Assembly (NCBI GenBank): GCA_949293185.1
Contig: CASFCQ010000006.1
Coordinates: forward strand, 3,389-67,388
Reading direction: 5' to 3'
From: an uncultured bacterium
GTDB lineage: Bacteria > Cyanobacteriota > Vampirovibrionia > Gastranaerophilales > Gastranaerophilaceae
Length of the DNA: 64,000 bases
Numbering within the stretch: position 1 is the stretch's first letter; each line of letters begins with the position of its first letter. Shown here piece after piece: positions 1 to 64,000 of this stretch. The position numbers and the translations under genes were made by a program. The notes under the pieces were generated by a model. That model made no database searches. It was not told the origin of the DNA and was given only the letters and a program-made list of their open reading frames with translations.

Positions 1-162
1 ATCTTTTCCGTTCATAACATTAATTAGATATTCAGTCCAATATCCCATCGGCACAAAACACAAAATAGGAATAAGATACAACAAACCGCCGATTAAAATC
101 TTAAGCAGCCATCCGTCAATATTAGCCGGTGCTTTTAATGCTCTCACAAAATCAATACTCAT
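1..162 (-). CDS. membrane protein, N-terminal part only (gene continues past left edge)
   Basis: ATG at 162-160 with GGAG about 9 nt upstream. My translation MSIDFVRALKAPANIDGWLLKILIGGLLYLIPILCFVPMGYWTEYLINVMNGKD stays open to the window edge. Absent from the ORF track because it is truncated. Confidence 0.45.
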   Translation of the reverse strand, partial: MSIDFVRALKAPANIDGWLLKILIGGLLYLIPILCFVPMGYWTEYLINVMNGKD

Positions 163-216
163 ACTAACATCTCCAATTCTAAATTTAATACACAACTATT
201 GGAGAATAGTACATTT

Positions 217-681
217 TTATAAAAGCTTTGTCAAGTTAGCCATTTCAATAGCGGTTTTAGCAGCCTCAGAGCCTTTATTTCCGGCTTTTGTTCCTGCTCT
301 TTCAATTGCCTGTTCAAGATTATCTGTAGTAAGCACGCCAAATATTACAGGAACACCTGTTTGCAAGGAAACCTGAGCAATACCTTTAGAAACTTCTGCC
401 GCAACGAAATCGTAATGGCCTGTAGAACCCTTTATAACAGCACCGAGTGTAATAACCGCGTTATATTTTCCTGATTCTGCGGCTTTTTTAGCAATCACAG
501 GTATTTCAAACGCCCCCGGAGTCCAGATTACGTCTATAGTATCTTCTTTAACACCGTGGCGTACAAGTTCGTCTATTGCGCCGGACAATAGTTTTGAGCC
601 AATAAACTCATTGAATCTTGATATAATAATACAAAATTTTTCGCCGTTAGTTGTATATGTGCCCTGTATTACGTTTGCCAT
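217..681 (-). CDS. ribH: 6,7-dimethyl-8-ribityllumazine synthase
   Basis: 154 aa with a typical lumazine synthase length and pattern ([32 protein letters not shown]). Confidence 0.95.
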
Positions 682-877
682 GGTATTTCTCCGGTTATAT
701 TTACTCTTATTTTAAATATTACAATACAAATATTTTGTTTTAAAGGTATTATGTTTAAATTTTTGAAAAAATTTTATATTACCATTTTATTATTCTGTTA
801 TCAGCCAGAAAGGGTAATATTAAAATTCTTATTTATGAGTAAAAATTTTTTTATCATCTAAACAGGGAGAGAGAAAA

Positions 878-976
878 ATGTTTTATATAAAAAACAATGC
901 CAGAGTTATTTTCAGTCTTGCTTATATTTCATTCATTTATATGTTTATTGTTTTGTGCATAGCTGTATTATTATAA
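878..976 (+). CDS. possible 32-aa hydrophobic small protein
   Basis: ATG preceded by AGGGAGAGAG. Hand translation is MFYIKNNARVIFSLAYISFIYMFIVLCIAVLL. Below the ORF-track size cutoff and has no other support. Confidence 0.2.
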   Translation: MFYIKNNARVIFSLAYISFIYMFIVLCIAVLL

Positions 977-1085
977 TATTACAATTTATTTACAAAATAG
1001 CAAAAAATTAGATTTTTGAATTTAATATAAATAGGTCTTTTGTGTGATTTACTAATATAACAAATAAATAGAGAAGGGGTAAACT

Positions 1086-1775
1086 ATGGCAGTAGAAGGT
1101 ATTAATGCATTCCAAAATTTTTCAAACACAGTGAATTTTCAACAATCTGCGCAAAAAACAAAACAGAATACTACAACAAATGCCTCGCAGAATCACACAC
1201 CATTGCCGGATAAAAAGAAAAACTATACTACCCCCATCGTTGTCGGTGCCGTTGCATTAGCTGCACTGGGAACAGGAATATACGCCTATAAAACAGGCAA
1301 ATTTGCAAAATCCGGCGGACAAAGCTTACAAAAAATTACAGAAAAAATCGCAAAAATAAAAGAAGCTCATATTAATGAAGCGAATAGAATCATCAATGAT
1401 AACAGCCCTAACGGAATGATAAACCTTCCTGTAATTGATTCAGCAGCAGGCATGCGCTCTGCAGATAAAGCTCAACCAAACAGATTCCATCAAGCTGCTC
1501 TCTGGCTCGAAGAGGCGTATAAACAAGCCTACTCCAAAGCAAACCTCTCTGACGGAAAAAACATGTTCAACTACATCCATGAATATATGAATAACGGCAG
1601 AACAGCTCTCGCCCAAATGTATGTTCAAATGCCGGAAGCAGAAGCTAATGCAAGAATCTCTCAATTTGCAAAAGATATTTCTGCTATGGACAAACACACC
1701 GGCATGACTGCAGAAAAATTTGTTAAAGATTTAAAAGAAGTCTTTATGCCAAAAGCCAAAGAAGCTTTAAAATAA
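1086..1775 (+). CDS. hypothetical membrane-anchored protein
   Basis: 229-aa ORF with GAAGGGG upstream of the ATG and one predicted TM helix (PIVVGAVALAALGTGIYAY). No family recognised. Confidence 0.6.
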   Translation: MAVEGINAFQNFSNTVNFQQSAQKTKQNTTTNASQNHTPLPDKKKNYTTPIVVGAVALAALGTGIYAYKTGKFAKSGGQSLQKITEKIAKIKEAHINEANRIINDNSPNGMINLPVIDSAAGMRSADKAQPNRFHQAALWLEEAYKQAYSKANLSDGKNMFNYIHEYMNNGRTALAQMYVQMPEAEANARISQFAKDISAMDKHTGMTAEKFVKDLKEVFMPKAKEALK

Positions 1776-1795
1776 CGACATACAAAATATTTATA

Positions 1796-1834
1796 AAAAC
1801 GGTATGATTTTTGTTTAAAAAATTATACCGTTTT
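1796..1834. terminator. bidirectional hairpin terminator between convergent genes
   Basis: AAAAACGGTAT...ATACCGTTTT forms a 10-bp stem with A and T runs on both sides. It overlaps the last codons of ribF. Confidence 0.5.
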
Positions 1835-2752
1835 GTTTTGTGCAAAAAATTGTATGGCAGCTTGTTCATCTTGAACGAGTTGTAATTTTAAATCAGGAAG
1901 AGAATCAAATTTACGTTCGTCTCTGATTTTTTTAATGAAAGAAACTTTAATATCCTTGTCATAAATATTTTCATCAAAATCCAGAATGTGCGCTTCTAAA
2001 AGCAGATTATGATTAGCGCCTTGTATAGTAGGACGTTTTCCCAAATTAACAATGGCAGGATATTTCTCTGAATCAAACTCAACACAGGCTATATACACCC
2101 CTCTTGAGGCTTTAATAATATTATCGGGATATTCAATATTTGCGGTAGGAAAGGATATTGTCCTGCCGATTCTGTTGCCTGTTATGACTCTGCCTTTTAT
2201 ATAAAAGTATGTTCCAAGCAGGTTCTTTATGTTTTCCATTGAACCTTCTGAGACCAACTGTCTTATTTTAGAGCTGCTTATCAAAGTATTTTCATACGTT
2301 ATCGGAGGAATCTCAAAATACCTGTAACCGTATTCGTTTTGATACGCCCTTAGCAAGGCAGCATCTCCTTTTTTGCCTGCGCCGAAAAAGTGATTAAAAC
2401 CTGTTGTGATAAACTTGGGTTTAAAATGATTAACAAGCACTTCCTTTAAATAATCAACAGCTATCAAATCCGCAATATCTTCATCAAAATCGAGAAGATA
2501 AACATAATCAATTCCCTGCGCTTCCATAAGCTCAAGCCTGTCTTGCGGAGGAATAATATACTTTGGAGTTCTGTTTTGCAAATAACACAAAGGATGTTCT
2601 TTAAAAGTAATTACAGCAGACTTTATACCGTTTTGCAAGGCAAGGTTTACAGCGTTTTTTAGCACAACTTTATGTCCCTGATGGACTCCGTCAAAAAAGC
2701 CAAGACATAACGACAAGTTCGGATTGTAATCTAATTTATCTAAAATCTGCAT
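1823..2752 (-). CDS. ribF: bifunctional riboflavin kinase / FMN adenylyltransferase
   Basis: 309 aa with N-terminal GFFDGVHQGH (nucleotidyltransferase) and C-terminal riboflavin kinase motifs (GRTISFPTANI, LEAHILDF). Confidence 0.95.
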   Translation of the reverse strand: MQILDKLDYNPNLSLCLGFFDGVHQGHKVVLKNAVNLALQNGIKSAVITFKEHPLCYLQNRTPKYIIPPQDRLELMEAQGIDYVYLLDFDEDIADLIAVDYLKEVLVNHFKPKFITTGFNHFFGAGKKGDAALLRAYQNEYGYRYFEIPPITYENTLISSSKIRQLVSEGSMENIKNLLGTYFYIKGRVITGNRIGRTISFPTANIEYPDNIIKASRGVYIACVEFDSEKYPAIVNLGKRPTIQGANHNLLLEAHILDFDENIYDKDIKVSFIKKIRDERKFDSLPDLKLQLVQDEQAAIQFFAQNKTV

Positions 2753-2985
2753 GACTTTATCTTATGTAATCCCTGCTTTATTTTCAACTATTTTATTCAA
2801 ACCCAAAATCCGGCATGGATGTTTAACATTTTCTCTCCTGTTAATAAAAAAACAGCCTTCAGGTTCTTTTTTAATCTGCGGCATGCGGATGTATTTAAGC
2901 AGACATATTTATATAAAACAATCATAAAAATATATAAAAAATATTACTAAAACCGTAATATTAATTAACAAATAAAACCATGTAT

Positions 2986-3014
2986 TTGCAAAGTTATGTA
3001 ATCAGTGTTATAAT
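2986..3014 (+). promoter_or_regulatory. near-consensus sigma70-type promoter (TTGCAA-17-TATAAT with TG extension)
   Basis: TTGCAA at 2986-2991, a 17-nt spacer ending in TGT, and TATAAT at 3009-3014. Confidence 0.55.
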
Positions 3015-3020
3015 AATAAT

Positions 3021-3122
3021 GTTATTAATGTTTCGGCTAGTGTAAAAACCTTACGAGGGTCGGGATGTAATATTTTAGATATCGAAAGATGTTTGAAAGT
3101 TGCAAAACCCCTCGTTTTTTTT
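3021..3122 (+). ncRNA. candidate ~100-nt small RNA (promoter to terminator, no downstream same-strand gene)
   Basis: The predicted transcription start site (TSS) is about 7 nt after the -10. Internal hairpin AGATATC-GAAA-GATGTTT has G-U pairs only on this strand. Closing stem ACGAGGG...CCCTCG is followed by T8 (3115-3122). Confidence 0.4.
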
Positions 3123-3182
3123 GCCCTTTTTTACTTTTATTTTGGCGTATATTGGCTGTGTCGAATTTCATTTTTAGGGATT

Positions 3183-3905
3183 TTAGCCAGAATGAAAATT
3201 ACTGTTCGCAGGCTTCTGAGTTACAAATTTTGTAGTTAATATATCAAAAAGATTTACCCTCCGCGGGTCTTCCACTTCGATGATTTTTATAAAGCTGTCC
3301 ATCTGTTTGGAAGTTTGGAGCATTTTTGTCCGGCTCAAAAACATATCTGTAATAAACTTTTCAGAATCAGGGTTGTGAACAAATCCCATACGTTCATAAT
3401 ATTTTTTCAAATCAATACGGCTGTTTTTTAACAAATCAAGCCCGATTCTTCTTGTGCTATTTTTCTCGCAGTTATGAAAAAGGAGTTTAAACATGCTTGC
3501 TCCGGCAAGCTGTATATAATTATTGGGAGAAACAGGCCAGGAAGCAATATTATCAAGATAGCAATCAGGCAAATTTTTATAACTCATAATCGCGCAGGGA
3601 GTTTTATCTTTTGCCAGTAAAAATGAACTCTGCGGCTCATCAAAACCGGACATTAAAACAGCGTTGTTGATTATTTTTTTCCAGGAACGCAAAACATTAT
3701 CCTTGTACCCCTCGCCTTCCGTTAACTTTTTTAATCTTATACGAGAAGACATGACATCTAAAAACTTTACATCAGAATACTCCAGTTTAAAAACATCAAA
3801 CACTTGATTACATCCTTGAAAAGCCGTTTTTACAACAGCGTATTCCCGAGCTTTAAAATTAAAAGCAACATTTTTGTTTGTATTATTAAGTCCGTTAATT
3901 TTCAT
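3183..3905 (-). CDS. hypothetical protein (possibly GNAT-like C-terminal half)
   Basis: 240-aa ORF. KKYYERMGF resembles the GNAT fold signature, but the match is weak. N-terminal NFKA motif (see findings). Confidence 0.6.
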   Translation of the reverse strand: MKINGLNNTNKNVAFNFKAREYAVVKTAFQGCNQVFDVFKLEYSDVKFLDVMSSRIRLKKLTEGEGYKDNVLRSWKKIINNAVLMSGFDEPQSSFLLAKDKTPCAIMSYKNLPDCYLDNIASWPVSPNNYIQLAGASMFKLLFHNCEKNSTRRIGLDLLKNSRIDLKKYYERMGFVHNPDSEKFITDMFLSRTKMLQTSKQMDSFIKIIEVEDPRRVNLFDILTTKFVTQKPANSNFHSG

Positions 3906-3959
3906 AAAATGCCTCGGCTATACAAGTGTAAATTAAGCTAAAAAATTTTTCAAATATTA

Positions 3960-4046
3960 TTGATAAAAAAACGAATTGTTTTTATAATAATAGTGAAAGG
4001 TTATTAATTATAAGTATCTCGATTATAAAATGAGATACTTTTTTTA
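3960..4046 (+). promoter_or_regulatory. promoter plus short leader ending in an intrinsic terminator upstream of 4073 gene
   Basis: TTGATA (3960-3965), 17-nt spacer, TATAAT (3983-3988). Hairpin AGTATCTC / GAGATACT (4013-4039) is followed by T7 (4040-4046), 27 nt before the ATG. Confidence 0.5.
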
Positions 4047-4072
4047 TTCCTTAGCAGATTAAACAGGTAAAA

Positions 4073-4807
4073 ATGCCCCGATTAACACATATTTTATTAG
4101 CAATAATACTAACACTTATACCGACTGCCGCTTTTGCCCAGCAGACAATTATCAATGTTCCGTCCTCGGACGTTTTGCCTTACGGGGAAATCATTCTAAA
4201 ACAGTCAAACAAATTCAGACCTTTTGGAGAAGGGAAATACGTATCGTTAACACCGCAGCTTATCTTAGGTACAGGCAAGGACACGGAAATATCCGTGGAA
4301 GCAGGAACAAACATAGAAGACACTACATCTGTCAAGCTCAACCTTACTGCAAAAAAAGTCTTTCGTATTAAAAAAGCAACAAGGCTTACTATAGGTGGAA
4401 CTCTCTCTCCTTCTTTAACAGAAGGTCAAAAGCCAGATAGCATGATATACGCGCACGGTTCTTATCTTTGCAAAAAAACAAGAACAACATTTACAGCCGG
4501 CGGTTTTGTCGGAGGGCGTCAGGAAATGCCTTCCCTGACCGGTGTTATGCTGGGTGTTGACCAGACAATTATCCCCAACAAATTAAGAGTCGCTGTTGAC
4601 TGGGTATCCAGAGATGAGTCATGGGGCGTGTTTGGTGCAGGTTTAAAAATACGCCCTGAGCCGACAACATCAATAACAACTGCTGTACTTATCCCCAATT
4701 CCTCACAAGACAGGATGGCATTTTCAGTTTCTATATCCAAATATGTGGGCAAAGTTTTACCTGAATTTGCCAGAAAAGAGGAAACAAAACAAGGAGAAAA
4801 TTTATGA
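4073..4807 (+). CDS. secreted / outer-membrane beta-rich protein
   Basis: 244 aa with signal peptide MPRLTHILLAIILTLIPTAAFAQQ and an alternating beta-strand-like pattern. Confidence 0.7.
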   Translation: MPRLTHILLAIILTLIPTAAFAQQTIINVPSSDVLPYGEIILKQSNKFRPFGEGKYVSLTPQLILGTGKDTEISVEAGTNIEDTTSVKLNLTAKKVFRIKKATRLTIGGTLSPSLTEGQKPDSMIYAHGSYLCKKTRTTFTAGGFVGGRQEMPSLTGVMLGVDQTIIPNKLRVAVDWVSRDESWGVFGAGLKIRPEPTTSITTAVLIPNSSQDRMAFSVSISKYVGKVLPEFARKEETKQGENL

Positions 4808-5208
4808 TGAAAAAGATTTTTATTTTTTCACTGATTTGCACTTTTTTACTGACTGCATCCGACATTGTTTTTGCTGAAGGCAAAAATTTCAAAGAAGCCG
4901 AATGTGAAGGAAGAAATTTTTCAGGCATGAATCTTGAAGGTGCTAACTTTGAAAAAGCAGAACTGGACAAAGCAAACTTTACAAATGCAAATCTAAAAAA
5001 CGCAAACTTTAAAGGTGCGGATATTGAAGAAGCAACATTCGAAGGAGCAAATCTGGAAGGAGCTAACTTTGAAGATGCTGACCTGGAAGAAACAAATCTT
5101 CGAAATGCCAAAATAAAAGGTGCAATCTTTAAAAATACAGAGCTTGAATACGCAATCTGGACAAACGGAAAGCTCTGCGGTGCAGGTTCTGTCGGTTCTT
5201 GCTGGTAG
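4804..5208 (+). CDS. pentapeptide-repeat protein with signal peptide
   Basis: 134 aa with repeated A(N/D)LxxANF pentapeptide units. Overlaps the upstream stop by 4 nt (ATGA). Confidence 0.85.
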   Translation: MMKKIFIFSLICTFLLTASDIVFAEGKNFKEAECEGRNFSGMNLEGANFEKAELDKANFTNANLKNANFKGADIEEATFEGANLEGANFEDADLEETNLRNAKIKGAIFKNTELEYAIWTNGKLCGAGSVGSCW

Positions 5209-5224
5209 ACATTGGAGAATATAA

Positions 5225-5644
5225 TTATACTGCAGCTGTCAATTTTTCATACGGTTTTACTATACAATCAGGCAAACGTCTGAACATTTTATTTGTCTTT
5301 GTATCAACGGCAACACATGTAACCGTAGCCACTATATTAACAACACCTGTGTCTTTATTTTTTAATGTCTGTTTAAAAACAATTGCACTCGGGCGAAGCT
5401 GCTCGATTTCCGTTGTCAATATAAGATTGTCATCGAGTCTTGCAGAAACCTTATATTTAACATTAAGCTCAACAACAGGAAGCACACAGCCTTCTTCCTG
5501 CATTTGTTTTAAATCAAGCCCCAATACTTTATCAGTGAATTCTATTCTTCCCGCCTCAAGCCATCTTAAATAAGCGCCATGCCATACAACACCGTAGGCA
5601 TCAGTATCTGCGTAATAAACTCTTATTTCATTATTTTGCTGCAT
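5225..5644 (-). CDS. acyl-CoA thioesterase, YbgC/4HBT hotdog family
   Basis: 139 aa. The N-terminal YYADTDAYGVVWHGAYLRWLE is the family signature. Confidence 0.85.
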   Translation of the reverse strand: MQQNNEIRVYYADTDAYGVVWHGAYLRWLEAGRIEFTDKVLGLDLKQMQEEGCVLPVVELNVKYKVSARLDDNLILTTEIEQLRPSAIVFKQTLKNKDTGVVNIVATVTCVAVDTKTNKMFRRLPDCIVKPYEKLTAAV

Positions 5645-5659
5645 ATATAAAAACCTTTA

Positions 5660-7258
5660 TTATGAGTCGAACAATCCCTGAATTTTATCCTGAATTTCCT
5701 GCGGATCAAGTTCATTAGTTACGTTATTTAAGTCCATCGCAACCTGATACAGCTTAGCTGCCTCAACCTTATCACCTTTTATAGCAACGGAGCGTCCGAG
5801 GTTGTAATGAGCGAGTGCATAATTAGGGTTGAACTTTATTGCTTTTTCAAACAGCTCTATTGCCGGCTGAACCCTGCCCAAATCATCAAGATATATTACC
5901 CCTAGGTTATTATATGCGATATCATAAGTAGGATCGTACTTTATTGAAAGCTCATACTCTTTTATTGCTTCATCAATATCACCCTTGCCCCAGTGTAAAA
6001 AGCCAAGGTTACAGTGAATTTTAGCGTTCGTTGGATCAAGCTCAAGCGCACGTCTGTAAACAGTCAAAGCGTTATTATATTCCTGTTTGTCATAAAAGGC
6101 ACTGCCAAGATTGATGAATATATCAATGTCAGTCGGTGTAAGCAGATATGCGCTGTGGTAAGCACTAATAGCCGCATCCGTATTTTTTTCTGCTTCCTGA
6201 AAAACATACCCCAATGTCTGTGCAATGATACTTGTCCACTCAGGACGCGGGTTTAGTGTAATTGCATTTTGATAATAAGAAATAGCAGCCTTAGTTTCGC
6301 CTTTGAGATAAAGAATATTTGCCAGATTGCTGTAAAATTCAGCAGCATTAGGCTGAATTTCAATTAATTTCAGATATGACTCAACAGCACTATCCAAGTC
6401 ACCAAGTTCCTCATACACGGAGCATAAAGAACGATATGCAGTAATATTCAGGCTGTCAACGATAATAGCCATTTTATATTCTAAAATAGCATCCTCATAT
6501 CTGCCCATTGCTCTGTATATATCACCTAACAGGCAATATAAAAGTATAAAACCGGGTGCTTTTTCCAGCGCTTCTCTATAAAGGTCAACAGCCTCATTGA
6601 TTCCGTTTCTTGCAACAAGAATCCAACCCTTCATCAGCATTGGAAGAAACTGAAGATAAGAAATCATTTTTAGCACACTTTTGATTGCGTGTTTATCAAA
6701 AGGCAGCGTAAGTATAGAGAGTAAAAATTCTTTTTGTCTTTGCAGTGTAATCTTAAAATTCTTCACCGACATTACTCGATACAGATTGTATCTTAAGTAA
6801 TGTGCTCTTGAAGAAGAAAATGGTTTTAAATTAATTGCCTTTTGGGCATACTCCATTGCATCCGGGAAATGCGCCTTTTTAGTGTGACAACACGCAAGCA
6901 TATAAAAAGCCTGTGAGTTTTTTTTATTTTTTTCAACTGCAAGATTAAAATAGTTTATGGCTCTATCTATTTCATTTTTATAATAAAAAGCCATGCCTAT
7001 TTTAAAATATACGGCATCAGAATCTATATAAGACTCTAAAGCACGCTGATATTCGGTAATAGCTTCATCAATATACTGGCGTGCCTGATGTATATCAAGA
7101 TGCCACTCTATGTACAAATCACCGAGTTTAACATGCAGTTCTGCATTAGTAGGATCATTTGCAAGCTCTAACTGGCATTTTTCAATCGCACGCTGAAGAC
7201 TGCTTGTCGGTTTAAAATCTTTTTTTGCTCTGTCTCTATACTGTAATAATCTGAACAT
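5660..7258 (-). CDS. tetratricopeptide (TPR) repeat protein
   Basis: 532 aa with many 34-aa TPR-like units (AxxxYxxAlxlxPxxxxA). Confidence 0.85.
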   Translation of the reverse strand: MFRLLQYRDRAKKDFKPTSSLQRAIEKCQLELANDPTNAELHVKLGDLYIEWHLDIHQARQYIDEAITEYQRALESYIDSDAVYFKIGMAFYYKNEIDRAINYFNLAVEKNKKNSQAFYMLACCHTKKAHFPDAMEYAQKAINLKPFSSSRAHYLRYNLYRVMSVKNFKITLQRQKEFLLSILTLPFDKHAIKSVLKMISYLQFLPMLMKGWILVARNGINEAVDLYREALEKAPGFILLYCLLGDIYRAMGRYEDAILEYKMAIIVDSLNITAYRSLCSVYEELGDLDSAVESYLKLIEIQPNAAEFYSNLANILYLKGETKAAISYYQNAITLNPRPEWTSIIAQTLGYVFQEAEKNTDAAISAYHSAYLLTPTDIDIFINLGSAFYDKQEYNNALTVYRRALELDPTNAKIHCNLGFLHWGKGDIDEAIKEYELSIKYDPTYDIAYNNLGVIYLDDLGRVQPAIELFEKAIKFNPNYALAHYNLGRSVAIKGDKVEAAKLYQVAMDLNNVTNELDPQEIQDKIQGLFDS

Positions 7259-7331
7259 GGTTGCTCTAATATTTTACTCTATACTTAATATTAAAATACT
7301 TATTATATTTTTGCAAACTCGCAAGAATACT

Positions 7332-7952
7332 TTATGAATTGAATTTGGATGTTTGAATCCTCTCTATTTTTAAACATTTTTGAATAATTTTATCTCTGTC
7401 TCTTTCTTCAATTTTAGAAAATTCCATTACATATTCGTTGGTTCTGTAAAAATTCTTTTTAAGAACTGTCCCCTCAAGCTTTATCATAGGTAAATAAGAC
7501 TCAAGACGAAGCTGAGCCTTGTACACCGTATCAGTTACAAGAGGAGTCTCGCACAAGAACCTTACCCCTCCTCCGCTTAAATCAACCGTGGCGGTTTTAA
7601 CGTTTCCGTCTTCTCTAATTATAAAGAAATCAGAAATAAAGGGCATTCTAAGATACTTGCGTCTTTGTATAACCTGATGATGTTCGCTGAATTCTATTAC
7701 AATTTCCCCGTTATAAGGCGGGTCAAACACAATAGAATCAAAAATCATTATACCGGTAAAGCTGTATACAAAAGCCTTTATCTCAGTCCCCTCACTCAAA
7801 TATGGTGCGTACTCGTTTTTTGAAGCCGGAAAAGACAGAGTAAGACGGTCAGATTCAGGTTCTATTATATAACACTCTATAACCGTCTTATTTATTCCTG
7901 TTTCAACTTCTATTTGGACTTTTTGTCCTCTTTTTACAGAACTAAGCGCCAT
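7332..7952 (-). CDS. PilZ domain protein (YcgR-like)
   Basis: 206 aa carrying the c-di-GMP-binding motifs RRKYLR and DLSGGGVRF. Confidence 0.75.
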   Translation of the reverse strand: MALSSVKRGQKVQIEVETGINKTVIECYIIEPESDRLTLSFPASKNEYAPYLSEGTEIKAFVYSFTGIMIFDSIVFDPPYNGEIVIEFSEHHQVIQRRKYLRMPFISDFFIIREDGNVKTATVDLSGGGVRFLCETPLVTDTVYKAQLRLESYLPMIKLEGTVLKKNFYRTNEYVMEFSKIEERDRDKIIQKCLKIERIQTSKFNS

Positions 7953-7954
7953 TT

Positions 7955-9184
7955 TTATATCTCTTTCAAATATTGCTGGGGAGCTAAAACGGTTAAAACG
8001 TATTTGTCCGTGATATAAGCATTTGCCACACGCTGTATATCTTCAACAGTAACAGCCTTAACCATACGATTAAACTCTTGTTCAAAATCAGCTCCAAGTC
8101 CTTTATCTTCATAATAAGCCATAAGGCTTGCCTGTTGAAGGTTTGTTTCACTGAAAAACAGACGCTTGCCGAGCAGGTTATTTTTAGCGTTTTCAAGCTC
8201 TGTATCACTGACAGGAATTTGCTTAACCTTATCCAGTTCAACTTTAAATCCTTCAAGAGAAGTTTTTATATTCTTAGGTTCGGTAGCTATATAAACATTG
8301 AACAATGCGCTGTGGTCATAAATTTCGTAAGTACTGCGCACAACATAAGCAAGCCCCTTTTTATCTCTGAGTTCCAAAAACAATCTTGAGGACAAACCGC
8401 TTGAACCTAACAAAGTATTCATAACCATAAGAGGTGCATAATCCTTAGCAAAAATAGTAGGAACTCTCCAGCCTTGCATTATCTGAGCCTGAGAAGCATC
8501 ATCTTTCGCAACTTTTACCGTCTCTGAAGCTTCCAGCTCTGCTACATCGTTTTTTATCTCACAATCACTGCAGTTTTTTATATCAGAAAAATATTTTTTC
8601 AAAAGCCCTTTAACATCTTCTCCTCCAAAGTCTCCGACAAGACTTATAACCTTAGGTGATTTTTCAAGAAGGCTCTGATAAGCACTCATTACATCGTTTT
8701 TTGTTATATAGTCAATATCTTTTAAAATATTTGTATAAGTGTGACCGTATGAATGATTTTTAAATATGTGTGAATAATAAGCATCCATTGCCAGAGTTTT
8801 AGGTTCATCCAGCTCCGCCTGGATCTCTCCTTTCAATTTAATAACTTCTTTTTCAAAGTCATTGAGCGTGGAATTTTTAATAATATCAGAGAGAATATCA
8901 AGACCTTTTTCAAAATCTTCATTAAGGCACAAAAGTTTAAAACGTATAAAATCCTGTTTCATCTCACTGTAGCATTCAATAGCATTTTCATCCAGCTCCT
9001 GCGCCAGTGTGTGAGCATCACGTTTTTTTGTACCCTGCAAAAACAGTCTGTTTAACAAAGTATAAACCCCTGCTTTTTTTTCGGGCTCAATTATTTTGAA
9101 ATAAAAGCACAAAGCATGACGCGGGGTATTTTTATTTTCCTTTGAGACAAGAGGGATATTATTATCTAAAATCATTTTTTCCAT
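7955..9184 (-). CDS. M16 family peptidase, non-catalytic-type subunit
   Basis: 409 aa, M16-like, with no HxxEH motif. Adjacent to the catalytic M16 partner. Confidence 0.8.
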   Translation of the reverse strand: MEKMILDNNIPLVSKENKNTPRHALCFYFKIIEPEKKAGVYTLLNRLFLQGTKKRDAHTLAQELDENAIECYSEMKQDFIRFKLLCLNEDFEKGLDILSDIIKNSTLNDFEKEVIKLKGEIQAELDEPKTLAMDAYYSHIFKNHSYGHTYTNILKDIDYITKNDVMSAYQSLLEKSPKVISLVGDFGGEDVKGLLKKYFSDIKNCSDCEIKNDVAELEASETVKVAKDDASQAQIMQGWRVPTIFAKDYAPLMVMNTLLGSSGLSSRLFLELRDKKGLAYVVRSTYEIYDHSALFNVYIATEPKNIKTSLEGFKVELDKVKQIPVSDTELENAKNNLLGKRLFFSETNLQQASLMAYYEDKGLGADFEQEFNRMVKAVTVEDIQRVANAYITDKYVLTVLAPQQYLKEI

Positions 9185-9202
9185 TTTAAATTCCTTTATT
9201 CA

Positions 9203-10585
9203 TTATTCCGGCAGCAGTACTGTTGTAACAGAGTGATTTAATGCAAGATATTTGCGTGCGATTTGATTTACTTCATCCATTGTGATTTCATCAAGAACCC
9301 TCGGATATTGCTCAACAAGATCCAAATCATCACAAACTGTCATGTAGTAGCCGATATTTTCCGCTATGTCGGACACGGTTTCTGCAGATTCCGCAAAGCG
9401 GGCTTTGAGCTTTTTCCTTGCCTTATTAAATTCCCGCTCAGTCATATCACCGTCCAAAAAGTTTGTCATTTCTTTTTTGATAAGCTCCAGAGCAAGCTCT
9501 TTTTTGTCAGCTTTATAATTTGCCTGAACAAAGAAATTTCCGCCGTCTTTAAAGTTGTAAAAATCTGTTGTTACTACATTAAAAACAGGGGTCGTAGCTT
9601 TTTCAATCAAATTTTGATACAGTCTTGAGCTCTGACCTTCTCCGAGAATAACATTAACAATCTCAAGCGCGATATTTTCTTTCAAATCACTTGCAACAGG
9701 TCCGAGCCATCCTGTTATAACAAAACCTGTATTAATTTTACCTTTCAACTCAATATATTTAGATTCGCTTACCGGAGTATCCAGTTCATGTTTCGGGTTA
9801 TTAAAGTTTTCTCTTCCCTGAAAATCAAAGTTCTTGCACACAAGTTCGAGAACTTGTTCATGATTAAAATCTCCTGCAATAACTGTTGTTATATTATTCG
9901 GGGTATAGTGTGTTTTGTAATAATTAAGAATAGTTTCTCTCGGTATAGATGCAATTGTTTCAGGAAAGCCGATTACATCCCTTTTATAAGGATGTTTTGT
10001 GTACATGTTAAAGTTTGTTGAGTTATAAACTCTTGTCCAGGGCTGATCCTGACGCATTCTTATTTCTTCTATAACAACATGTCTTTCCCTTTTTTGAGAA
10101 ACATTATCATCGCCCAATTTAAAAGCAGGACCTATCTCATCTTCAGGTATAACAGGATCAAGCATCATATCAGCGTGGAGTTCTATTGCTTCTTTTAAAT
10201 AAGCTTTATCCGGACCTTCCGGCAGAGTTACATAATAAAAGGTATAATCCTTCCAGGTTGCGGCATTTACAATAGCACCTTTTGCCTCAAGCGTTTTATC
10301 AAAATAGCCTGCTTTATGCTTGTGAGTACCTTTGAACATAAGGTGTTCCAAAAAGTGAGAAATACCGTTGTTTTCATCAGTTTCATTAATTGAGCCTGTT
10401 TTAACCCAGCTGGAAACATTAACAAGCCCGCCCTCTTTGTGAGCAAGAACAATTTTATGCCCGTTTTCTCTCTCATAAATTTCTACCGGACGCGTCAAGT
10501 ACGGATAGTTTATTTCTTTTTTTACGATATTTTCCACCTTATATACCTCTGTAATACTTATATGTACTGTATGACACGAATTCAA
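9203..10585 (-). CDS. M16 family zinc peptidase (pitrilysin-like)
   Basis: Carries the inverted zinc motif HFLEH. The true start may be the GTG at 10537, which is preceded by AGAGG. Confidence 0.85.
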   Translation of the reverse strand: MNSCHTVHISITEVYKVENIVKKEINYPYLTRPVEIYERENGHKIVLAHKEGGLVNVSSWVKTGSINETDENNGISHFLEHLMFKGTHKHKAGYFDKTLEAKGAIVNAATWKDYTFYYVTLPEGPDKAYLKEAIELHADMMLDPVIPEDEIGPAFKLGDDNVSQKRERHVVIEEIRMRQDQPWTRVYNSTNFNMYTKHPYKRDVIGFPETIASIPRETILNYYKTHYTPNNITTVIAGDFNHEQVLELVCKNFDFQGRENFNNPKHELDTPVSESKYIELKGKINTGFVITGWLGPVASDLKENIALEIVNVILGEGQSSRLYQNLIEKATTPVFNVVTTDFYNFKDGGNFFVQANYKADKKELALELIKKEMTNFLDGDMTEREFNKARKKLKARFAESAETVSDIAENIGYYMTVCDDLDLVEQYPRVLDEITMDEVNQIARKYLALNHSVTTVLLPE

Positions 10586-10722
10586 ACCTTAAAAAACGTC
10601 AGATTCAAGCCATAATCTCACGCAATAATTGTAGCAGATAATCAGCTGTTTTACACATATAGACGGTGGATATTTAAGACGGCAGTTGTCTGCACTAAAT
10701 CTATTTGCCTGCTATTTAGCAT

Positions 10723-10757
10723 AAAAAATCCCTCTTTTTATCAAAGAGGGATTTTTT
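10723..10757. terminator. bidirectional intrinsic terminator after rpsR
   Basis: AAAAAATCCCTCTTT-TTATC-AAAGAGGGATTTTTT forms a perfect stem flanked by A and T runs. Confidence 0.8.
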
Positions 10758-10772
10758 ATTGATGTTTATTAA

Positions 10773-11003
10773 TTAGTCGTAAACATAGTTTATCAAAGCA
10801 GCTTCTCTTGCTTTTTTAACAGCTCTTGCAAGCATTCTCTGGTGTTCTGCGCAAGTTCCTGTAATTCTTCTCGGGAGAATTTTTCCTGCTTCTGTTAAAT
10901 ATCTTCTGATTTTTTGTGCATCTTTGTAGTCAATAACTTCTACTTTATCAGCACAGAAATTGCAGCTTTTTCTTTTGTTTTTGTCGATTTGTGGTCTTGC
11001 CAT
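10773..11003 (-). CDS. rpsR: 30S ribosomal protein S18
   Basis: 76 aa with an S18 pattern (CNFCADKVEVIDYKD, ILPRRITG). Confidence 0.95.
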   Translation of the reverse strand: MARPQIDKNKRKSCNFCADKVEVIDYKDAQKIRRYLTEAGKILPRRITGTCAEHQRMLARAVKKAREAALINYVYD

Positions 11004-11037
11004 TGTTTGTTCCTTTTCTGTTGTTACTAAATTGGGT

Positions 11038-11292
11038 GTCTTGGATTATTGGCTGTTCAAAGTTCTTGCTCTTCGTTTTGATTTGCCTTCGCAAATCGCA
11101 CTCCGGCGAACTTTTTCACTGGACGTGCTGGGTCACTTCGTGACTCGGCGCACTTGCCAAAATCCGCGTCTTGGATTATTGTTTCACGCCTTCAAGCCGT
11201 TCGCTCCGTTTTGCTCTTTTGCAAAACTTACGCTCTCTTTTTCGGCGTTACTTCGAGTTTCGGGCTTTGCCCTCACTCTACACAAAATCCGC
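11038..11292. repeat. tandem duplication of a ~128-nt GC-enriched structured unit in the ssb-rpsR spacer
   Basis: Units 11038-11167 and 11168-11292 both begin GTCTTGGATTATTG and end CAAAATCCGC. Hairpins sit at identical offsets with compensatory changes (see findings). Confidence 0.7.
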
Positions 11293-11319
11293 TGGCGTTT
11301 GCGCTCAGACTAACTACGG

Positions 11320-11724
11320 TTAAAACGGAATTTCGTCTTCGCCTATTAAGTCGTCTGAGAAATCGGTCTGTCCAAACTGGACAATAGAATCAGGTGATGC
11401 TTTGCCTGACGGAGCTGATGTTGTTGAGCTGCCTGCAAGTTTTTCCATTGCATAAGCATCTATTTCAACAATTCTTCTTTCAGAACCGTCTTCATTCTTC
11501 ACCGTATTGTTCTGGAGTCTGCCTTCAACGACAACTCTGTCACCTTTATTAATAGTTTCTTCAACTGTCTGTGCCAGATTGCCTTTGGCTAGGACTCTTA
11601 CCAGAGTTTCCTCTGTGTCGGAGATGTTCAAAGCAAATGCGGAAATTGGCACATTGTTCGATGTAAAGCGCTTTTCCGGTGCTCTGTATACTGTTCCTGA
11701 TATAACCGCTTTTGCTAAGCTCAT
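11320..11724 (-). CDS. ssb: single-stranded DNA-binding protein
   Basis: 134 aa with an OB-fold N-terminal region and an acidic tail ending DEIPF. Confidence 0.95.
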   Translation of the reverse strand: MSLAKAVISGTVYRAPEKRFTSNNVPISAFALNISDTEETLVRVLAKGNLAQTVEETINKGDRVVVEGRLQNNTVKNEDGSERRIVEIDAYAMEKLAGSSTTSAPSGKASPDSIVQFGQTDFSDDLIGEDEIPF

Positions 11725-11745
11725 ATTTTTCTCCTGATTGTCTGA

Positions 11746-12042
11746 TTAAGCACTAACTTTTGATTCTTCCATAAACATTGTTCTTAAAATGTTGTCGTTA
11801 AGACTCAATTGTCTTTTGAATTCTGCAACTTTATCAGGTGCTAATTCAAGTCTTTGTGCTACATAATGGCCGTCTCTGAAGTTTTGGATATCGTGAGCAA
11901 GTTTTTTTCTGCCCATTTTATCTGTAGAAGTAACGCTGCCGCCGAGAGATTTAACGATTTCTTCGATTTTAGCAATTACTTTATCTGCTTCTTCTGCGTC
12001 CATATTAGGTTTAATAATTGAAAGTAATTCGTATTTTTTCAC
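11746..12042 (-). CDS. rpsF: 30S ribosomal protein S6
   Basis: 98 aa (MKKYELLSIIKPN...) with a GTG start. Classic rpsF-ssb-rpsR gene order. Confidence 0.95.
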   Translation of the reverse strand: MKKYELLSIIKPNMDAEEADKVIAKIEEIVKSLGGSVTSTDKMGRKKLAHDIQNFRDGHYVAQRLELAPDKVAEFKRQLSLNDNILRTMFMEESKVSA

Positions 12043-12210
12043 TTTTATTGCTCCTTATGGTTTTTCTCGTAAAAGTGAGTGTATCACGAACAAAACTCCA
12101 ATACAAATAATTTTCTTACAAATCTTACAGATGCGTAATATTTAATGGTAAGGTTATATTTCTGCATAAACGTAAAAAGAATTAACCAGAAAAATATATT
12201 TACAAAAATA

Positions 12211-12250
12211 AAGAGCCTGCTCATTATACAGAGCAGGACTCTTTTTATTT
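12211..12250. terminator. intrinsic terminator after hpf
   Basis: AGAGCCTGCTC...GAGCAGGACTCT stem flanked by A-rich and T-rich runs. Confidence 0.65.
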
Positions 12251-12267
12251 TTATGCTTTATGTTCTT

Positions 12268-12636
12268 TTATTCGGCAGCTTCTTCCACTGTTTCTTCTTC
12301 AAGAACAGCACCTGTTCTGATAGAATCCAATTTAGATTTGCCAAGGTTTTTGTCTTTGAATTTTTTAACCTGTCTTGCAAGTTTATCAGCTACAAGGTCG
12401 ATACTTGCATACATAGATTCTGCAGTTTCTGCTACGTGAACAGAACCTGTTATAAGCTTGCAGGTAACTTCTGCAGTATGGTTTTCAGCAACGCTGGGGT
12501 TCTTAATTACCGTAAGCATAATATCAATAGCTTCAATCTGGTCGTAGTGTGCAGCTACTTTGCCGATTTTTTCCTTGGCATAAGCTTTAATAGCATCTGT
12601 GATTTCAATGTTTTTTCCGTTTACATGAATGCGCAT
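12268..12636 (-). CDS. hpf: ribosome hibernation promoting factor / RaiA family
   Basis: 122 aa (MRIHVNGKNIEITDAIKAYAKEKIGK...), typical of the sigma54-modulation / HPF family. Confidence 0.9.
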   Translation of the reverse strand: MRIHVNGKNIEITDAIKAYAKEKIGKVAAHYDQIEAIDIMLTVIKNPSVAENHTAEVTCKLITGSVHVAETAESMYASIDLVADKLARQVKKFKDKNLGKSKLDSIRTGAVLEEETVEEAAE

Positions 12637-12755
12637 GTATTGCCTCCATAAATAATGATACGTTTTTAGTATAACTCATCTGTTGTCGAGTTGCAATCAC
12701 ATTATGAGTTTTGTATAATCCGTATATAATAAAATCAGATTGAGGAGTTTAATAT

Positions 12756-14351
12756 ATGAATAAAAAATTGATTAAACTGTTGTCTTTATTTATTTTGGCA
12801 GCAGGTCTTTTCAGCTGCAGTCCATCGTTTGCATCAGCAAGCAGTGATATTTGGTTTAATGATTTAAAAACACTGTTTTTAAATAACAGAGCGATAATAC
12901 TGGCGATTAACATCCGTTCTTTTAATGCAGAAGACAAAAACGGCGATGATATAATAATGCCGGAAAAAGGCGAGATTGCCGGCAATTTTGTCAATGCAGT
13001 TAAACGTCTTGATGAAATAAAAGCTCAGGGAATAAATACAATACATATTTTGCCTATTACGCCAACCGGCAAAACAAAGGCTCTGGGAACTGCGGGTTCG
13101 CTGTACGCGATATCTGATTTTACAAAAATTGACCCTATGCTTGATGACAAAACAAACGACCTTTCCGTCGAAGAAGAGGCAAAAAACTTTATACAAGAAT
13201 GCCACAAAAGAAATATAAGAGTTATAGTAGATTTGCCGTCTTGCGGTTCTTACGATTTATTTCTTGCAAAACCGGAACTGTTTATGACAGGAACTGACGG
13301 AAAACCTGTTATTCCTTTTGATTGGACAGATGTCAGAGTTTTCAAAGCCGTTAATGCTGATGGAACTCTTAATGATGCTTTATACAAAGAATACAAGGCT
13401 TATATCGATATGGTTCAAAAATTAGGCGCTGATGGTATAAGAGCAGATGTTGCAACTTCTAAACCCGCCGAATTTTGGAAAAATCTTATTTTATATGCAA
13501 AATCCAAAGACCCTGAATTTCTGTTTCTTGCAGAAGCTTCTGAGTGCTGGAATAAGCCATTAACGGCAAATGCGCCTTTCACACCTTATCATCAATTACT
13601 GGATGCAGGATTTGACGGATGGTACGGCAATTTTGTGGATTACAAGAACTGGCACACACAAGAAGACTTTCAGAAAAATATTACTTTATTAAAAGATATA
13701 ATAAAGAGTTATGAATTGAAAAAAACACCCAAAGCTGTAATCGGTAGCTTTGCTACCCATGACGAAATATCTCCGGTTTTAACAGGGGGCATTCCATATG
13801 CTCAGCAAATTATATGGCTGCAAGCAACACTGCCTGTCAACTCTTATTTTGTTGACGGAATCCAAACAGGTGATTCTTACTTATACAAATATGCTAATAA
13901 AAAAGCTGCGGATTCATATACTGACAGCAATGTATATTTTGTTCATAAAGGGAAATTTGATATTTTTAATCTTTCAAGAAAACCGGGTGCAACAAATAAA
14001 AACAACAACATTATTTACGATTTTGCAGTAGCAAACCAGTTCAAAGAAAAAGCTTCAGCAATTCTTAACAAAGGAGAATACGCCTTTTTAAATACCGGTA
14101 ATAACAATGTATTTTCTTACATTATTACTCTAAATTATTCTTCTTTGCTTGTTATGGTAAATAAAGACTTATCCTACAGCCATAATGCAGAAGTAAAAAT
14201 AAAAGATTTTAAAAATAACGATATCATTGTTCCGCTTGCATTCACAACAACACCTGTAGTTACCAAAAATAAGGTAAAAATGGATATGATGCCGGGTGAA
14301 ATAGCCGTGTTTATGATAAGCAGAAACGCTGAAGACCCCAAAAAGAAATAA
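12756..14351 (+). CDS. alpha-amylase family (GH13) glycoside hydrolase, probable lipoprotein
   Basis: 531 aa with lipobox-like LFSC and GH13 regions GIRADVA, FLFLAEASE and FATHDE. Confidence 0.85.
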   Translation: MNKKLIKLLSLFILAAGLFSCSPSFASASSDIWFNDLKTLFLNNRAIILAINIRSFNAEDKNGDDIIMPEKGEIAGNFVNAVKRLDEIKAQGINTIHILPITPTGKTKALGTAGSLYAISDFTKIDPMLDDKTNDLSVEEEAKNFIQECHKRNIRVIVDLPSCGSYDLFLAKPELFMTGTDGKPVIPFDWTDVRVFKAVNADGTLNDALYKEYKAYIDMVQKLGADGIRADVATSKPAEFWKNLILYAKSKDPEFLFLAEASECWNKPLTANAPFTPYHQLLDAGFDGWYGNFVDYKNWHTQEDFQKNITLLKDIIKSYELKKTPKAVIGSFATHDEISPVLTGGIPYAQQIIWLQATLPVNSYFVDGIQTGDSYLYKYANKKAADSYTDSNVYFVHKGKFDIFNLSRKPGATNKNNNIIYDFAVANQFKEKASAILNKGEYAFLNTGNNNVFSYIITLNYSSLLVMVNKDLSYSHNAEVKIKDFKNNDIIVPLAFTTTPVVTKNKVKMDMMPGEIAVFMISRNAEDPKKK

Positions 14352-14373
14352 CAGATATATTTCAAATAAAAAC

Positions 14374-14416
14374 CAACAGGGCTGTTCTGAATATGAATCA
14401 GATCAGCCCTGTTTAA
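14374..14416. terminator. bidirectional hairpin between convergent genes
   Basis: CAACAGGGCTG ... CAGCCCTGTT forms a 10-bp GC-rich stem. Confidence 0.6.
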
Positions 14417-14417
14417 T

Positions 14418-15449
14418 TTAAACATTACCGCTTTCTTTGATAATTGCATCCATGTACTTTTTAGTTGCATTTACGCATCTTATTCTGTCAGGTATCTCTG
14501 CCTGAATAGCTTTTAAATTTTCAAGTACATTAAAGTACAAAGATTTTATTTTACATATTTTGTTTAAGATGTATTTCCATTCGCCTTCACAACATGAGAT
14601 ATTATCCCCCAGAGGCAATTTACAATTGTTAGCTGCAATAACTAACTTTTTTAGTATCTCACGCCGGTAATACAGCGCATTTTGGTCGTCTAAATTAGGA
14701 GCTGTTTCAGTTCTGGACATTTTATCAAGAAAAACTTCAAGCAAATCTGCTGCCGTATTAGGATTTTCCAAGGAGGTGTTATATATATCATCTGTTATTC
14801 TAAGGCTCTTACCGTAAAGAACAAAATTGTTGGGATTGCAGTAGTCAAAATTTAAAAAATATTCTCCGTTGCTCATTTTATTAAGCTCCTTGCAATCCTT
14901 TGCTATTGCGTTATAGCTTTTTTGAGGAATTTTAGCAAACAACGGCAGGTATACTTTTGCGTAATAATTCTCACAATCTTTTTGTGAATAAACTTTTGAA
15001 AACTTTTGAGGAACGCCTACCGGCATATGCAGGGAATGCGGTGAAAGATTTTTTAACACATAAACATCTTCAAACTCAGCAATATGCTCACCGTAATATG
15101 TTTTTAAGTTTTTAAACTTTCCGCGCGAAAGCCCTGTCAACATACCGGAGAAAATCTGTTCCTTATCTAGAACTTTTAATACATATTTTGAATCCAGTTT
15201 ATAAACCTTACCGTAATGTCCTTCCCCTATAAGATTAGCGGATTTTATTTTTCTGCCCATTACCTCATTTAAAAGATTAACAAGCTTTTGTTCCTGTTTC
15301 CACTGCGGTCTTCCGTTTTTTAGCACCTTGTCCAGTTCTTTGGAAAAAAGAGTTGTGTATCCCTTAAAGTTAACAGATTGTTTTTTAGCTGTTCTTGTTT
15401 TGGATTGTATATAATTTTGTTGATTTATACGGGGAATTATTGTTATCAT
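14418..15449 (-). CDS. protein kinase-like protein
   Basis: Gly-rich loop plus lysine: LIGEGHYGKVYKLDSKYVLKVL. I moved the start to M33 (15449) because the upstream part of the ORF overlaps a non-coding repeated element. Confidence 0.6.
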   Translation of the reverse strand: MITIIPRINQQNYIQSKTRTAKKQSVNFKGYTTLFSKELDKVLKNGRPQWKQEQKLVNLLNEVMGRKIKSANLIGEGHYGKVYKLDSKYVLKVLDKEQIFSGMLTGLSRGKFKNLKTYYGEHIAEFEDVYVLKNLSPHSLHMPVGVPQKFSKVYSQKDCENYYAKVYLPLFAKIPQKSYNAIAKDCKELNKMSNGEYFLNFDYCNPNNFVLYGKSLRITDDIYNTSLENPNTAADLLEVFLDKMSRTETAPNLDDQNALYYRREILKKLVIAANNCKLPLGDNISCCEGEWKYILNKICKIKSLYFNVLENLKAIQAEIPDRIRCVNATKKYMDAIIKESGNV

Positions 15450-15484
15450 TATTCTAATAGGTTTTGGATTTGTTACATTAATAT

Positions 15485-15570
15485 GTTCGAAAAAAATTCG
15501 TGATAAGCAACAAAGTGACGTGAACGAATTTTTTGAGTGACACATTGAAAAGGTGACACTAGATTAAATA
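15485..15570. repeat. ~85-nt intergenic element, copy 1 (copy 2 at 42190-42312)
   Basis: About 88 percent identical to 42190-42312 outside a 37-nt insertion. Contains the AAAAAATTCGT / ACGAATTTTTT hairpin and GTGACAC-N9-GTGACAC direct repeats. Confidence 0.7.
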
Positions 15571-15588
15571 TACAACAGAGGAAAAACA

Positions 15589-16215
15589 TTGACTTATTTT
15601 GAACAAAAAATCGATACATTAATTGACAAACTTAAAAAATTTGAATCAAAAGACAATGTATTTAACCCCTGGGCTGATACGGATGAAACAGACAAAGACC
15701 GGACAAATGCGCCCCTATTGCGAAGAAAAAACCTGAAAAAGTATCTTATTGAACATAAAAAAGCAAAATATATACTGCTTGCGGAATCTCCGAGTTACGG
15801 CTGCCGTTATACAGGCATTGCAATGACATCAGAAGACGTTATGCAAAAATATACAGATATTTTTAAAGGGTATAATACAACGTCTCTATACGGTAACATT
15901 AAAGAAAAAACAGCCTCTATCGTATGGGATGTAATAAACAAAAATGAAAAAGATTTTATTTTATGGAATACATTTGTACTGCAAACTTATAAAGAAAACT
16001 TTTCTCCGCGCAAACCGCGCACAAAAGAGATTGAATCCGGTATAGAAATATTAACGGACTTTATCGAAATTTTTAATGATAAAGAAATTATTTCCGTAGG
16101 AAAAACCGCATACAATACGCTCATAAAATACGGGCTGTGCAAAGACAGCCTCTATATCCGCCATCCTTCCTGCGGAGGAGAAAATATTTTCCGTGCGCAG
16201 ATGCAGGATTTATAA
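15589..16215 (+). CDS. uracil-DNA glycosylase superfamily protein
   Basis: 208 aa with a TTG start after AGAGGAAAAAC. LLAESPSYGCRYTGIAMTSE resembles the UDG-like active-site region. Family assignment is tentative. Confidence 0.6.
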   Translation: MTYFEQKIDTLIDKLKKFESKDNVFNPWADTDETDKDRTNAPLLRRKNLKKYLIEHKKAKYILLAESPSYGCRYTGIAMTSEDVMQKYTDIFKGYNTTSLYGNIKEKTASIVWDVINKNEKDFILWNTFVLQTYKENFSPRKPRTKEIESGIEILTDFIEIFNDKEIISVGKTAYNTLIKYGLCKDSLYIRHPSCGGENIFRAQMQDL

Positions 16216-16290
16216 TAAGCTGCAAAAATTTTACTCTTTTTTTGTTAAAATGATGATTAGGGAGTATTTTAAATTTAAGAAAGTTTTATT

Positions 16291-18261
16291 ATGAATGAAA
16301 ATATTTATGCACTGACCGATAAAATTGATAACGACCTGATTAACGGTCTTTTAAACGATATTGAAAAACAAAGCCTTGCAAATGAAATCAAGCAACTGCT
16401 GCCTGATGATGCAATAGCACTTGCACAGATAAACCCGACCTCGGGAAATGTTAAAAATAATGCACTAAAAGCTTTTGAGTGGATAAAATGGGCTCAAAGA
16501 CTGGAGCTGGATGCAATAATTTTTCCTGAAATGTATTTAATAGGTTATCCTATCGGTGATTTCATAGACAGATTTCCTGTTGTGGTAGAAGAAAACATCG
16601 AGTGGCTAAATGCACTTGCTTCAAAAATAACCGGTAAAACAAAAGTAATAATGGGCTTTGTGGAGTTTAATAAAACAAAGTACGGAAAAAAATACTTTAA
16701 CTCGATAGCAGTGATTTCTGATGGAAAAATTGAGAGCGTTATAAGAAAAACTCTTCTGCCAAACTATGCGGAATTTAATGACTACAGACATTTTGAACCG
16801 GCAGCCGTTGACAGCTTAAACAGAATAACTTCAATAGGCAAAAATAAAGCCGGCATAATTGTTTGTGAGGACGGCTGGAACGATTTTGACTTTTTTGACA
16901 AAAATCTCTACAGCATTGACCCTGTTGAAACAGTAATCAAAGAACAGCATCCAAACTACCTCATAAACTGCTCTTCTTCTATTACCAGAGCCAAAAAAGA
17001 ACAGCTTAAACATAATATGCTTTCATTTGCCGCGAAAAAACACGCAACACCAATTATTTATGTAAATCAGGTAGGTTCAAACGAGTGCCTTTCTTTTGAA
17101 GGTGCATCAAGGGTTTATGATAAAGAAGGAAAGCTTGCTGCCATGGCAAAGTCTTATGCGGAGCAGTTCTTTATAGTTTCCCCAACAAAAGGCGGAAAAA
17201 TTTATCCTTTACCTGACGGGCTGGAAAAAACATTAAACTCGCAAAAGGCATTTACTCTGGATCATGAACCTGATTTAGAGCGAACATATCTTACAATTGT
17301 ACAAACAATTCGTGATTATTTTAAAAAGACAGGTTTTAAACGTGCTGTGCTCGGGCTTTCAGGAGGGCTGGACTCCACGGTAAGCGCGGTACTGCTGGCT
17401 GATGCAATAGGAGCAAAAAATGTTTTCGGCATTAGTATGCCGTCTAAAATCACAAGTGCAGAGAGTAAAAATGATGCACGGGAACTTGCACAGAACCTCG
17501 GTATTAATTTTGCAGAGATTTCGATAAAAGATATGTACGACTCCACCCGTGCAAAGTTTGATGAAGTCTTTGAATCAGTTGAAAAAGTCTGGGACTGCCG
17601 TTATAAGGAGTGTTTCACAAACGACAACATTCAGGCCCGTTCAAGAGCGCTAATTCTCTGGGGAGTAGCAAATGAATTTCAGTCTTGCCTTCCGATAGCA
17701 ACATCAGACAAGTCAGAGCTGTATATGGGATATGCTACAATCAACGGCGATATGTCAGGCGGGTTTGCACCGCTTGCGGATGTGTCAAAAACAAAATTAT
17801 TTGCACTTGCTAAATGGCTTAACAAACACAGAGCGCAGAAAAATGCAATCCCGGAAGCAATTATTGCAAAACGTCCGGGAGCAGAGCTTGCAATAAATCC
17901 GAAAACAGGCAAGCCGCTGCTTGCAGAAGAAGCGCTTATGCCATACGAGTTTTTGGATGAAGTAATTTGGCGGGTGGAAAATCTTCAGCAGACAATAGGT
18001 GATATGATGCAGGCGGAATTCTTGCATGAAAAACATTTAAAAGAACAGGGAAATCCGCTAAACCGCGAACAAAAACTTGAATGGCTAAAAAAATTCTTCC
18101 GCAGAATGTCAACAGCATTGTATAAGTGGTCAATTATGCCGCCTTCTCCTATTGTTGACGCCCGTTCAATTAACAAGGTTGAATACAGACATCCAATTAT
18201 AGCTTCCGGTATAAATTACCACAAGACAACCTATGACGAAAAATTGGAGCAATTAAGATAG
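16291..18261 (+). CDS. nadE: glutamine-dependent NAD+ synthetase
   Basis: 656 aa with an N-terminal CN-hydrolase domain (catalytic C in IVCEDGW) and a C-terminal synthetase with the SGGLDS P-loop. Confidence 0.95.
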   Translation: MNENIYALTDKIDNDLINGLLNDIEKQSLANEIKQLLPDDAIALAQINPTSGNVKNNALKAFEWIKWAQRLELDAIIFPEMYLIGYPIGDFIDRFPVVVEENIEWLNALASKITGKTKVIMGFVEFNKTKYGKKYFNSIAVISDGKIESVIRKTLLPNYAEFNDYRHFEPAAVDSLNRITSIGKNKAGIIVCEDGWNDFDFFDKNLYSIDPVETVIKEQHPNYLINCSSSITRAKKEQLKHNMLSFAAKKHATPIIYVNQVGSNECLSFEGASRVYDKEGKLAAMAKSYAEQFFIVSPTKGGKIYPLPDGLEKTLNSQKAFTLDHEPDLERTYLTIVQTIRDYFKKTGFKRAVLGLSGGLDSTVSAVLLADAIGAKNVFGISMPSKITSAESKNDARELAQNLGINFAEISIKDMYDSTRAKFDEVFESVEKVWDCRYKECFTNDNIQARSRALILWGVANEFQSCLPIATSDKSELYMGYATINGDMSGGFAPLADVSKTKLFALAKWLNKHRAQKNAIPEAIIAKRPGAELAINPKTGKPLLAEEALMPYEFLDEVIWRVENLQQTIGDMMQAEFLHEKHLKEQGNPLNREQKLEWLKKFFRRMSTALYKWSIMPPSPIVDARSINKVEYRHPIIASGINYHKTTYDEKLEQLR

Positions 18262-18273
18262 CCAAGAATCCCC

Positions 18274-18295
18274 AAAACACAATTCCTTGTGTTTT
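18274..18295. terminator. bidirectional terminator between nadE and trxA
   Basis: AAAACACAA-TTCC-TTGTGTTTT. Confidence 0.6.
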
Positions 18296-18316
18296 ATAGG
18301 ATACATCCTGAGTTTT

Positions 18317-18646
18317 TCAGACATTTTCATACTTGCTTATAAGATTTTTAAGCTCGTCAATCTGTCTTACTCCTGCCATTTGTTCAACGAGTTTGCCATC
18401 TTTAAACAGTAATATAGACGGAATACCGCTGACAAAAAACCTTGCTGCGGTATCGCGGTTTTCATCCACATTTATTTTGGCTATCACAGCTTTATCTTTC
18501 AGTTCGCCGGCTAATTTTGTAATAATCGGTTCCTGCACCTTGCAATGCCCGCACCATGGCGCGAAAAAGTCTACAAGAACAGGACTGGCAGCGTTTTTTA
18601 ATTGAATATCAAAGTTTTCGTCAGTAAGTTCTACTACATTAGCCAT
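18317..18646 (-). CDS. trxA: thioredoxin
   Basis: 109 aa with the WCGHC active site. Confidence 0.95.
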   Translation of the reverse strand: MANVVELTDENFDIQLKNAASPVLVDFFAPWCGHCKVQEPIITKLAGELKDKAVIAKINVDENRDTAARFFVSGIPSILLFKDGKLVEQMAGVRQIDELKNLISKYENV

Positions 18647-18777
18647 TTGTTTCTCCTTTTTATCAACAATCCATTTTATTCGAACGAATTATCAAAAAAC
18701 ATTGCAAAGGTCGGCTATTTTGTTATGATATTTTCATACATCCAACAGCATCACCTATTTATCGAACGGAGAATAAA

Positions 18778-19260
18778 ATGAGTTCAAAACAAGATTTTAA
18801 AACCAATGTAATGAGAATTTTGGACAAACATAAAATAAAATACAACCATTATACATACGCAGATACCGATGCCATCAGCGGTACAGAGGTTGCTCAGGTT
18901 CTCGGACAGAATCCCGATATGGTTTTTAAAACTCTTGTTACAACAGGCAAGTCTAAAAGGTATTACGTTTTTATGATTCCTGTTGCAAAAGAACTTGATT
19001 TAAAAAAAGCTGCAGCCGCTGTTAATGAAAAATCCGTAGAAATGCTGCATCTTAAAGACTTACTGCCGACAACCGGATATGTGCACGGAGGATGTTCACC
19101 TATAGGGATGAAAAAACTTTTTACAACGGTAATTGACGAATCAGCACAAAATTTTGACACAATAATATTCAGTGCAGGCAAAATTGGATATCAGGTAGAA
19201 TTAACTCCTCAGGATTTAAAAAAAGTTATACCGTATACCTTTGCTAATGTGTGTTGTTAA
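18778..19260 (+). CDS. ybaK: Cys-tRNA(Pro)/Cys-tRNA(Cys) deacylase
   Basis: 160 aa with a YbaK/EbsC pattern (KTLV, GYVHGGCSPIG). Confidence 0.85.
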   Translation: MSSKQDFKTNVMRILDKHKIKYNHYTYADTDAISGTEVAQVLGQNPDMVFKTLVTTGKSKRYYVFMIPVAKELDLKKAAAAVNEKSVEMLHLKDLLPTTGYVHGGCSPIGMKKLFTTVIDESAQNFDTIIFSAGKIGYQVELTPQDLKKVIPYTFANVCC

Positions 19261-19275
19261 TCAGAACAAGAACTG

Positions 19276-20115
19276 CTACACATTTATAACAATTAATCCG
19301 ATAAGCATACCTATTATTACAAAAAATGCCGGCAGTTTGCTTCTGTACATAAGAATAGACTGAGGCAAAATTTCGCCGAATACTACATACAACATTGCAC
19401 CGCTTGCAAAACTTAAGCTTAATGACAAACCTAAAGGTCCTAGATCGCCTATCCAATACCCCAGTATTGCACCGGCAATAGTCGGAGCACCGGCAAGAGC
19501 CGTAACCAGTATTGCCATACGGCGTCTTACTCCTCCGTTTATTAAAGGAACGGCAATAGCCATACCTTCCGGTATGTTATGCAAACCGATTAATACAGCC
19601 AGAACAAGTGCCGAACCCTGCATTACACCGTTAGTATTGGCAAAAGATGCCCCGATTGTCATCCCTTCCGGAAGGTTGTGTAATGCAATAGCACAAGCCA
19701 TAATCACTCCGGCAATAAAGAGCGAAACTTTATCATCATGTTTTCTTATATGTACGGAAAGGTGGTTACTGTGTATGATTTCATCAAGGTCATCAGCTGT
19801 TTCCGGGTGAGTTTTGTCAATATGAGAAACTTCATGGTTTGTTGTTCTGTCAATAAAAAGGTTTAAAAGATAGACAAGCGCAACACCTGCGCATATACCG
19901 GCACATACGGTATACACACCTGTTTTAGTGTCAAGAGCACTCACTATAAGATCAAAACATACTATCGCAACCATGACCCCTGCTGCAAAGCTCAACAGCA
20001 GACTGGCGGTTTTATTAGAATCTTTTTTAAACAATGCGCCGATTACACCGCCAAGCCCGGTTCCGCCTATTCCGGCAATAGTAGTAGCTTTTATTAGTAA
20101 AATTAATTGTTCCAA
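19276..20115 (-). CDS. ZIP family metal transporter (ZupT-like)
   Basis: 279 aa, multi-TM, with HNLPEGM and HNIPEGMA motifs. Starts 21 nt downstream of the cadA stop on the same strand. Confidence 0.85.
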   Translation of the reverse strand: MEQLILLIKATTIAGIGGTGLGGVIGALFKKDSNKTASLLLSFAAGVMVAIVCFDLIVSALDTKTGVYTVCAGICAGVALVYLLNLFIDRTTNHEVSHIDKTHPETADDLDEIIHSNHLSVHIRKHDDKVSLFIAGVIMACAIALHNLPEGMTIGASFANTNGVMQGSALVLAVLIGLHNIPEGMAIAVPLINGGVRRRMAILVTALAGAPTIAGAILGYWIGDLGPLGLSLSLSFASGAMLYVVFGEILPQSILMYRSKLPAFFVIIGMLIGLIVINV

Positions 20116-20135
20116 GTTATAAATACCTCTGCAAT

Positions 20136-22034
20136 TTATTGTTTAATAAAATCAGACGTATGTAAAGCCCTCAGCGCATTTAATATTGCAATAAAAGTTA
20201 CGCCGACATCCGCAAAAACAGCACCCCACATTGTTATAACCCCGAAAGCACCGAATATAAGAAATAATATTTTTATGCCAATGGCGAATGCAATATTCTC
20301 TTTAACAATACTCATTGTCTTTTGCGCAATCTTTATCAAAACACTTACTTTTAGAGGATTGTCATCCATAATCACAGCATCGGCGGCTTCTACTGCAGCA
20401 TCAGAACCCAAGCCACCCATTGCTATACCTGCATCAGCGAGTGCAAGTACCGGCGCATCATTTATTCCGTCACCTACAAATATAACGCTTTTGTTCTTTG
20501 ATTTTTCATGTATAAATTTTTCTGTAATCTCTACTTTTTGTGCAGGTAAAAGCTGTGCATAAAATTTGTCTATGCCGAGTTTTGCTGCTATATTTTCCGC
20601 TGCTGTCTGCGAATCACCTGTAAGCATAACGACATTTTTAACGTGCTGCTTGTTTTTGAGTTCATTTATTACATCTTGGGCATCATCTTTGAGCGTATCT
20701 GATATTACAATACAGCCCAGATATTGATTGTCTTTGGCAATATAAACAAGAGTACCTTGTTCGTCAGATTTATTGTATTCTATATTGAATTCTTCCATTA
20801 ACGCAGCATTACCGGCAAGTATAACTGTTCCGTCTATGTCAGCTTCTACTCCTTTGCCGGCATGTTCCGTAACATTTTTTACAAGATGTTCATCAATATT
20901 TTTTCCGTAAGCTTCTTTAAGAGCAGCCGCAACAGGATGGCTGGAATATGCCTCCGCCATTGCTGCATATTTCAAAATTTCTTCACTCTTTTCGCCTATT
21001 ACTTTGTTGACCGAAAATACTCCTTTTGTGAGTGTTCCTGTTTTATCAAATATAACCGTTTCGACATGTGATAAAACTTCCAGATAGTTGCTGCCTTTTA
21101 GTAATATTCCGCATTTTGATGCTCCGCCGATTCCCGCAAAAAAGCTCAATGGTACGGATATAACAAGAGCGCACGGGCAAGAAATAACCAAAAATGTCAA
21201 TGCTCTATACAGCCAGGTCGAAAATTCTGCCCCTTCTATAAATAGCGGAGGAATAACAGCAAGAAGCAGCGCACCGGCAACGACAGCAGGGGTATAATAT
21301 CGTGCAAATTTTGTTATAAAATTTTCTGTTTTTGTTTTTTTAGAAGTTGCATGTTCGACAAGTTCAAGAATTTTTGATACTGTGGATTCTCCAAACTCTT
21401 TTGTCACCGAAATTTTTAACAGTCCGTTAGTATTAATACAACCGCTTAAAACACTATCACCGGCGTTTGCTTCTACAGGGACAGATTCTCCTGTAAGCGC
21501 TGATGTATCAACAAGAGCACAGCCTTCTGTTACAACACCGTCCAGCGGAATTTTTTCTCCTGTTTTAACAACGATAATATCATTCTTTTTAACAGTTGAA
21601 GGGTCAACTTTTTGCAGTTTTCCGTCTTTTTCAAGATTTGCATAATCAGGACGTATATCCATCAGGGATTGAATAGATTTGCGTGATTTTTCCACAGCCG
21701 TATGTTGAAAATATTCACCAATCTGATAAAGTATCATAACCATAACCGCCTCGGGATATTCTTTTATTGCAAATGCTCCGATAGTCACAATCCCCATAAG
21801 AAAATTTTCATCAAAGACTTGTCCTTTAATGATATTTTTTGCAGCTCTTAAAATAACATCGCCGCCGGCAAGAACATATGCAATCGCATAGACAATAAAT
21901 TTCAATATGCCTTCAATAGGAAAAACAAACGCTGATATAAAAACCAAAATAGCGGCAGATATTCTCAATAACAGACTTTTTTGTCCGTTGTGATTATGTT
22001 CGTGACAGTGTTCGTGTTCTTTGTGTTCGCACAT
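20136..22034 (-). CDS. cadA: Cd/Zn/Pb-type P1B heavy-metal ATPase
   Basis: Carries CPC (SCPCALVIS), DKTGT, GDGINDAP and a His-rich N-terminus. Start reassigned to MCEHKEHEH (ATG 22034, AAGAGG SD), because the track start lies inside the promoter. Confidence 0.93.
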   Translation of the reverse strand: MCEHKEHEHCHEHNHNGQKSLLLRISAAILVFISAFVFPIEGILKFIVYAIAYVLAGGDVILRAAKNIIKGQVFDENFLMGIVTIGAFAIKEYPEAVMVMILYQIGEYFQHTAVEKSRKSIQSLMDIRPDYANLEKDGKLQKVDPSTVKKNDIIVVKTGEKIPLDGVVTEGCALVDTSALTGESVPVEANAGDSVLSGCINTNGLLKISVTKEFGESTVSKILELVEHATSKKTKTENFITKFARYYTPAVVAGALLLAVIPPLFIEGAEFSTWLYRALTFLVISCPCALVISVPLSFFAGIGGASKCGILLKGSNYLEVLSHVETVIFDKTGTLTKGVFSVNKVIGEKSEEILKYAAMAEAYSSHPVAAALKEAYGKNIDEHLVKNVTEHAGKGVEADIDGTVILAGNAALMEEFNIEYNKSDEQGTLVYIAKDNQYLGCIVISDTLKDDAQDVINELKNKQHVKNVVMLTGDSQTAAENIAAKLGIDKFYAQLLPAQKVEITEKFIHEKSKNKSVIFVGDGINDAPVLALADAGIAMGGLGSDAAVEAADAVIMDDNPLKVSVLIKIAQKTMSIVKENIAFAIGIKILFLIFGAFGVITMWGAVFADVGVTFIAILNALRALHTSDFIKQ

Positions 22035-22049
22035 GTAAACCTCTTTTCG

Positions 22050-22106
22050 ATTGAATAGTTGTTCAATTATATTAGTATTATAGTTGAACATTTATTCAAC
22101 TGTCAA
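22050..22106 (-). promoter_or_regulatory. cadA promoter with embedded inverted-repeat operators
   Basis: On the minus strand: TTGACA (22106-22101), 18-nt spacer GTTGAATAAATGTTCAAC (a 6-6-6 inverted repeat) and TATAAT (22082-22077). A second inverted repeat, ATTGAATAGTTGTTCAAT, lies at 22050-22067 in the 5' UTR. Confidence 0.75.
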
Positions 22107-22135
22107 GTGTTTATAATTTAAATTGTTACAAAATT

Positions 22136-22165
22136 TTGACAATTGAACAATTATTCACATATAAT
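22136..22165 (+). promoter_or_regulatory. cadC/arsR-family gene promoter with operator half-sites
   Basis: TTGACA (22136-22141), 18-nt spacer ATTGAACAATTATTCACA and TATAAT (22160-22165). AGGAG SD at 22173. Confidence 0.75.
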
Positions 22166-22186
22166 AAAATATAGGAGACACTCACG

Positions 22187-22537
22187 ATGGAAAACAAAAC
22201 ACCTGATTCTGAAGCCATTAATGCCGATTTAGTAAATAAAATAAAGCCTAATATGCCTAAAAAAGAGCTATTGTACGATTTGTCGGATTTTTTTAAAGTT
22301 ATGGGCGATAGCACAAGAATTCAACTTTTATGGGCGCTAGAAGAAAACGAATTGTGCGTCGGAGAGCTTGCTGCAATTCTAGATATGACAAAGTCTGCAG
22401 TATCACACCAACTAAAAGTCTTACGTACGGCAAAGCTTGTACGTTCCCAAAAAAGAGGAAAAAATGTTTATTATTCATTGAATGATGAACACGTACAAAT
22501 TATTGTAAAAATGGCGTTAGAACATGTTTGTGAATAG
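22187..22537 (+). CDS. ArsR/SmtB family metalloregulator (CadC/CzrA-like)
   Basis: 116 aa with a winged HTH (ELCVGELAAILDMTKSAVSHQLKVLR). Divergent from cadA. Confidence 0.9.
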   Translation: MENKTPDSEAINADLVNKIKPNMPKKELLYDLSDFFKVMGDSTRIQLLWALEENELCVGELAAILDMTKSAVSHQLKVLRTAKLVRSQKRGKNVYYSLNDEHVQIIVKMALEHVCE

Positions 22538-22621
22538 TCATAACAGATATCCTTACCAGTAAAAGAGATATTTAAATTTTTATATGTTGTTCATTTGGTG
22601 GAAAATGGAAAAATAGCTGTA

Positions 22622-23599
22622 TCAGTTCCCGTTCACTTCTTTATAATAATCAAGAGGTTTGTTAGCAAATATGTAATCAATTTTGCCTTTGTTTTTCAGC
22701 ACAAGCCCAAGCACATTAAAAAACATTGTCAAACCTAAAATTACCGAAGGAACAAGCAAAAACAGACAACATACAAGCGCAGTAAAGGTTTTTAGCAGAT
22801 ATAAAAATTTCAGAAGGATTTTATCATTTTCCAAAAATTTTAGCATTGCACCTGAGTATCCGTTGTAATAATGCCTGTTTAAAATCCATTTTAAATTAGC
22901 TCTGCTGTTGCCAATGAGTTCATAGTTTATTGCATCATTATTCCAAACAATTGTATATCCTGCATTGGAAGCTCGAGAAAAGAAGTCGCCGTCTTCTCCC
23001 CCCATATATACAAATCTGTTGTCAAACCATAAACCGCTGTCTTTTGTCACTGATACAGGAAAAAACACATTTCCGCTGGCACAAATCGGTCTTGTCGTAC
23101 CTGTTTTTTTAGTTGTAGAAGTTTTAAAAATTTTGTTGTTTTTTATGTATGGCGGATATTCTTCCGTAAATTTGCTGTATGTCGGACCTGAACTAATCAA
23201 TACATCGGAATTGTTGCGATAAAAGTTTATATGGTTACAAAGCCAGTTTTTGTCCAGTATTTCATCATCATCAAAAAATGCTATATGTGATGCCCCCAGT
23301 GCAATCGCTTCTTTTAAAACTCTGTTTCTTGCACTAGCAATCCCTCGTTGTTTTTCAACAACATAATATACTGGAATTTTTGAGGTATGTTGAAAGTTCT
23401 CAGTTACAGTACGAGCTGTTTCATCCTCATCATTATCCACAATCAATACAGCTGTTTTAACTGCCGGTAAAAGATTAAGGTTATCTATTGAGTGCATTGC
23501 TTCTGCCAACATATGCGGACGTTTGCAGGTACAACAGCATATCAGTACAAACTCTATCTCCGGTTTTGGCTGTGTCTTAATTTCCAAATAATACCCCAA
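22622..23599 (-). CDS. family 2 glycosyltransferase
   Basis: 325 aa with a GT2 pattern (DNDEDE, FFDDDE) and C-terminal TM helices. TTG start. Confidence 0.8.
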   Translation of the reverse strand: MGYYLEIKTQPKPEIEFVLICCCTCKRPHMLAEAMHSIDNLNLLPAVKTAVLIVDNDEDETARTVTENFQHTSKIPVYYVVEKQRGIASARNRVLKEAIALGASHIAFFDDDEILDKNWLCNHINFYRNNSDVLISSGPTYSKFTEEYPPYIKNNKIFKTSTTKKTGTTRPICASGNVFFPVSVTKDSGLWFDNRFVYMGGEDGDFFSRASNAGYTIVWNNDAINYELIGNSRANLKWILNRHYYNGYSGAMLKFLENDKILLKFLYLLKTFTALVCCLFLLVPSVILGLTMFFNVLGLVLKNKGKIDYIFANKPLDYYKEVNGN

Positions 23600-23714
23600 T
23601 CTTATCTTCTGTATTTATTTTACTAAAAAAACAGCGTACTAAAACAGCAATTTATAAAAATTGTTACATCTAATGCCTTAAGAAAGTTGAAAAAATTTTT
23701 TTAATATGTTATCT

Positions 23715-23898
23715 TGACTTTACAAAGTCACTTTTTAATTTTTGGATTAAATAATGAACACACTATTATTCACAAAACATCATCATAACCATCATATAGT
23801 CCCGATAAGGCTATAGGGTTATTTGTTGTTCGTGGATTAATAACCGATTCTTAAAAGAAACCAGCCTTTTCGGGAAAAAACGAACAGGCTGTTTTTTT
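23715..23898 (+). promoter_or_regulatory. 5' leader with operator-like palindrome, alternative hairpins and intrinsic terminator upstream of 23921 gene
   Basis: Palindrome TGACTTT-AC-AAAGTCA at 23715-23730. GGTTAT(T) at 23817 can pair with ATAACC at either 23785 or 23840. Terminator stem spans 23862-23891 with T7 at 23892-23898. Confidence 0.5.
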
Positions 23899-23920
23899 AT
23901 GTAAAATCGGAGAAAATTTA

Positions 23921-25189
23921 ATGTCATTAACAACAATAATATCGGCTATCGGAAACACTAATAAACAATACCCTCTTATAGTAAGAGATTGCGGAATTGA
24001 AGTTCCAACAAAAATAGTACTGACCTACAATCAAAATAAGGACGAATCAAAAGATATTGCAAAACTCGCAGCCAGAGAGCGCTTTTTAGACGAATATGCA
24101 GTATCCGCTGTATGGCTGGGCGGCATACCGCTTATGGATAAACTGGTTAATTATTTTATCCGAAAAAAAGGATTTAATCCTGATGTTAACCTCAAACTGT
24201 TTAAAGAAAACAATGCCCAGGGAATAAATCTCAACATAAAGAATTTTGAGGGCAAGGTTTCCCAATCAGTGATTAACGATCTTAAAAAAGTTAAAAACAA
24301 CAAAGCTGTTTTTGAAAAACTGCTGGCACTCAAATTCGGACTTTCAACGACCATCCCGATGTTATTTATGGGAGTTATACTGCCCAAGCTTATTTTTGCA
24401 TCATCGGGAAGAAAAATTGAAAAATTAAGAGCACAAAAACAGCAAAAACAACAATATACGCAACGTTTTAACAATCCAATGGATTATATAAAAAACGGTA
24501 AAATTTCGTTTAAAGGCAATGCAATATCACAGATTGCAAACTTTTCTACAGTGGATAAAATGGCTGTAACAGACGGCGGCTATGCTCTCGGGCGTGTTGC
24601 TACTGCACGCAACAAAAACGAGGCTATTGATGTTGGTTTTAAAATGGCAGGAATGCTGTTTTTAAATTTTATTGCACCGCCTTATCTGGCTAAATTTCTG
24701 GACAAAACAACCTGCAAACTAACAGGGCTGAATGTTGCACTTGATCCGATTATTTTAGATGACAAAAAATTTAGGGAAGCAATAAAAAATAAAACTCTTC
24801 TATTACCTAAAGGTAATTCGGAAAAAGAAATCATTGAGTTTTTAGACCTAAATCCCAAGGCTCTGTTTTCAAAATACGCACAGCAGTTTTGCGATGTAAA
24901 ATATCTTGAAAACGGCATACGCGACCCGAGAGCCTGGGTTAATACAAAAAATGTAGCACAGATGAAGACAGAAATGGAAAAATTTGCGAAAAATGCGTTA
25001 AAAAGTAAAGATATAACAGCTTTTGCGAAAAAAGCAAAATACGCAAAATTCTTCAATATTTTAACCAACATAGGTGTAAGCAGTGCCCTGCTGGCTTTTG
25101 CACTGCCAAAGGCACAATTTGCTTTCCGCAAATTCATCACCGGCTCTGACTTAGAACCCGGACTTGCCACGAGCAAGGATAAAATATAA
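23921..25189 (+). CDS. hypothetical membrane protein
   Basis: 422 aa with GGAG SD and several hydrophobic segments. No family recognised. Confidence 0.6.
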   Translation: MSLTTIISAIGNTNKQYPLIVRDCGIEVPTKIVLTYNQNKDESKDIAKLAARERFLDEYAVSAVWLGGIPLMDKLVNYFIRKKGFNPDVNLKLFKENNAQGINLNIKNFEGKVSQSVINDLKKVKNNKAVFEKLLALKFGLSTTIPMLFMGVILPKLIFASSGRKIEKLRAQKQQKQQYTQRFNNPMDYIKNGKISFKGNAISQIANFSTVDKMAVTDGGYALGRVATARNKNEAIDVGFKMAGMLFLNFIAPPYLAKFLDKTTCKLTGLNVALDPIILDDKKFREAIKNKTLLLPKGNSEKEIIEFLDLNPKALFSKYAQQFCDVKYLENGIRDPRAWVNTKNVAQMKTEMEKFAKNALKSKDITAFAKKAKYAKFFNILTNIGVSSALLAFALPKAQFAFRKFITGSDLEPGLATSKDKI

Positions 25190-25200
25190 ATTGTTAATAA

Positions 25201-25240
25201 AAAAGTCCGGTGATTGAAATAACAACCCCGGACTTTTTTA
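25201..25240. terminator. bidirectional terminator
   Basis: AAAAGTCCGG ... CCGGACTTTTTT. Confidence 0.65.
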
Positions 25241-25253
25241 TAATAATTTTTTC

Positions 25254-26018
25254 TTATGCGTTAGCTGTTTCTCTTTCAACAACTTTTGAACCCTTAACTG
25301 CTTCAACTATTGCAGTAGCAGCAGCAATCATTTCTATATCAGAGTTCAATTTGTTAACACAAGAACCTACGCCTACTGCGCTTGCACCAGCAGCAATTGC
25401 CATAGGAACAGTAGTTGTTGTCAAACCTGATGCTGTCATAACAGGTATATCAACGTTTCTTACAAGTTCAATAGTATTAGCGATAGATACCTGAGCTGTT
25501 TCTAACAATGCTCTTGCGCCTTCAGATGTTGTATGTACAGTTGCAGCACCTTCTGTTTGGATTAAGTCAATGTTTAATGCTTCCAATTCTTTAGCAAGAG
25601 CAATTTGAGAAGAGATATCAATGTGTCCCGGAACAGTTACACAAACAAATACATTTGAATTTCCGATTAATGCCAAAGTTTCTTTAACAATATCCAGAAT
25701 TTCTTCAGCAGACATTCTCAAACCTTTTTTGTATAATGCATCAAAGTTGCCAACCTCGATTGCATCAGCACCTGCTTTAACAGCCATTGCTAAATCCTGC
25801 GGAACGATAGAAGAAACGAATACCGGCAAAGAAGTAGTTTCTTTAGCCATTTTAATGATTTCTTCTTTAGCTGCAACGTCAACTGCGCTTGCACCTGCTT
25901 TGTCAGCAGCGATAACAACGTTTCTTACTCTGTCCATATCGAAGTTATCGATACCTGCGATAATTTTTACCGCTCTTTTAGCTTCTAAATCTTTTCTGAA
26001 TGATGTAATTCTTTTCAT
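25254..26018 (-). CDS. DUF561 / Ycf23-like TIM-barrel protein
   Basis: 254 aa. KIIAGIDNFDMDRVRNVVIAADKAGASAVDVAA matches my memory of the ycf23 family found in cyanobacteria and plastids. Confidence 0.7.
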   Translation of the reverse strand: MKRITSFRKDLEAKRAVKIIAGIDNFDMDRVRNVVIAADKAGASAVDVAAKEEIIKMAKETTSLPVFVSSIVPQDLAMAVKAGADAIEVGNFDALYKKGLRMSAEEILDIVKETLALIGNSNVFVCVTVPGHIDISSQIALAKELEALNIDLIQTEGAATVHTTSEGARALLETAQVSIANTIELVRNVDIPVMTASGLTTTTVPMAIAAGASAVGVGSCVNKLNSDIEMIAAATAIVEAVKGSKVVERETANA

Positions 26019-26041
26019 CTTAAACTTTACCTTTCTTTTAT

Positions 26042-28624
26042 TTATTCTTCATTATTTTCTTCTGTAGTTGTATTTATATCAAGCATACTCTGTTGAACTG
26101 AATCGTCAACAGATGCCGTGTCGGCTTGAGCAGACGCATCAGCCGCTGCGGAAGTGTCATCATCTGAATCAGTATTGACTATCTTATTAATAGTACAAAC
26201 CATATCACCGTCAGAGAGGTTTTGTATTTTAACACCCGTAGCCGGTCTGCCCTGGCGGGAAATACAATCAGCCTTGATTCTGGAAACAACACCGTTTTGA
26301 GTTACAACCATAATTTCATCTTTTTCTTCAACAATTGTCAGGGCGACTAATCTTGAAGATGAAGATTTAAACTTGGTTGCGATAAGACCTATACCGCCTC
26401 TGTTTTGAGGTCTGAATTCTGACAGTTTAGAACGTTTGCCAAAGCCGTCGGATGTTACGACAAGGAGGTCTGCGTCATAATCTCTCGGTACAATATCACA
26501 GCCGATAATTTTATCACCGGCTCTGAGTTTCATAGAGTTTACACCTCTTGCACTTCTACCCAAAGGACGCATATCGCTAATCGGGAATCTTATTGCCATA
26601 CCGCAGGAGGTGCCGATTATAACTTCGTCGTTATCCTGAGCTTGTTTTACCCAGCATAATGTATCGCCCTCTTCGAGTCCGATAGCTATTATGCCGCTTT
26701 TTCTGATACTTTCAAAGTTATCAAGCGAGATTCTCTTGATGTAACCTTTTTGAGTAAGCATAATGAGATTTGATGCTGTTTTAAAGTCACTGACCGGAAC
26801 AACAGCCGTAATTTGTTCATCCTGTTCAAGCGGAAGTACGTTGATAATAGGCAACCCTTTTGCCTGACGTCCGCCTTCAGGGAATTCGTACACATTCAGG
26901 CTGTATACAGTACCCTTAGAGCTAAAGAACAATACTTTATCGTGCATCATTGCAGTAAAGAAGTGTTCCACGTCATCGTCTTCTTTAGTCTTTATGCCGC
27001 CTTTGCCTCTTGTTGCACGGTTTTGTCTTTCAAAAGTATCAAGAGAGATTCTTTTTAAGTATCCCTGACGTGTTATAAACACTGCCATAGGGAGGTTCGG
27101 AGTTAAGTCTTCTATTGTCATTTCATCGGCTTCGGGAACAATTTGTGTTCTTCTGTCATCGCCGTATTTTTCTTTATCTTCTCTTAACTCGTCTTTGATT
27201 ATATTAAGAACTTTTTGTCTGTCAGCAAGGATTGCTTCGTATTCAGCAATTTTCTTTTTAAGTTCTTCGTATTCAGATTTGATTTTATCCTGTTCCAATC
27301 CTGTCAAACGTCTTAATTGCATTTCTAGGATTGCATTAGCCTGATCCGCATCAAGTCCGAATCTGCTCATCAAGCCTGTACGTGCCTCATCAGTAGTTTT
27401 TGACTTTTTGATTAATTCAATTACTTCATCAAGGCTGCCTAACGCAATCAGCAAACCTGCCAAGATGTGTGCACGGATTTTAGCTTTTTTAAGGAAGAAG
27501 ATTGTTCTCCTTGTAACAACTTCTACCCTGTGTTCAACAAATTCATTCAATACTTCATACAGATTCATCAAACGCGGCTGTTTGCCGACGAGTGCAACCA
27601 TATTAACCCCGAATGTTGTACTCAACTGGGTATATTTAAACAGATTGTTTTTAACAACTTCCGGTTTTGCATCACGTTTTAGTTCTATAACAATTCTCAT
27701 ACCTTCACGGTCTGATTCGTCACGCAGGTCAGAAATACCGTCAATTTTCTTATCTCTGACAAGTTCCGCAATCTTTTCAATTAACAGAGCCTTGTTAACC
27801 TGATACGGAATTTCAGTAACGATTATAGCTGTTCTGCCCTGTCGTCCGCCGCCACCGGGAATTTCTTCAAACTGTGCAACGGCTTTCATTTTAATAGAGC
27901 CTCTGCCTGTTGTATAAGCCTGTTTAATATCCTGTAGACCGACTATTGTTGCAGCAGTCGGGAAGTCAGGACCTTTGATGTGTTCCATCAATCCTTCTAC
28001 CGTAATATCAGGATTGTCTATCAAAGCAATAGTACCGTCTACAACTTCACAAAGGTTGTGAGGCGGAATGTTTGTCGCCATACCAACAGCAATACCTGAC
28101 ACGCCGTTTAGCAGCAGCATCGGCAGCCTTACAGGCAAGACGGAAGGTTCTTCCAGTGAACCGTCGAAGTTAGGTGTAAAGTCAACTGTTTCGCAATCAA
28201 TATCCGCAAGCATTGATTGTGTAATTTTATGCATTCTGGCTTCTGTATAACGCATTGCAGCAGCGGAGTCACCGTCAACAGAACCGAAGTTGCCATGCCC
28301 GTCAATAGTTTGATATCTTGTTGAAAAATCCTGAGCCATACGAACCAGAGATTCATAAACAGCTGTATCACCGTGCGGGTGATATTTACCGAGAACTTCA
28401 CCAACGATTCTGGCACTTTTCTTAAACGGCTTATCGGGCGTCATCCCAAGTTCGTTCATCGCAAACAATATACGTCTGTGAACAGGCTTTAAACCGTCTC
28501 TTACATCAGGAAGCGCACGCCCTACAATTACTGACATTGCGTAGTCAATATAAGAACGCTTCATTTCATCTCTTATATTTACTGGTACTATTTTTCCGTC
28601 TTCAAATAAATTTTGCTGGCTCAA
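26042..28624 (-). CDS. gyrA: DNA gyrase subunit A
   Basis: 860 aa with [23 protein letters not shown], the active-site region AAMRYTE and C-terminal beta-pinwheel repeats. TTG start. Confidence 0.97.
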
Positions 28625-28787
28625 TTCTCCACCCCTAATTTATGCTGTATACACTTATATATTTATCCATATTAAAATTTTAGCATAAACAAAGGGGGGT
28701 GCAAATTGTTAATTAACATGTTCAACCACATGCATCTTGCAGAAGTCAGATTCAATTAGCCTGTAAATTTTTTTCGGCAGAGCAATT

Positions 28788-29102
28788 TTATTTTTTGCTG
28801 GATTTTAATTCTTTAAGAGATTGTTTGTACTCCTGTTTTAAACACATTTTTTGATTTGTTAAATCTACGATTTGTTTTTGATAAGCAAGGATTTGCGCTT
28901 TAACAGTCGGGTCGTTACAGTAATCATCCGATGCCAATTCCTGTATTGCGAGCATTTTCCCTTTTACCTGAGCATTAATCACTTTGTTTTTTATCATTTT
29001 TTTATTATGCAGCATTCTTTTCTGCTGCCTGTATGTACAATCTGCCTCGGCAGCCGCGGACGTAAAAACTATCATAATAAACAATAGCAATAATTTTTTC
29101 AT
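28788..29102 (-). CDS. small secreted coiled-coil protein
   Basis: 104 aa with signal peptide MKKLLLLFIMIVFTSAAAEA. Confidence 0.55.
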   Translation of the reverse strand: MKKLLLLFIMIVFTSAAAEADCTYRQQKRMLHNKKMIKNKVINAQVKGKMLAIQELASDDYCNDPTVKAQILAYQKQIVDLTNQKMCLKQEYKQSLKELKSSKK

Positions 29103-29250
29103 ATAAACTCCTTATGATTTTATTTATGAAAATAATAAACAGTAAAACTATTCACAATTCCCCTGCAGTCTATAATTTTCCATCAAATGGCGGATACGCG
29201 GCAGTATTAATATCTGTATAATAAAATTAAACTACGGGGAGAGTTTAACT

Positions 29251-29733
29251 ATGGGACTTCAAATGAGCAGCGGCGTAACGCCGGAAACAGGTTTAATAAA
29301 TACTTTATATAATAAAGCTCAGGATTATGCGTCCAAACTTTTGAATTCCGACGAGCTTGATTTTGCACAATATTTAGATAAAAACTACGAGTCAATCGAC
29401 AAAAATAAAGACAATACTCTTTCTAAAAACGAAATTGCAGCAGCTACAGTTCGTGACCAGAGAAATGAAGAACTGAAAAAGCTTCTGGAAAAAAATGATG
29501 TAGACCAGTTAACAAATAACATAGACAAAAATCAAGACGGCAAAATTACAAAGGATGAAACAAATCCTGATTCCAATGTTCCGGATATTTTAAAATCCGC
29601 ATTAAGAGAGATACAAACAACAAAAGATTTTGGTCTGGCTGCACAAAATTTTACAATGAATATGTGTAAAAATTACTATGCAAATGACACTCTTACCTCT
29701 CTTGCTTCAAATGCAGTAAGCTGCCTTGTTTAA
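29251..29733 (+). CDS. EF-hand-like calcium-binding protein
   Basis: 160 aa with two DxDxDG-type loops, DKNKDNTLSKNE and DKNQDGKITKDE. Confidence 0.6.
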   Translation: MGLQMSSGVTPETGLINTLYNKAQDYASKLLNSDELDFAQYLDKNYESIDKNKDNTLSKNEIAAATVRDQRNEELKKLLEKNDVDQLTNNIDKNQDGKITKDETNPDSNVPDILKSALREIQTTKDFGLAAQNFTMNMCKNYYANDTLTSLASNAVSCLV

Positions 29734-29830
29734 TCAAAAATTTATTGTAAAAATATATTCCCCGTGTATTGAAAAACACGCTCGTATTCGCTATTATAAA
29801 ATTCGGTTATAACACGGGTGAAACATTATA

Positions 29831-31408
29831 ATGATAAAAATTAATGATTTAAAGAAGGATTTTCTTGCCTCTATTATTGTATTTCTTGTCGCAATGCCGC
29901 TTGCAATAGGTATTTCAATAGCGTGCGGTTTGCCGATATACTGCGGTATTATATCAGGAATAATTGGCGGTATTGTTGTAGGAGCATTATCCGGAAATTC
30001 TTTGCAGGTTTCAGGACCTGCTGCAGGATTGATTCTTATTGTTGTTGATATTCTAAACAACCTCGGGGCAGAAAAACTCTTTTTCATTATTTTTGTTGTC
30101 GGGCTTATGCAGATACTGTTCGGGTTTCTTTCGCTCGGCAAGTGGTTTAGAGCAATATCACCGGCAATAATTCAGGGGATGCTTGCCGGAATCGGTATAT
30201 CTATCTTTCTTTCCCAGTTTCATATAATGCTGGACAGCAAACCAAACAACTCTTTCATTGAAAACATTTTTGATCTGTGGAATGTAATTGTAAACTCAGT
30301 ACTGCCGATGGATGGCTCGAGCCACCATCTTGCTTGTATAATCGGAGTTTTGACAATATCTATAATTATTGTATGGGATTTGATTCCTTCTAAAAAGATA
30401 AAAGCAATACCAGCAGCGCTTGTTGCAGTAATAGCGGCTTCGCTTGTTGCAAATCTCTTGAATTTCGACATCAATTACATACAGGTTGACGGCAGCTTCT
30501 GGGGAAGTGCTACATTTATTAAGCCTGAATTATTCAAGCATTTGTTTGATGTAAAAGTTTTTATAAGCGCACTCGTGATAACATTTATCGCCAGTGCGGA
30601 AACTCTGTTGACCTCTACTGCAATAGACAAAATGAGCGACAAGTCAAAAACGGATTACAATAAAGAAATAATAGCACAGGGGGTCGGCAACTCTATTTCC
30701 GGACTTATAGGCGGATTACCAATTACCGGTGTAATAGTTAGAAGTGCCGCAAATATCAATGCCCAAGCCCAAACAAGAATGTCTGCTATTTTGCACGGGG
30801 TGTGGATTTTGCTATTTGTAAGCTTTTTCCCGTCAATACTAAACTATATACCGATATCATCCCTTGCCGCCATACTTGTTTACACAGGTTACAAGCTTGT
30901 TGATGTTAAAGCGGCAAAACATATCCTTAAGTTAAGCAAAGGAGAGTTTGCAATATATGTTATCACTCTTGTTGCAATACTTTTTACAAATCTTTTTGAA
31001 GGTATTGTCGCAGGCTTTATATGCGCACTCATAAAAAGCGCCTACAAAGTGTTAAAAGTGGATATAGATACGGAAACAGACGAACAAACAAATACTGTGA
31101 CAGCAAAAATCCACGGAAACATTACATTTATTCAGCTGCCTACGCTTATTGAATCGTTAGAAAGTCTTCCGAAAAACAGAAACATTGTTTTGTGTGCAGA
31201 AAGACTTCACTACATAGATCATGCCTGCATTGATTTTATAAAGGAATGGGAACACGAACGCCAGGAAGAAATCAAAGCACGGGGCTTAAATTATGATGTA
31301 CATGTTGCCTGGGAACAGATGAAAGAAACATATCCCTCCTTTAGATGGGGACATTTTCATAAAGCACATGAAGAAAAGAAACAAAATAAAAATAACAGTT
31401 TGCACTAA
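29831..31408 (+). CDS. SulP family anion transporter with C-terminal STAS domain
   Basis: 525 aa, multi-TM, with a SulP N-terminal pattern (DFLASIIVFLVAMPLAIGISIACGLP). Confidence 0.9.
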   Translation: MIKINDLKKDFLASIIVFLVAMPLAIGISIACGLPIYCGIISGIIGGIVVGALSGNSLQVSGPAAGLILIVVDILNNLGAEKLFFIIFVVGLMQILFGFLSLGKWFRAISPAIIQGMLAGIGISIFLSQFHIMLDSKPNNSFIENIFDLWNVIVNSVLPMDGSSHHLACIIGVLTISIIIVWDLIPSKKIKAIPAALVAVIAASLVANLLNFDINYIQVDGSFWGSATFIKPELFKHLFDVKVFISALVITFIASAETLLTSTAIDKMSDKSKTDYNKEIIAQGVGNSISGLIGGLPITGVIVRSAANINAQAQTRMSAILHGVWILLFVSFFPSILNYIPISSLAAILVYTGYKLVDVKAAKHILKLSKGEFAIYVITLVAILFTNLFEGIVAGFICALIKSAYKVLKVDIDTETDEQTNTVTAKIHGNITFIQLPTLIESLESLPKNRNIVLCAERLHYIDHACIDFIKEWEHERQEEIKARGLNYDVHVAWEQMKETYPSFRWGHFHKAHEEKKQNKNNSLH

Positions 31409-31421
31409 TTGAAAAACAAAT

Positions 31422-32246
31422 CTATACAATACTCTTTTTTAGACGGTCACTTCTGTTTGTGCTTAAAATATTTTTCAACTTCATAATCGCCTGTGCATGC
31501 AGTTGGCAGACGCGTGACTCTGACACATTTATTGCTTCGCCGATTTCTTTAAGAGTCATGTTTTCGTGGTAGTAAAGCACCATTATCATTCTTTCTCTTT
31601 CGGGAAGACGCTTTAACGCTACTTGTAATTCTTTTTTTACATCCTTATCAACAAGTTGTTCAAGAGGATTTTGAAGATGTTCATCCTGAATGGTATCGAT
31701 TATTTCAACACTTTCTTCGGATGTTCCTTTTTTGTCATAAATGGAGCTGACCTGAGTATCTTCCGCTAACAGAGCTTCTATTTTTTCCTTGTCCATATTC
31801 ATTGCATTAGCAAGCTCTGTTGTTGTTGCAGCTCTGCCCAGTGACTGTTTCATGTTTTCTGCAACTAGTTTTATTTCTTTAATTTTTCTTCTTGTTGAAC
31901 GCGGAATCCAATCCTGAGAACGTATTTTATCAATAATAGTGCCTCTTATACGCATAAGAGCATATGTTTCAAATCGTGCACCTTTATCAGGTGTATATTT
32001 TTCTATAGCATCAATAAGACCTTCGACACCGTAACTTGTAATATCCTCAAGAGAAAAAGTTTGAGGAAGGTTCATTTTTATACGACCGATTACATATCTC
32101 GTAAGATAGATATACTGGACAATAAGTTTATCACGCAAGTTTTTTTGTGATTTATCGTCAAGATATTGCTGCCACAATGCTTCAAGCTCTTCATCTGACA
32201 GTCTTTTTATCCTGCTATACGAATTGTACTCTAACTCTTCACTCAT
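31422..32246 (-). CDS. group 3 sigma-70 factor, FliA/WhiG/SigF type
   Basis: 274 aa with regions 2 (YALMRIRGTIIDKIR) and 4.2 (LKEIGEAINVSESRVCQLHAQAIMKLK). Confidence 0.85.
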   Translation of the reverse strand: MSEELEYNSYSRIKRLSDEELEALWQQYLDDKSQKNLRDKLIVQYIYLTRYVIGRIKMNLPQTFSLEDITSYGVEGLIDAIEKYTPDKGARFETYALMRIRGTIIDKIRSQDWIPRSTRRKIKEIKLVAENMKQSLGRAATTTELANAMNMDKEKIEALLAEDTQVSSIYDKKGTSEESVEIIDTIQDEHLQNPLEQLVDKDVKKELQVALKRLPERERMIMVLYYHENMTLKEIGEAINVSESRVCQLHAQAIMKLKNILSTNRSDRLKKSIV

Positions 32247-32363
32247 TTGTACCGGTATCCAAACGACTTCCCCTAATAAGTCATACTATATGATGGTATA
32301 TTAATATTTTACCCGCTATACAAATGAGGGAATCATGTATACGTATGATTTTTCTGCAATAAA

Positions 32364-33746
32364 TCAGGCTTCTATTTTGTTAACACAGGCTGTAATTGCG
32401 TCCAAAAGTCTTGAAACCTGAATAATTTCTATATCTTTAAATGTTTTTTTATCAATTTTATCTGATGCAGGAACTATTATTTTCTTGAAACCAAGCTTTT
32501 CTGCCTCTTTAATTCTTTTATCTATATTATTAACTGCACGAATCTCTCCGGAAAGTCCAATTTCTCCTACTATTACAGTATCTGCGCTGACAACAACGTC
32601 TCTGGCACAGGTTGCAACAGCCAGAGCCACCCCTAAATCAGCAGCCGGCTCATCAATCTCAAGACCGCCGATAACATTGACATATACATCCTGTTTGCTG
32701 AGATTAAGCCCTATTCGTTTTTCAAGAACAGCAAGTATCTGCAAAAGCCTGTTGTAATCAATACCGTTTGAAACCCTTCTCGGAGACGGATACGGGGTTG
32801 TACCAACAAGCGCCTGCAGCTCTATCAAAAGAGGTCTTGTGCCTTCGTTTGTTGCAATAATAACACTGCCCGGGGTATTATTTTTAGTTCGTTCATTTAA
32901 AAACATTTCACTTGGATTCGATATCTCATGCAACCCGTCGTCGCACATATTAAAGACGCCGACTTCGTTTGTTGTGCCGAATCTGTTTTTCATACAGCGC
33001 AGAAGCCTGTATGATTTATATCTATCCCCTTCAAAATAAATAACCGTGTCCACCATATGCTCAAGAACCTTTGGTCCTGCAATATTGCCTTCTTTAGTAA
33101 CGTGTCCGACAACGACAACCGTAATATTTTTATTTTTTGCTATATCCAGCAGTATATTTGTACATTCTCTTATTTGTGACACGCTTCCGGGCGAACTTGT
33201 CACACCGTCGCTGTACACAGCCTGAATACTGTCTATAATAAGAATTTCCGGCTTTATTTCATCAATTTGTCTTTTTATTGCTTCAAAATTAGTTTGAGAA
33301 TATATGTACAAAGAGTCGGATTTTACCCCCAGCCTTTGTGCACGTAATTTCACCTGAGATGCTGATTCTTCCGCAGAGACATAAAGGGCTTTTCTTCCGC
33401 CTTTACAAATAGCTTTTCCTGTTTGCAAAAGTATTGTTGACTTTCCGATACCGGGATCACCGGCGATTAATACAATAGATCCCTGCACAAGCCCGCCGCC
33501 TAAAACTCTGTCAAACTCTTCAATCCCTGTTGAAAATCTGATAGAGTTGTCTATTTCTATCTCGTTAATCAAACAGGGTGCAATATCATTCAGAACAACT
33601 TTTGCTGCATTTTTAGAAGAGTTATCCTGTTCAAAAGATTCTTCTACGAGTGTGCCCCACTGTCCGCAGTCAGGGCATTTGCCTATATATTTTACAGTTT
33701 CGTATCCGCAGTTCTGGCAGACCCATTTTGATTTAATTTTTGGCAT
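32364..33746 (-). CDS. radA: DNA repair protein RadA
   Basis: 460 aa with a zinc ribbon (CQNCGY..CPDCGQW), Walker A (GDPGIGKST), KNRFG and a Lon-like C-terminal domain. Confidence 0.95.
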   Translation of the reverse strand: MPKIKSKWVCQNCGYETVKYIGKCPDCGQWGTLVEESFEQDNSSKNAAKVVLNDIAPCLINEIEIDNSIRFSTGIEEFDRVLGGGLVQGSIVLIAGDPGIGKSTILLQTGKAICKGGRKALYVSAEESASQVKLRAQRLGVKSDSLYIYSQTNFEAIKRQIDEIKPEILIIDSIQAVYSDGVTSSPGSVSQIRECTNILLDIAKNKNITVVVVGHVTKEGNIAGPKVLEHMVDTVIYFEGDRYKSYRLLRCMKNRFGTTNEVGVFNMCDDGLHEISNPSEMFLNERTKNNTPGSVIIATNEGTRPLLIELQALVGTTPYPSPRRVSNGIDYNRLLQILAVLEKRIGLNLSKQDVYVNVIGGLEIDEPAADLGVALAVATCARDVVVSADTVIVGEIGLSGEIRAVNNIDKRIKEAEKLGFKKIIVPASDKIDKKTFKDIEIIQVSRLLDAITACVNKIEA

Positions 33747-33831
33747 AATTTCTCCGGTTCGATAAATGGATTATATATTAAACCGCACCGGCTGGCAAAC
33801 CGGCTTTAATAGCACAATATAAGTGCTTCTT

Positions 33832-34788
33832 CTATTCAAACAACCCGTAAAAGTGATAGAACTGCAGCGGGTCAATAATCGTTAACTGCTCAATAAACGC
33901 CACATACTCGTTTTCCATTTTTGCGAGAGTATCTTTTTTTGATTGAAGCGCAGAAAACTTCTTTAGATAAATTTTGTATGTATCATTTCTACCCTTGAGC
34001 GCACCGATAAAATATACGGGAGTTTCCATAAGCTGCGCCATCTTAAATGTTCCTACGGGAAACTCAACATCTTTAGCGAAAAATTTATGAGTAAAGGTCA
34101 AATTGGCAGTTCCAGCTGACAGCCTGTCACCCGCCATAAAAGCAATTTCTCCGTTATCAAGCCGCTCTTTCAGCTCGATTGATGTATCAATATTGATTTC
34201 TTCAACAGGAAAAAGCGAAACCGTATTGTGCATCTTTTTTTTGCCGGTTTCATAAATCTTTTTTAAAAACGAATTAAAAACCTTGCACTGCTCCTGACTC
34301 AAGAGAATGTTTACATCCGAGCGCCGGAGCGGGTCTTTGTTTTTAAAAAACATCCGCAAAACGTTGATATTGCCGGTATGTGAACAGATAAAAAATACCC
34401 CTTTTCTGGCTTTTATATCCTCGTAGAATATTTTTTTATCCTCTTCTTTATCGAAAAATATTTTGTTTACATCGTATTCGCCTGCAAAAACCTCCATATT
34501 GTCGACAAGCGAAAATGCGTAGTTTAAAACATTTTTAAAACAATTAAAAATTGTCGGCGATGGAGAAACCACCCCTTTGCCGCTGCAGTAATGTGCAATA
34601 ACAGAAAGGTTCGTTCTTGCATATTCACGCACAGGTTTAGCCGATAAAAAAGCAACAAGCGCGACCCAGAAGGTTAAAAATCTGACTGCATTTTTGCCGA
34701 AAAGCCTGTAAACATAGAGCATAAACATCAGTCTTTTTGTTCCGGCAGCACGCTCTTTCATCTGATACCATTTTCTTTTTTCTGTCAT
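33832..34788 (-). CDS. LpxL/HtrB-like lipid acyltransferase (APE-cluster associated)
   Basis: 318 aa with an N-terminal TM segment and an acyltransferase-like core (ICSHTGNINV). Family assignment is tentative. Confidence 0.6.
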   Translation of the reverse strand: MTEKRKWYQMKERAAGTKRLMFMLYVYRLFGKNAVRFLTFWVALVAFLSAKPVREYARTNLSVIAHYCSGKGVVSPSPTIFNCFKNVLNYAFSLVDNMEVFAGEYDVNKIFFDKEEDKKIFYEDIKARKGVFFICSHTGNINVLRMFFKNKDPLRRSDVNILLSQEQCKVFNSFLKKIYETGKKKMHNTVSLFPVEEINIDTSIELKERLDNGEIAFMAGDRLSAGTANLTFTHKFFAKDVEFPVGTFKMAQLMETPVYFIGALKGRNDTYKIYLKKFSALQSKKDTLAKMENEYVAFIEQLTIIDPLQFYHFYGLFE

Positions 34789-34804
34789 AAAAAGCCTCTG
34801 ATAT

Positions 34805-35914
34805 CTATGCTTTCACACACTCAAGCAAAGTATAGTCGTATTTTCCGATGTTATGGTATGCTTTATTAACCTTCAGGTTTGATTTTTTTATAATATCTTT
34901 CATGTCTGCTTCGTTATACATTTTGCTGCAGCCGTTGGCCATACAGGTAAAATACAAAGATATGTGAGACAGCGCATAGGCAGCACCGGCAAAAAACTGA
35001 TTGTCAATAAACGGCTCGAGAATATAGACCCTTGTGTGTTCGTTAATTCTTTCGCCGACTTTATTTAGAATATGGAGAATCTGCTCTTCTGAAAAGCAAT
35101 CCAAAAACTGGCTCATTAAAACAATTGCAGGGTGGTCAGACTGAGCCGTCATGTCAGGCAGATTGTTTTCCTGTTTTAAAATATCCAGTGCATAAAATTT
35201 AAGTCTGTTAAAATCAGCTTTTTCCTGTTCAAATTTTTCTTTAGCTACCTTTATATTTGCAGGCAAATCAATCATGTTAACTTCGCATTCCGTGTCAAAA
35301 GCAAGACACGCACGCTCAAATTTGCCCGTATTTCCGCCTATGTCAAAAACCTTTGCGGGTGCGGGGTTGAACATGATTTTCAAAACCTCGCCAAAACAGT
35401 CATCCGAATAGTAATGGTCAAACTCGTACCAGCTTTTTAACATCTGCTGCGGAAGCTGAGGCAATATCTCATATATGGTTTTTGAGTTTATATGATGCTT
35501 TTGAAGACCGGCAGGAGTGTTTTTTTCAAACGATTCTTTAAGCTCGTGTGCGCCCAGATAACATACATCTTTTACAAAATTAAAGTTAGCTTTTGTCATC
35601 GGATCGAGCAAAAACGCTTCGCCCAGAGGTGTCGCGCTATACAACCCGTCCTCATCCTTTTGCAAAATCCCCGCGCAAAGTGCCGCATCAAAAAGCGTAA
35701 ACACTGTATATTTAGGAAGATTACATTTCTCCATAACCTGCTCGCGCGTCATCGGGGTTTCGCTTACAACCTGCAGGATATTAAAATCAATCAATGCAGC
35801 AAGAGTCTGAAACGTCATCGGCGCAAATGCTATTTTTTGAGCCTCAGTTAAAACTTCGACTTTTGAGTTTTTGTTTTTTCTTTCTCTTCTGTAGGTTTCA
35901 CGCTTTGTTTGCAT
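34805..35914 (-). CDS. SAM-dependent O-methyltransferase
   Basis: 369 aa with an N-terminal dimerisation / winged-helix part and a class I MTase motif (VFDIGGNTGKF). Confidence 0.8.
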   Translation of the reverse strand: MQTKRETYRRERKNKNSKVEVLTEAQKIAFAPMTFQTLAALIDFNILQVVSETPMTREQVMEKCNLPKYTVFTLFDAALCAGILQKDEDGLYSATPLGEAFLLDPMTKANFNFVKDVCYLGAHELKESFEKNTPAGLQKHHINSKTIYEILPQLPQQMLKSWYEFDHYYSDDCFGEVLKIMFNPAPAKVFDIGGNTGKFERACLAFDTECEVNMIDLPANIKVAKEKFEQEKADFNRLKFYALDILKQENNLPDMTAQSDHPAIVLMSQFLDCFSEEQILHILNKVGERINEHTRVYILEPFIDNQFFAGAAYALSHISLYFTCMANGCSKMYNEADMKDIIKKSNLKVNKAYHNIGKYDYTLLECVKA

Positions 35915-35948
35915 TGCTTTTTACTCCATAATTGCTTAAGATTATACC

Positions 35949-36626
35949 ATGGAAATTTATTACATAAAAATTGACGAATTCTTAAAAAACACGCACAAAA
36001 CCTCGCTCGAAACTTTTTTGGACGGAAAAAATTTTGCCTCACCAAAACGTAGGCAGCAGTATGCACTGGGGCGATTTTTGATTAAATATGTTTTAAAAAA
36101 CCGTTTTAAAATCGACAACCCTAACATTCTTATTAAAGGCAAAAAGCCCTGTATATCTGAAGGGATAAAGTTCAGCCTTACGCACTCGCACAATTACGTT
36201 ATGGCTGTGTTCGACAAAGCAGAGGTTGGAATAGATTTAGAGCTTATGAAAAATCGGGATTTTGAAAAACTCTTTGAGCACTACAAACTTACCCCCGAAA
36301 ACAAAGACAAAATCACATTTTATCAGCTGTGGACAGCTTACGAAGCACGCATAAAGCTGCAGCAGCCACCGCTTTCACAGTTAAACGCAATCTTTAAAAA
36401 AGACTACTGTCTTTGTGTTTGTTCGTCAGAATCCTTAGATATAAGTAATATACTTAAAATATATGAACTCAAAAGACCTACCCACAATACAAATCCCAAC
36501 GAGCTTATCAACTTAAAACTCGTCATAGAAAGTAAAAAGAACGAAAACACGCTTGTTGCGCAGGAAATTAACACTGCTGCTTTAGAATTTGAAGAGTTAG
36601 AACCGTTGAACCTGAAAATAGAATAA
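35949..36626 (+). CDS. 4'-phosphopantetheinyl transferase (Sfp type)
   Basis: Motifs KGKKP, FSLTHS, GIDLE and WTAYEARIK. The last 223 nt overlap the convergent MMPL gene. Confidence 0.8.
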   Translation: MEIYYIKIDEFLKNTHKTSLETFLDGKNFASPKRRQQYALGRFLIKYVLKNRFKIDNPNILIKGKKPCISEGIKFSLTHSHNYVMAVFDKAEVGIDLELMKNRDFEKLFEHYKLTPENKDKITFYQLWTAYEARIKLQQPPLSQLNAIFKKDYCLCVCSSESLDISNILKIYELKRPTHNTNPNELINLKLVIESKKNENTLVAQEINTAALEFEELEPLNLKIE

Positions 36627-38593
36627 TCCATCGTAAACCCTATTATCAAAAACAAAGACAGCACATGAAACAGGTTTACACCATCTCCGGACAAGCCTAT
36701 CAACCCTATTGAAAACATTGAGCCGAGAAATGAAGGCAGAATTATTTTAAACGCATTAACATACCTGTAGATAAACGCAAGAATCACATATAATAGCAAA
36801 ATTGCCGGAGCAAACAAAATCAGACAGACTTTTCTGCAGCTGCCGACTTTTTGAGAGATGTCGTTTTTGAGGTTAATCACGGTTATCGGGTCTTTTTCCG
36901 GCTCAATAGCCTGTTTTATCGCATTCACCTCTCCGTTAACAACCATCACAGACGTATTTTCGTTATACAAAAAGTCTTTGAGCATTTTAAAGTTAGAGTT
37001 TTCAAGCGTTAAAAAATCCTCAGGCGGCTGCTCTTTTAAAAGTGCATCTATGCTTTTTTCAGGCAAAAATGCCGACGCATATGGCTTTAAAGAGTTTTTA
37101 TACAACTTCTTTATAAGTTCTCTGTTTTCAGTTTGCTGTTTTATCGACGGAACAAAACGGCTCAGCGCGTAGTATTCAATATTTTTTGCCCGCAAGAGTG
37201 CGCCTGTATTCTCTTCTTTTTCAAGGAGTTTTTGTGTATCAGGTGTCGAGGTTATTATAAAATTCAGGTTAAAATCAGTCTGAGAAAGCTGCGCATAAAG
37301 TTTTTCAGCCATTGCAAGAGATTTTGGCGGAACATACATATCCTTGATATCGTCGTTGAATTTCAGGTTAAACATGCCTGCTGCGGCAATCACAACCATA
37401 GCCGCAACAATCAAATATCTGTATTTTATATCCAAAGCTCGGAAATTAAACTCTCTCCGGTACGGAAGATTAAGTTTTTTACAAAACAGCGGATAAAACA
37501 GCACAACAGTCAGATACACAGTAACAAGTCCCGTAATTGTGTAAGTAGAAATCTGCTTTAAAAGTTCAATATTGGACAAAAGCAGCACAAAAAACGCGCA
37601 AACAGTGGTCAAAAGGCTCTGTGTAAGGCTCGGCATTATGAGCTTTAAATCCCTGTTGTGCGCAAAATAATGCAGGCAATAATCCACGCATATTCCGATT
37701 AAAGTCGAGGCAAAAACAAAAGTCAGTATGTGTATGGAATCAAAAAATACCGACGTTGTAAGATATCCAGTATACATTGCCAGAGCGAGGCTTGCGCCTA
37801 TCGGAATAAGAATTTTAAACGAATTAAAATAAAATTTGCAAAGCAGTATAATAAACAACGACGAAAGCACACATATAAGATTAATTTCTTTCATTGATTT
37901 TGAGCTTGCATAATAAGTATGCACGGGAGCGCCGGCTATATAGATTTTCACGCCTTCGTCCGATACGGAGTCTTTTAACACAACAAGCTCCTTCATCCGC
38001 TCATTAAGCAGAGTAGGCGACAGGGCAAGTTCTTTTTTTATGTTAAACTGCGCCAGCCTGTAGTATTTGCCGTCTTTTTCCGTTTCCTGAGTGCCTGACG
38101 CAGAACCAAAGCTCATCACATAGTCAGTAAGCAAAAGAAACGGGTCCTTATCAAGCGGAAGAAGCGTCAGCCCCATAGGGTTGTACAGTCTTTCATAAGC
38201 CTCCTGCTTCAGGGTTTCATACTGATTTGTTTTTATAAGATTTGCACTGTGCTGCGACAAAAGTCCGCTCCGGTATTTTTTATACGATTCTAGCATAGGC
38301 GCAACATCAGTGTTGTCAGTATAAAAAGCGTTTTTATCAAGTTTTTCAAAAAAGGTTTTAAAAGCGTCATCGAGTTTTTCATAGTCTTCGCTTTCAAAGA
38401 CAGCGTTAATTTTATTAGACTGGCGTTTGCTCAGGTCAACAAGAATCGTATCGGTTTTACTGTTAGTCAAAACAGCCTTTAGAATATTGGTTTCCGTTGT
38501 TTTTGGATTAAAAAACACAACTACGCTCAGCAGTGCAATCACTGTAATAAAAAGTATTCTCGCTATATTAAGTGGTGTTATTTTCATTTGCAA
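36404..38593 (-). CDS. MMPL/RND-superfamily exporter (ApeM-like)
   Basis: 729 aa with two blocks of TM helices separated by periplasmic domains. Confidence 0.85.
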   Translation of the reverse strand: MQMKITPLNIARILFITVIALLSVVVFFNPKTTETNILKAVLTNSKTDTILVDLSKRQSNKINAVFESEDYEKLDDAFKTFFEKLDKNAFYTDNTDVAPMLESYKKYRSGLLSQHSANLIKTNQYETLKQEAYERLYNPMGLTLLPLDKDPFLLLTDYVMSFGSASGTQETEKDGKYYRLAQFNIKKELALSPTLLNERMKELVVLKDSVSDEGVKIYIAGAPVHTYYASSKSMKEINLICVLSSLFIILLCKFYFNSFKILIPIGASLALAMYTGYLTTSVFFDSIHILTFVFASTLIGICVDYCLHYFAHNRDLKLIMPSLTQSLLTTVCAFFVLLLSNIELLKQISTYTITGLVTVYLTVVLFYPLFCKKLNLPYRREFNFRALDIKYRYLIVAAMVVIAAAGMFNLKFNDDIKDMYVPPKSLAMAEKLYAQLSQTDFNLNFIITSTPDTQKLLEKEENTGALLRAKNIEYYALSRFVPSIKQQTENRELIKKLYKNSLKPYASAFLPEKSIDALLKEQPPEDFLTLENSNFKMLKDFLYNENTSVMVVNGEVNAIKQAIEPEKDPITVINLKNDISQKVGSCRKVCLILFAPAILLLYVILAFIYRYVNAFKIILPSFLGSMFSIGLIGLSGDGVNLFHVLSLFLIIGFTMDYSIFRFNGSNSSNSKAAVLISCATSVFSFFLLSMTSFKLISSLGFVLWVGLLSSYILSILLISKDSDEQTQRQ

Positions 38594-39132
38594 TCCGTAT
38601 AGTTTATGGCTGTTTTGCTGTTTTGTGTTTCTATAACCATATTATCAATGACTTTTTGACCTTTTATGTTAATAAGTTTCAGTGCCGCTGCAGGTTTAGA
38701 ACCTTTTTTAGGTTTTAATGCCAATTCCCAGCGGTTGTTTTGCAAAGACATATAATAGATATCGAAGTTTTTTTCCAGATATGTATAGTTTTTGTTTGCC
38801 AGTGCTTTTACAATGGAGCTTATATGTTTATTCTGGTCTGTTGTGTATGAAGCAACAGATTTTACAGGATAAGTAGTTGAAAAAGTAACGCCTTTTTCTT
38901 TCTCAAACTTAAAATTTCCGCCGGATTTCAGGGTTACCGTTGAGGTTGTACTATTTTTAACAGACTTTTCCTGAGTGAATTTGCATGATGTATCGCTAAA
39001 TTCCGGCAAGTTTTTTGCTGCTTCTTTAGCAGTTATTTGGTGGTTAAAAATACTGTCTGCGTTCGCTCTCATGGTGCCTAACCCCGTTACCAAAAGCAAA
39101 AACAAAATGCATAAAATATTTTTAATTTTCAT
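38584..39132 (-). CDS. LolA-like lipoprotein-carrier fold protein (ApeL-like)
   Basis: 182 aa with a signal peptide. Its position and size match the LolA-like gene of APE clusters. Start overlaps the upstream gene. Confidence 0.6.
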   Translation of the reverse strand: MKIKNILCILFLLLVTGLGTMRANADSIFNHQITAKEAAKNLPEFSDTSCKFTQEKSVKNSTTSTVTLKSGGNFKFEKEKGVTFSTTYPVKSVASYTTDQNKHISSIVKALANKNYTYLEKNFDIYYMSLQNNRWELALKPKKGSKPAAALKLINIKGQKVIDNMVIETQNSKTAINYTDCK

Positions 39133-39538
39133 AGCTATCTATTCTCTCTTTTAAAATATCAGGTACTGTGTAGACTGTTTTTCTTGTTTCTATTTCAACA
39201 CAGATTTGCATCGTCTTTGCGCTGAAAAGTTTTGCTCCTGTTTTTTCGTCAAAAATTGTATATTTAAAATTCAAAGACGGTTCAATAGATTCCAGCTCGG
39301 TTTTAATAAGGAGTTTTTGCATAAATTCGCAGGGAGTTATAAACTTCATCTCCATTTTTGCAACAGGATAAGCATAACCTGCCTCTTTAATATCATCGTA
39401 TGTACAGCCGATTTTTGATAAAAAATCACAACGTGCAGCCTCAAGATATTTTACATAGTTTCCGTGCCAGACAACATTCATCGGGTCAAGGTCATAAAAT
39501 TCTACCTGTGTTTTATAAGTTGTTTCAATCTTTTTCAT
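39122..39538 (-). CDS. 4HBT hotdog thioesterase (ApeK-like)
   Basis: 138 aa with VEFYDLDPMNVVWHGNYVKYLE. Confidence 0.8.
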   Translation of the reverse strand: MKKIETTYKTQVEFYDLDPMNVVWHGNYVKYLEAARCDFLSKIGCTYDDIKEAGYAYPVAKMEMKFITPCEFMQKLLIKTELESIEPSLNFKYTIFDEKTGAKLFSAKTMQICVEIETRKTVYTVPDILKERIDSYEN

Positions 39539-41156
39539 CTATTGTCATCACTCCGCTCGAACAAATTTGTTCATCTCGTTTATACATATAATTTATCAAA
39601 TTATTTTTTCTTTCAAATACAAGCTTAAGTTTTTCATCAGGCTTAATAATTTTTGAAAACTTAATTTTTTTTACACAATCATTTGAAACACCGTTTCCAA
39701 AAGCGTCTGATGCAAAGAAATGCGCAAAATACAGCTGTACAACCCCCGGCAATACAGGGAATCCGTTAAAATGGCCTGTAAAGAAATTGCAGCTTAAAGG
39801 GAATGTTAAGTCATATACGGCACTGTGAGAATCTTTTTGGACTCCGAAAACAAACGGCATTGAAATATTGGTTTTAAAAATTCTTTCAAGTTTTTCTGTA
39901 TCAATTTTACCCGTCTTGGTTTTTGGAAGCTCGTGCAAAAATTTCCATTTTTGCGGAACAATTTCCACTCTGTCTTTTAAAGTGTTTTTAAAAAAAGATG
40001 TAAGTTTTAATATTGAATTATCTTTATCAAAAAACAAATCGATTCCTTTTACTGTCAACACAACTGCACATGCAAGTTTTTCACCTGACTTAAAACACCA
40101 GCAGGATTGAATCAAATGAGGCACAGAGTTTATAAGTTCTGTTTCCACCTCCGGAGCTGATACTCTTTTTTCCTGAATTTTAAAAACTCTGTCAGCCCTG
40201 CCACGCAGTACAAAATGTTTGTCATCTTTTATCTGTACAATATCGCCGAGCGTAACAGAATCCTGAATAAAAAACGGAGAAGATACAACAAGCTGAGAGT
40301 TGTCATCCGTTGATATTTTTACTCTGTTCAAAACAGTCAAGTCTTTATCATCACCACAGCTTCTGTAAGCTATTGTGCCTGTTTCCGTACTTCCGTAAAT
40401 ATCAATAACATTACCGGAGTGATTAAGATATTTAAAAAGTCCGTTATTTAATTTTGCACCTGCACTAAAAATAAGAAAAGGCGAGTAACTGTTTTTTACC
40501 TCATATTTTTGAAATTTTTCAAGAAACGATGGTGTAGAGATAAACACGCTATCTTTAAAATCCGCGTCATCTGGATAGCAGACTTCTGTTGTATCAAGCA
40601 CAAAAGACCCCCAAAAGCATAGTGGAAGCATAAAATAAAAAGAAAAAGCAAACATATGCTGCGGATGTGTTGAAGTTAAAAATCTGAACTGTGTATTATC
40701 ACATTTTGATAAAGCAAAAAACTCTTCATAAAGACAATTAGCTTCTGCTATCACATTAGCAAGAGTTTTTTGCACATTTTTTGGCTGCGAAGTTGAACCT
40801 GATGTATAAAAGTTTATTAAAACATTTTCAGGCTCTATCCTAAAAAAATCCGGCTGTTCAGCAGGTTGAAGTGATTTGTCAACAACAATGTATTCAAAAT
40901 CCAAATATTTAAGCTTCGATGCATCGGTAAGAAGAAAAATATGTTTTCCTGAAAAAATACACGAGAAAAACCACACGCAAAAATCAAACGCACATCTGCT
41001 TAAAATAACTACGTTATCTGCTTTTTGAGTGTTTAAAAACGCAGCACCTGCGGCAACAAAGTTTTTAAATTCTTTTAATAAAAAATTTTTTTCTTTGTGT
41101 ATGAACAGAGTTTTGTCATCAAATTGTTTTGTATGAAATATATCAAACAGATTCAT
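39525..41156 (-). CDS. AMP-dependent (aryl/acyl) ligase fused to FabA/FabZ-like dehydratase (ApeH+ApeI-like)
   Basis: 543 aa with adenylation motifs YTSGSTSQPK, YGSTETG and KTKTGK. The C-terminal FTGHFNGFPVLPGV is a hotdog dehydratase signature. Confidence 0.8.
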   Translation of the reverse strand: MNLFDIFHTKQFDDKTLFIHKEKNFLLKEFKNFVAAGAAFLNTQKADNVVILSRCAFDFCVWFFSCIFSGKHIFLLTDASKLKYLDFEYIVVDKSLQPAEQPDFFRIEPENVLINFYTSGSTSQPKNVQKTLANVIAEANCLYEEFFALSKCDNTQFRFLTSTHPQHMFAFSFYFMLPLCFWGSFVLDTTEVCYPDDADFKDSVFISTPSFLEKFQKYEVKNSYSPFLIFSAGAKLNNGLFKYLNHSGNVIDIYGSTETGTIAYRSCGDDKDLTVLNRVKISTDDNSQLVVSSPFFIQDSVTLGDIVQIKDDKHFVLRGRADRVFKIQEKRVSAPEVETELINSVPHLIQSCWCFKSGEKLACAVVLTVKGIDLFFDKDNSILKLTSFFKNTLKDRVEIVPQKWKFLHELPKTKTGKIDTEKLERIFKTNISMPFVFGVQKDSHSAVYDLTFPLSCNFFTGHFNGFPVLPGVVQLYFAHFFASDAFGNGVSNDCVKKIKFSKIIKPDEKLKLVFERKNNLINYMYKRDEQICSSGVMTIDEKD

Positions 41157-41161
41157 TTTTA

Positions 41162-41593
41162 TTACAAATTATGTTTCTTTTTAAAACGGATTCTAAAAAT
41201 ATATTCTATCGCAAAAAACAGCCCCAGTAAAATATAAGATACGCAGCCGTTAAAAATCATCCAAATTTTATCCGACATAAAGAGTGTTGCAACAGACGCA
41301 AAAAACTGTATGAGTAAATATATACACCAGATGTAGGTCAGATTTTTTGTATAAGCTTTTGTTTTCGGGTGCAGCTCTCCCCCGCCCTCTGAAATACGCG
41401 CAAATTTTTGTATAACTGTTTCTTTGTCAAAAAGCGAGGAAAAAAATATCAGAAAAATACAAAAGTTCATTATCACAGGGTACAATTTCAACTCTCTCAA
41501 CCCTGTAAAATAAAAAAGTGCAATAACAAAAAAAGTAAACAGGGTTGAAAAAACGAAGCCGAACTTTTGAAAAATATTACGAAGCTTTTTCAT
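41162..41593 (-). CDS. small integral membrane protein (ApeG-like position)
   Basis: 143 aa with 4 predicted TM helices. Its 4-nt overlap with the upstream ACP gene suggests translational coupling. Confidence 0.6.
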   Translation of the reverse strand: MKKLRNIFQKFGFVFSTLFTFFVIALFYFTGLRELKLYPVIMNFCIFLIFFSSLFDKETVIQKFARISEGGGELHPKTKAYTKNLTYIWCIYLLIQFFASVATLFMSDKIWMIFNGCVSYILLGLFFAIEYIFRIRFKKKHNL

Positions 41594-41844
41594 TGAGCAA
41601 GAAGCTTTTCTACCGCATCAACAACATCATCAACGGTTCTGATTTCTTTAAAATTGTCAGGCGAAATTTTTTTGTTTGTATATTCCTGTAGTCTTACAGC
41701 AAGGTCAACGGCATCAATACTGTCGAACTCTAAATCTTCAAACAAATTTGCATCAGCTGAAATTTTTTCCTGTTCAATTTCAAAATCATTGACAAGAATG
41801 TCTTTTAATACGTTAAAAATTTCATCTCTTGAATATTCTGCCAT
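41590..41844 (-). CDS. acyl carrier protein
   Basis: 84 aa with the phosphopantetheine site in LEFDSIDAVDL. Confidence 0.9.
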   Translation of the reverse strand: MAEYSRDEIFNVLKDILVNDFEIEQEKISADANLFEDLEFDSIDAVDLAVRLQEYTNKKISPDNFKEIRTVDDVVDAVEKLLAQ

Positions 41845-41856
41845 ATTTACAATACC

Positions 41857-42126
41857 TTATGCCTGAGTGTTTCTGATAAAATCAGCCAATGTTTTTACAG
41901 AATAGAAATGTTTTTTGTTTTCTTCTTTGTCGCTGCCCAAAGAAAGTTTATATTTTTTCTTTAAAGCCATACCGAGTTCCAGAGCATCAATAGAATCTAA
42001 CCCCAAACCGTCAATAAATAAAGGGGCATCAGTATCGATGTCAGAAGGCTTGATATCCTCCAGCTCCAATGATTCGACTATAAAAGTTTTTAATTCGTCT
42101 TCCAGACTCAAATTTTGATTATCCAT
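41857..42126 (-). CDS. acyl carrier protein
   Basis: 89 aa with the phosphopantetheine site in GLGLDSIDALEL. Confidence 0.9.
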   Translation of the reverse strand: MDNQNLSLEDELKTFIVESLELEDIKPSDIDTDAPLFIDGLGLDSIDALELGMALKKKYKLSLGSDKEENKKHFYSVKTLADFIRNTQA

Positions 42127-42189
42127 AAAAACATTATTGCGTAATAGATAATTAAAGTCAATTCAAAGTTATACCTACTGTTTTAAGAT

Positions 42190-42312
42190 GTCCGAGAAAA
42201 ATTCGTGATAAGGAGCAAAGCGACGTGAACGAATTTTTGGAGGGTCACATTGAAAAGGTGAGCAGTGACGGCTCGAAGGCTCGAGGCGGCAACTGCGACA
42301 CTAGATTAGATA
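42190..42312. repeat. ~85-nt intergenic element, copy 2, carrying a 37-nt GC-rich insertion (42262-42298)
   Basis: Aligns with 15485-15570. The extra segment GCAGTGACGGCTCGAAGGCTCGAGGCGGCAACTGCGA interrupts the second GTGACAC repeat. Confidence 0.7.
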
Positions 42313-42325
42313 AAAATACTGCATG

Positions 42326-42334
42326 TGGTATAAT
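42326..42334 (+). promoter_or_regulatory. extended -10 promoter TGGTATAAT facing the CRISPR array
   Basis: Perfect TGnTATAAT. The predicted TSS near 42341-42342 coincides with the ATGATG at 42339-42344. Confidence 0.4.
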
Positions 42335-42338
42335 AAAA

Positions 42339-42497
42339 ATGATGAAACAACATTCGATGATTATATTTTTTAATATAGGTTCTTTGCTGATGCTGATTAT
42401 AAGCAGCAATCTTGGGATTGACACGAGTAAGTATTGTCTGTTCTGGGCACTGGGAAATATAGCAATATACCAAATTGAGAAGAAATATAAAGGTTGA
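42339..42497 (+). CDS. possible 52-aa membrane peptide (leaderless?)
   Basis: MMKQHSMIIFFNIGSLLMLIISSNLGIDTSKYCLFWALGNIAIYQIEKKYKG. This is the C-terminal part of track ORF 42225-42497, whose N-terminal part overlaps the non-coding repeat element. Confidence 0.3.
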   Translation: MMKQHSMIIFFNIGSLLMLIISSNLGIDTSKYCLFWALGNIAIYQIEKKYKG

Positions 42498-42771
42498 AGA
42501 GTTTTGTTAATTACATATGAATTCTAACCCTAACATCAAAATGTTATAATACCAAGAGGCAAGGATAATAATCCACATTGGTTCTGATTTCTCTTAATTT
42601 AAAATATGTTATAATTGAAATTATCTAAATAACATCTTTTTTTATGTTTTGATTTTCTCTTAATTTAATTTTTTAGCAGGCGTTTTTAACCTATAATGTA
42701 TTCAGGGTAGTACCACACTCCCGCCGCACACGCATTTTACTAAGAAATCTGCGGAAAGGGGGTGAAAAAAT

Positions 42772-42846
42772 ATGACCAAGATAATAATAAAGACCGTTAT
42801 AACGGTTCTTATAACGGTCTTACAAATTATCATTTATTGGTTATAG
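42772..42846 (+). CDS. 24-aa hydrophobic peptide, type I toxin-like
   Basis: AAGGGGGTG SD lies 8 nt before the ATG. Peptide is MTKIIIKTVITVLITVLQIIIYWL. The SD pairs with upstream CACTCCC in a 12-bp GC-rich hairpin (42716-42764). A hairpin lies downstream at 42857-42887. Confidence 0.45.
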   Translation: MTKIIIKTVITVLITVLQIIIYWL

Positions 42847-42900
42847 GGTACTAAGTGAAGCTCTAAGGAAGTATTCTTTAGGGCTTCCCCCTACAATTAC

Positions 42901-42928
42901 AGTATAACATATTTGGCTTAAATATCAA
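42901..42928 (-). promoter_or_regulatory. antisense promoter convergent on the small ORF
   Basis: On the minus strand: TTGATA (42928-42923), 16-nt spacer ending in TGT, and TATACT (42906-42901). The predicted antisense RNA would cover the 3' hairpin and the 3' half of the ORF. A possible stop is the AAGACCG...CGGTCTT hairpin (42821-42790) followed by a T-rich run. Confidence 0.45.
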
Positions 42929-43543
42929 CTTTGCCAACTTTGTGTTTTTGGGCTTATATTAATTTAAAATATGTTATAATGGAATAACTTTTATTCCTTT
43001 ACTTTGCCAGGTTTTGATTTTCTCTTAATTTAAAATATGTTATAATTTTTGAGCCGGTCGCAATTTGACCACTATCGTTTTGATTTTCTCTTAATTTAAA
43101 ATATGTTATAATCTCAGGTGATTCCGCACAGCTGGCAAGCTGTTTTGATTTTCTCTTAATTTAAAATATGTTATAATGTCTAATGAATGTATTTGCATTT
43201 TTGCTCCGTTTTGATTTTCTCTTAATTTAAAATATGTTATAATGGCAAAGGCTCTAAGTCATTACCTAAAATGGTTTTGATTTTCTCTTAATTTAAAATA
43301 TGTTATAATTTTCCACCAGATTAAATCGCCGTTGATACCGTTTTGATTTTCTCTTAATTTAAAATATGTTATAATCAAGACTTAATGTTAATGTACCCCC
43401 GAGAGGTTTTGATTTTCTCTTAATTTAAAATATGTTATAATGGTAATTCAGTTCCTTTTATCAGTCTTAAGTTTTGATTTTCTCTTAATTTAAAATATGT
43501 TATAATAGGATATACAAAATTGAATAAATGATATATAATACAA

Positions 43544-43675
43544 ACGTAATATATTTTAAGTTAAGAGACCAATCATAATTGACAAGAGAATAGTTTGCTC
43601 CTCTGCTTAATTGTACGAATAGACTCATTCTCTAAACCTCAACAAAATACACTACAATGATATTCTACCTTAAAA
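43544..43675 (+). ncRNA. tracrRNA (3' end uncertain)
   Basis: Anti-repeat 43546-43579 pairs with repeat positions 1-33, with a small internal bulge and a few G-U pairs. An extended -10-like TGATATATAAT lies just upstream. Same orientation as the crRNAs and convergent with cas2. AGAGAAT / ATTCTCT stem at 43585-43633. Confidence 0.75.
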
Positions 43676-44005
43676 TTACCAGAATGTCATCTGTTTTTCT
43701 GCATTTTCGCCTGCTTTTTTCTTGTATTTTGATTGTTTATAATCATACTTGTCTATACACACAGCAAGCCCCCACTGTTTGTCCGTTATATAAAAAGCCA
43801 CTATTGAACCTGTTGAGGGTGCTATGAGTTTTAAATTTCTTATGTGCTGTTCTGTTTTGTCATAAGTTACGCAAGACCTTACATATATTGAGTTTTGCAG
43901 CATAAAATACCCTTGATTCAACAAAGATTTTCTGAACGCATTTGCCTGTCTCTGGTTTTATTTTTCCACAACAGGCAAATCAAAACACACAACAAGCCAG
44001 CCCAT
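43676..44005 (-). pseudogene. cas2: cas2 with in-frame TAA at codon 16
   Basis: ATG at 44005 lies 8 nt after the cas1 stop, with a GAGGAG SD. Reads MGWLVVCFDLPVVEK-stop(43960-43958)-NQRQANAFRKSLLNQGYFMLQNSIYVR... in one frame. The track ORF 43676-43924 is only the distal part. Confidence 0.8.
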
Positions 44006-44012
44006 ACGATAT

Positions 44013-44960
44013 TTACTCCTCATATTCCCTGTTCCTGTGTTTGTCTATGTGCAGATATTGTTCGTTTATGTCAGGCAAAAATATCTTTGAACAATCAAAT
44101 TTTGTATAAGCATCAACTATTTTTTCCACGTAAATATCTATTGTGTCAATGAGCTTGTAGCTTATGTTATCTATTTTTATTCTGTAATTTTTTATACATT
44201 CTGACAGGTATTTAAACCAGGCTTTGTAATTTTCCTGTTCGTAATCAAATTCGCACTCCTGTACAAATTGATAAAAATAATAATCAATAAAAGCCCTGTA
44301 CGGCTCCATTAAGTCATAAACAAGCGGCGTACTTTTGTATTTGCCTTTGTGGTGAATACCGAGGCTTGCAATTAGACCGTGAACTATAACAGAGCGGTAA
44401 ACCAGAGAATTTATTACTGCATAGCCGTAATTAAGACAGCCGTTTTCAAAGGTTTCTGCTGCCAGATGTTCTCTTTTCATAGGGTTGCCGATTTCGACAA
44501 AATAATTCTGCCAGTACTGTTTTGCTATGTTTGCTTCATTCATAAGCGGACGGTTTATCAGGTTATACAGGTTGTGTCCACTGCAGCCGATAAGGTCAAG
44601 ATTTTTTGCCTGATTTGTTACTTTAGCGAGCAGTATCTTTTTCCACAACTTAGTTTCAAAATCTATGTTTTGCTCTATCTGGCAATAAAAAACTTTAGGG
44701 CGTACAATCCTTTCTAAAGGTACGCTCCAACCTACGGGACGGTATGAAGTGTTGCAGTGCAGTATAACCACGTTATTTTCTAAAAGCCGTGCCAAACAGT
44801 TGTTGGAAAAAGCTATGCCCTGTGCTGCAACAATAATGGCACGTATGTCCGCTAAGGCAATTGATTTTATTTCGCCTTCTTTATTTTTGCAAAACAACAG
44901 CCCCCTCTCAACTGAGAGGTAACAATCGGGTGTAGTGATATGCAGAATATGATAACTCAT
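44013..44960 (-). CDS. cas1: CRISPR-associated endonuclease Cas1 (type II)
   Basis: 315 aa with the conserved acidic/His residue context (KREHLAAETFENGCLNYGYAV, GIHH, DLMEPYR). Confidence 0.93.
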   Translation of the reverse strand: MSYHILHITTPDCYLSVERGLLFCKNKEGEIKSIALADIRAIIVAAQGIAFSNNCLARLLENNVVILHCNTSYRPVGWSVPLERIVRPKVFYCQIEQNIDFETKLWKKILLAKVTNQAKNLDLIGCSGHNLYNLINRPLMNEANIAKQYWQNYFVEIGNPMKREHLAAETFENGCLNYGYAVINSLVYRSVIVHGLIASLGIHHKGKYKSTPLVYDLMEPYRAFIDYYFYQFVQECEFDYEQENYKAWFKYLSECIKNYRIKIDNISYKLIDTIDIYVEKIVDAYTKFDCSKIFLPDINEQYLHIDKHRNREYEE

Positions 44961-44997
44961 ATTCTGTTTTTAATAATCATTTTTTAAAAATCAATGT

Positions 44998-47900
44998 TTA
45001 AGAACTATGTTTTTTGAAATTTGCATCAGTAAGGTTTTTTACACTTGAATCAATTTCAATTCCGTTATTACTTTCTAATTTTAAAACCCCATTTGTTTTA
45101 ATTGTTCTCAACTTATACACACCAGCAGGATGTGTAACAGTGCCGGCTTTAAACTCATTCGGGATATCAACAAGACAGCCGGAGTAGAACATTTGACCGC
45201 CCGCGTACAGTTTGCAGCCCATTTCAACAAGCTTGTCTCTTACTTCCTGTGTCTTTTTGTTGGAATACACGGGCATAACTTTTACAGCACCTTTGTCGTT
45301 GTAGTAGAGTATTTGCCCTTTATGTCCTTTTGAGCATTTAAACTGTCCCTTAGTGCCTTTTGTTCCGTAGTCGCAGTATTCTCCGATTCTGTCACGTCCG
45401 TTTGAGTCTTGCTCAAGTGTACCTTCTGAAACGACAATCATAACTTTTTTGACTTTTGTTTTCTTTTTGGGATGAATATAGTCTTTAAGGTAGTTATACC
45501 ACTCGTCCGCTGAAGGCTTTTGTTCGAGCTTGTTTAAGAGGTCTGTTTTTATAGCCTCATCGACTATATTTCTTACCTTTTTATCTTTGGGTTCAAGTGT
45601 TTCCAGCGTAACTCTGTTTGTTATACAGGCTTTGCCGTTGATTATTCGTTTTCCGTATATTGTTTCAAGCGGTCTTGTGTTGCTTTTTAAGGCTTTTTTA
45701 TTTGCATAAGGATAAGGTATTATGCCGTCTATAACCTTTTTTACAACATCAGGATTAAAGCCTTCTATAACGTCTTTGTTCAGAGTTTTGTCATACTTAA
45801 ATTCTCTTGCGTAACTTATACAAATAGCATCGAGAGCGTGGTGTTTGTCGTTCTGGCGGTTTTTCTTTTCCGCATCGCCGAGTATTGCATTAAGCCCGTA
45901 TCTTTTTCGGATTGCAAAAGTTGAAGAACCGTTATTTACATAGATATGTCTGCTTTCGCCTTCCACCTGCAAGCCCCAGCCGAAAGTAAACGCTGTAATT
46001 TGCTGTGCAATTTTGGCAATATGACTTGTTTCTGCCAGTCCGTTATAACTTTCAATAAGTTTTTCACAATCTTGCGGTTTGCTTGTTAACAGTTCGTATT
46101 TTTTCTTACCGAGTTGTTTTTTTATGTCATTAAGTCTGTTAACGTAATTTGCCCAGATTTCCTTGTCTTTGGAAAGCCATTCATAAGGAGTTCGTCCCTG
46201 TTTTTTCTGGTTCTCTGCCCTGAAACAGAGCACTTTGTTATATAATGCATCATTGCCGCCCATTGTCCGCGGATAAATGTGGTCAATCTCGCATTTATCA
46301 AAGTCGGAAATTGCAATAGGCTGCCCGCTATAGATACATTTTCCGCCCTGAATCTTTAATAGTTTTGCTTTTTCAAAATTTGTCGGACTCAAAGCGTTTG
46401 CGTCAACGAGTTCCTGTTTTATCTGGTTGTTTTCTTTTTCCTGATTTTTCATATAAGATTCGGCACTCTGGGCTTTGATTCTGCCAAACAGTGAGTTATC
46501 CGCACCTTCTCTTACAAATTCAAAGATAACTTCATCGGGTTTTCCGTATTTTTCTGCAAGATAAAACAGTAAATCCCTGAAAATTTGCAGACGGTTTCTT
46601 ACAACAGGATTGGTTATACCGCCTATCATTAGATCTGTTTTTTCTCTTGTGTTTTCACCTATAGCCGCATTTTCATTCCTGTTGTCAGGTATATAGAGAT
46701 TATTCCAGCCCCCTATTTTTGACAGCATTGTGCGGATTTCTTCTTCCGTTATTCCGTCTTTTGTGTCTTGCGGGTCTATGTATTTTGAAACCTCCATATT
46801 TTGAGGATACAATTCGCCAGAGAGGATTATATCTATCATAATTTGACAGGCTCTGCGGCAAAAAGATGAACGCCCGCTGATATCAGCTTTCATAGGTTCA
46901 ATTTTGTCTATAATTTTTTGTCCGATTACGTCTTCAATTTCTTTTTTAGTAATTGTTGTATCGAGTTTATTGGCTCTGCCTTCTGTTTTAACAAGCCAGT
47001 TTTGATAAATTGTACTTATATCAGACGGGCTGAGTCTGACTTTATCACCGCTGCCGTTTGTTATTCTCAAATTTTTTAATTTTAACAAGAGCACCAGAGT
47101 AACGTTTTCGAGAGTATTTGCTTTGCAAACATTTCTTTTAGGCAGAAGTTTGCATTTGCTGATAATTCTGTTGTCGAATCTCGGAATTTTCTGCCCTAAC
47201 ACACCTTGCCAATCGTGTTCGCTGCCGAGATATTTGCGATAATCAGGGTTTACATAAGAACCGTAGGCTTCTCTATATTCGCCGTACAAAAATTCTTCAG
47301 GAGTATATTTCTTCAATTCCGGCAATTGTTTTTGAGCGTTTGTCCAAAGAGCAGTTAATTCTTTTTCAACAAGGTTTCTCGGTGCTACATAGTTTGTTGC
47401 ACGTACTTTGTTGAAATTTTGCTGGGGGTTGAACGGTTTAAATTCGTCCGGTGAGTCCTCTGACCACATGCCGAGTCTTAATGCATCATAGTAGCAGGGG
47501 TATTTGTAGTTTTCGTTTTGAATTAATTCTTCGCCGTTTTCCTGTGTGTATTTTTTAGCAAGTTCGAGATTTTCTTTGTCATCGTCAGCCTGGGCTGATT
47601 TCCAGGCCAGATTCGGGTCATACCCTCTGCGCTGCATTGCGTTATGCAGTGCTTTATATATCTGCCAGATTTCAAGTTTTCTGTTTTGAAGAAGTGCGAT
47701 TCTTAAAAGACAGGAATTATAAATCGTAGAATCCCCTTTAGCTGCAAATTCTTTTGTGAATTTTTTGTCATCTTTGCTTAAAATCTCAAGATTGCAATCC
47801 TGCCATATTTTATCAAAATATTTTTCACGTGCTTTATGAGCATTAAGGGTTCTGAAGATTCGTCTTCTGTCCCTTAATGAAGCAGCATCAGCATGATCAA

Positions 47901-48006
47901 TATCAATGATTACTGATTCCGCCTCTTGTATATCATGCCCGCAGCGTGCACAATAGCCGATGCTTGTTTTACCTAAATCGAATGCAAATACTTTTTTATT
48001 TTCCAT
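44998..48006 (-). CDS. cas9: Cas9, compact (1002 aa) type II-C-like
   Basis: RuvC-I FAFDLGKTSIGY, Arg-rich bridge helix LRDRRRIFRTLNAHKAR, HNH EIDHIYPRTMGGNDALYNKVL and RuvC-III NDKHHALDAI. Start set at MENKK (ATG 48006, AGGGGG SD). Confidence 0.95.
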   Translation of the reverse strand: MENKKVFAFDLGKTSIGYCARCGHDIQEAESVIIDIDHADAASLRDRRRIFRTLNAHKAREKYFDKIWQDCNLEILSKDDKKFTKEFAAKGDSTIYNSCLLRIALLQNRKLEIWQIYKALHNAMQRRGYDPNLAWKSAQADDDKENLELAKKYTQENGEELIQNENYKYPCYYDALRLGMWSEDSPDEFKPFNPQQNFNKVRATNYVAPRNLVEKELTALWTNAQKQLPELKKYTPEEFLYGEYREAYGSYVNPDYRKYLGSEHDWQGVLGQKIPRFDNRIISKCKLLPKRNVCKANTLENVTLVLLLKLKNLRITNGSGDKVRLSPSDISTIYQNWLVKTEGRANKLDTTITKKEIEDVIGQKIIDKIEPMKADISGRSSFCRRACQIMIDIILSGELYPQNMEVSKYIDPQDTKDGITEEEIRTMLSKIGGWNNLYIPDNRNENAAIGENTREKTDLMIGGITNPVVRNRLQIFRDLLFYLAEKYGKPDEVIFEFVREGADNSLFGRIKAQSAESYMKNQEKENNQIKQELVDANALSPTNFEKAKLLKIQGGKCIYSGQPIAISDFDKCEIDHIYPRTMGGNDALYNKVLCFRAENQKKQGRTPYEWLSKDKEIWANYVNRLNDIKKQLGKKKYELLTSKPQDCEKLIESYNGLAETSHIAKIAQQITAFTFGWGLQVEGESRHIYVNNGSSTFAIRKRYGLNAILGDAEKKNRQNDKHHALDAICISYAREFKYDKTLNKDVIEGFNPDVVKKVIDGIIPYPYANKKALKSNTRPLETIYGKRIINGKACITNRVTLETLEPKDKKVRNIVDEAIKTDLLNKLEQKPSADEWYNYLKDYIHPKKKTKVKKVMIVVSEGTLEQDSNGRDRIGEYCDYGTKGTKGQFKCSKGHKGQILYYNDKGAVKVMPVYSNKKTQEVRDKLVEMGCKLYAGGQMFYSGCLVDIPNEFKAGTVTHPAGVYKLRTIKTNGVLKLESNNGIEIDSSVKNLTDANFKKHSS

Positions 48007-48029
48007 ACAACCCCCTGTATGATGAGGTA

Positions 48030-48038
48030 AGTATAACA
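48030..48038 (-). promoter_or_regulatory. extended -10 promoter TGTTATACT for cas9
   Basis: Lies in the 42-nt gap between the acyltransferase stop (48049-48051) and the cas9 ATG. The -35 is poor. Confidence 0.45.
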
Positions 48039-48048
48039 CATTGAGTTT

Positions 48049-48792
48049 TTAAATTCTATCTTTTATTACGGAATTTATACGGCGGCGAAGCCTGATTTCA
48101 TTGATGTCCGGAGTTTTAAAATCGTCAATGTTTATTGTGTCATTGATTTTCAGGTAATAGTTAACCGGCTTTTCTCCTGCGTCGTATATTTTTTGGTGTT
48201 TTGCAAGGAATTTATAATCACAGGTTATGTGCACGGGCACAATAGGCGCATTTGCATATATTGCAACTGAGGCTGCTCCGCTGTGGAGTTTTAGGTCTTC
48301 TCCTTCAACACTGCGTGTGCCTGTCGGGAAAATTATTACGTTATATCCTTCTGAAAGTGCGTGTTTTGCTTCTTCTTTAAGTGTGTCGTTATTTTCATCA
48401 TTTATAAGGTAGGTGGATTTTACGATGTTGCTCATAATCGGGTTTTTCTTTATTTCATTTTTTACAACACACAAGGTGTCGGGTATTAAGCCGATTAAAA
48501 GTACGATATCTATGTAGCTGGGGTGGTTTGCAACAATTACACTGCCTTTGAGTTGTGTTAAAAAATTTTTCTGTTCGTCTGTTACGTTAAATTTTATAGA
48601 ACCGGTTTTTTGCATAAAATCGCTGAAAAAAGCCCAGAGGTTATGCACAACACGACAAAAAACTTTGCGTCTGTTTTCTTTTTTTATAAACAAACTCATC
48701 AATGGTATTACGACAAGCCCGAGCACAAGCGAACCTGCTCCAAAAAAAATGAACGAAAAAACAACCACAAACGCACGGAAAAACCTTTTCAT
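48049..48792 (-). CDS. lysophospholipid / 1-acylglycerol-3-phosphate acyltransferase family (ApeD-like)
   Basis: 247 aa with an N-terminal TM segment, the HX4D motif NHPSYID and FPTGTRS. Confidence 0.85.
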   Translation of the reverse strand: MKRFFRAFVVVFSFIFFGAGSLVLGLVVIPLMSLFIKKENRRKVFCRVVHNLWAFFSDFMQKTGSIKFNVTDEQKNFLTQLKGSVIVANHPSYIDIVLLIGLIPDTLCVVKNEIKKNPIMSNIVKSTYLINDENNDTLKEEAKHALSEGYNVIIFPTGTRSVEGEDLKLHSGAASVAIYANAPIVPVHITCDYKFLAKHQKIYDAGEKPVNYYLKINDTINIDDFKTPDINEIRLRRRINSVIKDRI

Positions 48793-49431
48793 TTATGATT
48801 GACTCCTGACAATGAAAAATACTTTATCGCTGCTTGAAAAGCTGTCTGTTTTGCTTTCGCAAAAATTTTTAAAGTTTTCAAATTCGTTTCCGGCATCAAT
48901 CGCAGCGCTGCATGTGTTTGTACATAATTCGATTTTTACGGAGTCTTTTGTCGGTGTAGCAGAAATCAAACAGCCACAGGCTTTTAAATCTCTGTATGCA
49001 TCAGCAAAACAGTACAAGACCTCACTGCCTTTTTGCGCACACATAAGACTTTCCAAAAGCCCTGCACTAAAGGTGTTTTCTCCGGCAGCAAGCGCGTTAT
49101 AACTCTTTTTTATTTTGTTGAGCAAAGAAAACTGTCCTGCCACGCAGTTGTGAACAGATGTGCTGAAAGTGAAGGGAGAAACTTCGTTGTCCTCCTGATA
49201 CTGTGCTATTATTTTATCCAACCTGTCCAGTTCGCCGTATTGAGAGGCAAAAACAATTTCTGTTTCATTGCCGTTGTAGGCTTTGTGCATAACACTGAGC
49301 GCAGCTTTATCCACAAGGCTGAGTTTTCTCCTCGTCATAGGCGGCATAAAGGATAAATCAATAAGATTTTCTGCGTTTTGCCCGTCAATAAAATTTATGT
49401 TAGATATATAAAATACACTTTTTTCATTCAT
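48793..49431 (-). CDS. ketosynthase-like protein without full KS domain (chain-length-factor/ApeC-like)
   Basis: 212 aa, abutting the acyltransferase gene with no gap. Resembles a KS N-terminal fold. Assignment is by position in the cluster. Confidence 0.6.
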   Translation of the reverse strand: MNEKSVFYISNINFIDGQNAENLIDLSFMPPMTRRKLSLVDKAALSVMHKAYNGNETEIVFASQYGELDRLDKIIAQYQEDNEVSPFTFSTSVHNCVAGQFSLLNKIKKSYNALAAGENTFSAGLLESLMCAQKGSEVLYCFADAYRDLKACGCLISATPTKDSVKIELCTNTCSAAIDAGNEFENFKNFCESKTDSFSSSDKVFFIVRSQS

Positions 49432-49449
49432 GGTAGTATTATATCAAAT

Positions 49450-51063
49450 ATGGCAAATATTTCTATCACATCATACAGCGCAATTTGTGACCTCGGTACA
49501 AACGTAAAAGAAATTTTTGAAAACTCGCTTTTGGCGGGCAAAAATTTTTTTACGCCAGATGAAAATATTATAAAAGGTAAAAAACTTTATCTTGGCAAAG
49601 TCAGTGCTGTACTGCCAAAAATTAAAGAGGCAAAATTTGATACAAGGACAAATGCACTGCTGTTGCATTGCAGCAATGCAATACAAAACGATATTGACGC
49701 TGTTGTAAAAAAATACGGTAAAGACAGAATCGGTGTTGTTATTGGTACAACCAATGCCGGCGTTAACGAATATGAAAAAAGCCACGAGGTTTTCCACTCG
49801 CAAATAGGTTCTCCCGCTCTATTTTTAAAGGAGCATCTCGGGCTTAAAAGCTATTGCAGCGGAGTTTCTACAGCCTGCACCTCGGGAATAAAAGCCTTTT
49901 CAACGGGGGTAAAACTTCTTGAAAACGGAATCTGCGATGCTGTTTTATGCGGGGCGGCGGATGCTGTGTCTAAAGTTCCTGTATTCGGCTTTAGCGCACT
50001 TGAAGTTATGTCTCAATCAAACTGCAAACCGTTTTCTAAGAACAGAGACGGTATTAATATAGGCGAGGGCGCTGCTCTTTTTATACTGGAAAAAGATGTG
50101 AATAAAGGCATTAGAATACTCGGTATCGGAGAAACCTCCGATGCATACCACGGAGCAACCCCTGACCCTGAAGGTACTCAGGCTGCGGCAGCAATTACAC
50201 AGGCGCTTGAGCAGGCAGGATTAAAACCTGAAAATATTGATTACATCAACCTTCACGGCACAGGCACTGTATCAAATGATATTATGGAAGCAAATGCCGT
50301 GTACAAGGTTTTCAAAGATAAAGTGCCGGTCAGCTCTACAAAATCTTTGACCGGACATTGCCTCGGAGCATCATCCGGAGTGGAAAGCGCATTATGCCTT
50401 GCTTTTCTTGAGGACGAAATTAACAAAGAAAAATTTCTTATTCCTCACAATTTTGACGGGGTTTATGATGATACCCTGCCGGAGATAAAACTTGCCAAAC
50501 ACAATGAAAAGGCTGAAAATAACCGTTATGTTATGTGTAATGCATTCGGGTTCGGCGGTTCTAACGCGGTTATCATATTCGGCAAAAATCAAGCATCAGA
50601 GCAGAAGAGCGATTGTTTTGAAACAGACCTGTCAAAAATTTTGCCGCATGATGCGCCGATGATACTTATTGATAAAATTTTGGACGTGAATATTAAAGAA
50701 AATTACGTAAAAACGCAAGTTGAAATCAACAAAGACAAGGTCTTTTATGATGCCGCCATGGGCGGAGTTTCTCCGCTTGCAGGTATCGAGTTTATGGCTC
50801 AAACAATCGGATGTTATTCGTATTTTAAGCGCGGCGGCGGTGACCCCAAAATAGGTTTCCTTCTTGGCAGCCGTTCTTACAATTGTTCGCTCGAAAAATT
50901 TGAGAACGGAAAAAACTATGAAGTTATTGTAAGAGAAGTGTTTGGCGACAATGAACTTGTTTCGTTCGAGTGTTTTATCTATAATGATGGTATAGAATGT
51001 GCAAAAGCAGTGGTTAACGCATATCAGCCCGAAAATTTTGATAATTCCAAAATTGAACTTTAG
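49450..51063 (+). CDS. beta-ketoacyl-ACP synthase fused to hotdog dehydratase (ApeO+ApeP-like)
   Basis: KS active-site Cys in GVSTACTSG, His residues in HGTGT and GHCLGASS, and C-terminal ILPHDAPMILIDKI. Start moved to MANISITSY (49450). Confidence 0.85.
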   Translation: MANISITSYSAICDLGTNVKEIFENSLLAGKNFFTPDENIIKGKKLYLGKVSAVLPKIKEAKFDTRTNALLLHCSNAIQNDIDAVVKKYGKDRIGVVIGTTNAGVNEYEKSHEVFHSQIGSPALFLKEHLGLKSYCSGVSTACTSGIKAFSTGVKLLENGICDAVLCGAADAVSKVPVFGFSALEVMSQSNCKPFSKNRDGINIGEGAALFILEKDVNKGIRILGIGETSDAYHGATPDPEGTQAAAAITQALEQAGLKPENIDYINLHGTGTVSNDIMEANAVYKVFKDKVPVSSTKSLTGHCLGASSGVESALCLAFLEDEINKEKFLIPHNFDGVYDDTLPEIKLAKHNEKAENNRYVMCNAFGFGGSNAVIIFGKNQASEQKSDCFETDLSKILPHDAPMILIDKILDVNIKENYVKTQVEINKDKVFYDAAMGGVSPLAGIEFMAQTIGCYSYFKRGGGDPKIGFLLGSRSYNCSLEKFENGKNYEVIVREVFGDNELVSFECFIYNDGIECAKAVVNAYQPENFDNSKIEL

Positions 51064-51086
51064 CGGGTTTTGCGGGGGAGAATTAA

Positions 51087-51815
51087 ATGAGTAAAGAGAT
51101 ACTTGTAACCGGCTCGTCCAGAGGCATAGGCAAAGAAATAGCGCTTTATCTTGCAAACAACGGCTATGACATTGTTTTGCACTGTAGAAATAACATTGAA
51201 AAAGCACAGGAGGTTCAAAAACAAATTGAAGCAGCCGGACAAAAAGCACGGATTCTGCAATTTGACGTAAAAGACCGCAAAAAAAGTTTTGAAGCTCTTG
51301 AAAATGATATTAAACAAAACGGCGTTTATTTTGGGGTCGTACTCAACGCCGGCATTGCAAGAGATAACGTCTTTCCGATTATGACAGAAACAGAGTGGGA
51401 TGACGTTATAGACACAAACCTCGGCAGTTTTTATAACGTGCTAAAACCGGTTATTATGCCAATGATTGAAGAAAGAGTTAAAGGAAGAATCGTTACTTTA
51501 TCATCAATTTCGGGTTTAAGAGGCAACCGCGGACAGGTAAACTACAGTGCGTCTAAAGCCGGTATTATCGGTGCGACTAAAGCATTGAGCCTTGAACTTG
51601 CTAAAAGAGGAATAACGGTTAACTGTGTTGCTCCCGGTGTTATAGAATCTGATATGACAAAAGATTTACCAGTTGATGAAGTCAAAAAGCTCATCCCGAT
51701 GCGCCGTATGGGCACTTGTAAGGAAGTTGCAAGCCTTGTTAACTACCTTATGAGTGATGATGCATCATACATTACGGGTCAGGTAATTTCTGTCAACGGG
51801 GGGCTTTATTCGTGA
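51087..51815 (+). CDS. 3-oxoacyl-ACP reductase (SDR, ApeQ-like)
   Basis: 242 aa with TGSSRGIG, NAG and YSASKAG. Confidence 0.9.
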   Translation: MSKEILVTGSSRGIGKEIALYLANNGYDIVLHCRNNIEKAQEVQKQIEAAGQKARILQFDVKDRKKSFEALENDIKQNGVYFGVVLNAGIARDNVFPIMTETEWDDVIDTNLGSFYNVLKPVIMPMIEERVKGRIVTLSSISGLRGNRGQVNYSASKAGIIGATKALSLELAKRGITVNCVAPGVIESDMTKDLPVDEVKKLIPMRRMGTCKEVASLVNYLMSDDASYITGQVISVNGGLYS

Positions 51816-53044
51816 AAAGAGTTGTTGTTACCGGCATGGCGCTGGCAAGCCCTCTTGGCTGTAGCGTAAAAAATGCTTATGAAAGGCTTAAGCATTTGAA
51901 AAACTGTATTGAATATGAACCTGCCTATGAGGTATATCAACATCTAAACGCAAAGTTGTGCTCTAAAGTGCACGATTTTGTTGTGCCCGAACATTTTACC
52001 CGTAAGGTAACAAGGACAATGGGGCGCGTAGCTCTGATGAGTACAGTTGTCAGTGAACAGGCTCTTGATGATGCAGGACTTCTCGGCAATGAAATTATTT
52101 CGTCTGAAAATACAGGGGTAAGCTACGGGTCGTCGTCAGGTTCTTTAGATTCGATAATTGATTTTTACACAATGGAGGTTGAAAAAAAGGTCAAAGGCAT
52201 AAACTCAGGCTCTTACATAAAAATGATGCCTCAGACAACGAGTGTTAATATTTCTCTGTATTTTAAAACAAAGGGAAGACTTATTCCTTCTTCTACTGCT
52301 TGCACTTCCGGTTCAATGGGGATAGGTTATGCCTACGAAACTATAAAAAACGGGTATGAAACCGTTATGATAGCAGGCGGAGCGGAAGAACTGCATCCCA
52401 CACAAATAGCTGTTTTTGACACTCTGTATGCAACAAGCCAGAAAAATGACTGTCCTGAACTTACCCCGAGACCATTTGACAGAGACCGCGACGGTCTTGT
52501 TATAGGAGAAGGTGCAGGTACGTTGATACTGGAAGAATACGAGCACGCAAAAAAACGCGATGCCAAAATATATGCAGAAGTTATCGGTTTCGGCACAACA
52601 ACAGACGGCACGCACATAACTAACCCGAACCATGAAACAATGGGTAGTGCAATAAAAAGAGCGTTAAATGATGCTTGTATAAATCCCGATGAAATAGGAT
52701 ACATAAACGCACACGGTACGGCAACCCACAACGGGGATATTGCAGAAAGTATTGCGACCTACGATGTATTTAAAAGAAACGTTCCCATCAGTTCTATTAA
52801 AAGCTACACGGGCCACACACTCGGCGCATGCGGGGCAATAGAGGCAATTCTATCTATTGAAATGATGAACAACGGCTGGTTTTGCCCGACCTTAAACCTT
52901 GATAATGTCGATGATGAATGTGCACCTCTTGATTATATAAAGCAGAAGCAAAACGGCAGAGAAATATTAACCGATACTGTTATGTCGAATAACTTTGCTT
53001 TTGGCGGTATTAACACTTCTTTGATTTTCAAAAAGATTAACTAA
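51812..53044 (+). CDS. beta-ketoacyl-ACP synthase I/II-like (ApeR-like)
   Basis: 410 aa with a GTG start overlapping the upstream stop. Carries TACTSG, HGTAT and GHTLGACG. Confidence 0.9.
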   Translation: MKRVVVTGMALASPLGCSVKNAYERLKHLKNCIEYEPAYEVYQHLNAKLCSKVHDFVVPEHFTRKVTRTMGRVALMSTVVSEQALDDAGLLGNEIISSENTGVSYGSSSGSLDSIIDFYTMEVEKKVKGINSGSYIKMMPQTTSVNISLYFKTKGRLIPSSTACTSGSMGIGYAYETIKNGYETVMIAGGAEELHPTQIAVFDTLYATSQKNDCPELTPRPFDRDRDGLVIGEGAGTLILEEYEHAKKRDAKIYAEVIGFGTTTDGTHITNPNHETMGSAIKRALNDACINPDEIGYINAHGTATHNGDIAESIATYDVFKRNVPISSIKSYTGHTLGACGAIEAILSIEMMNNGWFCPTLNLDNVDDECAPLDYIKQKQNGREILTDTVMSNNFAFGGINTSLIFKKIN

Positions 53045-53055
53045 AATTTCATAAC

Positions 53056-53086
53056 AAAAAGACTCCGTTTATCGCGGAGTCTTTTT
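53056..53086. terminator. bidirectional terminator between APE cluster and fabG
   Basis: AAAAAGACTCCG-loop-CGGAGTCTTTTT. Confidence 0.75.
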
Positions 53087-53106
53087 ATATAGCCAAAATT
53101 TAAAAA

Positions 53107-53838
53107 TTATACAACCAAACCGCCGTCAACACCTATAACCTGACCTGTAATATAAGGTGCATCCTCAGCAAGGAATCTTACTGCTTTTGCAATATCTTCC
53201 GGTTGTCCGAGACGTTTTAAAGGGATGTGTTCGGCAATTTTTTCAGTATCCAAATCCTTTGTCATATCGGTTTGGATAAACCCGGGTGCTATTGCGTTAA
53301 CTCTGATATTACGAGAGCCAAGCTCTTTAGCAAGCGATTTTGTAAAGCCGATTAAGCCTGCTTTTGCTGCGGAATAGTTTGCCTGACCGGCATTGCCCAT
53401 AACCCCTACTATACTTGACATATTAATAATACAGCCGCTTCTTTGTTTAATCATTGTTTTGATGGCAGGGCTTGTCATATAAAACGCACTGCTGAGGTTT
53501 GTGTTGATAACAGCTTCCCAGTTTTCCGCACTCATACGCATAAACAAACCGTCGCGTGTTATGCCTGCATTGTTAACAAGTACATCCAACTTTCCAAAAT
53601 CAGCAAGGACTTCTTCAACAGCTTTAGCACAAGCTTCTTTATCTGACACGTCAAACTTATAAGCTTTAGCATTTACTCCTAAATCTTTTAACTCTGTAAC
53701 AGTTTTGTTAGCAGCTTCTTCATTTCCTGCATAACTCACGGCAACATCATAACCTGCTTTTGCAAGTTCTATAGCGCATGCTTTGCCTATACCTCTTGAT
53801 GCACCGGTAACAAGTGCAACTTTTTTATCTTCTGACAT
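53107..53838 (-). CDS. fabG: 3-oxoacyl-ACP reductase
   Basis: 243 aa with TGASRGIG, NNAG and YSAAKAG. Lies in the fabH-fabD-fabG context. Confidence 0.93.
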   Translation of the reverse strand: MSEDKKVALVTGASRGIGKACAIELAKAGYDVAVSYAGNEEAANKTVTELKDLGVNAKAYKFDVSDKEACAKAVEEVLADFGKLDVLVNNAGITRDGLFMRMSAENWEAVINTNLSSAFYMTSPAIKTMIKQRSGCIINMSSIVGVMGNAGQANYSAAKAGLIGFTKSLAKELGSRNIRVNAIAPGFIQTDMTKDLDTEKIAEHIPLKRLGQPEDIAKAVRFLAEDAPYITGQVIGVDGGLVV

Positions 53839-53848
53839 ATAACTCTCC

Positions 53849-54796
53849 TTATTTTGAAATAACTAACGAATTTAAGCTTTCTGCTGCAACTTTTAACGAT
53901 TCTTCGTCATAAACATTTAATACATTCAACGACGGATTAATCTTTTTGCACAAACCGGCAAGAACCTTACCCGGACCAATTTCCACAATCGTATCAACAC
54001 CGTCTTTAACCATTTTTTCTACTGTTTGTGTCCACATAACAGAAGAATAAATCTGCGCTGTCATTTTTGACTTAAATCTTATTGCGCTTGTTGTAGGTTC
54101 AGCATCAACGTTTGTAAATACCGGAATTTTTGCGTCTTTAATATCACAATCATCTAAAATTTCAGAAAATTTGACACTTGCGTTATTCATTAATGCACTG
54201 TGGAAACCGCCTGACACAGGCAGAGGAATAACTCTTTTTGCTCCGGCTTCTTTTAAAGCTTCATTTGCTTTTTCTACAGCCTCTGCTTCACCTGTAATAA
54301 CAATCTGAGCGGGAGAGTTGTAGTTTGCAACTGACACAATGCCGTCTATTCTGCTGATTATATCAGCGATTTTATCTTTGTCCATACCGATAATGGCAGT
54401 CATTGCACCCTTTGTTGCTTCTGCAGCATTGTTCATTTCAGTTGCACGTTTGTCGATTAATTTCATTGCTGTAGCAAAATCAACCACACCTGCGGCGTAG
54501 TATGCACCGTATTCGCCAAGAGAATGCCCTGCTACATAATCAGGTTTAATATCAGTTTTTTCTTTTAAAGCTTCAAGAGCGGCAATTGATGTAACAAGAA
54601 TTGCCGGCTGAGTATTTATTGTTAATTTAAGCTCTTCTTCAGGTCCTTCAAAACACAATTTAGAAATGTTTCTGCCAAGAACTTCATCCGCTTTTTCGAA
54701 AATTTCTTTTGCAGCTGAACTGCTATCATACAAAGATTTTCCCATGCCGACAGACTGTGAACCCTGACCGGGGAATACGAATGCAACTTTTCCCAT
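53849..54796 (-). CDS. fabD: malonyl-CoA:ACP transacylase
   Basis: 315 aa with FPGQGSQ and GHSLGEY. Confidence 0.95.
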   Translation of the reverse strand: MGKVAFVFPGQGSQSVGMGKSLYDSSSAAKEIFEKADEVLGRNISKLCFEGPEEELKLTINTQPAILVTSIAALEALKEKTDIKPDYVAGHSLGEYGAYYAAGVVDFATAMKLIDKRATEMNNAAEATKGAMTAIIGMDKDKIADIISRIDGIVSVANYNSPAQIVITGEAEAVEKANEALKEAGAKRVIPLPVSGGFHSALMNNASVKFSEILDDCDIKDAKIPVFTNVDAEPTTSAIRFKSKMTAQIYSSVMWTQTVEKMVKDGVDTIVEIGPGKVLAGLCKKINPSLNVLNVYDEESLKVAAESLNSLVISK

Positions 54797-54964
54797 CTTA
54801 TATATATCTCCTTAATTAATCTTGAACTAAATCATATTTATAAAACATTTATTTTTTTGCTGTTTTTTATCCATATTGGTATTTAAAAAAAACAAAACCT
54901 GCTGACAAACCTGGCTGTCCTATTATTAACGCAAATATTATTCTAACATTTATTTGCTATTTTG

Positions 54965-55972
54965 TTATGCAATGCCTTCTCTCAGCCTTACGATAACAGT
55001 TCCCCAGGTCAGACCTGCGCCAAAACCGCTCAAGATAGCTTTGCATGGAAGTTTGATTTTTCCTTCTTCAATTCCCTCTGCCATTGCTATAGGTATTGAT
55101 GCGGCAGAAGTGTTGCCGTATTTTTGAAGGTTAACAATGATTTTGTCATCGCTGTAGTTTAATCTGGAAGCCATTGCCTCGATAATTCTGTAGTTAGCCT
55201 GATGAGGAATCAAATAATCAACATCATCAGGTGTCAATCCTGCTTTTTCAAGACAGTTGCTGATAGATTCAGGCATAGTCGTTACAACAAACTTGTAAAC
55301 CTCACGACCGTTCATAACAATTTTCTGTTTTTGAGGAGCACATGGCTCAACCAAAGGACAGTTTTCACCATTCATAGGCATTTTGATAAAATCGCCGTCT
55401 TTTCCGTTAGAGTGCATGTCCATAGCAATTATATCATCAACTCCGTCAACAGATTCTTTCATAACAAGAGCTCCTGCCCCGTCACCGAAAAGCACACAGC
55501 TTGTTCTGTCGTACCAGTCAATAAATTTAGAGTTTGCATCTGTTGCAACAAGCAAAATATTTTTATAGATACCTGAAGAAATAAAAGCCTTAGCAATATT
55601 CATCGCATAAATCATGCCTGTGCAGGCGGCTGTAATATCATAAGCAGCAGCATTATCAGCACCGATAGCAGCCTGAATTTCACACGCAGTGGAAGGATAA
55701 GGATGAGCAGGAACGGATGCGGCTGCGATAATCATATCGATATCCATCGGGTTCATTTTTGCTTTTTCAAGCGCATTTTTTGCTGCTTTGATACCTAAAG
55801 TAACCGCATTTTCTTCACCTGAAACAACACGGCGTTCTTTAATGCCGGTTCTTGTTGTAATCCACTCGTCGCTTGTGTCAACAAGTTTTGTTAAATCGTC
55901 GTTTGTTATTACTGTATCGGGTACACCGTAACCTACGCCTGCAATCATTACAGGAATTAAATTTAATGACAT
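54965..55972 (-). CDS. fabH: beta-ketoacyl-ACP synthase III
   Basis: 335 aa with ACTG, HQAN and GNTSAAS. Confidence 0.95.
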   Translation of the reverse strand: MSLNLIPVMIAGVGYGVPDTVITNDDLTKLVDTSDEWITTRTGIKERRVVSGEENAVTLGIKAAKNALEKAKMNPMDIDMIIAAASVPAHPYPSTACEIQAAIGADNAAAYDITAACTGMIYAMNIAKAFISSGIYKNILLVATDANSKFIDWYDRTSCVLFGDGAGALVMKESVDGVDDIIAMDMHSNGKDGDFIKMPMNGENCPLVEPCAPQKQKIVMNGREVYKFVVTTMPESISNCLEKAGLTPDDVDYLIPHQANYRIIEAMASRLNYSDDKIIVNLQKYGNTSAASIPIAMAEGIEEGKIKLPCKAILSGFGAGLTWGTVIVRLREGIA

Positions 55973-55977
55973 AAAAA

Positions 55978-57030
55978 CTATCCCTCGTAAAATTCTGATA
56001 TTTTTTTGTTTACTTCAGACTCAACGGCTTCTTTAGCTACTCTTACCGCATTTTTGATAGCATAAGCCATGCTTCTTCCATGAGATATAACGGTTATTCC
56101 CTTAACACCTAAAAGCAAAGCACCGCCGAATTCTTCGTAATTAACTCTTTTAAAAATCCTTTTCATTGCAGATTTAGCAAGCAAGCCGATTACCATAGAA
56201 ATCGGGTCGCGTTTAAATTCCTGCATAATCATTTTAAACAGCATTGAAGAAGCGCCTTCGATACTTTTTAGTGCAACGTTGCCGACAAAACCGTCGCAAA
56301 CAACAACATCGCAATCACCTAAAAATATTTCTTTACCTTCGACATTGCCGATAAAATTCAATCCGTCTTTATTTTCTTCCAGAAGCTTGTATGCAGCCTG
56401 AGCAAGTTCATTGCCTTTTCCTGCTTCTTCACCGATATTTAAAACACCTATTCTGGGGTTTTCGCATCCGAGAACATTTTTAGAAAAAGCAGACCCCATA
56501 ATGGCAAACTGATAAAGCATCTCCGGTGTACAATTACTGTTAGCTCCTGAATCTATAAGTACAACAGGTTTTTTCATTGTAGGTAAAGTTGTAGCAATAG
56601 CAGGTCTTTCAATACCCGGAAGTCTGCCCAACCCGAACAAGCTTGATGCCATTGCCGCACCTGTTGAGCCGGCGGCTACTACTGCCTGAGAACTGCCTGT
56701 AGCTACAGATTTTACCGCTACTACAATAGAAGAATCTTTTTTCTTTCTGATAGCCTGTCCCGGAGCTTCGCCCATTTCTATAACTTCAGATGCCGGTGTG
56801 ATTTTTATGTCGAGTTTGCTTACATCAACTCTTATTCGACCTTTGGGGGCATTTATATTGTTTGTTCTGATGCCGTTTTGTTTTACATCATTAATGACCC
56901 TTTGAATCTCGTCTTCTTTTCCGACAAGTTCAATTGGAACATTATAATCAGAAGCAGCCCAAAGTGCACCTTTAACAATCTCATCAGGTGCGTGGTCACC
57001 GCCCATTGCATCAATAGCTATCCTTGTCAT
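55978..57030 (-). CDS. plsX: phosphate acyltransferase PlsX
   Basis: 350 aa with IAIDAMGGDHAP. Confidence 0.95.
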   Translation of the reverse strand: MTRIAIDAMGGDHAPDEIVKGALWAASDYNVPIELVGKEDEIQRVINDVKQNGIRTNNINAPKGRIRVDVSKLDIKITPASEVIEMGEAPGQAIRKKKDSSIVVAVKSVATGSSQAVVAAGSTGAAMASSLFGLGRLPGIERPAIATTLPTMKKPVVLIDSGANSNCTPEMLYQFAIMGSAFSKNVLGCENPRIGVLNIGEEAGKGNELAQAAYKLLEENKDGLNFIGNVEGKEIFLGDCDVVVCDGFVGNVALKSIEGASSMLFKMIMQEFKRDPISMVIGLLAKSAMKRIFKRVNYEEFGGALLLGVKGITVISHGRSMAYAIKNAVRVAKEAVESEVNKKISEFYEG

Positions 57031-57124
57031 ATAAAAATCTTCCCCCTACAAACTTCCACACTTTTTACTTAAGAAATATGCCGCTGTATAACGCTGTATC
57101 ACAGCGGCACTAAATCTTTTTTTA

Positions 57125-57508
57125 TTATTCTTCGGAAGGTTTTTCTTCTTCAGCTTTAACTTCTTCAGCCGGAGCTTCAGCAGTTTCTTCTGCCTTTACT
57201 TCTTCAACTTTAGTTTCTTCAGCTTTAACTTCTTCGGCTGCAGCTGCTTTTTTAGTCTTTTTAGCAGGAGCTTTTTTAGCTGTTTTCGCTGTTTTTTTCG
57301 GAGCAGCAACTGCTGCATCTTCAACAAAGCCTTCTGCTTTTCTTGAAACAACTTTGCCTTTATATTGTCCGCAAGCTGTGCAAACAGTATGAGTCAAAAC
57401 TAACTCGCCGCAGTTCGGGCAGGTAGTAGTTTCCGGTACTGTTGCTTTCCAGTTTGATCTTCTGTGTCCTTGTGCCGAAGCACCTGTTCTTTTCTTTGGT
57501 ACTGCCAT
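57125..57508 (-). CDS. rpmF: 50S ribosomal protein L32 with long Ala/Lys/Glu-rich C-terminal extension
   Basis: N-terminal 60 aa are MAVPKKRTGASAQGHRRSNWK...CPNCGE..CTACG (Zn ribbon). They are followed by about 65 aa of AKK and EEVKAEET repeats. Confidence 0.9.
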   Translation of the reverse strand: MAVPKKRTGASAQGHRRSNWKATVPETTTCPNCGELVLTHTVCTACGQYKGKVVSRKAEGFVEDAAVAAPKKTAKTAKKAPAKKTKKAAAAEEVKAEETKVEEVKAEETAEAPAEEVKAEEEKPSEE

Positions 57509-57510
57509 TT

Positions 57511-58020
57511 TTATTTTCCTTCTTTTGTTATCTTTAAATTTTTAAATACTTCCAAACGGGGATCTGAAATTTCCTTTTTTAGATATTTTTCCATTTCAGG
57601 GCTTCCATTACAATTTATATCACAAACAGACGGATTTGGAATGTTTAATGTTACAGATTGATAAATTAAATCATCAACATCTATGTAATCCTGACCGTGG
57701 AGTTCCGTGATAAAATCACCGTCCTTTAGTTCAATCTCTTGTCCGGAATGCGCTTCTTTGGCGGATTTCACGCTTCCGAGCATATAAGTTTCGTCCACAT
57801 CAACTTCTATTTTTTTTAAAAAATTTTTTAAACATCTGTCGCAAACAAGCTTAACATTTGCAACAATTTTTCCAGTTACCTGAATATAAGACCCGAACGC
57901 GCTAAAAATCAGCTCAGCGTTCACAGGACCTTCTGTCGCAAGGTCTTTTACATTGTTTTCAAAGCTGATTTTAAGTGAATGGTCTTTGGAATTTTTTATG
58001 TCATCAATTGAAATATTCAT
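57511..58020 (-). CDS. yceD: YceD/DUF177 family protein
   Basis: 169 aa upstream of rpmF, as in many bacteria. CDRC...CxxxC pattern. Confidence 0.8.
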   Translation of the reverse strand: MNISIDDIKNSKDHSLKISFENNVKDLATEGPVNAELIFSAFGSYIQVTGKIVANVKLVCDRCLKNFLKKIEVDVDETYMLGSVKSAKEAHSGQEIELKDGDFITELHGQDYIDVDDLIYQSVTLNIPNPSVCDINCNGSPEMEKYLKKEISDPRLEVFKNLKITKEGK

Positions 58021-58111
58021 AGTTTTTTTATTGTATTTTAGACAAAAATCATTGTCAAAAATTTTCGGGTGTTACTCAAAAATAAAATAAGATAACACCC
58101 CGTACACTAAA

Positions 58112-59194
58112 TTACAAAACAGTGAGCTGAACGCTGAGGTTGTTAATTTTTGCCAGAGTAAAGAGAAAATCATCGTTTGAAATATCCTGAAAAGATTGAG
58201 GAATATAAATCTCTTTATACTTTTGCACGGCATATCTGTCTGTCATACCGGAAATATAATCACATACAGTACGTTTGATTTCTTCTTCATTCTGGTTAGG
58301 AAGTTTTTGTTTTAAAAGCGCTTCGTAATGATTAAACAAACCGTAGACAATTCCCTGCACTTTAGCCTCTTCTTTTTTTGCAACAGGGTTTGTATAAACA
58401 TTTTTAAACATCCAGGTTCTTAATTTATCAATATGATAAAAAGCATCTTCCGACATGCAGATATGGTCTTTGCCGTAAGAATTTTGAACAATATCAAGCA
58501 CCATTTTTGTGATACGTTCGCTTCTGTCTAAAGAAAAATACTGTATACAATCCTGCGGCAAATCGCTTTCTTTAATAATACCGGCTCGCATTGCATCATC
58601 GATATCATGGTTTATGTAAGCAATTTTGTCGGAAAGTTTTACGATTTTGCCTTCCAGAGTAAAAGCCTTGCTTTCTTTTTTTAATGAACCAGAGTGATAT
58701 AAAATACCATCAAGAGTTTCTTGTGTGAGGTTTAAATCTTCAATAATCGTTGCAACTCTGACGGAATGCTCCGCGTGTCGAAAGCCAGAGTCCATAATCT
58801 CGTTTAAAACATCTTCACCGCTGTGCCCGAAAGGCGTATGCCCCAAATCATGCCCGAGAGCAATAGCCTCTGCTAAATCTTCATTAAGATTGAGCGCCCT
58901 TGTAATAGTCCTTGCAATTTGAGACACCTCTAACGTATGGGTCATACGTGTTCTGAAGTGGTCATTTGTTGGAGAGAAGAATACCTGAGTTTTATGCTTT
59001 AGTCTTCTAAAAGCTTTAGAGTGGATAATTCTGTCGCAGTCTCTTTGAAACTCTGTACGCAAAGGGCAAGGAGCTTCTTGTTTTGCTCTGCCTTTTGATG
59101 TTGCACTCTTTGCCGCGTACGGACTAAGTTCTTCCAGTTCTCTTCTTTCTTGTATTTCTCTGAAATTTAAACCGTTATTATCTGTATAAGCCAT
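58112..59194 (-). CDS. dGTP triphosphohydrolase-like HD-domain protein
   Basis: 360 aa with RTRMTHTLEVSQIAR and HDLGHTPFGH. Confidence 0.85.
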   Translation of the reverse strand: MAYTDNNGLNFREIQERRELEELSPYAAKSATSKGRAKQEAPCPLRTEFQRDCDRIIHSKAFRRLKHKTQVFFSPTNDHFRTRMTHTLEVSQIARTITRALNLNEDLAEAIALGHDLGHTPFGHSGEDVLNEIMDSGFRHAEHSVRVATIIEDLNLTQETLDGILYHSGSLKKESKAFTLEGKIVKLSDKIAYINHDIDDAMRAGIIKESDLPQDCIQYFSLDRSERITKMVLDIVQNSYGKDHICMSEDAFYHIDKLRTWMFKNVYTNPVAKKEEAKVQGIVYGLFNHYEALLKQKLPNQNEEEIKRTVCDYISGMTDRYAVQKYKEIYIPQSFQDISNDDFLFTLAKINNLSVQLTVL

Positions 59195-59351
59195 ATATAT
59201 TTAATGTTCCGTTGTTTTATTTAGGTGATTGTCACATATATTCTAGCATGAAAGCAAATTCAAGCAATAATACCAGCTGTTTAAAAATAACAAAATTGTG
59301 TTATATAAAAAAGGAATCTTCTGGTATAATGTTGGCAGAAGGAGTATTTAC

Positions 59352-59852
59352 ATGTTTTACGGTGAAAAATTACCATTCATAGTTGTAATATCAGCATTCA
59401 TTATTTTTGCAGTCTGCGGTTTGGTTACTGTGCTGACAACAACCCACGGAGGCATAAAAATGGACAAATATCTGTGTGTATCATCTATTCCTTCCGCTTA
59501 TTTTTACAACGACGGCTCTTTTACATCAAAAGAACTTTACCCGAGGGAATATATATATGACAAAAATCTTAAAACAGATGATATTTGCTCATATAAAAAA
59601 CGTAATTTTAACGGTGAACTGACTCTTGACAGATACAATGAATGCAAAAAAATATATGTAGAACACACAAAACCAAAATTTGCTAACAAAGAATGCAAAA
59701 CTATAGGCAAAGAAATTTTTACATATGATAATATGGAATGTACTGCTCTTTACGTTTGGGGAACAAAAACTCTTGTAAGTGTAAGCTGCGAGGGTGGAAC
59801 GATTGAACAACGAAAAGAAGCTATTCAAAAAATACAAAAAAAGTTTAAATAA
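59352..59852 (+). CDS. hypothetical membrane-anchored Cys-rich protein
   Basis: Start moved to MFYGEK (GAAGGAG SD). Has one TM helix. Confidence 0.55.
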   Translation: MFYGEKLPFIVVISAFIIFAVCGLVTVLTTTHGGIKMDKYLCVSSIPSAYFYNDGSFTSKELYPREYIYDKNLKTDDICSYKKRNFNGELTLDRYNECKKIYVEHTKPKFANKECKTIGKEIFTYDNMECTALYVWGTKTLVSVSCEGGTIEQRKEAIQKIQKKFK

Positions 59853-59926
59853 ACTTAATAAACCGATATATTTTGTAAGCTTTTTATTTTATAATAAGAT
59901 TCCCAAACAAAAGAAAGGAATCTGTT

Positions 59927-60196
59927 ATGTCAATTAGACCACTAAATTTTACACCTTCATTTAAAGGTTTTATTCTTTCACCTGACGGAAAAACAGCGGT
60001 AAATGCAAAATATATAACATCAATGAAAGAGTCTGATGATACAACTCTTGCGGAAAAACGTACTGAGATAATGCTGACTGATAAAACATACAGAATAATT
60101 AATGCACCAATAGATTCCGTCTTGCAAGCATATAACAGAGCAGCAGCAAGTGAAGTTTATGTTGTAAAAGTAAAACAAGACGAAAACAATCAATAA
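59927..60196 (+). CDS. hypothetical small protein
   Basis: 89 aa with AAGGAA SD and an N-terminal PSFKG motif. Confidence 0.5.
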   Translation: MSIRPLNFTPSFKGFILSPDGKTAVNAKYITSMKESDDTTLAEKRTEIMLTDKTYRIINAPIDSVLQAYNRAAASEVYVVKVKQDENNQ

Positions 60197-60211
60197 ACTA
60201 AAAAATATAAT

Positions 60212-60245
60212 AAAAGCCCTCCGGAAATAATCGCGGAGGGCTTTT
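60212..60245. terminator. bidirectional terminator
   Basis: AAAAGCCCTCCG-loop-CGGAGGGCTTTT. Confidence 0.8.
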
Positions 60246-60261
60246 GGAATTTTTTATCTTA

Positions 60262-62253
60262 TTATTTTACTTTTGTACCGTTTACATATTCAGATTCTGT
60301 GCGTTTGATACCGTATTTATCTTCGTATGATTTAACAACTCTTTCGGCTTCATTTCTATCAGTGCCAGCATAAGTTTCTCTGTTTAGTCTTTCGTTATCG
60401 TGTGTATTAACGATATATGCTTCGCTGCGTTCATTTCTTGTTGTTATAAACGGATTGGTTGTTGAGTTGTAAGATGCACCTTTGTAATCCTTGCTTGCTT
60501 TACCGTGGTCAAATTCTGCATTTACATCGAGGCTGTATTCCTTACCGCTCGGTCCCTGAATTGTGTTCGGGAGGCATAAGTCTTCACCAACTCTCGGGAA
60601 GAAACCATCTGTCGGTTTGGTTACCCCTGCAGGTAATGTACCTTCTTCTTTCATTTTATTAAAGTAATCAGTTTTTATCTTAGTTCTGATGAATTTAACA
60701 TCGTTTTCGTTTGTAATGCCGTATACATTTCTAACTACTTTGTCCCAATCGTCACCGGATTTAACCTGATAGCAATCTGTGTCGTTTACAGTTACTGTTT
60801 TTTCCTCAATTTCTGATTGAAGGTGTACATATGGGTTTATTTTTGGTTCCGGTTTCGGAGGTTCAGGTTTGTCAACTTTGATTTCACCTGATTCAAGTTT
60901 TGTTAACAGAGCCAGAGCTTCTCTGTGGTTGAGTACACTTGCGTCACTATAATCTGCGTTTTGAGTATCATCAACATCAGCAGAACCGCCTGCGTGTCTG
61001 TATGCATCAATTAACTGGTCTTTTAATAATGTACCATCTTCTGTCGTATAGAATGCTGCTATCTTCATAGCCATTGCTTTTGCCTGTTTTGACGGATATG
61101 AATCAGATTTTTTAATAAATGCTGCATAATCATCGAATGTTTTTATGCTGTCGTCAATATGTACAGGAATTGCTTTGTCTTCAACTCTTACAGCCTGTTC
61201 TTTGATTGAACCTAATGTTCCTAAAGCTGTACCGAGGGCTGCAGTTACAACCGGTCCCAATGCTGCTTTTTGGTATTGATCTATTTTTCCCAAACCTTCA
61301 CCAAGGTTAACTGATTGCTCTTGTGTTGTAATAAGCGGTATACCTACAGCAGCTGACGGAACGCCAATTGTAGCAGCGTCTCTGATTACTTTTTTGGCAT
61401 CAATTTTCTTTTCAATACCGTAACCGGCAGCTTTCATAATTTCTTTTGCTTCTTTATCTGTAAAGTCTACATCAGCAACACCGTTTTTAAGAGCAAATTC
61501 ATCAAAAGCATCTGCTATGAACTGAGCTTCACCAGCTTGTACCTTTTTATTTGAATAAGATACAACAGCTTCTGAACCGACTAAGTTGTCACCGATTTGG
61601 TAAACCATTTCCTTAGTAATGCCAGCTTTTTCTAATTTTGCTTTTAATTCATCATTCAGTTCCAGCGGTTTTCCATTGTTTCTGATTTCATCGACATTGT
61701 TGTTTTGTCCGACTGATCTGTAAACTTGAGAAGATTCTTTAGTTCCGCCTGTGATACCTCTCCAGATAGATTTAAAGAAGTGAGTACCCTTTTTAGTTTC
61801 ACCGTATTTTCTTGCATAGTCATAAATTTCTTTTGAGATATTACCTTCTTCATATTCAGCAGCCAAACCGGCTCTTACAAATGCTCTTACCTCTTTGTCA
61901 TCTGTATAAGGAGCCATGCCAGCGATTTTTCTTACTAATTGCTGTGCATATGCTTCTCTGGCTTCTTCTGTTCTTTCAATTTGTGCATCTAAAGCTTTTA
62001 AAGAAGATTTGTACATATCTTTATCTGTATCTTTGTATCTTTCTTTTAATTCAGCTTTAAGTTGCTTTTCTAAATCGTCAGTTTCTAAACCTGCGTATTC
62101 TTTTTTAGTTGATAATTCTGCAATTAATTTTGCTGCAACATTTTGTCTTTCCTGTTCTTGACGAGCTTCTTCAGCTTTTCTTGCAGCTTTTCTGTCTTTT
62201 CTGCTCATAGGTTCTGTTGCAGTTGATTGAATTCTTAAATTTTCTCCGCTCAT
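60262..62253 (-). CDS. hypothetical large protein with Lys/Glu-rich N-terminal region and LysM-like segment
   Basis: 663 aa. YQVKSGDDWDKVVRNVYGI resembles a LysM motif. Confidence 0.6.
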   Translation of the reverse strand: MSGENLRIQSTATEPMSRKDRKAARKAEEARQEQERQNVAAKLIAELSTKKEYAGLETDDLEKQLKAELKERYKDTDKDMYKSSLKALDAQIERTEEAREAYAQQLVRKIAGMAPYTDDKEVRAFVRAGLAAEYEEGNISKEIYDYARKYGETKKGTHFFKSIWRGITGGTKESSQVYRSVGQNNNVDEIRNNGKPLELNDELKAKLEKAGITKEMVYQIGDNLVGSEAVVSYSNKKVQAGEAQFIADAFDEFALKNGVADVDFTDKEAKEIMKAAGYGIEKKIDAKKVIRDAATIGVPSAAVGIPLITTQEQSVNLGEGLGKIDQYQKAALGPVVTAALGTALGTLGSIKEQAVRVEDKAIPVHIDDSIKTFDDYAAFIKKSDSYPSKQAKAMAMKIAAFYTTEDGTLLKDQLIDAYRHAGGSADVDDTQNADYSDASVLNHREALALLTKLESGEIKVDKPEPPKPEPKINPYVHLQSEIEEKTVTVNDTDCYQVKSGDDWDKVVRNVYGITNENDVKFIRTKIKTDYFNKMKEEGTLPAGVTKPTDGFFPRVGEDLCLPNTIQGPSGKEYSLDVNAEFDHGKASKDYKGASYNSTTNPFITTRNERSEAYIVNTHDNERLNRETYAGTDRNEAERVVKSYEDKYGIKRTESEYVNGTKVK

Positions 62254-62370
62254 GTAAATATCCCTTTCGTTTTTCCTCTATAAATGTCTAGTAAAGTTTA
62301 TAATCCTCTATACTTACATGAAAAATTTTTGCATTTGAAAATTGCCAAAATTGAATAAAAAAAGTTAACA

Positions 62371-62405
62371 AAAAGGACGTTTAAATGTCTTAAACGTCCT
62401 TTTTA
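62371..62405. terminator. bidirectional terminator
   Basis: AAAAGGACGTTTAA-ATGTC-TTAAACGTCCTTTT. Confidence 0.8.
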
Positions 62406-62438
62406 TCTGTGTTTTGAGTTTGTTAAGTTATGTTAACA

Positions 62439-64000
62439 TTAATGACCTAATGCCCATCTTAAACCAAGTGTCAAAGCAATACCGTTACGTCCGCCATTTC
62501 TTATCATAGCCTGACCGAAACCGGTAAATCTTTCACCCTTACGTTTCTGCAAACCAACACCGTATTCGATATAAGGTTTAACTGACAGTTCGCTCAAAGC
62601 AACATCATTAGCATAAAATTTTGTTTTATCCATAATATTCCATGTCATATTAACACCGATATAAGGCTGCCAGCCGTTTCCTAGGTTTCCGATAATTCTT
62701 AAGCCTGGAATAATTTCTATAGCGTGCAGCGGATCTTGAGTAACTCTAACGCCTGCAGCATTTGTATAATCAAATACGTTAACAAAAGTATAGCTCATCA
62801 TATAGCTGGGCTGGATAACCATTTTGTTGTTAAACAATCCCCAGTTATAACCTGATTTCCAAGCCGCACCTGTCATCAATATCGGGAAGTCATCGTTTCC
62901 GTATGTATGGCTTGATTGAGCGGCACTTGCACCGATGTTAGCAGTAACACCTGTCCAGAAGTTGCCTTTATAAGCTGTTGCAACACCGCCGATAGAACCG
63001 CCGTTCTGCCAGATATCTACACCGTTATATGCCTGGTGAGATCCATGATATGCACCAAAGAACGAGAAGTTACCGTCCCAGCCATGACCAAGGTCAATAA
63101 TATCTGATTCACCGCCAATTAATGTACCATAAAATACGTTAGATACTTTAGGTCCGTTTTTGAGTCCCACGCTTTCAAAGTTAGCAAACGGTCTTACATA
63201 AAAGCCGTCTCTTTCCTCCGGAATAATGTTAGGAGCAAATACCCCTGTATGAAAAGCGGAAGCATATTTGTTTCTCATCTTCCACGCCATTCTCTCCTCA
63301 GGAGTCATCAATGTAACCATATCCATATTGGCAAATGACTGTCTGTATAAGTTATCCTGCAGCAAGAATGCAGCCTGTGCAGCTACAGGAGCAGTAATAA
63401 TAGAATCAGAGTTGCCTATTTTATTAAATACAAAATATTCACCGGGGTCCATTGCACCTGATGAAGTTCCGCCGCCGGTTGTCGGATAAGGAACAGTTTC
63501 TTGTTTTACTTCATATTTGTAAATAGGAGCTTCTACAATATTTGCCCCTTTAGACAATTCAACATGTCCGACAAGTGCCTCTGCATCAGTAAACAGGACT
63601 CTTACATTATCACTTTTAGCCTCTGAAACAGATTTCATCTGGTCAATAAACAATGTATGACCGCCAGTATTCGTAATTGTAGGAATATTGGCTTTTAAAA
63701 TTGCATCCATTTCTGGATTGCCGGTACTTGAATATTCCCCGCCGAGATCCACATCAAGTTTTATGTGAGAATCACCGAGCAAATGCAATGATTGTGCGTG
63801 AATTTGATTAGATGAATATTCGTTGTTCAAAAGGTTTAACAAACCGCCGTGTAAATATAAGTTGTTTGTAGAAGCAAGGCTTGCATCGTGATCAAATTTT
63901 AATTCACCGTTATAAAGGTGAATGTTAGCATTCTCAACACGTCCGCCATCGCCTTTAAAATGGACAAGACCGCTGTAGTTACCATTATTTATATTAATAA
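62439..64000 (-). CDS. autotransporter (beta-barrel translocator domain plus part of passenger), 5' end beyond right edge
   Basis: The reading frame stays open from 63842 to the window end (my translation is ...NNGNYSGLVHFKGDGGRVENANIHLYNGELKFDHDASLASTNNLYLHGGLLNLL...). The C-terminal 280 aa are beta-barrel-like and end GLRWALGH. Confidence 0.75.
   Translation of the reverse strand, partial: ININNGNYSGLVHFKGDGGRVENANIHLYNGELKFDHDASLASTNNLYLHGGLLNLLNNEYSSNQIHAQSLHLLGDSHIKLDVDLGGEYSSTGNPEMDAILKANIPTITNTGGHTLFIDQMKSVSEAKSDNVRVLFTDAEALVGHVELSKGANIVEAPIYKYEVKQETVPYPTTGGGTSSGAMDPGEYFVFNKIGNSDSIITAPVAAQAAFLLQDNLYRQSFANMDMVTLMTPEERMAWKMRNKYASAFHTGVFAPNIIPEERDGFYVRPFANFESVGLKNGPKVSNVFYGTLIGGESDIIDLGHGWDGNFSFFGAYHGSHQAYNGVDIWQNGGSIGGVATAYKGNFWTGVTANIGASAAQSSHTYGNDDFPILMTGAAWKSGYNWGLFNNKMVIQPSYMMSYTFVNVFDYTNAAGVRVTQDPLHAIEIIPGLRIIGNLGNGWQPYIGVNMTWNIMDKTKFYANDVALSELSVKPYIEYGVGLQKRKGERFTGFGQAMIRNGGRNGIALTLGLRWALGH

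Follow-up and report, generated by a model that had tools for sequence, protein, structure and literature searches.

The aryl-polyene (APE) clusters of Escherichia coli and Xenorhabdus (apeA-apeR; PMC8253772) and the CRISPR-Cas9 loci of several other bacteria are the described systems closest to the locus reported here. With the former it shares genes for KS/CLF and KS proteins, a KR, two dehydratases, tandem ACPs, an adenylating enzyme, a thioesterase, an LPLAT, a Lol-like protein, an RND/MMPL-like exporter and a methyltransferase, together with the local order apeC-apeD-apeE-apeF-apeG-apeH/I-apeK-apeL-apeM.

The type II-C systems of Neisseria meningitidis and Campylobacter jejuni have in common with it a minimal operon of cas9, cas1 and cas2 that lacks csn2 and cas4, a Cas9 of about 1000 aa, an NMENI-type Cas1, 36-nt repeats with GTTTTG at the start and an extended -10 element (TGtTATAAT) at the end, and the convergence of array and tracrRNA towards the cas genes. 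In such II-C systems, repeat-internal promoters drive crRNA transcription (PMC5965381). Type II-D (Cas9d) loci (PMC12669027, PMC9755519) are said to have cas1-cas2-cas4 in common (PMC12669027). The process termed 'Cas9 shuffling in situ' (PMC12669027, Extended Data Fig. 9) also has parallels here, in that the cas genes have a divergence history unlike that of their immediate flanks and the module is present or absent between close relatives; the substrates in our case, however, are the halves of a biosynthetic cluster and not a defence island.

Position of the locus

The window, by which we mean the whole stretch of 64,000 nucleotides that was analysed, comes from a Candidatus Gastranaerophilales bacterium, a non-photosynthetic cyanobacterial relative of the chicken gut. 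Positions 42127-48048 are occupied by cas9-cas1-cas2, by a tracrRNA that converges on them and by an array of 36-nt repeats. This block separates the ApeD-like acyltransferase gene, which forms the left edge of the insertion, from the first of two ApeE/F-like ACP genes in a complete APE-type cluster (Table 1). Apart from its host and the CRISPR-Cas locus between apeD and apeE, the cluster differs from those of E. coli and Xenorhabdus in the fusion of ApeH with ApeI and of ApeO with ApeP, in its divergent KS/KR genes, and in the displacement of the ApeJ-position gene to the cluster end; a homologue of the 318-aa protein encoded there stands between the ligase and thioesterase genes in distant clusters.

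A first-pass annotation had placed the block exactly at the apeD/apeE junction, and the gene coordinates bear this out. Every gene on its list (KS-like, LPLAT, cas, ACPs and downstream genes) was found, as was the same-strand gap of 42 nt between the LPLAT stop codon (48049-48051) and the cas9 ATG (48006), and the array and tracrRNA do run on the plus strand towards cas genes on the minus strand. Its assignment of the flanks to the APE type agrees with HMM searches, which find ApeP-like, ApeI-like, Ketoacyl-synt_2, LPLAT, tandem ACP and thioesterase matches in canonical order. Orthologues of the LPLAT in relatives are 59-98% identical, and dN/dS values of 0.03-0.29 in the distal APE genes indicate purifying selection.

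Table 1. Features of the locus in order of position within the window.
Feature	Position	Strand	Remarks
ApeJ-position acyltransferase-like protein, 318 aa	33832-34788	-	weak precomputed Lip_A_acyltrans match
O-methyltransferase	34805-35914	-	Pfam/NCBIfam
ApeM-like transporter, 729 aa, MMPL/HAE3-like	36404-38593	-	weak precomputed MMPL match
ApeL-position protein, 182 aa	38584-39132	-	
ApeK thioesterase	39122-39538	-	Pfam/NCBIfam
ApeH-ApeI AMP-ligase/dehydratase fusion	39525-41156	-	Pfam/NCBIfam
ApeG-like membrane protein, 143 aa	41162-41593	-	
ApeF ACP	41590-41844	-	Pfam/NCBIfam
ApeE ACP	41857-42126	-	Pfam/NCBIfam
Predicted ACP-operon promoter	42133-42161	-	TTGACT 42156-42161, 17 nt, AATAAT 42133-42138
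MITE-like dispersed repeat, 124 nt	42189-42312		'85-nt element' of the first-pass annotation
Small hydrophobic ORF, 52 aa	42339-42497	+	antisense to ape genes, divergent from ACP operon
Conserved insert, ~280 nt	within 42580-42944		
Degenerate repeat relic	42580-42615		
Partial repeat relic	42646-42668		
Terminator-like hairpin	42790-42821	-	in ~280-nt insert
Anti-repeat-like stretch	42896-42925		in ~280-nt insert
CRISPR array	42945-43506	+	eight perfect 36-nt repeats 43011-43506; degenerate trailer repeat 42945-42980
tracrRNA, ends approximate	43546-43660	+	anti-repeat then conserved stem-loop; between cas2 and array
cas2	43676-44023	-	E22* nonsense, GAA>TAA at 43958-43960, in the window's strain
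cas1	44013-44960	-	TIGR03639 cas1_NMENI 159.6 bits (cut-off 120 bits); PADLOC Cas1_II 207 bits
cas9, 1002 aa from ATG at 48006	44998-48006 (ORF 44998-48039)	-	
Predicted cas9 promoter	48030-48038	-	extended -10 TGtTATACT, then GGGGG Shine-Dalgarno 48011-48015
ApeD-like lysophospholipid acyltransferase (LPLAT)	48049-48792	-	PF01553, 73.6 bits
ApeC-like KS/chain-length-factor-type protein	48793-49431	-	PF13723 Ketoacyl-synt_2, 107 bits
KS-ApeP dehydratase fusion	49450-51063	+	divergent APE core; Pfam ketoacyl-synt, ApeP-like; start adopted from relatives' 537-aa gene calls
ApeQ-like ketoreductase (KR)	51087-51815	+	Pfam adh_short, KR
ApeR-like KS	51812-53044	+	divergent APE core; Pfam match

All of the data are metagenome assemblies, in which repeats and MITEs close to the junction might in principle join contigs wrongly. 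The chance that an assembly or binning artefact has put the CRISPR-Cas block inside an ape cluster to which it does not belong is nevertheless negligible: over 10 independent assemblies, from different samples, assemblers and studies, show the same arrangement, and contigs of 20-390 kb, again more than 10, contain the junctions on both sides with collinear flanks throughout.

Components of the CRISPR-Cas system

The system is of a known kind, in an unusual but well-documented place. Its assignment to type II-C in the first-pass annotation fits the gene content and the type of Cas1; the effector, however, matches the NCBIfam 'Cas9d' model end to end. Compared with II-C proteins, the Cas9 is very divergent: generic Cas9 HMMs cover just the RuvC-II/HNH/RuvC-III core (TIGR01865 Cas9 scores 261 bits, and Pfam HNH_4 is also matched), identity to Cas9s of solved structure is 15-18%, and NCBIfam places the family under 'Cas9d'. 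As in II-D, NF049971 is matched over the whole profile at around 1000 bits (1016 bits for the window), and this holds also for the Cas9 of L026 and for all four relatives tested (P0135, P0152, P0195 and P0237). Unlike II-D loci, neither this locus nor any other genomic context examined has a cas4 gene, and BLASTP against the N-terminal 400 aa of MG33-3, a former II-C2 member, gave no significant match. An AF2 model of the protein (pLDDT 79) has SaCas9, ThermoCas9 and Nme1Cas9 as its best Foldseek matches (E 1e-29 to 1e-24), with the solved II-D structures 9lgi and 9k32 ranked below II-A and II-C Cas9s. The nonsense codon in cas2 belongs to the window's strain; seven relatives have GAA at this position and an intact 115-aa protein, and the intact orthologue matches TIGR01573/Cas2_II.

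The array holds eight spacers of 29-30 nt, for which no protospacers were found. Spacer sets differ almost completely between strains, a turnover that we take as a probable sign of CRISPR-Cas activity. The only spacer in common is that at the trailer end, so new spacers are added at the cas2/tracrRNA end. The 180 nt between array and cas2 have a mean column identity of 92% in an alignment of the window, L001, L027 and L028, and the tracrRNA region is kept in L028 although the cas genes of the latter are only 71-79% identical in nucleotide sequence. Repeat and anti-repeat cofold at -41.8 kcal/mol, and by inspection of the sequences L028 has one compensatory change, U-A to A-U, in this duplex. 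Each repeat ends in the extended -10 element, from which crRNAs would start in the manner described for II-C systems; the repeat promoters here, in contrast to those of N. meningitidis and C. jejuni, are predictions from sequence. A TATAAT lies upstream of the tracrRNA at 43534-43539.

Empty, occupied and decayed junctions

In distant soil APE clusters (L031, L032, L035 and L036) the LPLAT and ACP genes are separated by 18-60 nt, and in L030 by 41 nt. Both flanks of the latter are 98.8% identical to those of the carriers L026/L027. The adjacency of the two genes in distant clusters and in this conspecific of carriers identifies the block as an insertion. The contiguity that the first-pass annotation described for the E. 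coli and Xenorhabdus clusters is thus supported as the ancestral state, and its suggested search for an empty site among relatives succeeds with L030. Its caveat that adjacency might not be conserved in this lineage applies in part: the cluster is split at the junction in L003 and L020/L022 (one to few contigs per case). The junction sequence of the empty allele is compatible with three histories: an ancestral site that was never occupied, an imported allele, or a clean deletion.

At least three diverged lineages, with LPLAT identities to the window of 59-93%, carry the block at this junction, namely the window group including L001 (LPLAT 93%), L054 (LPLAT 70%, Cas9 76%) and L026/L027 (LPLAT 59%, Cas9 81-82%). 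Such occupancy across diverged lineages means that the insertion is old; synonymous sites are saturated between the window and L026 in cas genes and flanks alike, and Cas9 orthologues of 62-72% identity are found in four unrelated contexts. In the proposed comparison of k-mer usage, made with tetranucleotides, the cas genes are typical of the genome in composition (z = -1.5). Full loci, deletions of cas9/cas1, a cas9 5' stub and the empty junction occur as alleles within species. L024 retains the cas9 5' UTR and 10 codons; in L004, L005, L009, L010 and L011, cas9 and cas1 are gone, as is the 5' end of cas2.

Predicted promoters on either side of the insertion

The -35 element, spacing and -10 element of the predicted ACP promoter are invariant in all seven lineages aligned, among them the empty L030 and the split L020/L022. 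The predicted promoter stops 6 nt before the ATG, which makes a leaderless start likely. On the other side, the extended -10 of cas9 is conserved in the window, L001, L027 and the cas9 stub of L024, and L028, in a different genomic context, carries TGTATAAT. These predicted promoters are consensus matches backed by conservation, from which we infer their use; contigs from the one RNA-labelled run were sparse and undirected.

The first-pass annotation saw an operon cut in two, with distal genes in need of a new promoter that a repeated element at about 42190-42312 might supply. The repeat is real, although its proposed role is not borne out. Since it is a strain-specific MITE-like insertion, and since an invariant predicted sigma70-type promoter adjoins the ACP start with or without the island, no new promoter would be necessary. 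On sequence grounds, disruption of an operon by the insertion is not supported, and the island appears to leave the APE cluster undisturbed.

Origin and maintenance of the arrangement

We favour, with a probability of about 0.8, a self-contained type II CRISPR-Cas9 module that entered once, long ago, at a transcription-unit boundary and was later exchanged, decayed or lost. The module, with cas9-cas1-cas2 on the minus strand, tracrRNA and array converging on them from the plus strand, and a presumed role in defence, would have been inserted in the ancestor of a clade of gut Candidatus Gastranaerophilales. The point of entry would be the short spacer between the genes for the ApeD-like acyltransferase and the ApeE-like ACP, which resembles such a boundary in that the predicted ACP promoter adjoins the start codon; the antisense small ORFs in the gap point the same way. 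cas9 would have carried in or evolved its own extended -10 promoter; on this view no operon was interrupted, and both cluster halves have remained under purifying selection. The later history would be that usual for CRISPR-Cas loci: spacers would have turned over rapidly, cas alleles would have been swapped among lineages by homologous recombination via the conserved ape flanks, the locus would have been deleted partly or wholly several times, and in some lineages the cluster would have broken at the insertion point. In line with exchange, comparison of the window with L001 gives a dS of ~1.2 for the outer ape genes, against 0.24 for cas9, 0.16 for cas1 and 0.04 for cas2, and L030, when set beside L027, has a divergent tract of ~350 nt next to the junction.

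Recurrent independent integration of a mobile cassette at a preferred acyltransferase/ACP site, in place of one ancestral insertion, would account for the Cas9 orthologues of 62-72% identity in four unrelated contexts and for an empty allele in the same species as carriers. It would also fit the Cas proteins of L026, 82-90% identical to those of the window where the flanks are 41-80% identical, as lateral transfer that recurred at one site would also leave Cas more conserved than the flanks, and the incongruent ranking of Cas9 and LPLAT identities between lineages. This incongruence, however, would follow just as well from an exchange of alleles through the homologous flanks, and we consider repeated entry improbable given the saturation of dS in the cas genes between the window and L026, a left boundary identical in all lineages with a homologous cas9 5' UTR even in the L024 stub, and boundaries, as set by L030 versus L027, that show no integrase, transposase, target-site duplication or terminal inverted repeat. 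Somewhat less improbable, though still unlikely, is a functional coupling, as raised in the first-pass annotation, in which cas9-cas1-cas2 are co-transcribed with apeC-apeD from the ape promoter and defence is co-regulated with APE lipid synthesis; long retention at the site would then reflect selection for that coupling. The genes lie on the same strand, only 22-43 nt separate the LPLAT stop from the cas9 start in all four occupied lineages, terminator prediction found no candidate in this spacer, and the arrangement is retained among lineages with saturated synonymous sites. Yet cas9 has its own conserved extended -10, a type of promoter found also where the cassette has an unrelated context, the same cassette occurs in at least four other genomic contexts, and the locus is polymorphic within species, with repeated deletions that leave the ape genes intact.

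The gap between array and ACP genes

The MITE-like repeat is an insertion specific to the window's strain. A second copy, 89% identical, lies at 15478-15556 and further copies occur elsewhere in L002, L004, L005, L009 and L010, while in all related strains position 42313 is joined directly to 42188. The contig reaches a depth of 258x/75x, compared with roughly 0-9x in the other bins. In both L024 and L020 a homologue of the 52-aa ORF lies upstream of the ACP gene, and L027/L030 lack the ORF; antisense small ORFs separate the cluster halves also in relatives closer to the window. The stretch at 42580-42944 has no match in Rfam and is 96-97% identical in L010/L011.

The CRISPR-Cas module

The gene map proposed in the first-pass annotation is borne out by the ORF listing and HMM scans (see table below), including the 42 nt that lie between the LPLAT stop codon and the cas9 ATG. 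The source is a Candidatus Gastranaerophilales bacterium, and sequencing runs that contain the window sequence come from chicken gut.

Features of the CRISPR-Cas block and the flanking aryl-polyene (APE)-type cluster in the window
Feature	Position	Strand	Basis or remark
ApeC-like KS	48793-49431	-	ORF listing, HMM scan
ApeD-like LPLAT	48049-48792	-	ORF listing, HMM scan; stop codon 48049-48051
cas9	ATG 48006, end 44998	-	ORF listing, HMM scan
cas1	44013-44960	-	ORF listing, HMM scan
cas2	43676-44023	-	ORF listing, HMM scan
Non-coding stretch, ~1.5 kb	between cas2 and ACP genes		tracrRNA (predicted), array and assorted relics
CRISPR array	43011-43506		
Degenerate trailer repeat	42945-42980		
Insert in array trailer	42669-42944		
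Anti-repeat-like stretch in insert	42896-42925		
Long hairpin in insert	42790-42821	-	predicted terminator-like
52-aa hydrophobic ORF	42339-42497	+	
MITE-like element	42189-42312		second copy at 15478-15556
Predicted ACP-operon promoter	42126-42161		
Two ACP genes	41857-42126 and 41590-41844	-	ORF listing, HMM scan
143-aa membrane protein, AMP-ligase/ApeI-dehydratase fusion, thioesterase, 182-aa protein	beyond ACPs, in this order	-	
MMPL/HAE3-like 729-aa protein, O-methyltransferase, 318-aa acyltransferase-like protein	after 182-aa protein, in this order	-	
KS-ApeP dehydratase fusion, ketoreductase, KS		+	divergent; followed by fabG, fabD, fabH

The effector combines the RuvC and HNH nucleases of a Cas9: it matches NF049971 with 1016 bits and TIGR01865 with 261 bits, has an HNH_4 match and carries the RuvC-I motif FAFDLGKTSIGY at its N terminus, and Foldseek aligned its structural model over the full length with Cas9 structures. 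HMM matches to Cas1 and Cas2 identify a cas1-cas2 adaptation module. In the window strain, codon 22 of cas2 (43958-43960, minus strand) is changed from GAA to TAA, a nonsense codon absent from the seven relatives in a comparison of eight sequences; it may mean that spacer acquisition is disabled in this strain, or it may be an assembly error.

The array consists of eight perfect 36-nt repeats (GTTTTGATTTTCTCTTAATTTAAAATATGTTATAAT), and the degenerate trailer repeat retains only its 3' half. Between array and cas2 lie 180 nt with a mean column identity of 92% among the window and the related loci L001, L027 and L028, although the cas genes of L028 stand at 71-79% nucleotide identity. With the repeat, the anti-repeat of the tracrRNA predicted here forms a duplex that spans the first 33 bases and pairs 31 of the 36 (-41.8 kcal/mol), and a conserved stem-loop lies 3' of it within the same stretch. 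Where the L028 repeat has A in place of U, its anti-repeat has U in place of A, giving one compensatory pair (read by inspection), and the repeat:anti-repeat duplexes of both versions fold. Rfam scans (E <= 1) of window 41500-44500 and of positions 8250-10050 in the related contig L004 gave no match for the tracrRNA or the inserts. Because a TATAAT box lies upstream of the tracrRNA on the plus strand and each repeat ends with TGtTATAAT, both the tracrRNA and the crRNAs most likely arise by plus-strand transcription, in a direction convergent to that of the cas genes. The II-C systems of N. meningitidis and C. jejuni, in which crRNAs begin at promoters inside the repeats (PMC5965381), have the same convergent arrangement. 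The array trailer also holds a conserved insert of ~280 nt, which has repeat relics on both sides and contains a long hairpin and an anti-repeat-like stretch.

Subtype of the locus

The name of the subtype (II-C or II-D) is at present inconsistent, with the gene-content rule set against the NCBI model name. The only family-matching ORFs in window 42127-48048 are cas9, cas1 and cas2, with neither csn2 nor cas4; the gene content is identical in the eight related loci examined, and Cas1 passes the type II model TIGR03639 (cas1_NMENI) above its cut-off. In the 2025 classification, cas1-cas2-cas4 is common to II-D loci (PMC12669027). A search for cas4 in the window and the related loci found it in none, so that they do not have the II-D adaptation module, though the effector matches the Cas9d profile. 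This profile, NF049971, is matched end to end with 971-1066 bits by the window Cas9, those of four relatives tested and that of L026, whereas matches to generic Cas9 models are confined to the nuclease core. The closest folds to an AlphaFold2 model of the window Cas9 (pLDDT 79) are SaCas9, ThermoCas9, St1Cas9 and Nme1Cas9, with GeoCas9 also near; of these nearest solved folds SaCas9 belongs to II-A, and ThermoCas9, Nme1Cas9 and GeoCas9 belong to II-C, whereas solved II-D structures rank lower. We call the locus type II, and II-C by architecture because csn2 and cas4 are absent and Cas1 is of the NMENI type, with an effector label (Cas9d) that is in conflict. The II-C label first given to it therefore stands for gene content and Cas1, and needs qualifying for an effector whose family NCBIfam names Cas9d. 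Identity with the former II-C2 (MG33-like) enzymes is unsupported, as BLASTP against the N terminus of MG33-3 gave nothing significant.

Homologues of the window Cas9, 988-1037 aa long and 58-98% identical to it, were listed in 120 clusters (P0121-P0240), of which at least 119 are full-length and one is a 791-aa fragment. The family is apparently typical of Gastranaerophilales. The locus points to a large, uncharacterized family of ~1000-aa Cas9 proteins in gut Gastranaerophilales, in which the sequence gives the tracrRNA and the orientation of the repeats.

The flanking biosynthetic cluster

As had been claimed, the flanking genes are of the APE type on HMM search, with core KS, KR, dehydratase, tandem ACP and adenylating-enzyme functions present. 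The core set tested comprised the ApeO/ApeC KS-CLF pair, ApeR KS, ApeQ KR, the ApeI and ApeP dehydratases, tandem ACPs and ApeH. Its Pfam matches are ketoacyl-synt, Ketoacyl-synt_2, ApeP-like (60.9 bits), PP-binding (twice) and AMP-binding; ApeI-like reaches 26.4 bits in the window, just below the cut-off of 28.5, and has a precomputed match in relatives. For the attachment and export set (ApeD LPLAT, ApeJ, ApeK thioesterase, ApeL/N Lol-like, ApeM RND/MMPL and ApeG), the LPLAT and thioesterase matches are clear, and those of the 729-aa protein to MMPL/HAE3 and of the 318-aa protein to Lip_A_acyltrans are weak. The 182-aa and 143-aa proteins match no family, yet they have positional orthologues in distant APE clusters. 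The dN/dS values of 0.03-0.29 in both halves of the cluster, on the LPLAT side and on the ACP side, indicate that both are still under purifying selection. A literature search found no paper linking Gastranaerophilales or Melainabacteria to APE clusters or to this Cas9.

The distal end of the cluster (33832-38593) is a recombinant mosaic, because three of its genes resemble those of the L024 lineage more closely than those of conspecific strains. Amino acid identity to that lineage is 92% for the MMPL-like protein, 95% for the O-methyltransferase and 88% for the product of the 318-aa gene, compared with only 71, 86 and 73%, respectively, for strains that are otherwise 95-100% window-like.

An insertion at a recurrent breakpoint

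The proposal that the CRISPR-Cas block was inserted at the LPLAT/ACP junction was correct, and the alleles that document it have now been found. A synteny check recovered the empty site in L030, in which LPLAT and ACP are 41 nt apart. This contig is 98.8% identical over both flanks to L026 and L027, which carry blocks of 6.3 and 4.8 kb, respectively, at the junction. The order KS-like, LPLAT, ACP, ACP, membrane protein, ligase recurs in four distant soil-metagenome APE clusters, with an LPLAT-ACP gap of 18-60 nt. The adjacency of the two genes in these clusters and in L030, together with occupancy of the site in the near-identical L026 and L027, argues strongly that the block is an insertion. 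Integrase and transposase genes were sought in the block without success, and a comparison of the empty L030 with L027 gave neither target-site duplication nor inverted repeats at the boundaries, so the block lacks the marks of a self-mobile island.

Decayed alleles were also recovered, related contexts being found mostly by exact-protein look-ups; a JGI metagenome scan gave few close relatives. L024 and L025, with synteny on both sides as in the window, look empty, their LPLAT and ACP genes being separated by 550 nt, but they are a deletion derivative, because the cas9 5' UTR and first ten codons remain. In five contigs with the window's exact ACP (L004, L005, L009, L010 and L011), cas9 and cas1 are missing together with the 5' part of cas2; the 3' part of cas2, the tracrRNA region and one to three repeats are still there. 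In L003 unrelated genes follow LPLAT, and in L020 and L022/L023 unrelated genes precede the ACP half. These stub, partly deleted and split alleles point to the junction as a recurrent breakpoint.

In the same five strains, LPLAT is followed by ~380 nt of unrelated sequence (L004 8307-8686). A 50-nt inverted-repeat pair of L004 (8396-8445/9613-9662), which is not present in the window, brackets the residual cas2-tracrRNA-array and carries a TTGAAA-17-CATAAT motif; within 9530-9735 the right-hand copy is followed by a hairpin-terminated, small-RNA-like stretch, again in these five strains. Immediately upstream of the ACP half of the split cluster in L020 (160-1956) is a PBECR3-domain protein, a member of a phage-associated nuclease family.

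The system belongs to a familiar kind, its location is unusual but can be explained, and no new mechanism emerges from it. The locus offers a clean, multi-allele natural case of gain, retention, exchange and loss of CRISPR-Cas at a single chromosomal site, for which occupied, partly deleted, stub, empty and split alleles are documented.

Transcription across the junction

The first-pass annotation proposed that the island had cut an operon, leaving the distal genes in need of a new promoter, with the repeated element as its possible source. A TTGACT-17-AATAAT/TATAAA motif stops 6 nt short of the ACP ATG. It is conserved in the window, L004, L020, L022, L024, L027 and L030, a set that takes in occupied, island-free and split clusters. 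Also, the window, L024 and L020 each have a small ORF in antisense orientation between the cluster halves. The conserved motif and the antisense ORFs leave the idea of a cut operon unsupported, and the repeated, MITE-like element is rejected as the promoter source, being absent at this position from all relatives (every one of which joins 42313 straight to 42188), which keep the same promoter. With only 6 nt from the -10 box to the ATG, a geometry conserved in all lineages, the predicted promoter would imply a leaderless ACP-operon mRNA.

The conserved 52-aa hydrophobic ORF has its counterparts at ~8790-8935 in L024 and ~2130-2270 in L020 (both minus strand); it is divergent from the ACP operon and has a TGgTATAAT box of its own. 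A second conserved antisense ORF, of 47 aa, occurs in L024 and L020. The MITE-like element has an internal hairpin, with an extra GC-rich segment of 37 nt in the copy at 42189, and further copies occur in L002, L004, L005, L009 and L010. It is multi-copy, to judge from very high contig depth in two chicken-gut runs (one labeled RNA-Seq, one unlabeled), whose sparse, directionless Logan contigs yielded this as their sole outcome.

A conserved TGtTATACT box lies 25 nt ahead of the cas9 ATG and is kept even in the L024 stub; L028, from another genomic context, has TGTATAAT. A terminator-like hairpin is predicted between the array and the ACP genes. None was predicted between LPLAT and cas9, so read-through from the ape genes into cas9 would be possible. 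Co-regulation of cas9 with the ape genes, as first suggested, is in our view unlikely. A biosynthetic cluster need not suffer from an embedded defense locus, provided that the latter lands at a transcription-unit boundary.

Age, spread and proposed exchange of the cassette

The junction is occupied in all full-length contigs of the window species group and in L001 (LPLAT 93%), and also in L054 (LPLAT 70%, Cas9 76%) and L026/L027 (LPLAT 59%, Cas9 81-82%). Synonymous sites are saturated between the window and L026, in cas genes and flanks alike, which indicates that the shared position of the island is ancient. Over longer time scales the cassette does move, because Cas9 orthologues of 62-72% identity sit in four unrelated contexts. 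A recent foreign origin of the cas genes is rejected, their GC content and tetranucleotide profile being typical of the window.

Between the window and L001, dS is ~1.2 in the outer KS/KR genes and dips to 0.24 in cas9, 0.16 in cas1 and 0.04 in cas2. Relative to L027, L030 diverges by 5-14% in the final ~350 nt of LPLAT and by 0-2% elsewhere, and the identity ranks of Cas9 and LPLAT are incongruent between lineages. The dip in dS, the divergent LPLAT tract and the rank incongruence fit a history in which homologous recombination in the ape flanks has exchanged occupied and empty alleles. In its general form, to which we assign a probability of about 0.3, this reading would make the cluster halves long homologous arms that swap the whole CRISPR-Cas9 cassette, or its absence, between diverged Gastranaerophilales species. 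If true, the cluster would be a stable "landing pad" for the exchange of defense modules. In a stronger form, transcription from the ape promoter may also run on into cas9 and would so tie defense to envelope-lipid expression.

Spacers and targets

Spacer sets are almost wholly different between strains, and only the cas-distal spacer is common, being found also in L002, L006, L007 and L013. Because it is the spacer furthest from the cas genes that strains have in common, the locus has been gaining spacers at the cas2/tracrRNA end. Neither a blastn comparison of the array with 50,697 phage records nor exact IMG/VR scans with two spacers gave a credible protospacer. Two of the spacers, at 43047-43076 (TTTTGAGCCGGTCGCAATTTGACCACTATC) and 43310-43339 (TTTCCACCAGATTAAATCGCCGTTGATACC), are alike and may be aimed at the same gene in related phages.

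Follow-up and report, generated by a model that had tools for sequence, protein, structure and literature searches.

A type I toxin-antitoxin-like module of a Gastranaerophilales family in a split repeat of a type II-C CRISPR array

A CRISPR repeat that is split by a few hundred base pairs raises the question of what the intervening segment encodes and whether it is tied to the CRISPR-Cas system around it. In the window analyzed here (64,000 nt of contig CASFCQ010000006.1, from an uncultured Gastranaerophilaceae bacterium), the left stub at 42646-42668 and the right repeat part at 42959-42980, both on the plus strand, are exactly identical to positions 1-23 and 15-36, respectively, of the reference repeat GTTTTGATTTTCTCTTAATTTAAAATATGTTATAAT, which occurs in eight perfect copies at 43011-43506. 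Their overlap constitutes a 9-bp direct duplication, TTAATTTAA. Between the two parts lies a 290-bp segment (42669-42958, no strand assigned). The first-pass annotation had described one opened repeat with this duplication, which is borne out at both flanks, and had read the segment as a type I toxin-antitoxin (TA) cassette, with Cas9-dependent control in the manner of CreTA offered as a hypothesis.

The surrounding locus is defined by cas genes on the minus strand (43676-48039), namely cas9 (48039-44998), cas1 (44960-44013), and cas2 (44023-43676), the last carrying a premature stop. Neither csn2 nor cas4 is present in the cas locus of the window, so the gene content is that of type II-C; the cas gene set (from ORFs and Pfam families), the tracrRNA anti-repeat, and the 36-nt repeats all agree with this type. 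A candidate tracrRNA spans 43545-43660 on the plus strand, with its anti-repeat starting at about 43545 and a promoter-like site at 43511-43539. The duplex of anti-repeat and repeat is predicted at -27.9 kcal/mol, compared with -10.1 +/- 2.5 for shuffles. The left stub retains the tracrRNA-pairing portion of the repeat, as previously proposed, with a predicted pairing of -16.0 kcal/mol. A scan of 41800-50000 against Rfam at E <= 10 returned matches at chance level only.

The remaining array comprises eight spacers and eight perfect repeats (42981-43506, plus strand). Spacer sharing among strains indicates that new spacers enter at the 43506 end, and the cassette thus sits in the trailer-end, that is, the oldest repeat. 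Type II-C arrays of Neisseria and Campylobacter are transcribed from repeat-internal promoters, and the motif TGTTATAAT suggests transcription from a promoter within each repeat in this array. In the right repeat part, the repeat-internal -10 box is preserved and should drive the crRNA of the next spacer. Upstream of the stub, a degenerate repeat R' (42580-42615, plus strand) shows five mismatches, all in its 5' half, and retains the extended -10 box at its 3' end; aligned to it, the flank of the sister loci L017 and L020 shows a repeat-like stretch that has decayed further. R' is followed by an orphan old 'spacer', S1 (42616-42645, plus strand), and the trailer flank of sister strains contains a homologue of its 3' half.

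The 290-bp segment contains no ORF above 43 aa. A strong Shine-Dalgarno (SD) sequence, AAAGGGGGTG (42755-42764), lies 7 nt upstream of an ATG at 42772, which opens the hydrophobic 24-codon ORF noted in the first pass (42772-42846 on the plus strand, stop codon included). This ORF encodes MTKIIIKTVITVLITVLQIIIYWL, a putative membrane toxin. A predicted sense promoter, TTTTTA-16-TATAAT (42670-42697, plus strand), has its -35 box at the stub junction and would yield a toxin mRNA of about 195 nt (42704-42898, plus strand, with inferred ends), after which no canonical terminator is found. Across copies of the module described below, this promoter averages 7.9 of 12 consensus positions, and its -10 column is conserved in alignment A3.

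Folding predictions indicate that the sense RNA is heavily structured. Its 5' sequence AGGGUAGUACC is predicted to pair with GGUACU...CCCU near the 3' end, closing the molecule. Within a hairpin at 42716-42764 on the plus strand (CACTCCC-g-CCGCA ... TGCGG-aaa-GGGGGTG), CACTCCC pairs with GGGGGTG and would sequester the SD, and a further plus-strand hairpin occupies the 3' part (42857-42887). The 195-nt RNA reaches -74.7 kcal/mol (z = -8.2), and the whole 290 nt -87.6 kcal/mol (z = -5.5). The toxin mRNA is therefore predicted to be translationally inactive through its own structure.

Convergent to this unit, a near-consensus antisense promoter, TTGATA-16-(TG)TATACT, is found on the minus strand at 42901-42928, with TG preceding the -10 box. 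An equivalent with at least 10 of 12 consensus positions exists in 44/44 homologues, and the -10 box ends 5-8 nt from TAGGGG (7 nt in 40 of the 44). A perfect 13-bp hairpin inside the ORF (42790-42821, no strand assigned), which the first-pass annotation did not mention, is followed on the minus strand by a T-rich run and so looks like the terminator of the antisense RNA. Six of the 10 pairs carry compensatory changes. Because the pairing is almost entirely Watson-Crick, either strand can fold into this stem. The predicted antitoxin RNA of about 110 nt (42778-42894, minus strand, ends placed by promoter and terminator) has as its sequence the complement of the final two thirds of the ORF plus the 3' hairpin, with a fold of -36.4 kcal/mol (z = -5.9).

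Two side observations concern this promoter. In the sister locus L022, the antisense -35 box and the TG motif are lost and the toxin ORF is kept; if the assembly is correct, the toxin there is either weakly expressed or not very toxic. Moreover, the antisense promoter shares a 12-nt inverted identity (42903-42914) with repeat positions 24-35. This identity probably reflects similarity to the promoter consensus, because phage copies of the module have an equivalent promoter in the same place.

A BLAST search with the 290 bp showed no second copy elsewhere in the window, and the PLSDB plasmids gave no match. In related genomes, the core at about 42690-42928 defines an unannotated family with 44 further copies. 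These comprise 41 genome loci, nearly all from Gastranaerophilales MAGs and in diverse prophage and chromosomal contexts, and three phage or viral contigs, namely phage PP511318.1 (75.7% identity, E = 4e-19) and two IMG/VR contigs. Gastranaerophilales are gut-dwelling, non-photosynthetic relatives of cyanobacteria. Copies occupy many unrelated genomic sites, some in tandem. A pattern search of viral contigs with GGAAAGGGGGTG...TTATAGGGTAC and TACCACACNCC... returned no match, these patterns being too strict on SD variants. A link to phages also appears in the array itself: the window spacer at 43310-43339 matches viral contig L014 at 27/30 positions, 260 nt upstream of that phage's module copy.

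Within this family, the CRISPR location is the exception. No CRISPR array was detected for 43 of the 44 other copies within the fetched loci of 2-14 kb, and a module inside an array is confined to the window's own lineage. There, the 290-bp segment is 95-99% identical in 11 other assemblies and absent from L020. Similarity to the 43 non-CRISPR copies extends left to about 42684-42692 and right to 42893-42921, and none of them shares the segment termini (42669-42683 and 42922-42958). The family profile (nhmmer) detected no copy in related Cas9 loci that lack the stub (L002, L005-L008, L067-L078).

Comparison across the family supports the predicted RNA structures. Overall, 98% of alignment cells are paired, with double changes in 14 pairs, and 0/500 shuffles reach the observed values; slid alignments used as a control reach 38-48% pairing only. 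The closing helices 1 and 2 are 97-99% paired in the 45 sequences. The anti-SD heptamer, about 40 nt upstream, pairs at 7/7 positions in 35 of the 45 members and at 6/7 in the others, in line with the earlier claim of a buried SD. The 3' hairpin shows double changes in 8 of 12 pairs and is rich in U-G and G-U pairs that exist only on the plus strand, a strand bias already noted from the window sequence and now seen family-wide. In the covariation check that had been proposed on homologues, the anti-SD/SD hairpin, the ORF-internal hairpin, and the 3' hairpin prove to be kept by compensatory changes.

Such strong covariation, together with the overlap of the ORF with a perfect hairpin whose palindrome yields a repeated VITV motif, could suggest that the element is a structured noncoding RNA or DNA hairpin and that the peptide is a by-product of an AT-rich palindrome. 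The coding evidence makes this reading very unlikely. The first-pass annotation had named an ORF broken in homologues of conserved nucleotide sequence as evidence against a toxin; instead, start, frame, length, and stop are kept in 42 of 45 copies (23-26 codons, same TAG stop) despite a peptide divergence of 30-60%, and lengths change only by whole codons. Variation is greatest at third codon positions, and the compensatory stem changes preserve hydrophobic residues every time. A consensus SD lies 5-7 nt upstream of the start in most copies, the spacing being counted from an internal ATG in the five 26-codon copies. The pattern M-x-x-x-I-I-K-x-A-I-x-V-x-I-A-x-L-x-I-I-L-x-x-L persists through the divergence.

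The peptide also resembles a known toxin. BLASTP against E. coli ShoB gives 13/22 identities (pairwise E = 7e-7), the family HMM scores ShoB at 28.4 bits, and none of 2000 composition-preserving shuffles reaches the observed identity (P < 0.0005), which further argues against an incidental ORF. Searches of eight family peptides against Pfam, NCBIfam, and PHROGs returned nothing above noise. As a control, E. coli ShoB likewise lacks a PHROG match, so the PHROG library, at least, has no model for such peptides.

Taken together, the 290 bp are best understood as a copy of an autonomous, Cas9-independent type I TA-like module from a family widespread in Gastranaerophilales and their phages, a reading to which we assign a probability of about 0.78. 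The 44 homologues share the hydrophobic ORF, the predicted SD fold and closing helix, and the convergent promoter and putative terminator, which upholds the layout originally suggested and, at the level of sequence, supports a type I module with a 3'-overlapping antitoxin RNA, as in txpA/ratA.

From these features we infer the two transcripts, the toxicity of the peptide, the antitoxin mechanism, and a phage origin of the window copy. The weak sense promoter would produce the mRNA of about 195 nt, closed by its 5'-3' helix and with its SD locked in the anti-SD hairpin; the proposed consequence is that the 24-residue ShoB-like membrane peptide normally goes untranslated. The much stronger convergent promoter would produce an antisense RNA of about 110 nt that stops at the ORF-internal hairpin and can pair along its full length with the 3' two thirds of the mRNA. 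Such pairing would be expected to cause duplex-dependent decay or to block activation, as for RatA/txpA. One copy, probably phage-derived, would have lodged in the oldest repeat of the type II-C array in an ancestor of the lineage and been inherited since. The cassette would leave the array functional, because the right repeat part keeps its repeat-internal promoter, and the module would operate independently of Cas9.

Independence from Cas9 was judged against the CreTA-like guard that had been hypothesized, in which Cas9 and a crRNA-like guide, for example the R'-S1-stub unit, repress the toxin, so that loss of Cas9 or tracrRNA kills the cell. The arrangement upstream is suggestive: directly before the toxin gene and in the same orientation come a degenerate repeat with a promoter, a spacer of 30 nt, and a stub of 23 nt able to pair with the tracrRNA, and CreA genes also have degenerate flanking repeats (PMC8501985, PMC9458426). 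However, exact matches between the spacers, S1 included, and the cassette or the region upstream of cas9 do not exceed 9 nt (S1 itself has no match above 8 nt to the cassette), which agrees with the first pass in finding no convincing partial protospacer for the cassette promoter. In sister strains, the R'-S1 unit has decayed to about 100 nt of non-spacer sequence while the cassette is unchanged. Both cas9 and cas1 are missing from L015, L016, L021, L022, and L023, in all of which the toxin ORF and its SD are intact; these natural deletion strains argue against Cas-dependent control. The off-CRISPR location of 43 of the 44 other family members and the module's own conserved antitoxin promoter point the same way. 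Hence, the guard is largely refuted and appears scarcely tenable.

The module might instead benefit the CRISPR locus, either by stabilizing the array or a mobile cas cassette through post-segregational killing, as proposed for Clostridioides difficile (PMC5961336), or as a second line, by abortive infection, within a defense island. The cassette stays 95-99% identical among strains with cas-gene differences of up to about 4%, and it is also kept in a second genomic context, that of L031. Possible right-end remnants beside the terminal repeats of the more distant arrays L002 and L005/L006 and other TA genes at or in related Cas9 loci (ParE in L069 and L071, an NTase pair in L075-L078) add to this case. 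Yet cas9 and cas1 were deleted anyway in 5 of 10 sampled strains, and neither the shrinkage of arrays to 1-3 repeats nor the module's own loss in L020 was prevented. With no module copy in the other related arrays examined and a family that is overwhelmingly off CRISPR, a benefit to the locus is unlikely.

A further proposal wires the cassette into the Cas9 locus through RNA processing and not through a CreA-type guide. As the -35 box lies at the stub junction, much toxin transcription could be read-through from the upstream repeat-internal promoter. This would give a chimeric S1-stub-toxin RNA whose stub pairs with tracrRNA, and processing by Cas9 and RNase III would set an activating or inactivating 5' end of the toxin mRNA. 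Either this processing or simple post-segregational killing would let the module anchor a type II-C cassette that moves horizontally. We regard this proposal as quite unlikely.

How the segment came to lie in the repeat is a separate matter. That the cassette occupies a former repeat is supported by the sister L020, in which the same flank is followed by an intact repeat. Such an uninterrupted allele, which the first pass had proposed to look for, does exist, but it is best read as a secondary deletion and not as the pre-insertion state: L020 falls among strains that carry the cassette and is missing the shared oldest spacer (cttgttttacaaagataaatgggcagatgt in L017/L018; 42981-43010 in the window). 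Recombination between the stub and a downstream repeat better explains it. In L020, the whole module has been lost without apparent harm. The stub ends at the identical repeat position in L015-L019, L021-L024, and L031. This endpoint, common to three lineages, is seen in the genomic context of the window, in the sisters L015-L024, and, in another context, in L031.

A non-autonomous, MITE-like element carrying the TA module could have entered an intact repeat and duplicated a 9-bp target site. Such an element would fit the overlap, by TTAATTTAA, of the exact repeat parts of 23 and 22 nt, the intact-repeat allele at the same flank, and the copies at many unrelated sites, some in tandem. Nevertheless, the segment contains neither terminal inverted repeats nor a transposase, as the first-pass annotation had already reported, its termini have no homologue in the 43 non-CRISPR copies, and the L020 allele is, as argued above, better ascribed to recombination. 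In addition, the terminal repeat of the cassette-free related arrays L002 and L005-L007 also retains only its 3' half, and 8 of the 14 positions in 42945-42958 agree with the 5' half of the repeat. A staggered-cut insertion would hence be consistent with the 9-bp duplication without being proven by it, and the MITE-like origin is rather improbable. The duplication nonetheless hints at a transposition-like event, for which the autonomous-module reading does not account.

Other candidates were set aside. That the right flank is the ordinary degenerate terminal repeat of a second array is weakened by the L020 allele and by the stub endpoint shared among three lineages. Aberrant Cas1-Cas2 integration was rejected, since a 9-bp stagger misfits whole-repeat duplication, and no feature supports an IS200/IS605-type or omega-RNA element. 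Part of the right-end 30 nt (42929-42958, no strand assigned), which is absent from every non-CRISPR module copy, recurs as a remnant beside the terminal half-repeat of L002 and of L005/L006, with marginal statistics (P = 0.04 and 0.01). This recurrence suggests that these half-repeats may be relics of the same event as the insertion in the window. The trailer end of these arrays appears to tolerate and collect foreign DNA.

The family of 45 members in Gastranaerophilales and their phages appears to be an undescribed type I TA family, with predicted RNA structures and promoters that are well resolved; our literature search returned no paper mentioning both Melainabacteria and type I toxins. 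The closest parallels in layout are txpA/RatA and bsrG/SR4, type I TA modules of Bacillus subtilis prophage-like elements. Common to these systems and the present module are a small hydrophobic peptide toxin, a cis-encoded convergent antitoxin RNA over the 3' part of the mRNA (predicted here), a strong antitoxin promoter opposed to a weaker toxin promoter, and prophage as well as chromosomal locations. Differences lie in the lack of sequence similarity, in peptide length (24 aa here, 38-59 aa in those systems), in the predicted position of the antitoxin terminator inside the ORF, and in the host, Melainabacteria/Gastranaerophilales, which belongs to another phylum. With hok/sok, the module shares a toxin mRNA predicted to be inert through a 5'-3' fold-back helix and SD sequestration, without sequence similarity. 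Sok targets the 5' leader (mok) region and Hok has about 50 aa, whereas the predicted antitoxin RNA of the window module overlaps the 3' end.

In peptide length and sequence, the putative toxin resembles ShoB (MTDCRYLIKRVIKIIIAVLQLILLFL, compared with MKRQIIKSAIKVLIALLNLIYLFL for a family member); for a helix of 24 residues, the resemblance may reflect either homology or convergence. OhsC, the ShoB antitoxin, is encoded divergently and pairs with the long shoB 5' UTR (PMC2887945). In contrast, the antitoxin promoter of the module is convergent and downstream of the ORF, and its predicted RNA overlaps the 3' end. A ShoB-like peptide, from a toxin thought to be confined to E. coli and Shigella, is thus combined here with a different antitoxin layout. 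Together with the phage copies, this likeness bears on the horizontal spread of type I toxins and on the reinvention of antitoxin RNAs.

Among systems associated with CRISPR loci, CreTA relies on a Cas effector to repress CreT; the guide is the crRNA-like CreA, which has a partial match to the creT promoter (PMC8501985, PMC9458426, PMC10097628). The present module resembles CreTA in that its putative toxin gene neighbors degenerate repeats inside a CRISPR-Cas locus. It differs in that none of the guides matches the cassette, strains without Cas9 retain the toxin, and the conserved partner is an antisense RNA promoter. A precedent is found in C. difficile, in which the type I TA modules CD2517.1/RCd8, CD2907.1/RCd9, and CD0956.2/RCd10 lie beside type I-B CRISPR arrays and have been proposed to stabilize the region; their toxins have 40-60 aa, and the association is a general feature of the species (PMC5961336). 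Convergent overlapping transcripts (predicted here) and CRISPR co-localization are shared, and some of the C. difficile modules lie in prophages. The present case differs in being a single, lineage-specific copy inside a type II-C (Cas9) repeat, with the rest of its family off CRISPR. The first-pass annotation knew of no such cassette inside a Cas9 array, which appears to hold: as far as our searches show, this is the first such module lodged in a repeat of a Cas9 array, and it extends to Cas9 arrays the co-localization of TA modules and CRISPR seen in C. difficile.

The 290-bp segment at 42669-42958 separates two parts of a CRISPR repeat and has the organization of a type I toxin–antitoxin-like module. 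As described in the first-pass annotation, the left flank (42646-42668, the stub) equals repeat positions 1-23 and the right flank (42959-42980) equals positions 15-36, with TTAATTTAA as the overlap; the 290 bp contains no terminal inverted repeats and no ORF longer than 43 aa. The internal features reported there were likewise recovered. On the plus strand, a Shine-Dalgarno (SD) sequence at 42755-42764 precedes a putative 24-codon toxin ORF (42772-42846, ATG at 42772), and the minimum-energy fold of the segment (-87.6 kcal/mol, z = -5.5) includes the hairpin that buries the SD (42716-42764) as well as the 3' hairpin (42857-42887). A consensus scan retrieved the minus-strand promoter (TTGATA-16-TATACT with TG before the -10 box, 42928-42901). 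It also returned a feature missing from that annotation, a perfect 13-bp hairpin within the ORF (42790-42821), which, given the T-rich tail after it on the minus strand, is a terminator-like site for the putative antisense RNA. The predicted sense RNA (42704-42898, plus strand) folds at -74.7 kcal/mol (z = -8.2) and the predicted antisense RNA (42893-42778, minus strand) at -36.4 kcal/mol (z = -5.9). The antisense promoter also holds, at 42903-42914 on the minus strand, a 12-nt inverted exact copy of repeat positions 24-35, the promoter end of the repeat (AAATATGTTATA). This copy may reflect similarity to promoter consensus or may be a trace of recombination with the repeat.

Among phage genomes, a BLASTN search set for distant matches aligned window 42711-42861 to "Dulem virus 31" (PP511318.1; 75.7% identity, E = 4e-19), a tailed phage of 35.8 kb recovered from lemur faeces. 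The phage copy is flanked by tail genes and by holin-like and PGRP lysis genes. Its ORF has the same 24-codon length, start, and stop as that of the window, and all three hairpins are maintained through compensatory changes. Two IMG/VR contigs carry closer copies. A pattern derived from blocks common to these four sequences matched 41 loci in GTDB species-representative genomes, nearly all of them Gastranaerophilales MAGs. The family comprises 41 genome loci and three phage or viral ones besides the window. Some copies adjoin phage tail-fibre, holin-like, and lysis genes; other neighbours include fusA, hibernation-factor, nitroreductase, NUDIX, or XRE genes. Tandem or multiple copies occur in some genomes (L047 at 1742-2257, L061 at 3731-4601, and L035 at 2389-2602 and 7109-7296), and multiple copies per genome are common among type I toxin–antitoxin families.

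Conservation across the 45 members extends to the frame, the folds, and the promoters. The ORF is intact in 42 of 45 (23-26 codons, common TAG stop), differs in length by whole codons only, and varies most at the third codon position. Its consensus peptide reads M-x-x-x-I-I-K-x-A-I-x-V-x-I-A-x-L-x-I-I-L-x-x-L. In the consensus structure, 98% of base-pair cells are paired and 14 pairs show double changes, values attained by none of 500 shuffles, and slid controls give 38-48% pairing. The ORF-internal stem is nearly all Watson-Crick across the family and can therefore form on both strands. In the 3' hairpin, G-U pairs are numerous but restricted to the plus strand. About 40 nt upstream, an anti-SD heptamer pairs with the SD at 7/7 positions in 35 members and at 6/7 in the remainder, and two helices link the 5' end (AGGGUAGUACC) with GGUACU...CCCU past the stop codon. 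The convergent promoter matches at least 10/12 of the sigma-70 consensus in all 44 copies that have the region, and the distance from the end of its -10 box to TAGGGG is 5-8 nt (7 nt in 40/44). For the weaker sense promoter, the mean match is 7.9/12. This comparative evidence strongly supports the initial reading of the segment as a type I toxin–antitoxin module; the predicted antitoxin is cis-encoded and overlaps the 3' end. The peptide matches no family in Pfam, NCBIfam, or PHROG. It shares 13/22 identities with E. coli ShoB (sequence from NC_000913.3; pairwise E = 7e-7), an identity reached in none of 2000 composition-preserving shuffles, and ShoB scores 28.4 bits against the family HMM.

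The host locus, from a Gastranaerophilales-like bacterium, encodes cas9 (48039-44998, 1013 aa), cas1 (44960-44013), and cas2 (44023-43676) on the minus strand. Neither csn2 nor cas4 is present among its ORFs, so its gene content is type II-C; Cas1 relatives bearing names are annotated "Candidatus Gastranaerophilales". The cas2 5' end (43958-44023) carries a premature stop, with TAA at codon 22 where the sister strain L017 has GAA, which breaks the frame into 21-aa and 82-aa pieces and may have disabled spacer acquisition in this strain. A candidate tracrRNA (43511-43660, plus strand) has its anti-repeat start near 43545 and a promoter-like site, TATACA-17-TATAAT. It matches no Rfam family, and its anti-repeat is bulged relative to the repeat; the duplex reaches -27.9 kcal/mol, whereas shuffled repeats give -10.1 +/- 2.5. 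The array (43011-43506) comprises eight perfect 36-nt repeats (GTTTTGATTTTCTCTTAATTTAAAATATGTTATAAT) that all terminate in an extended -10 box, TGTTATAAT. On the model of Neisseria and Campylobacter II-C arrays, every repeat should act as the promoter for one plus-strand crRNA. Sister strains have in common only the spacer furthest from cas2 (#10 in L017/L018/L019, #9 in L015/L016/L021). On this ground we take the cas-distal end as the old (trailer) end, with new spacers entering beside the tracrRNA. Between the window and its sister strains, genes for aryl-polyene-like biosynthesis (35868-42188), on the side of the acyl-carrier protein, are only about 85% identical and the opposite side of the locus (48048-52354) about 97%, a difference that suggests the array lies at or close to a recombination boundary. 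In related Gastranaerophilales Cas9 loci, too, arrays contain or adjoin foreign genes. These include a 1.8-kb insertion (9909-11735) ahead of a solitary trailer repeat in L069, followed by a ParE-type toxin–antitoxin (11921-12433), a ParE toxin–antitoxin adjoining the array in L071 (10244-10787), a nucleotidyltransferase toxin–antitoxin-like pair between cas9 and cas1 in L075-L078, and a 522-aa phage-like ORF in L002 (12581-14149).

Of the 44 other copies, judged from 2-14 kb of sequence per locus, L031 alone lies in a CRISPR array, and its CRISPR lineage is that of the window. A look-up of the adjoining acyl-carrier protein yielded ten strain-level contigs (L015-L024), nine of which have the stub, the cassette, and the 3' part of the repeat at their trailer ends (96.9-98.3% identical to the window). 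Cassette identity is 98.6% for the further locus L001 and 95.3% for L031, whose stub has the same endpoint though its genomic context differs. In the tenth strain, L020, the common flank leads directly into an intact perfect repeat, which indicates that the stub was formerly part of a full repeat. This is the uninterrupted allele that had been sought, though we read it as secondary. As an ancestral empty site it is rejected: its flank and that of L017 are 99.2% identical, its cas genes lie within the range of variation seen in strains that have the cassette, and it is without the oldest spacer common to L017 and L018. In the simplest account, the stub recombined with a downstream repeat, deleting the cassette. 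Homology to non-CRISPR copies is limited to about 42690-42921, promoter to promoter, and the outermost 15 nt and ~37 nt are peculiar to the array copy; a MITE with conserved ends is therefore rejected. In more distant cassette-free arrays, the terminal repeat retains its 3' half only. Short matches to the insert's right end (42918-42948) in the flanks of such arrays (P = 0.04 in L002, P = 0.01 in L005/L006) are marginal and may be relics of an older common insertion. The proposal of a repeat opened with a 9-bp duplication is plausible, and TTAATTTAA stands as a possible target-site duplication. As to donors, a window spacer (43310-43339) matches the viral contig L014 (IMGVR_UViG_3300045988_176269, 11284-11313) at 27/30 positions, within the gene immediately upstream of that contig's own module copy, and one L031 spacer has a match in Dulem virus 31. 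These matches imply that the host lineage meets family-carrying phages, which makes these phages plausible donors.

The suggestion, offered purely as a hypothesis, that the cassette resembles a CRISPR-regulated toxin–antitoxin (CreTA) guarding the Cas9 system fared less well. Stretches shared between any spacer, including the orphan spacer S1 (42616-42645), and either the cassette or the cas9 upstream region are at most 9 nt long, and in sister strains the unit of S1 and the degenerate repeat R' (42580-42615) has decayed to ~100 nt of non-spacer sequence. Five of the ten (L015, L016, L021, L022, L023) have lost window 48048-43932, that is cas9, cas1, and the cas2 5' end, replaced by ~380 nt of other sequence. 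In all five, the toxin ORF and SD are intact, and the tracrRNA region and 1-3 repeats remain. Together, these observations point to toxin control independent of Cas9, and coupling is not supported. The cassette did not prevent these deletions, which weakens a guard role. In L022, a further deletion (window 42907 onward) fuses ...CAGTATAA directly to the last repeat and takes the antisense -35 box, the insert's right end, and all spacers, yet leaves the toxin ORF intact. If this assembly is correct, the toxin of that copy would be poorly expressed or only mildly toxic.

Among known systems, the defining feature of CreTA is a Cas-guided repressor RNA (PMC8501985, PMC9458426), which was looked for at the window's cassette and not found there. 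In C. difficile, type I toxin–antitoxin modules adjoin type I-B CRISPR arrays, a co-localisation that, according to the authors, was unreported for any other genome at publication (PMC5961336). A literature search combining Melainabacteria with "type I toxin" returned nothing. The peptide resembles ShoB, whereas the antitoxin layout differs from that of ShoB, and the resemblance is therefore treated as similarity and not as ShoB-family membership. In its predicted convergent 3' overlap and its prophage association the module is like txpA/RatA and bsrG/SR4, and its predicted fold-back helix and hidden SD follow the mRNA logic of hok. Within a known kind of system, the type I toxin–antitoxin, the module represents an apparently new family in a setting that is also new, the repeat of a Cas9 array.
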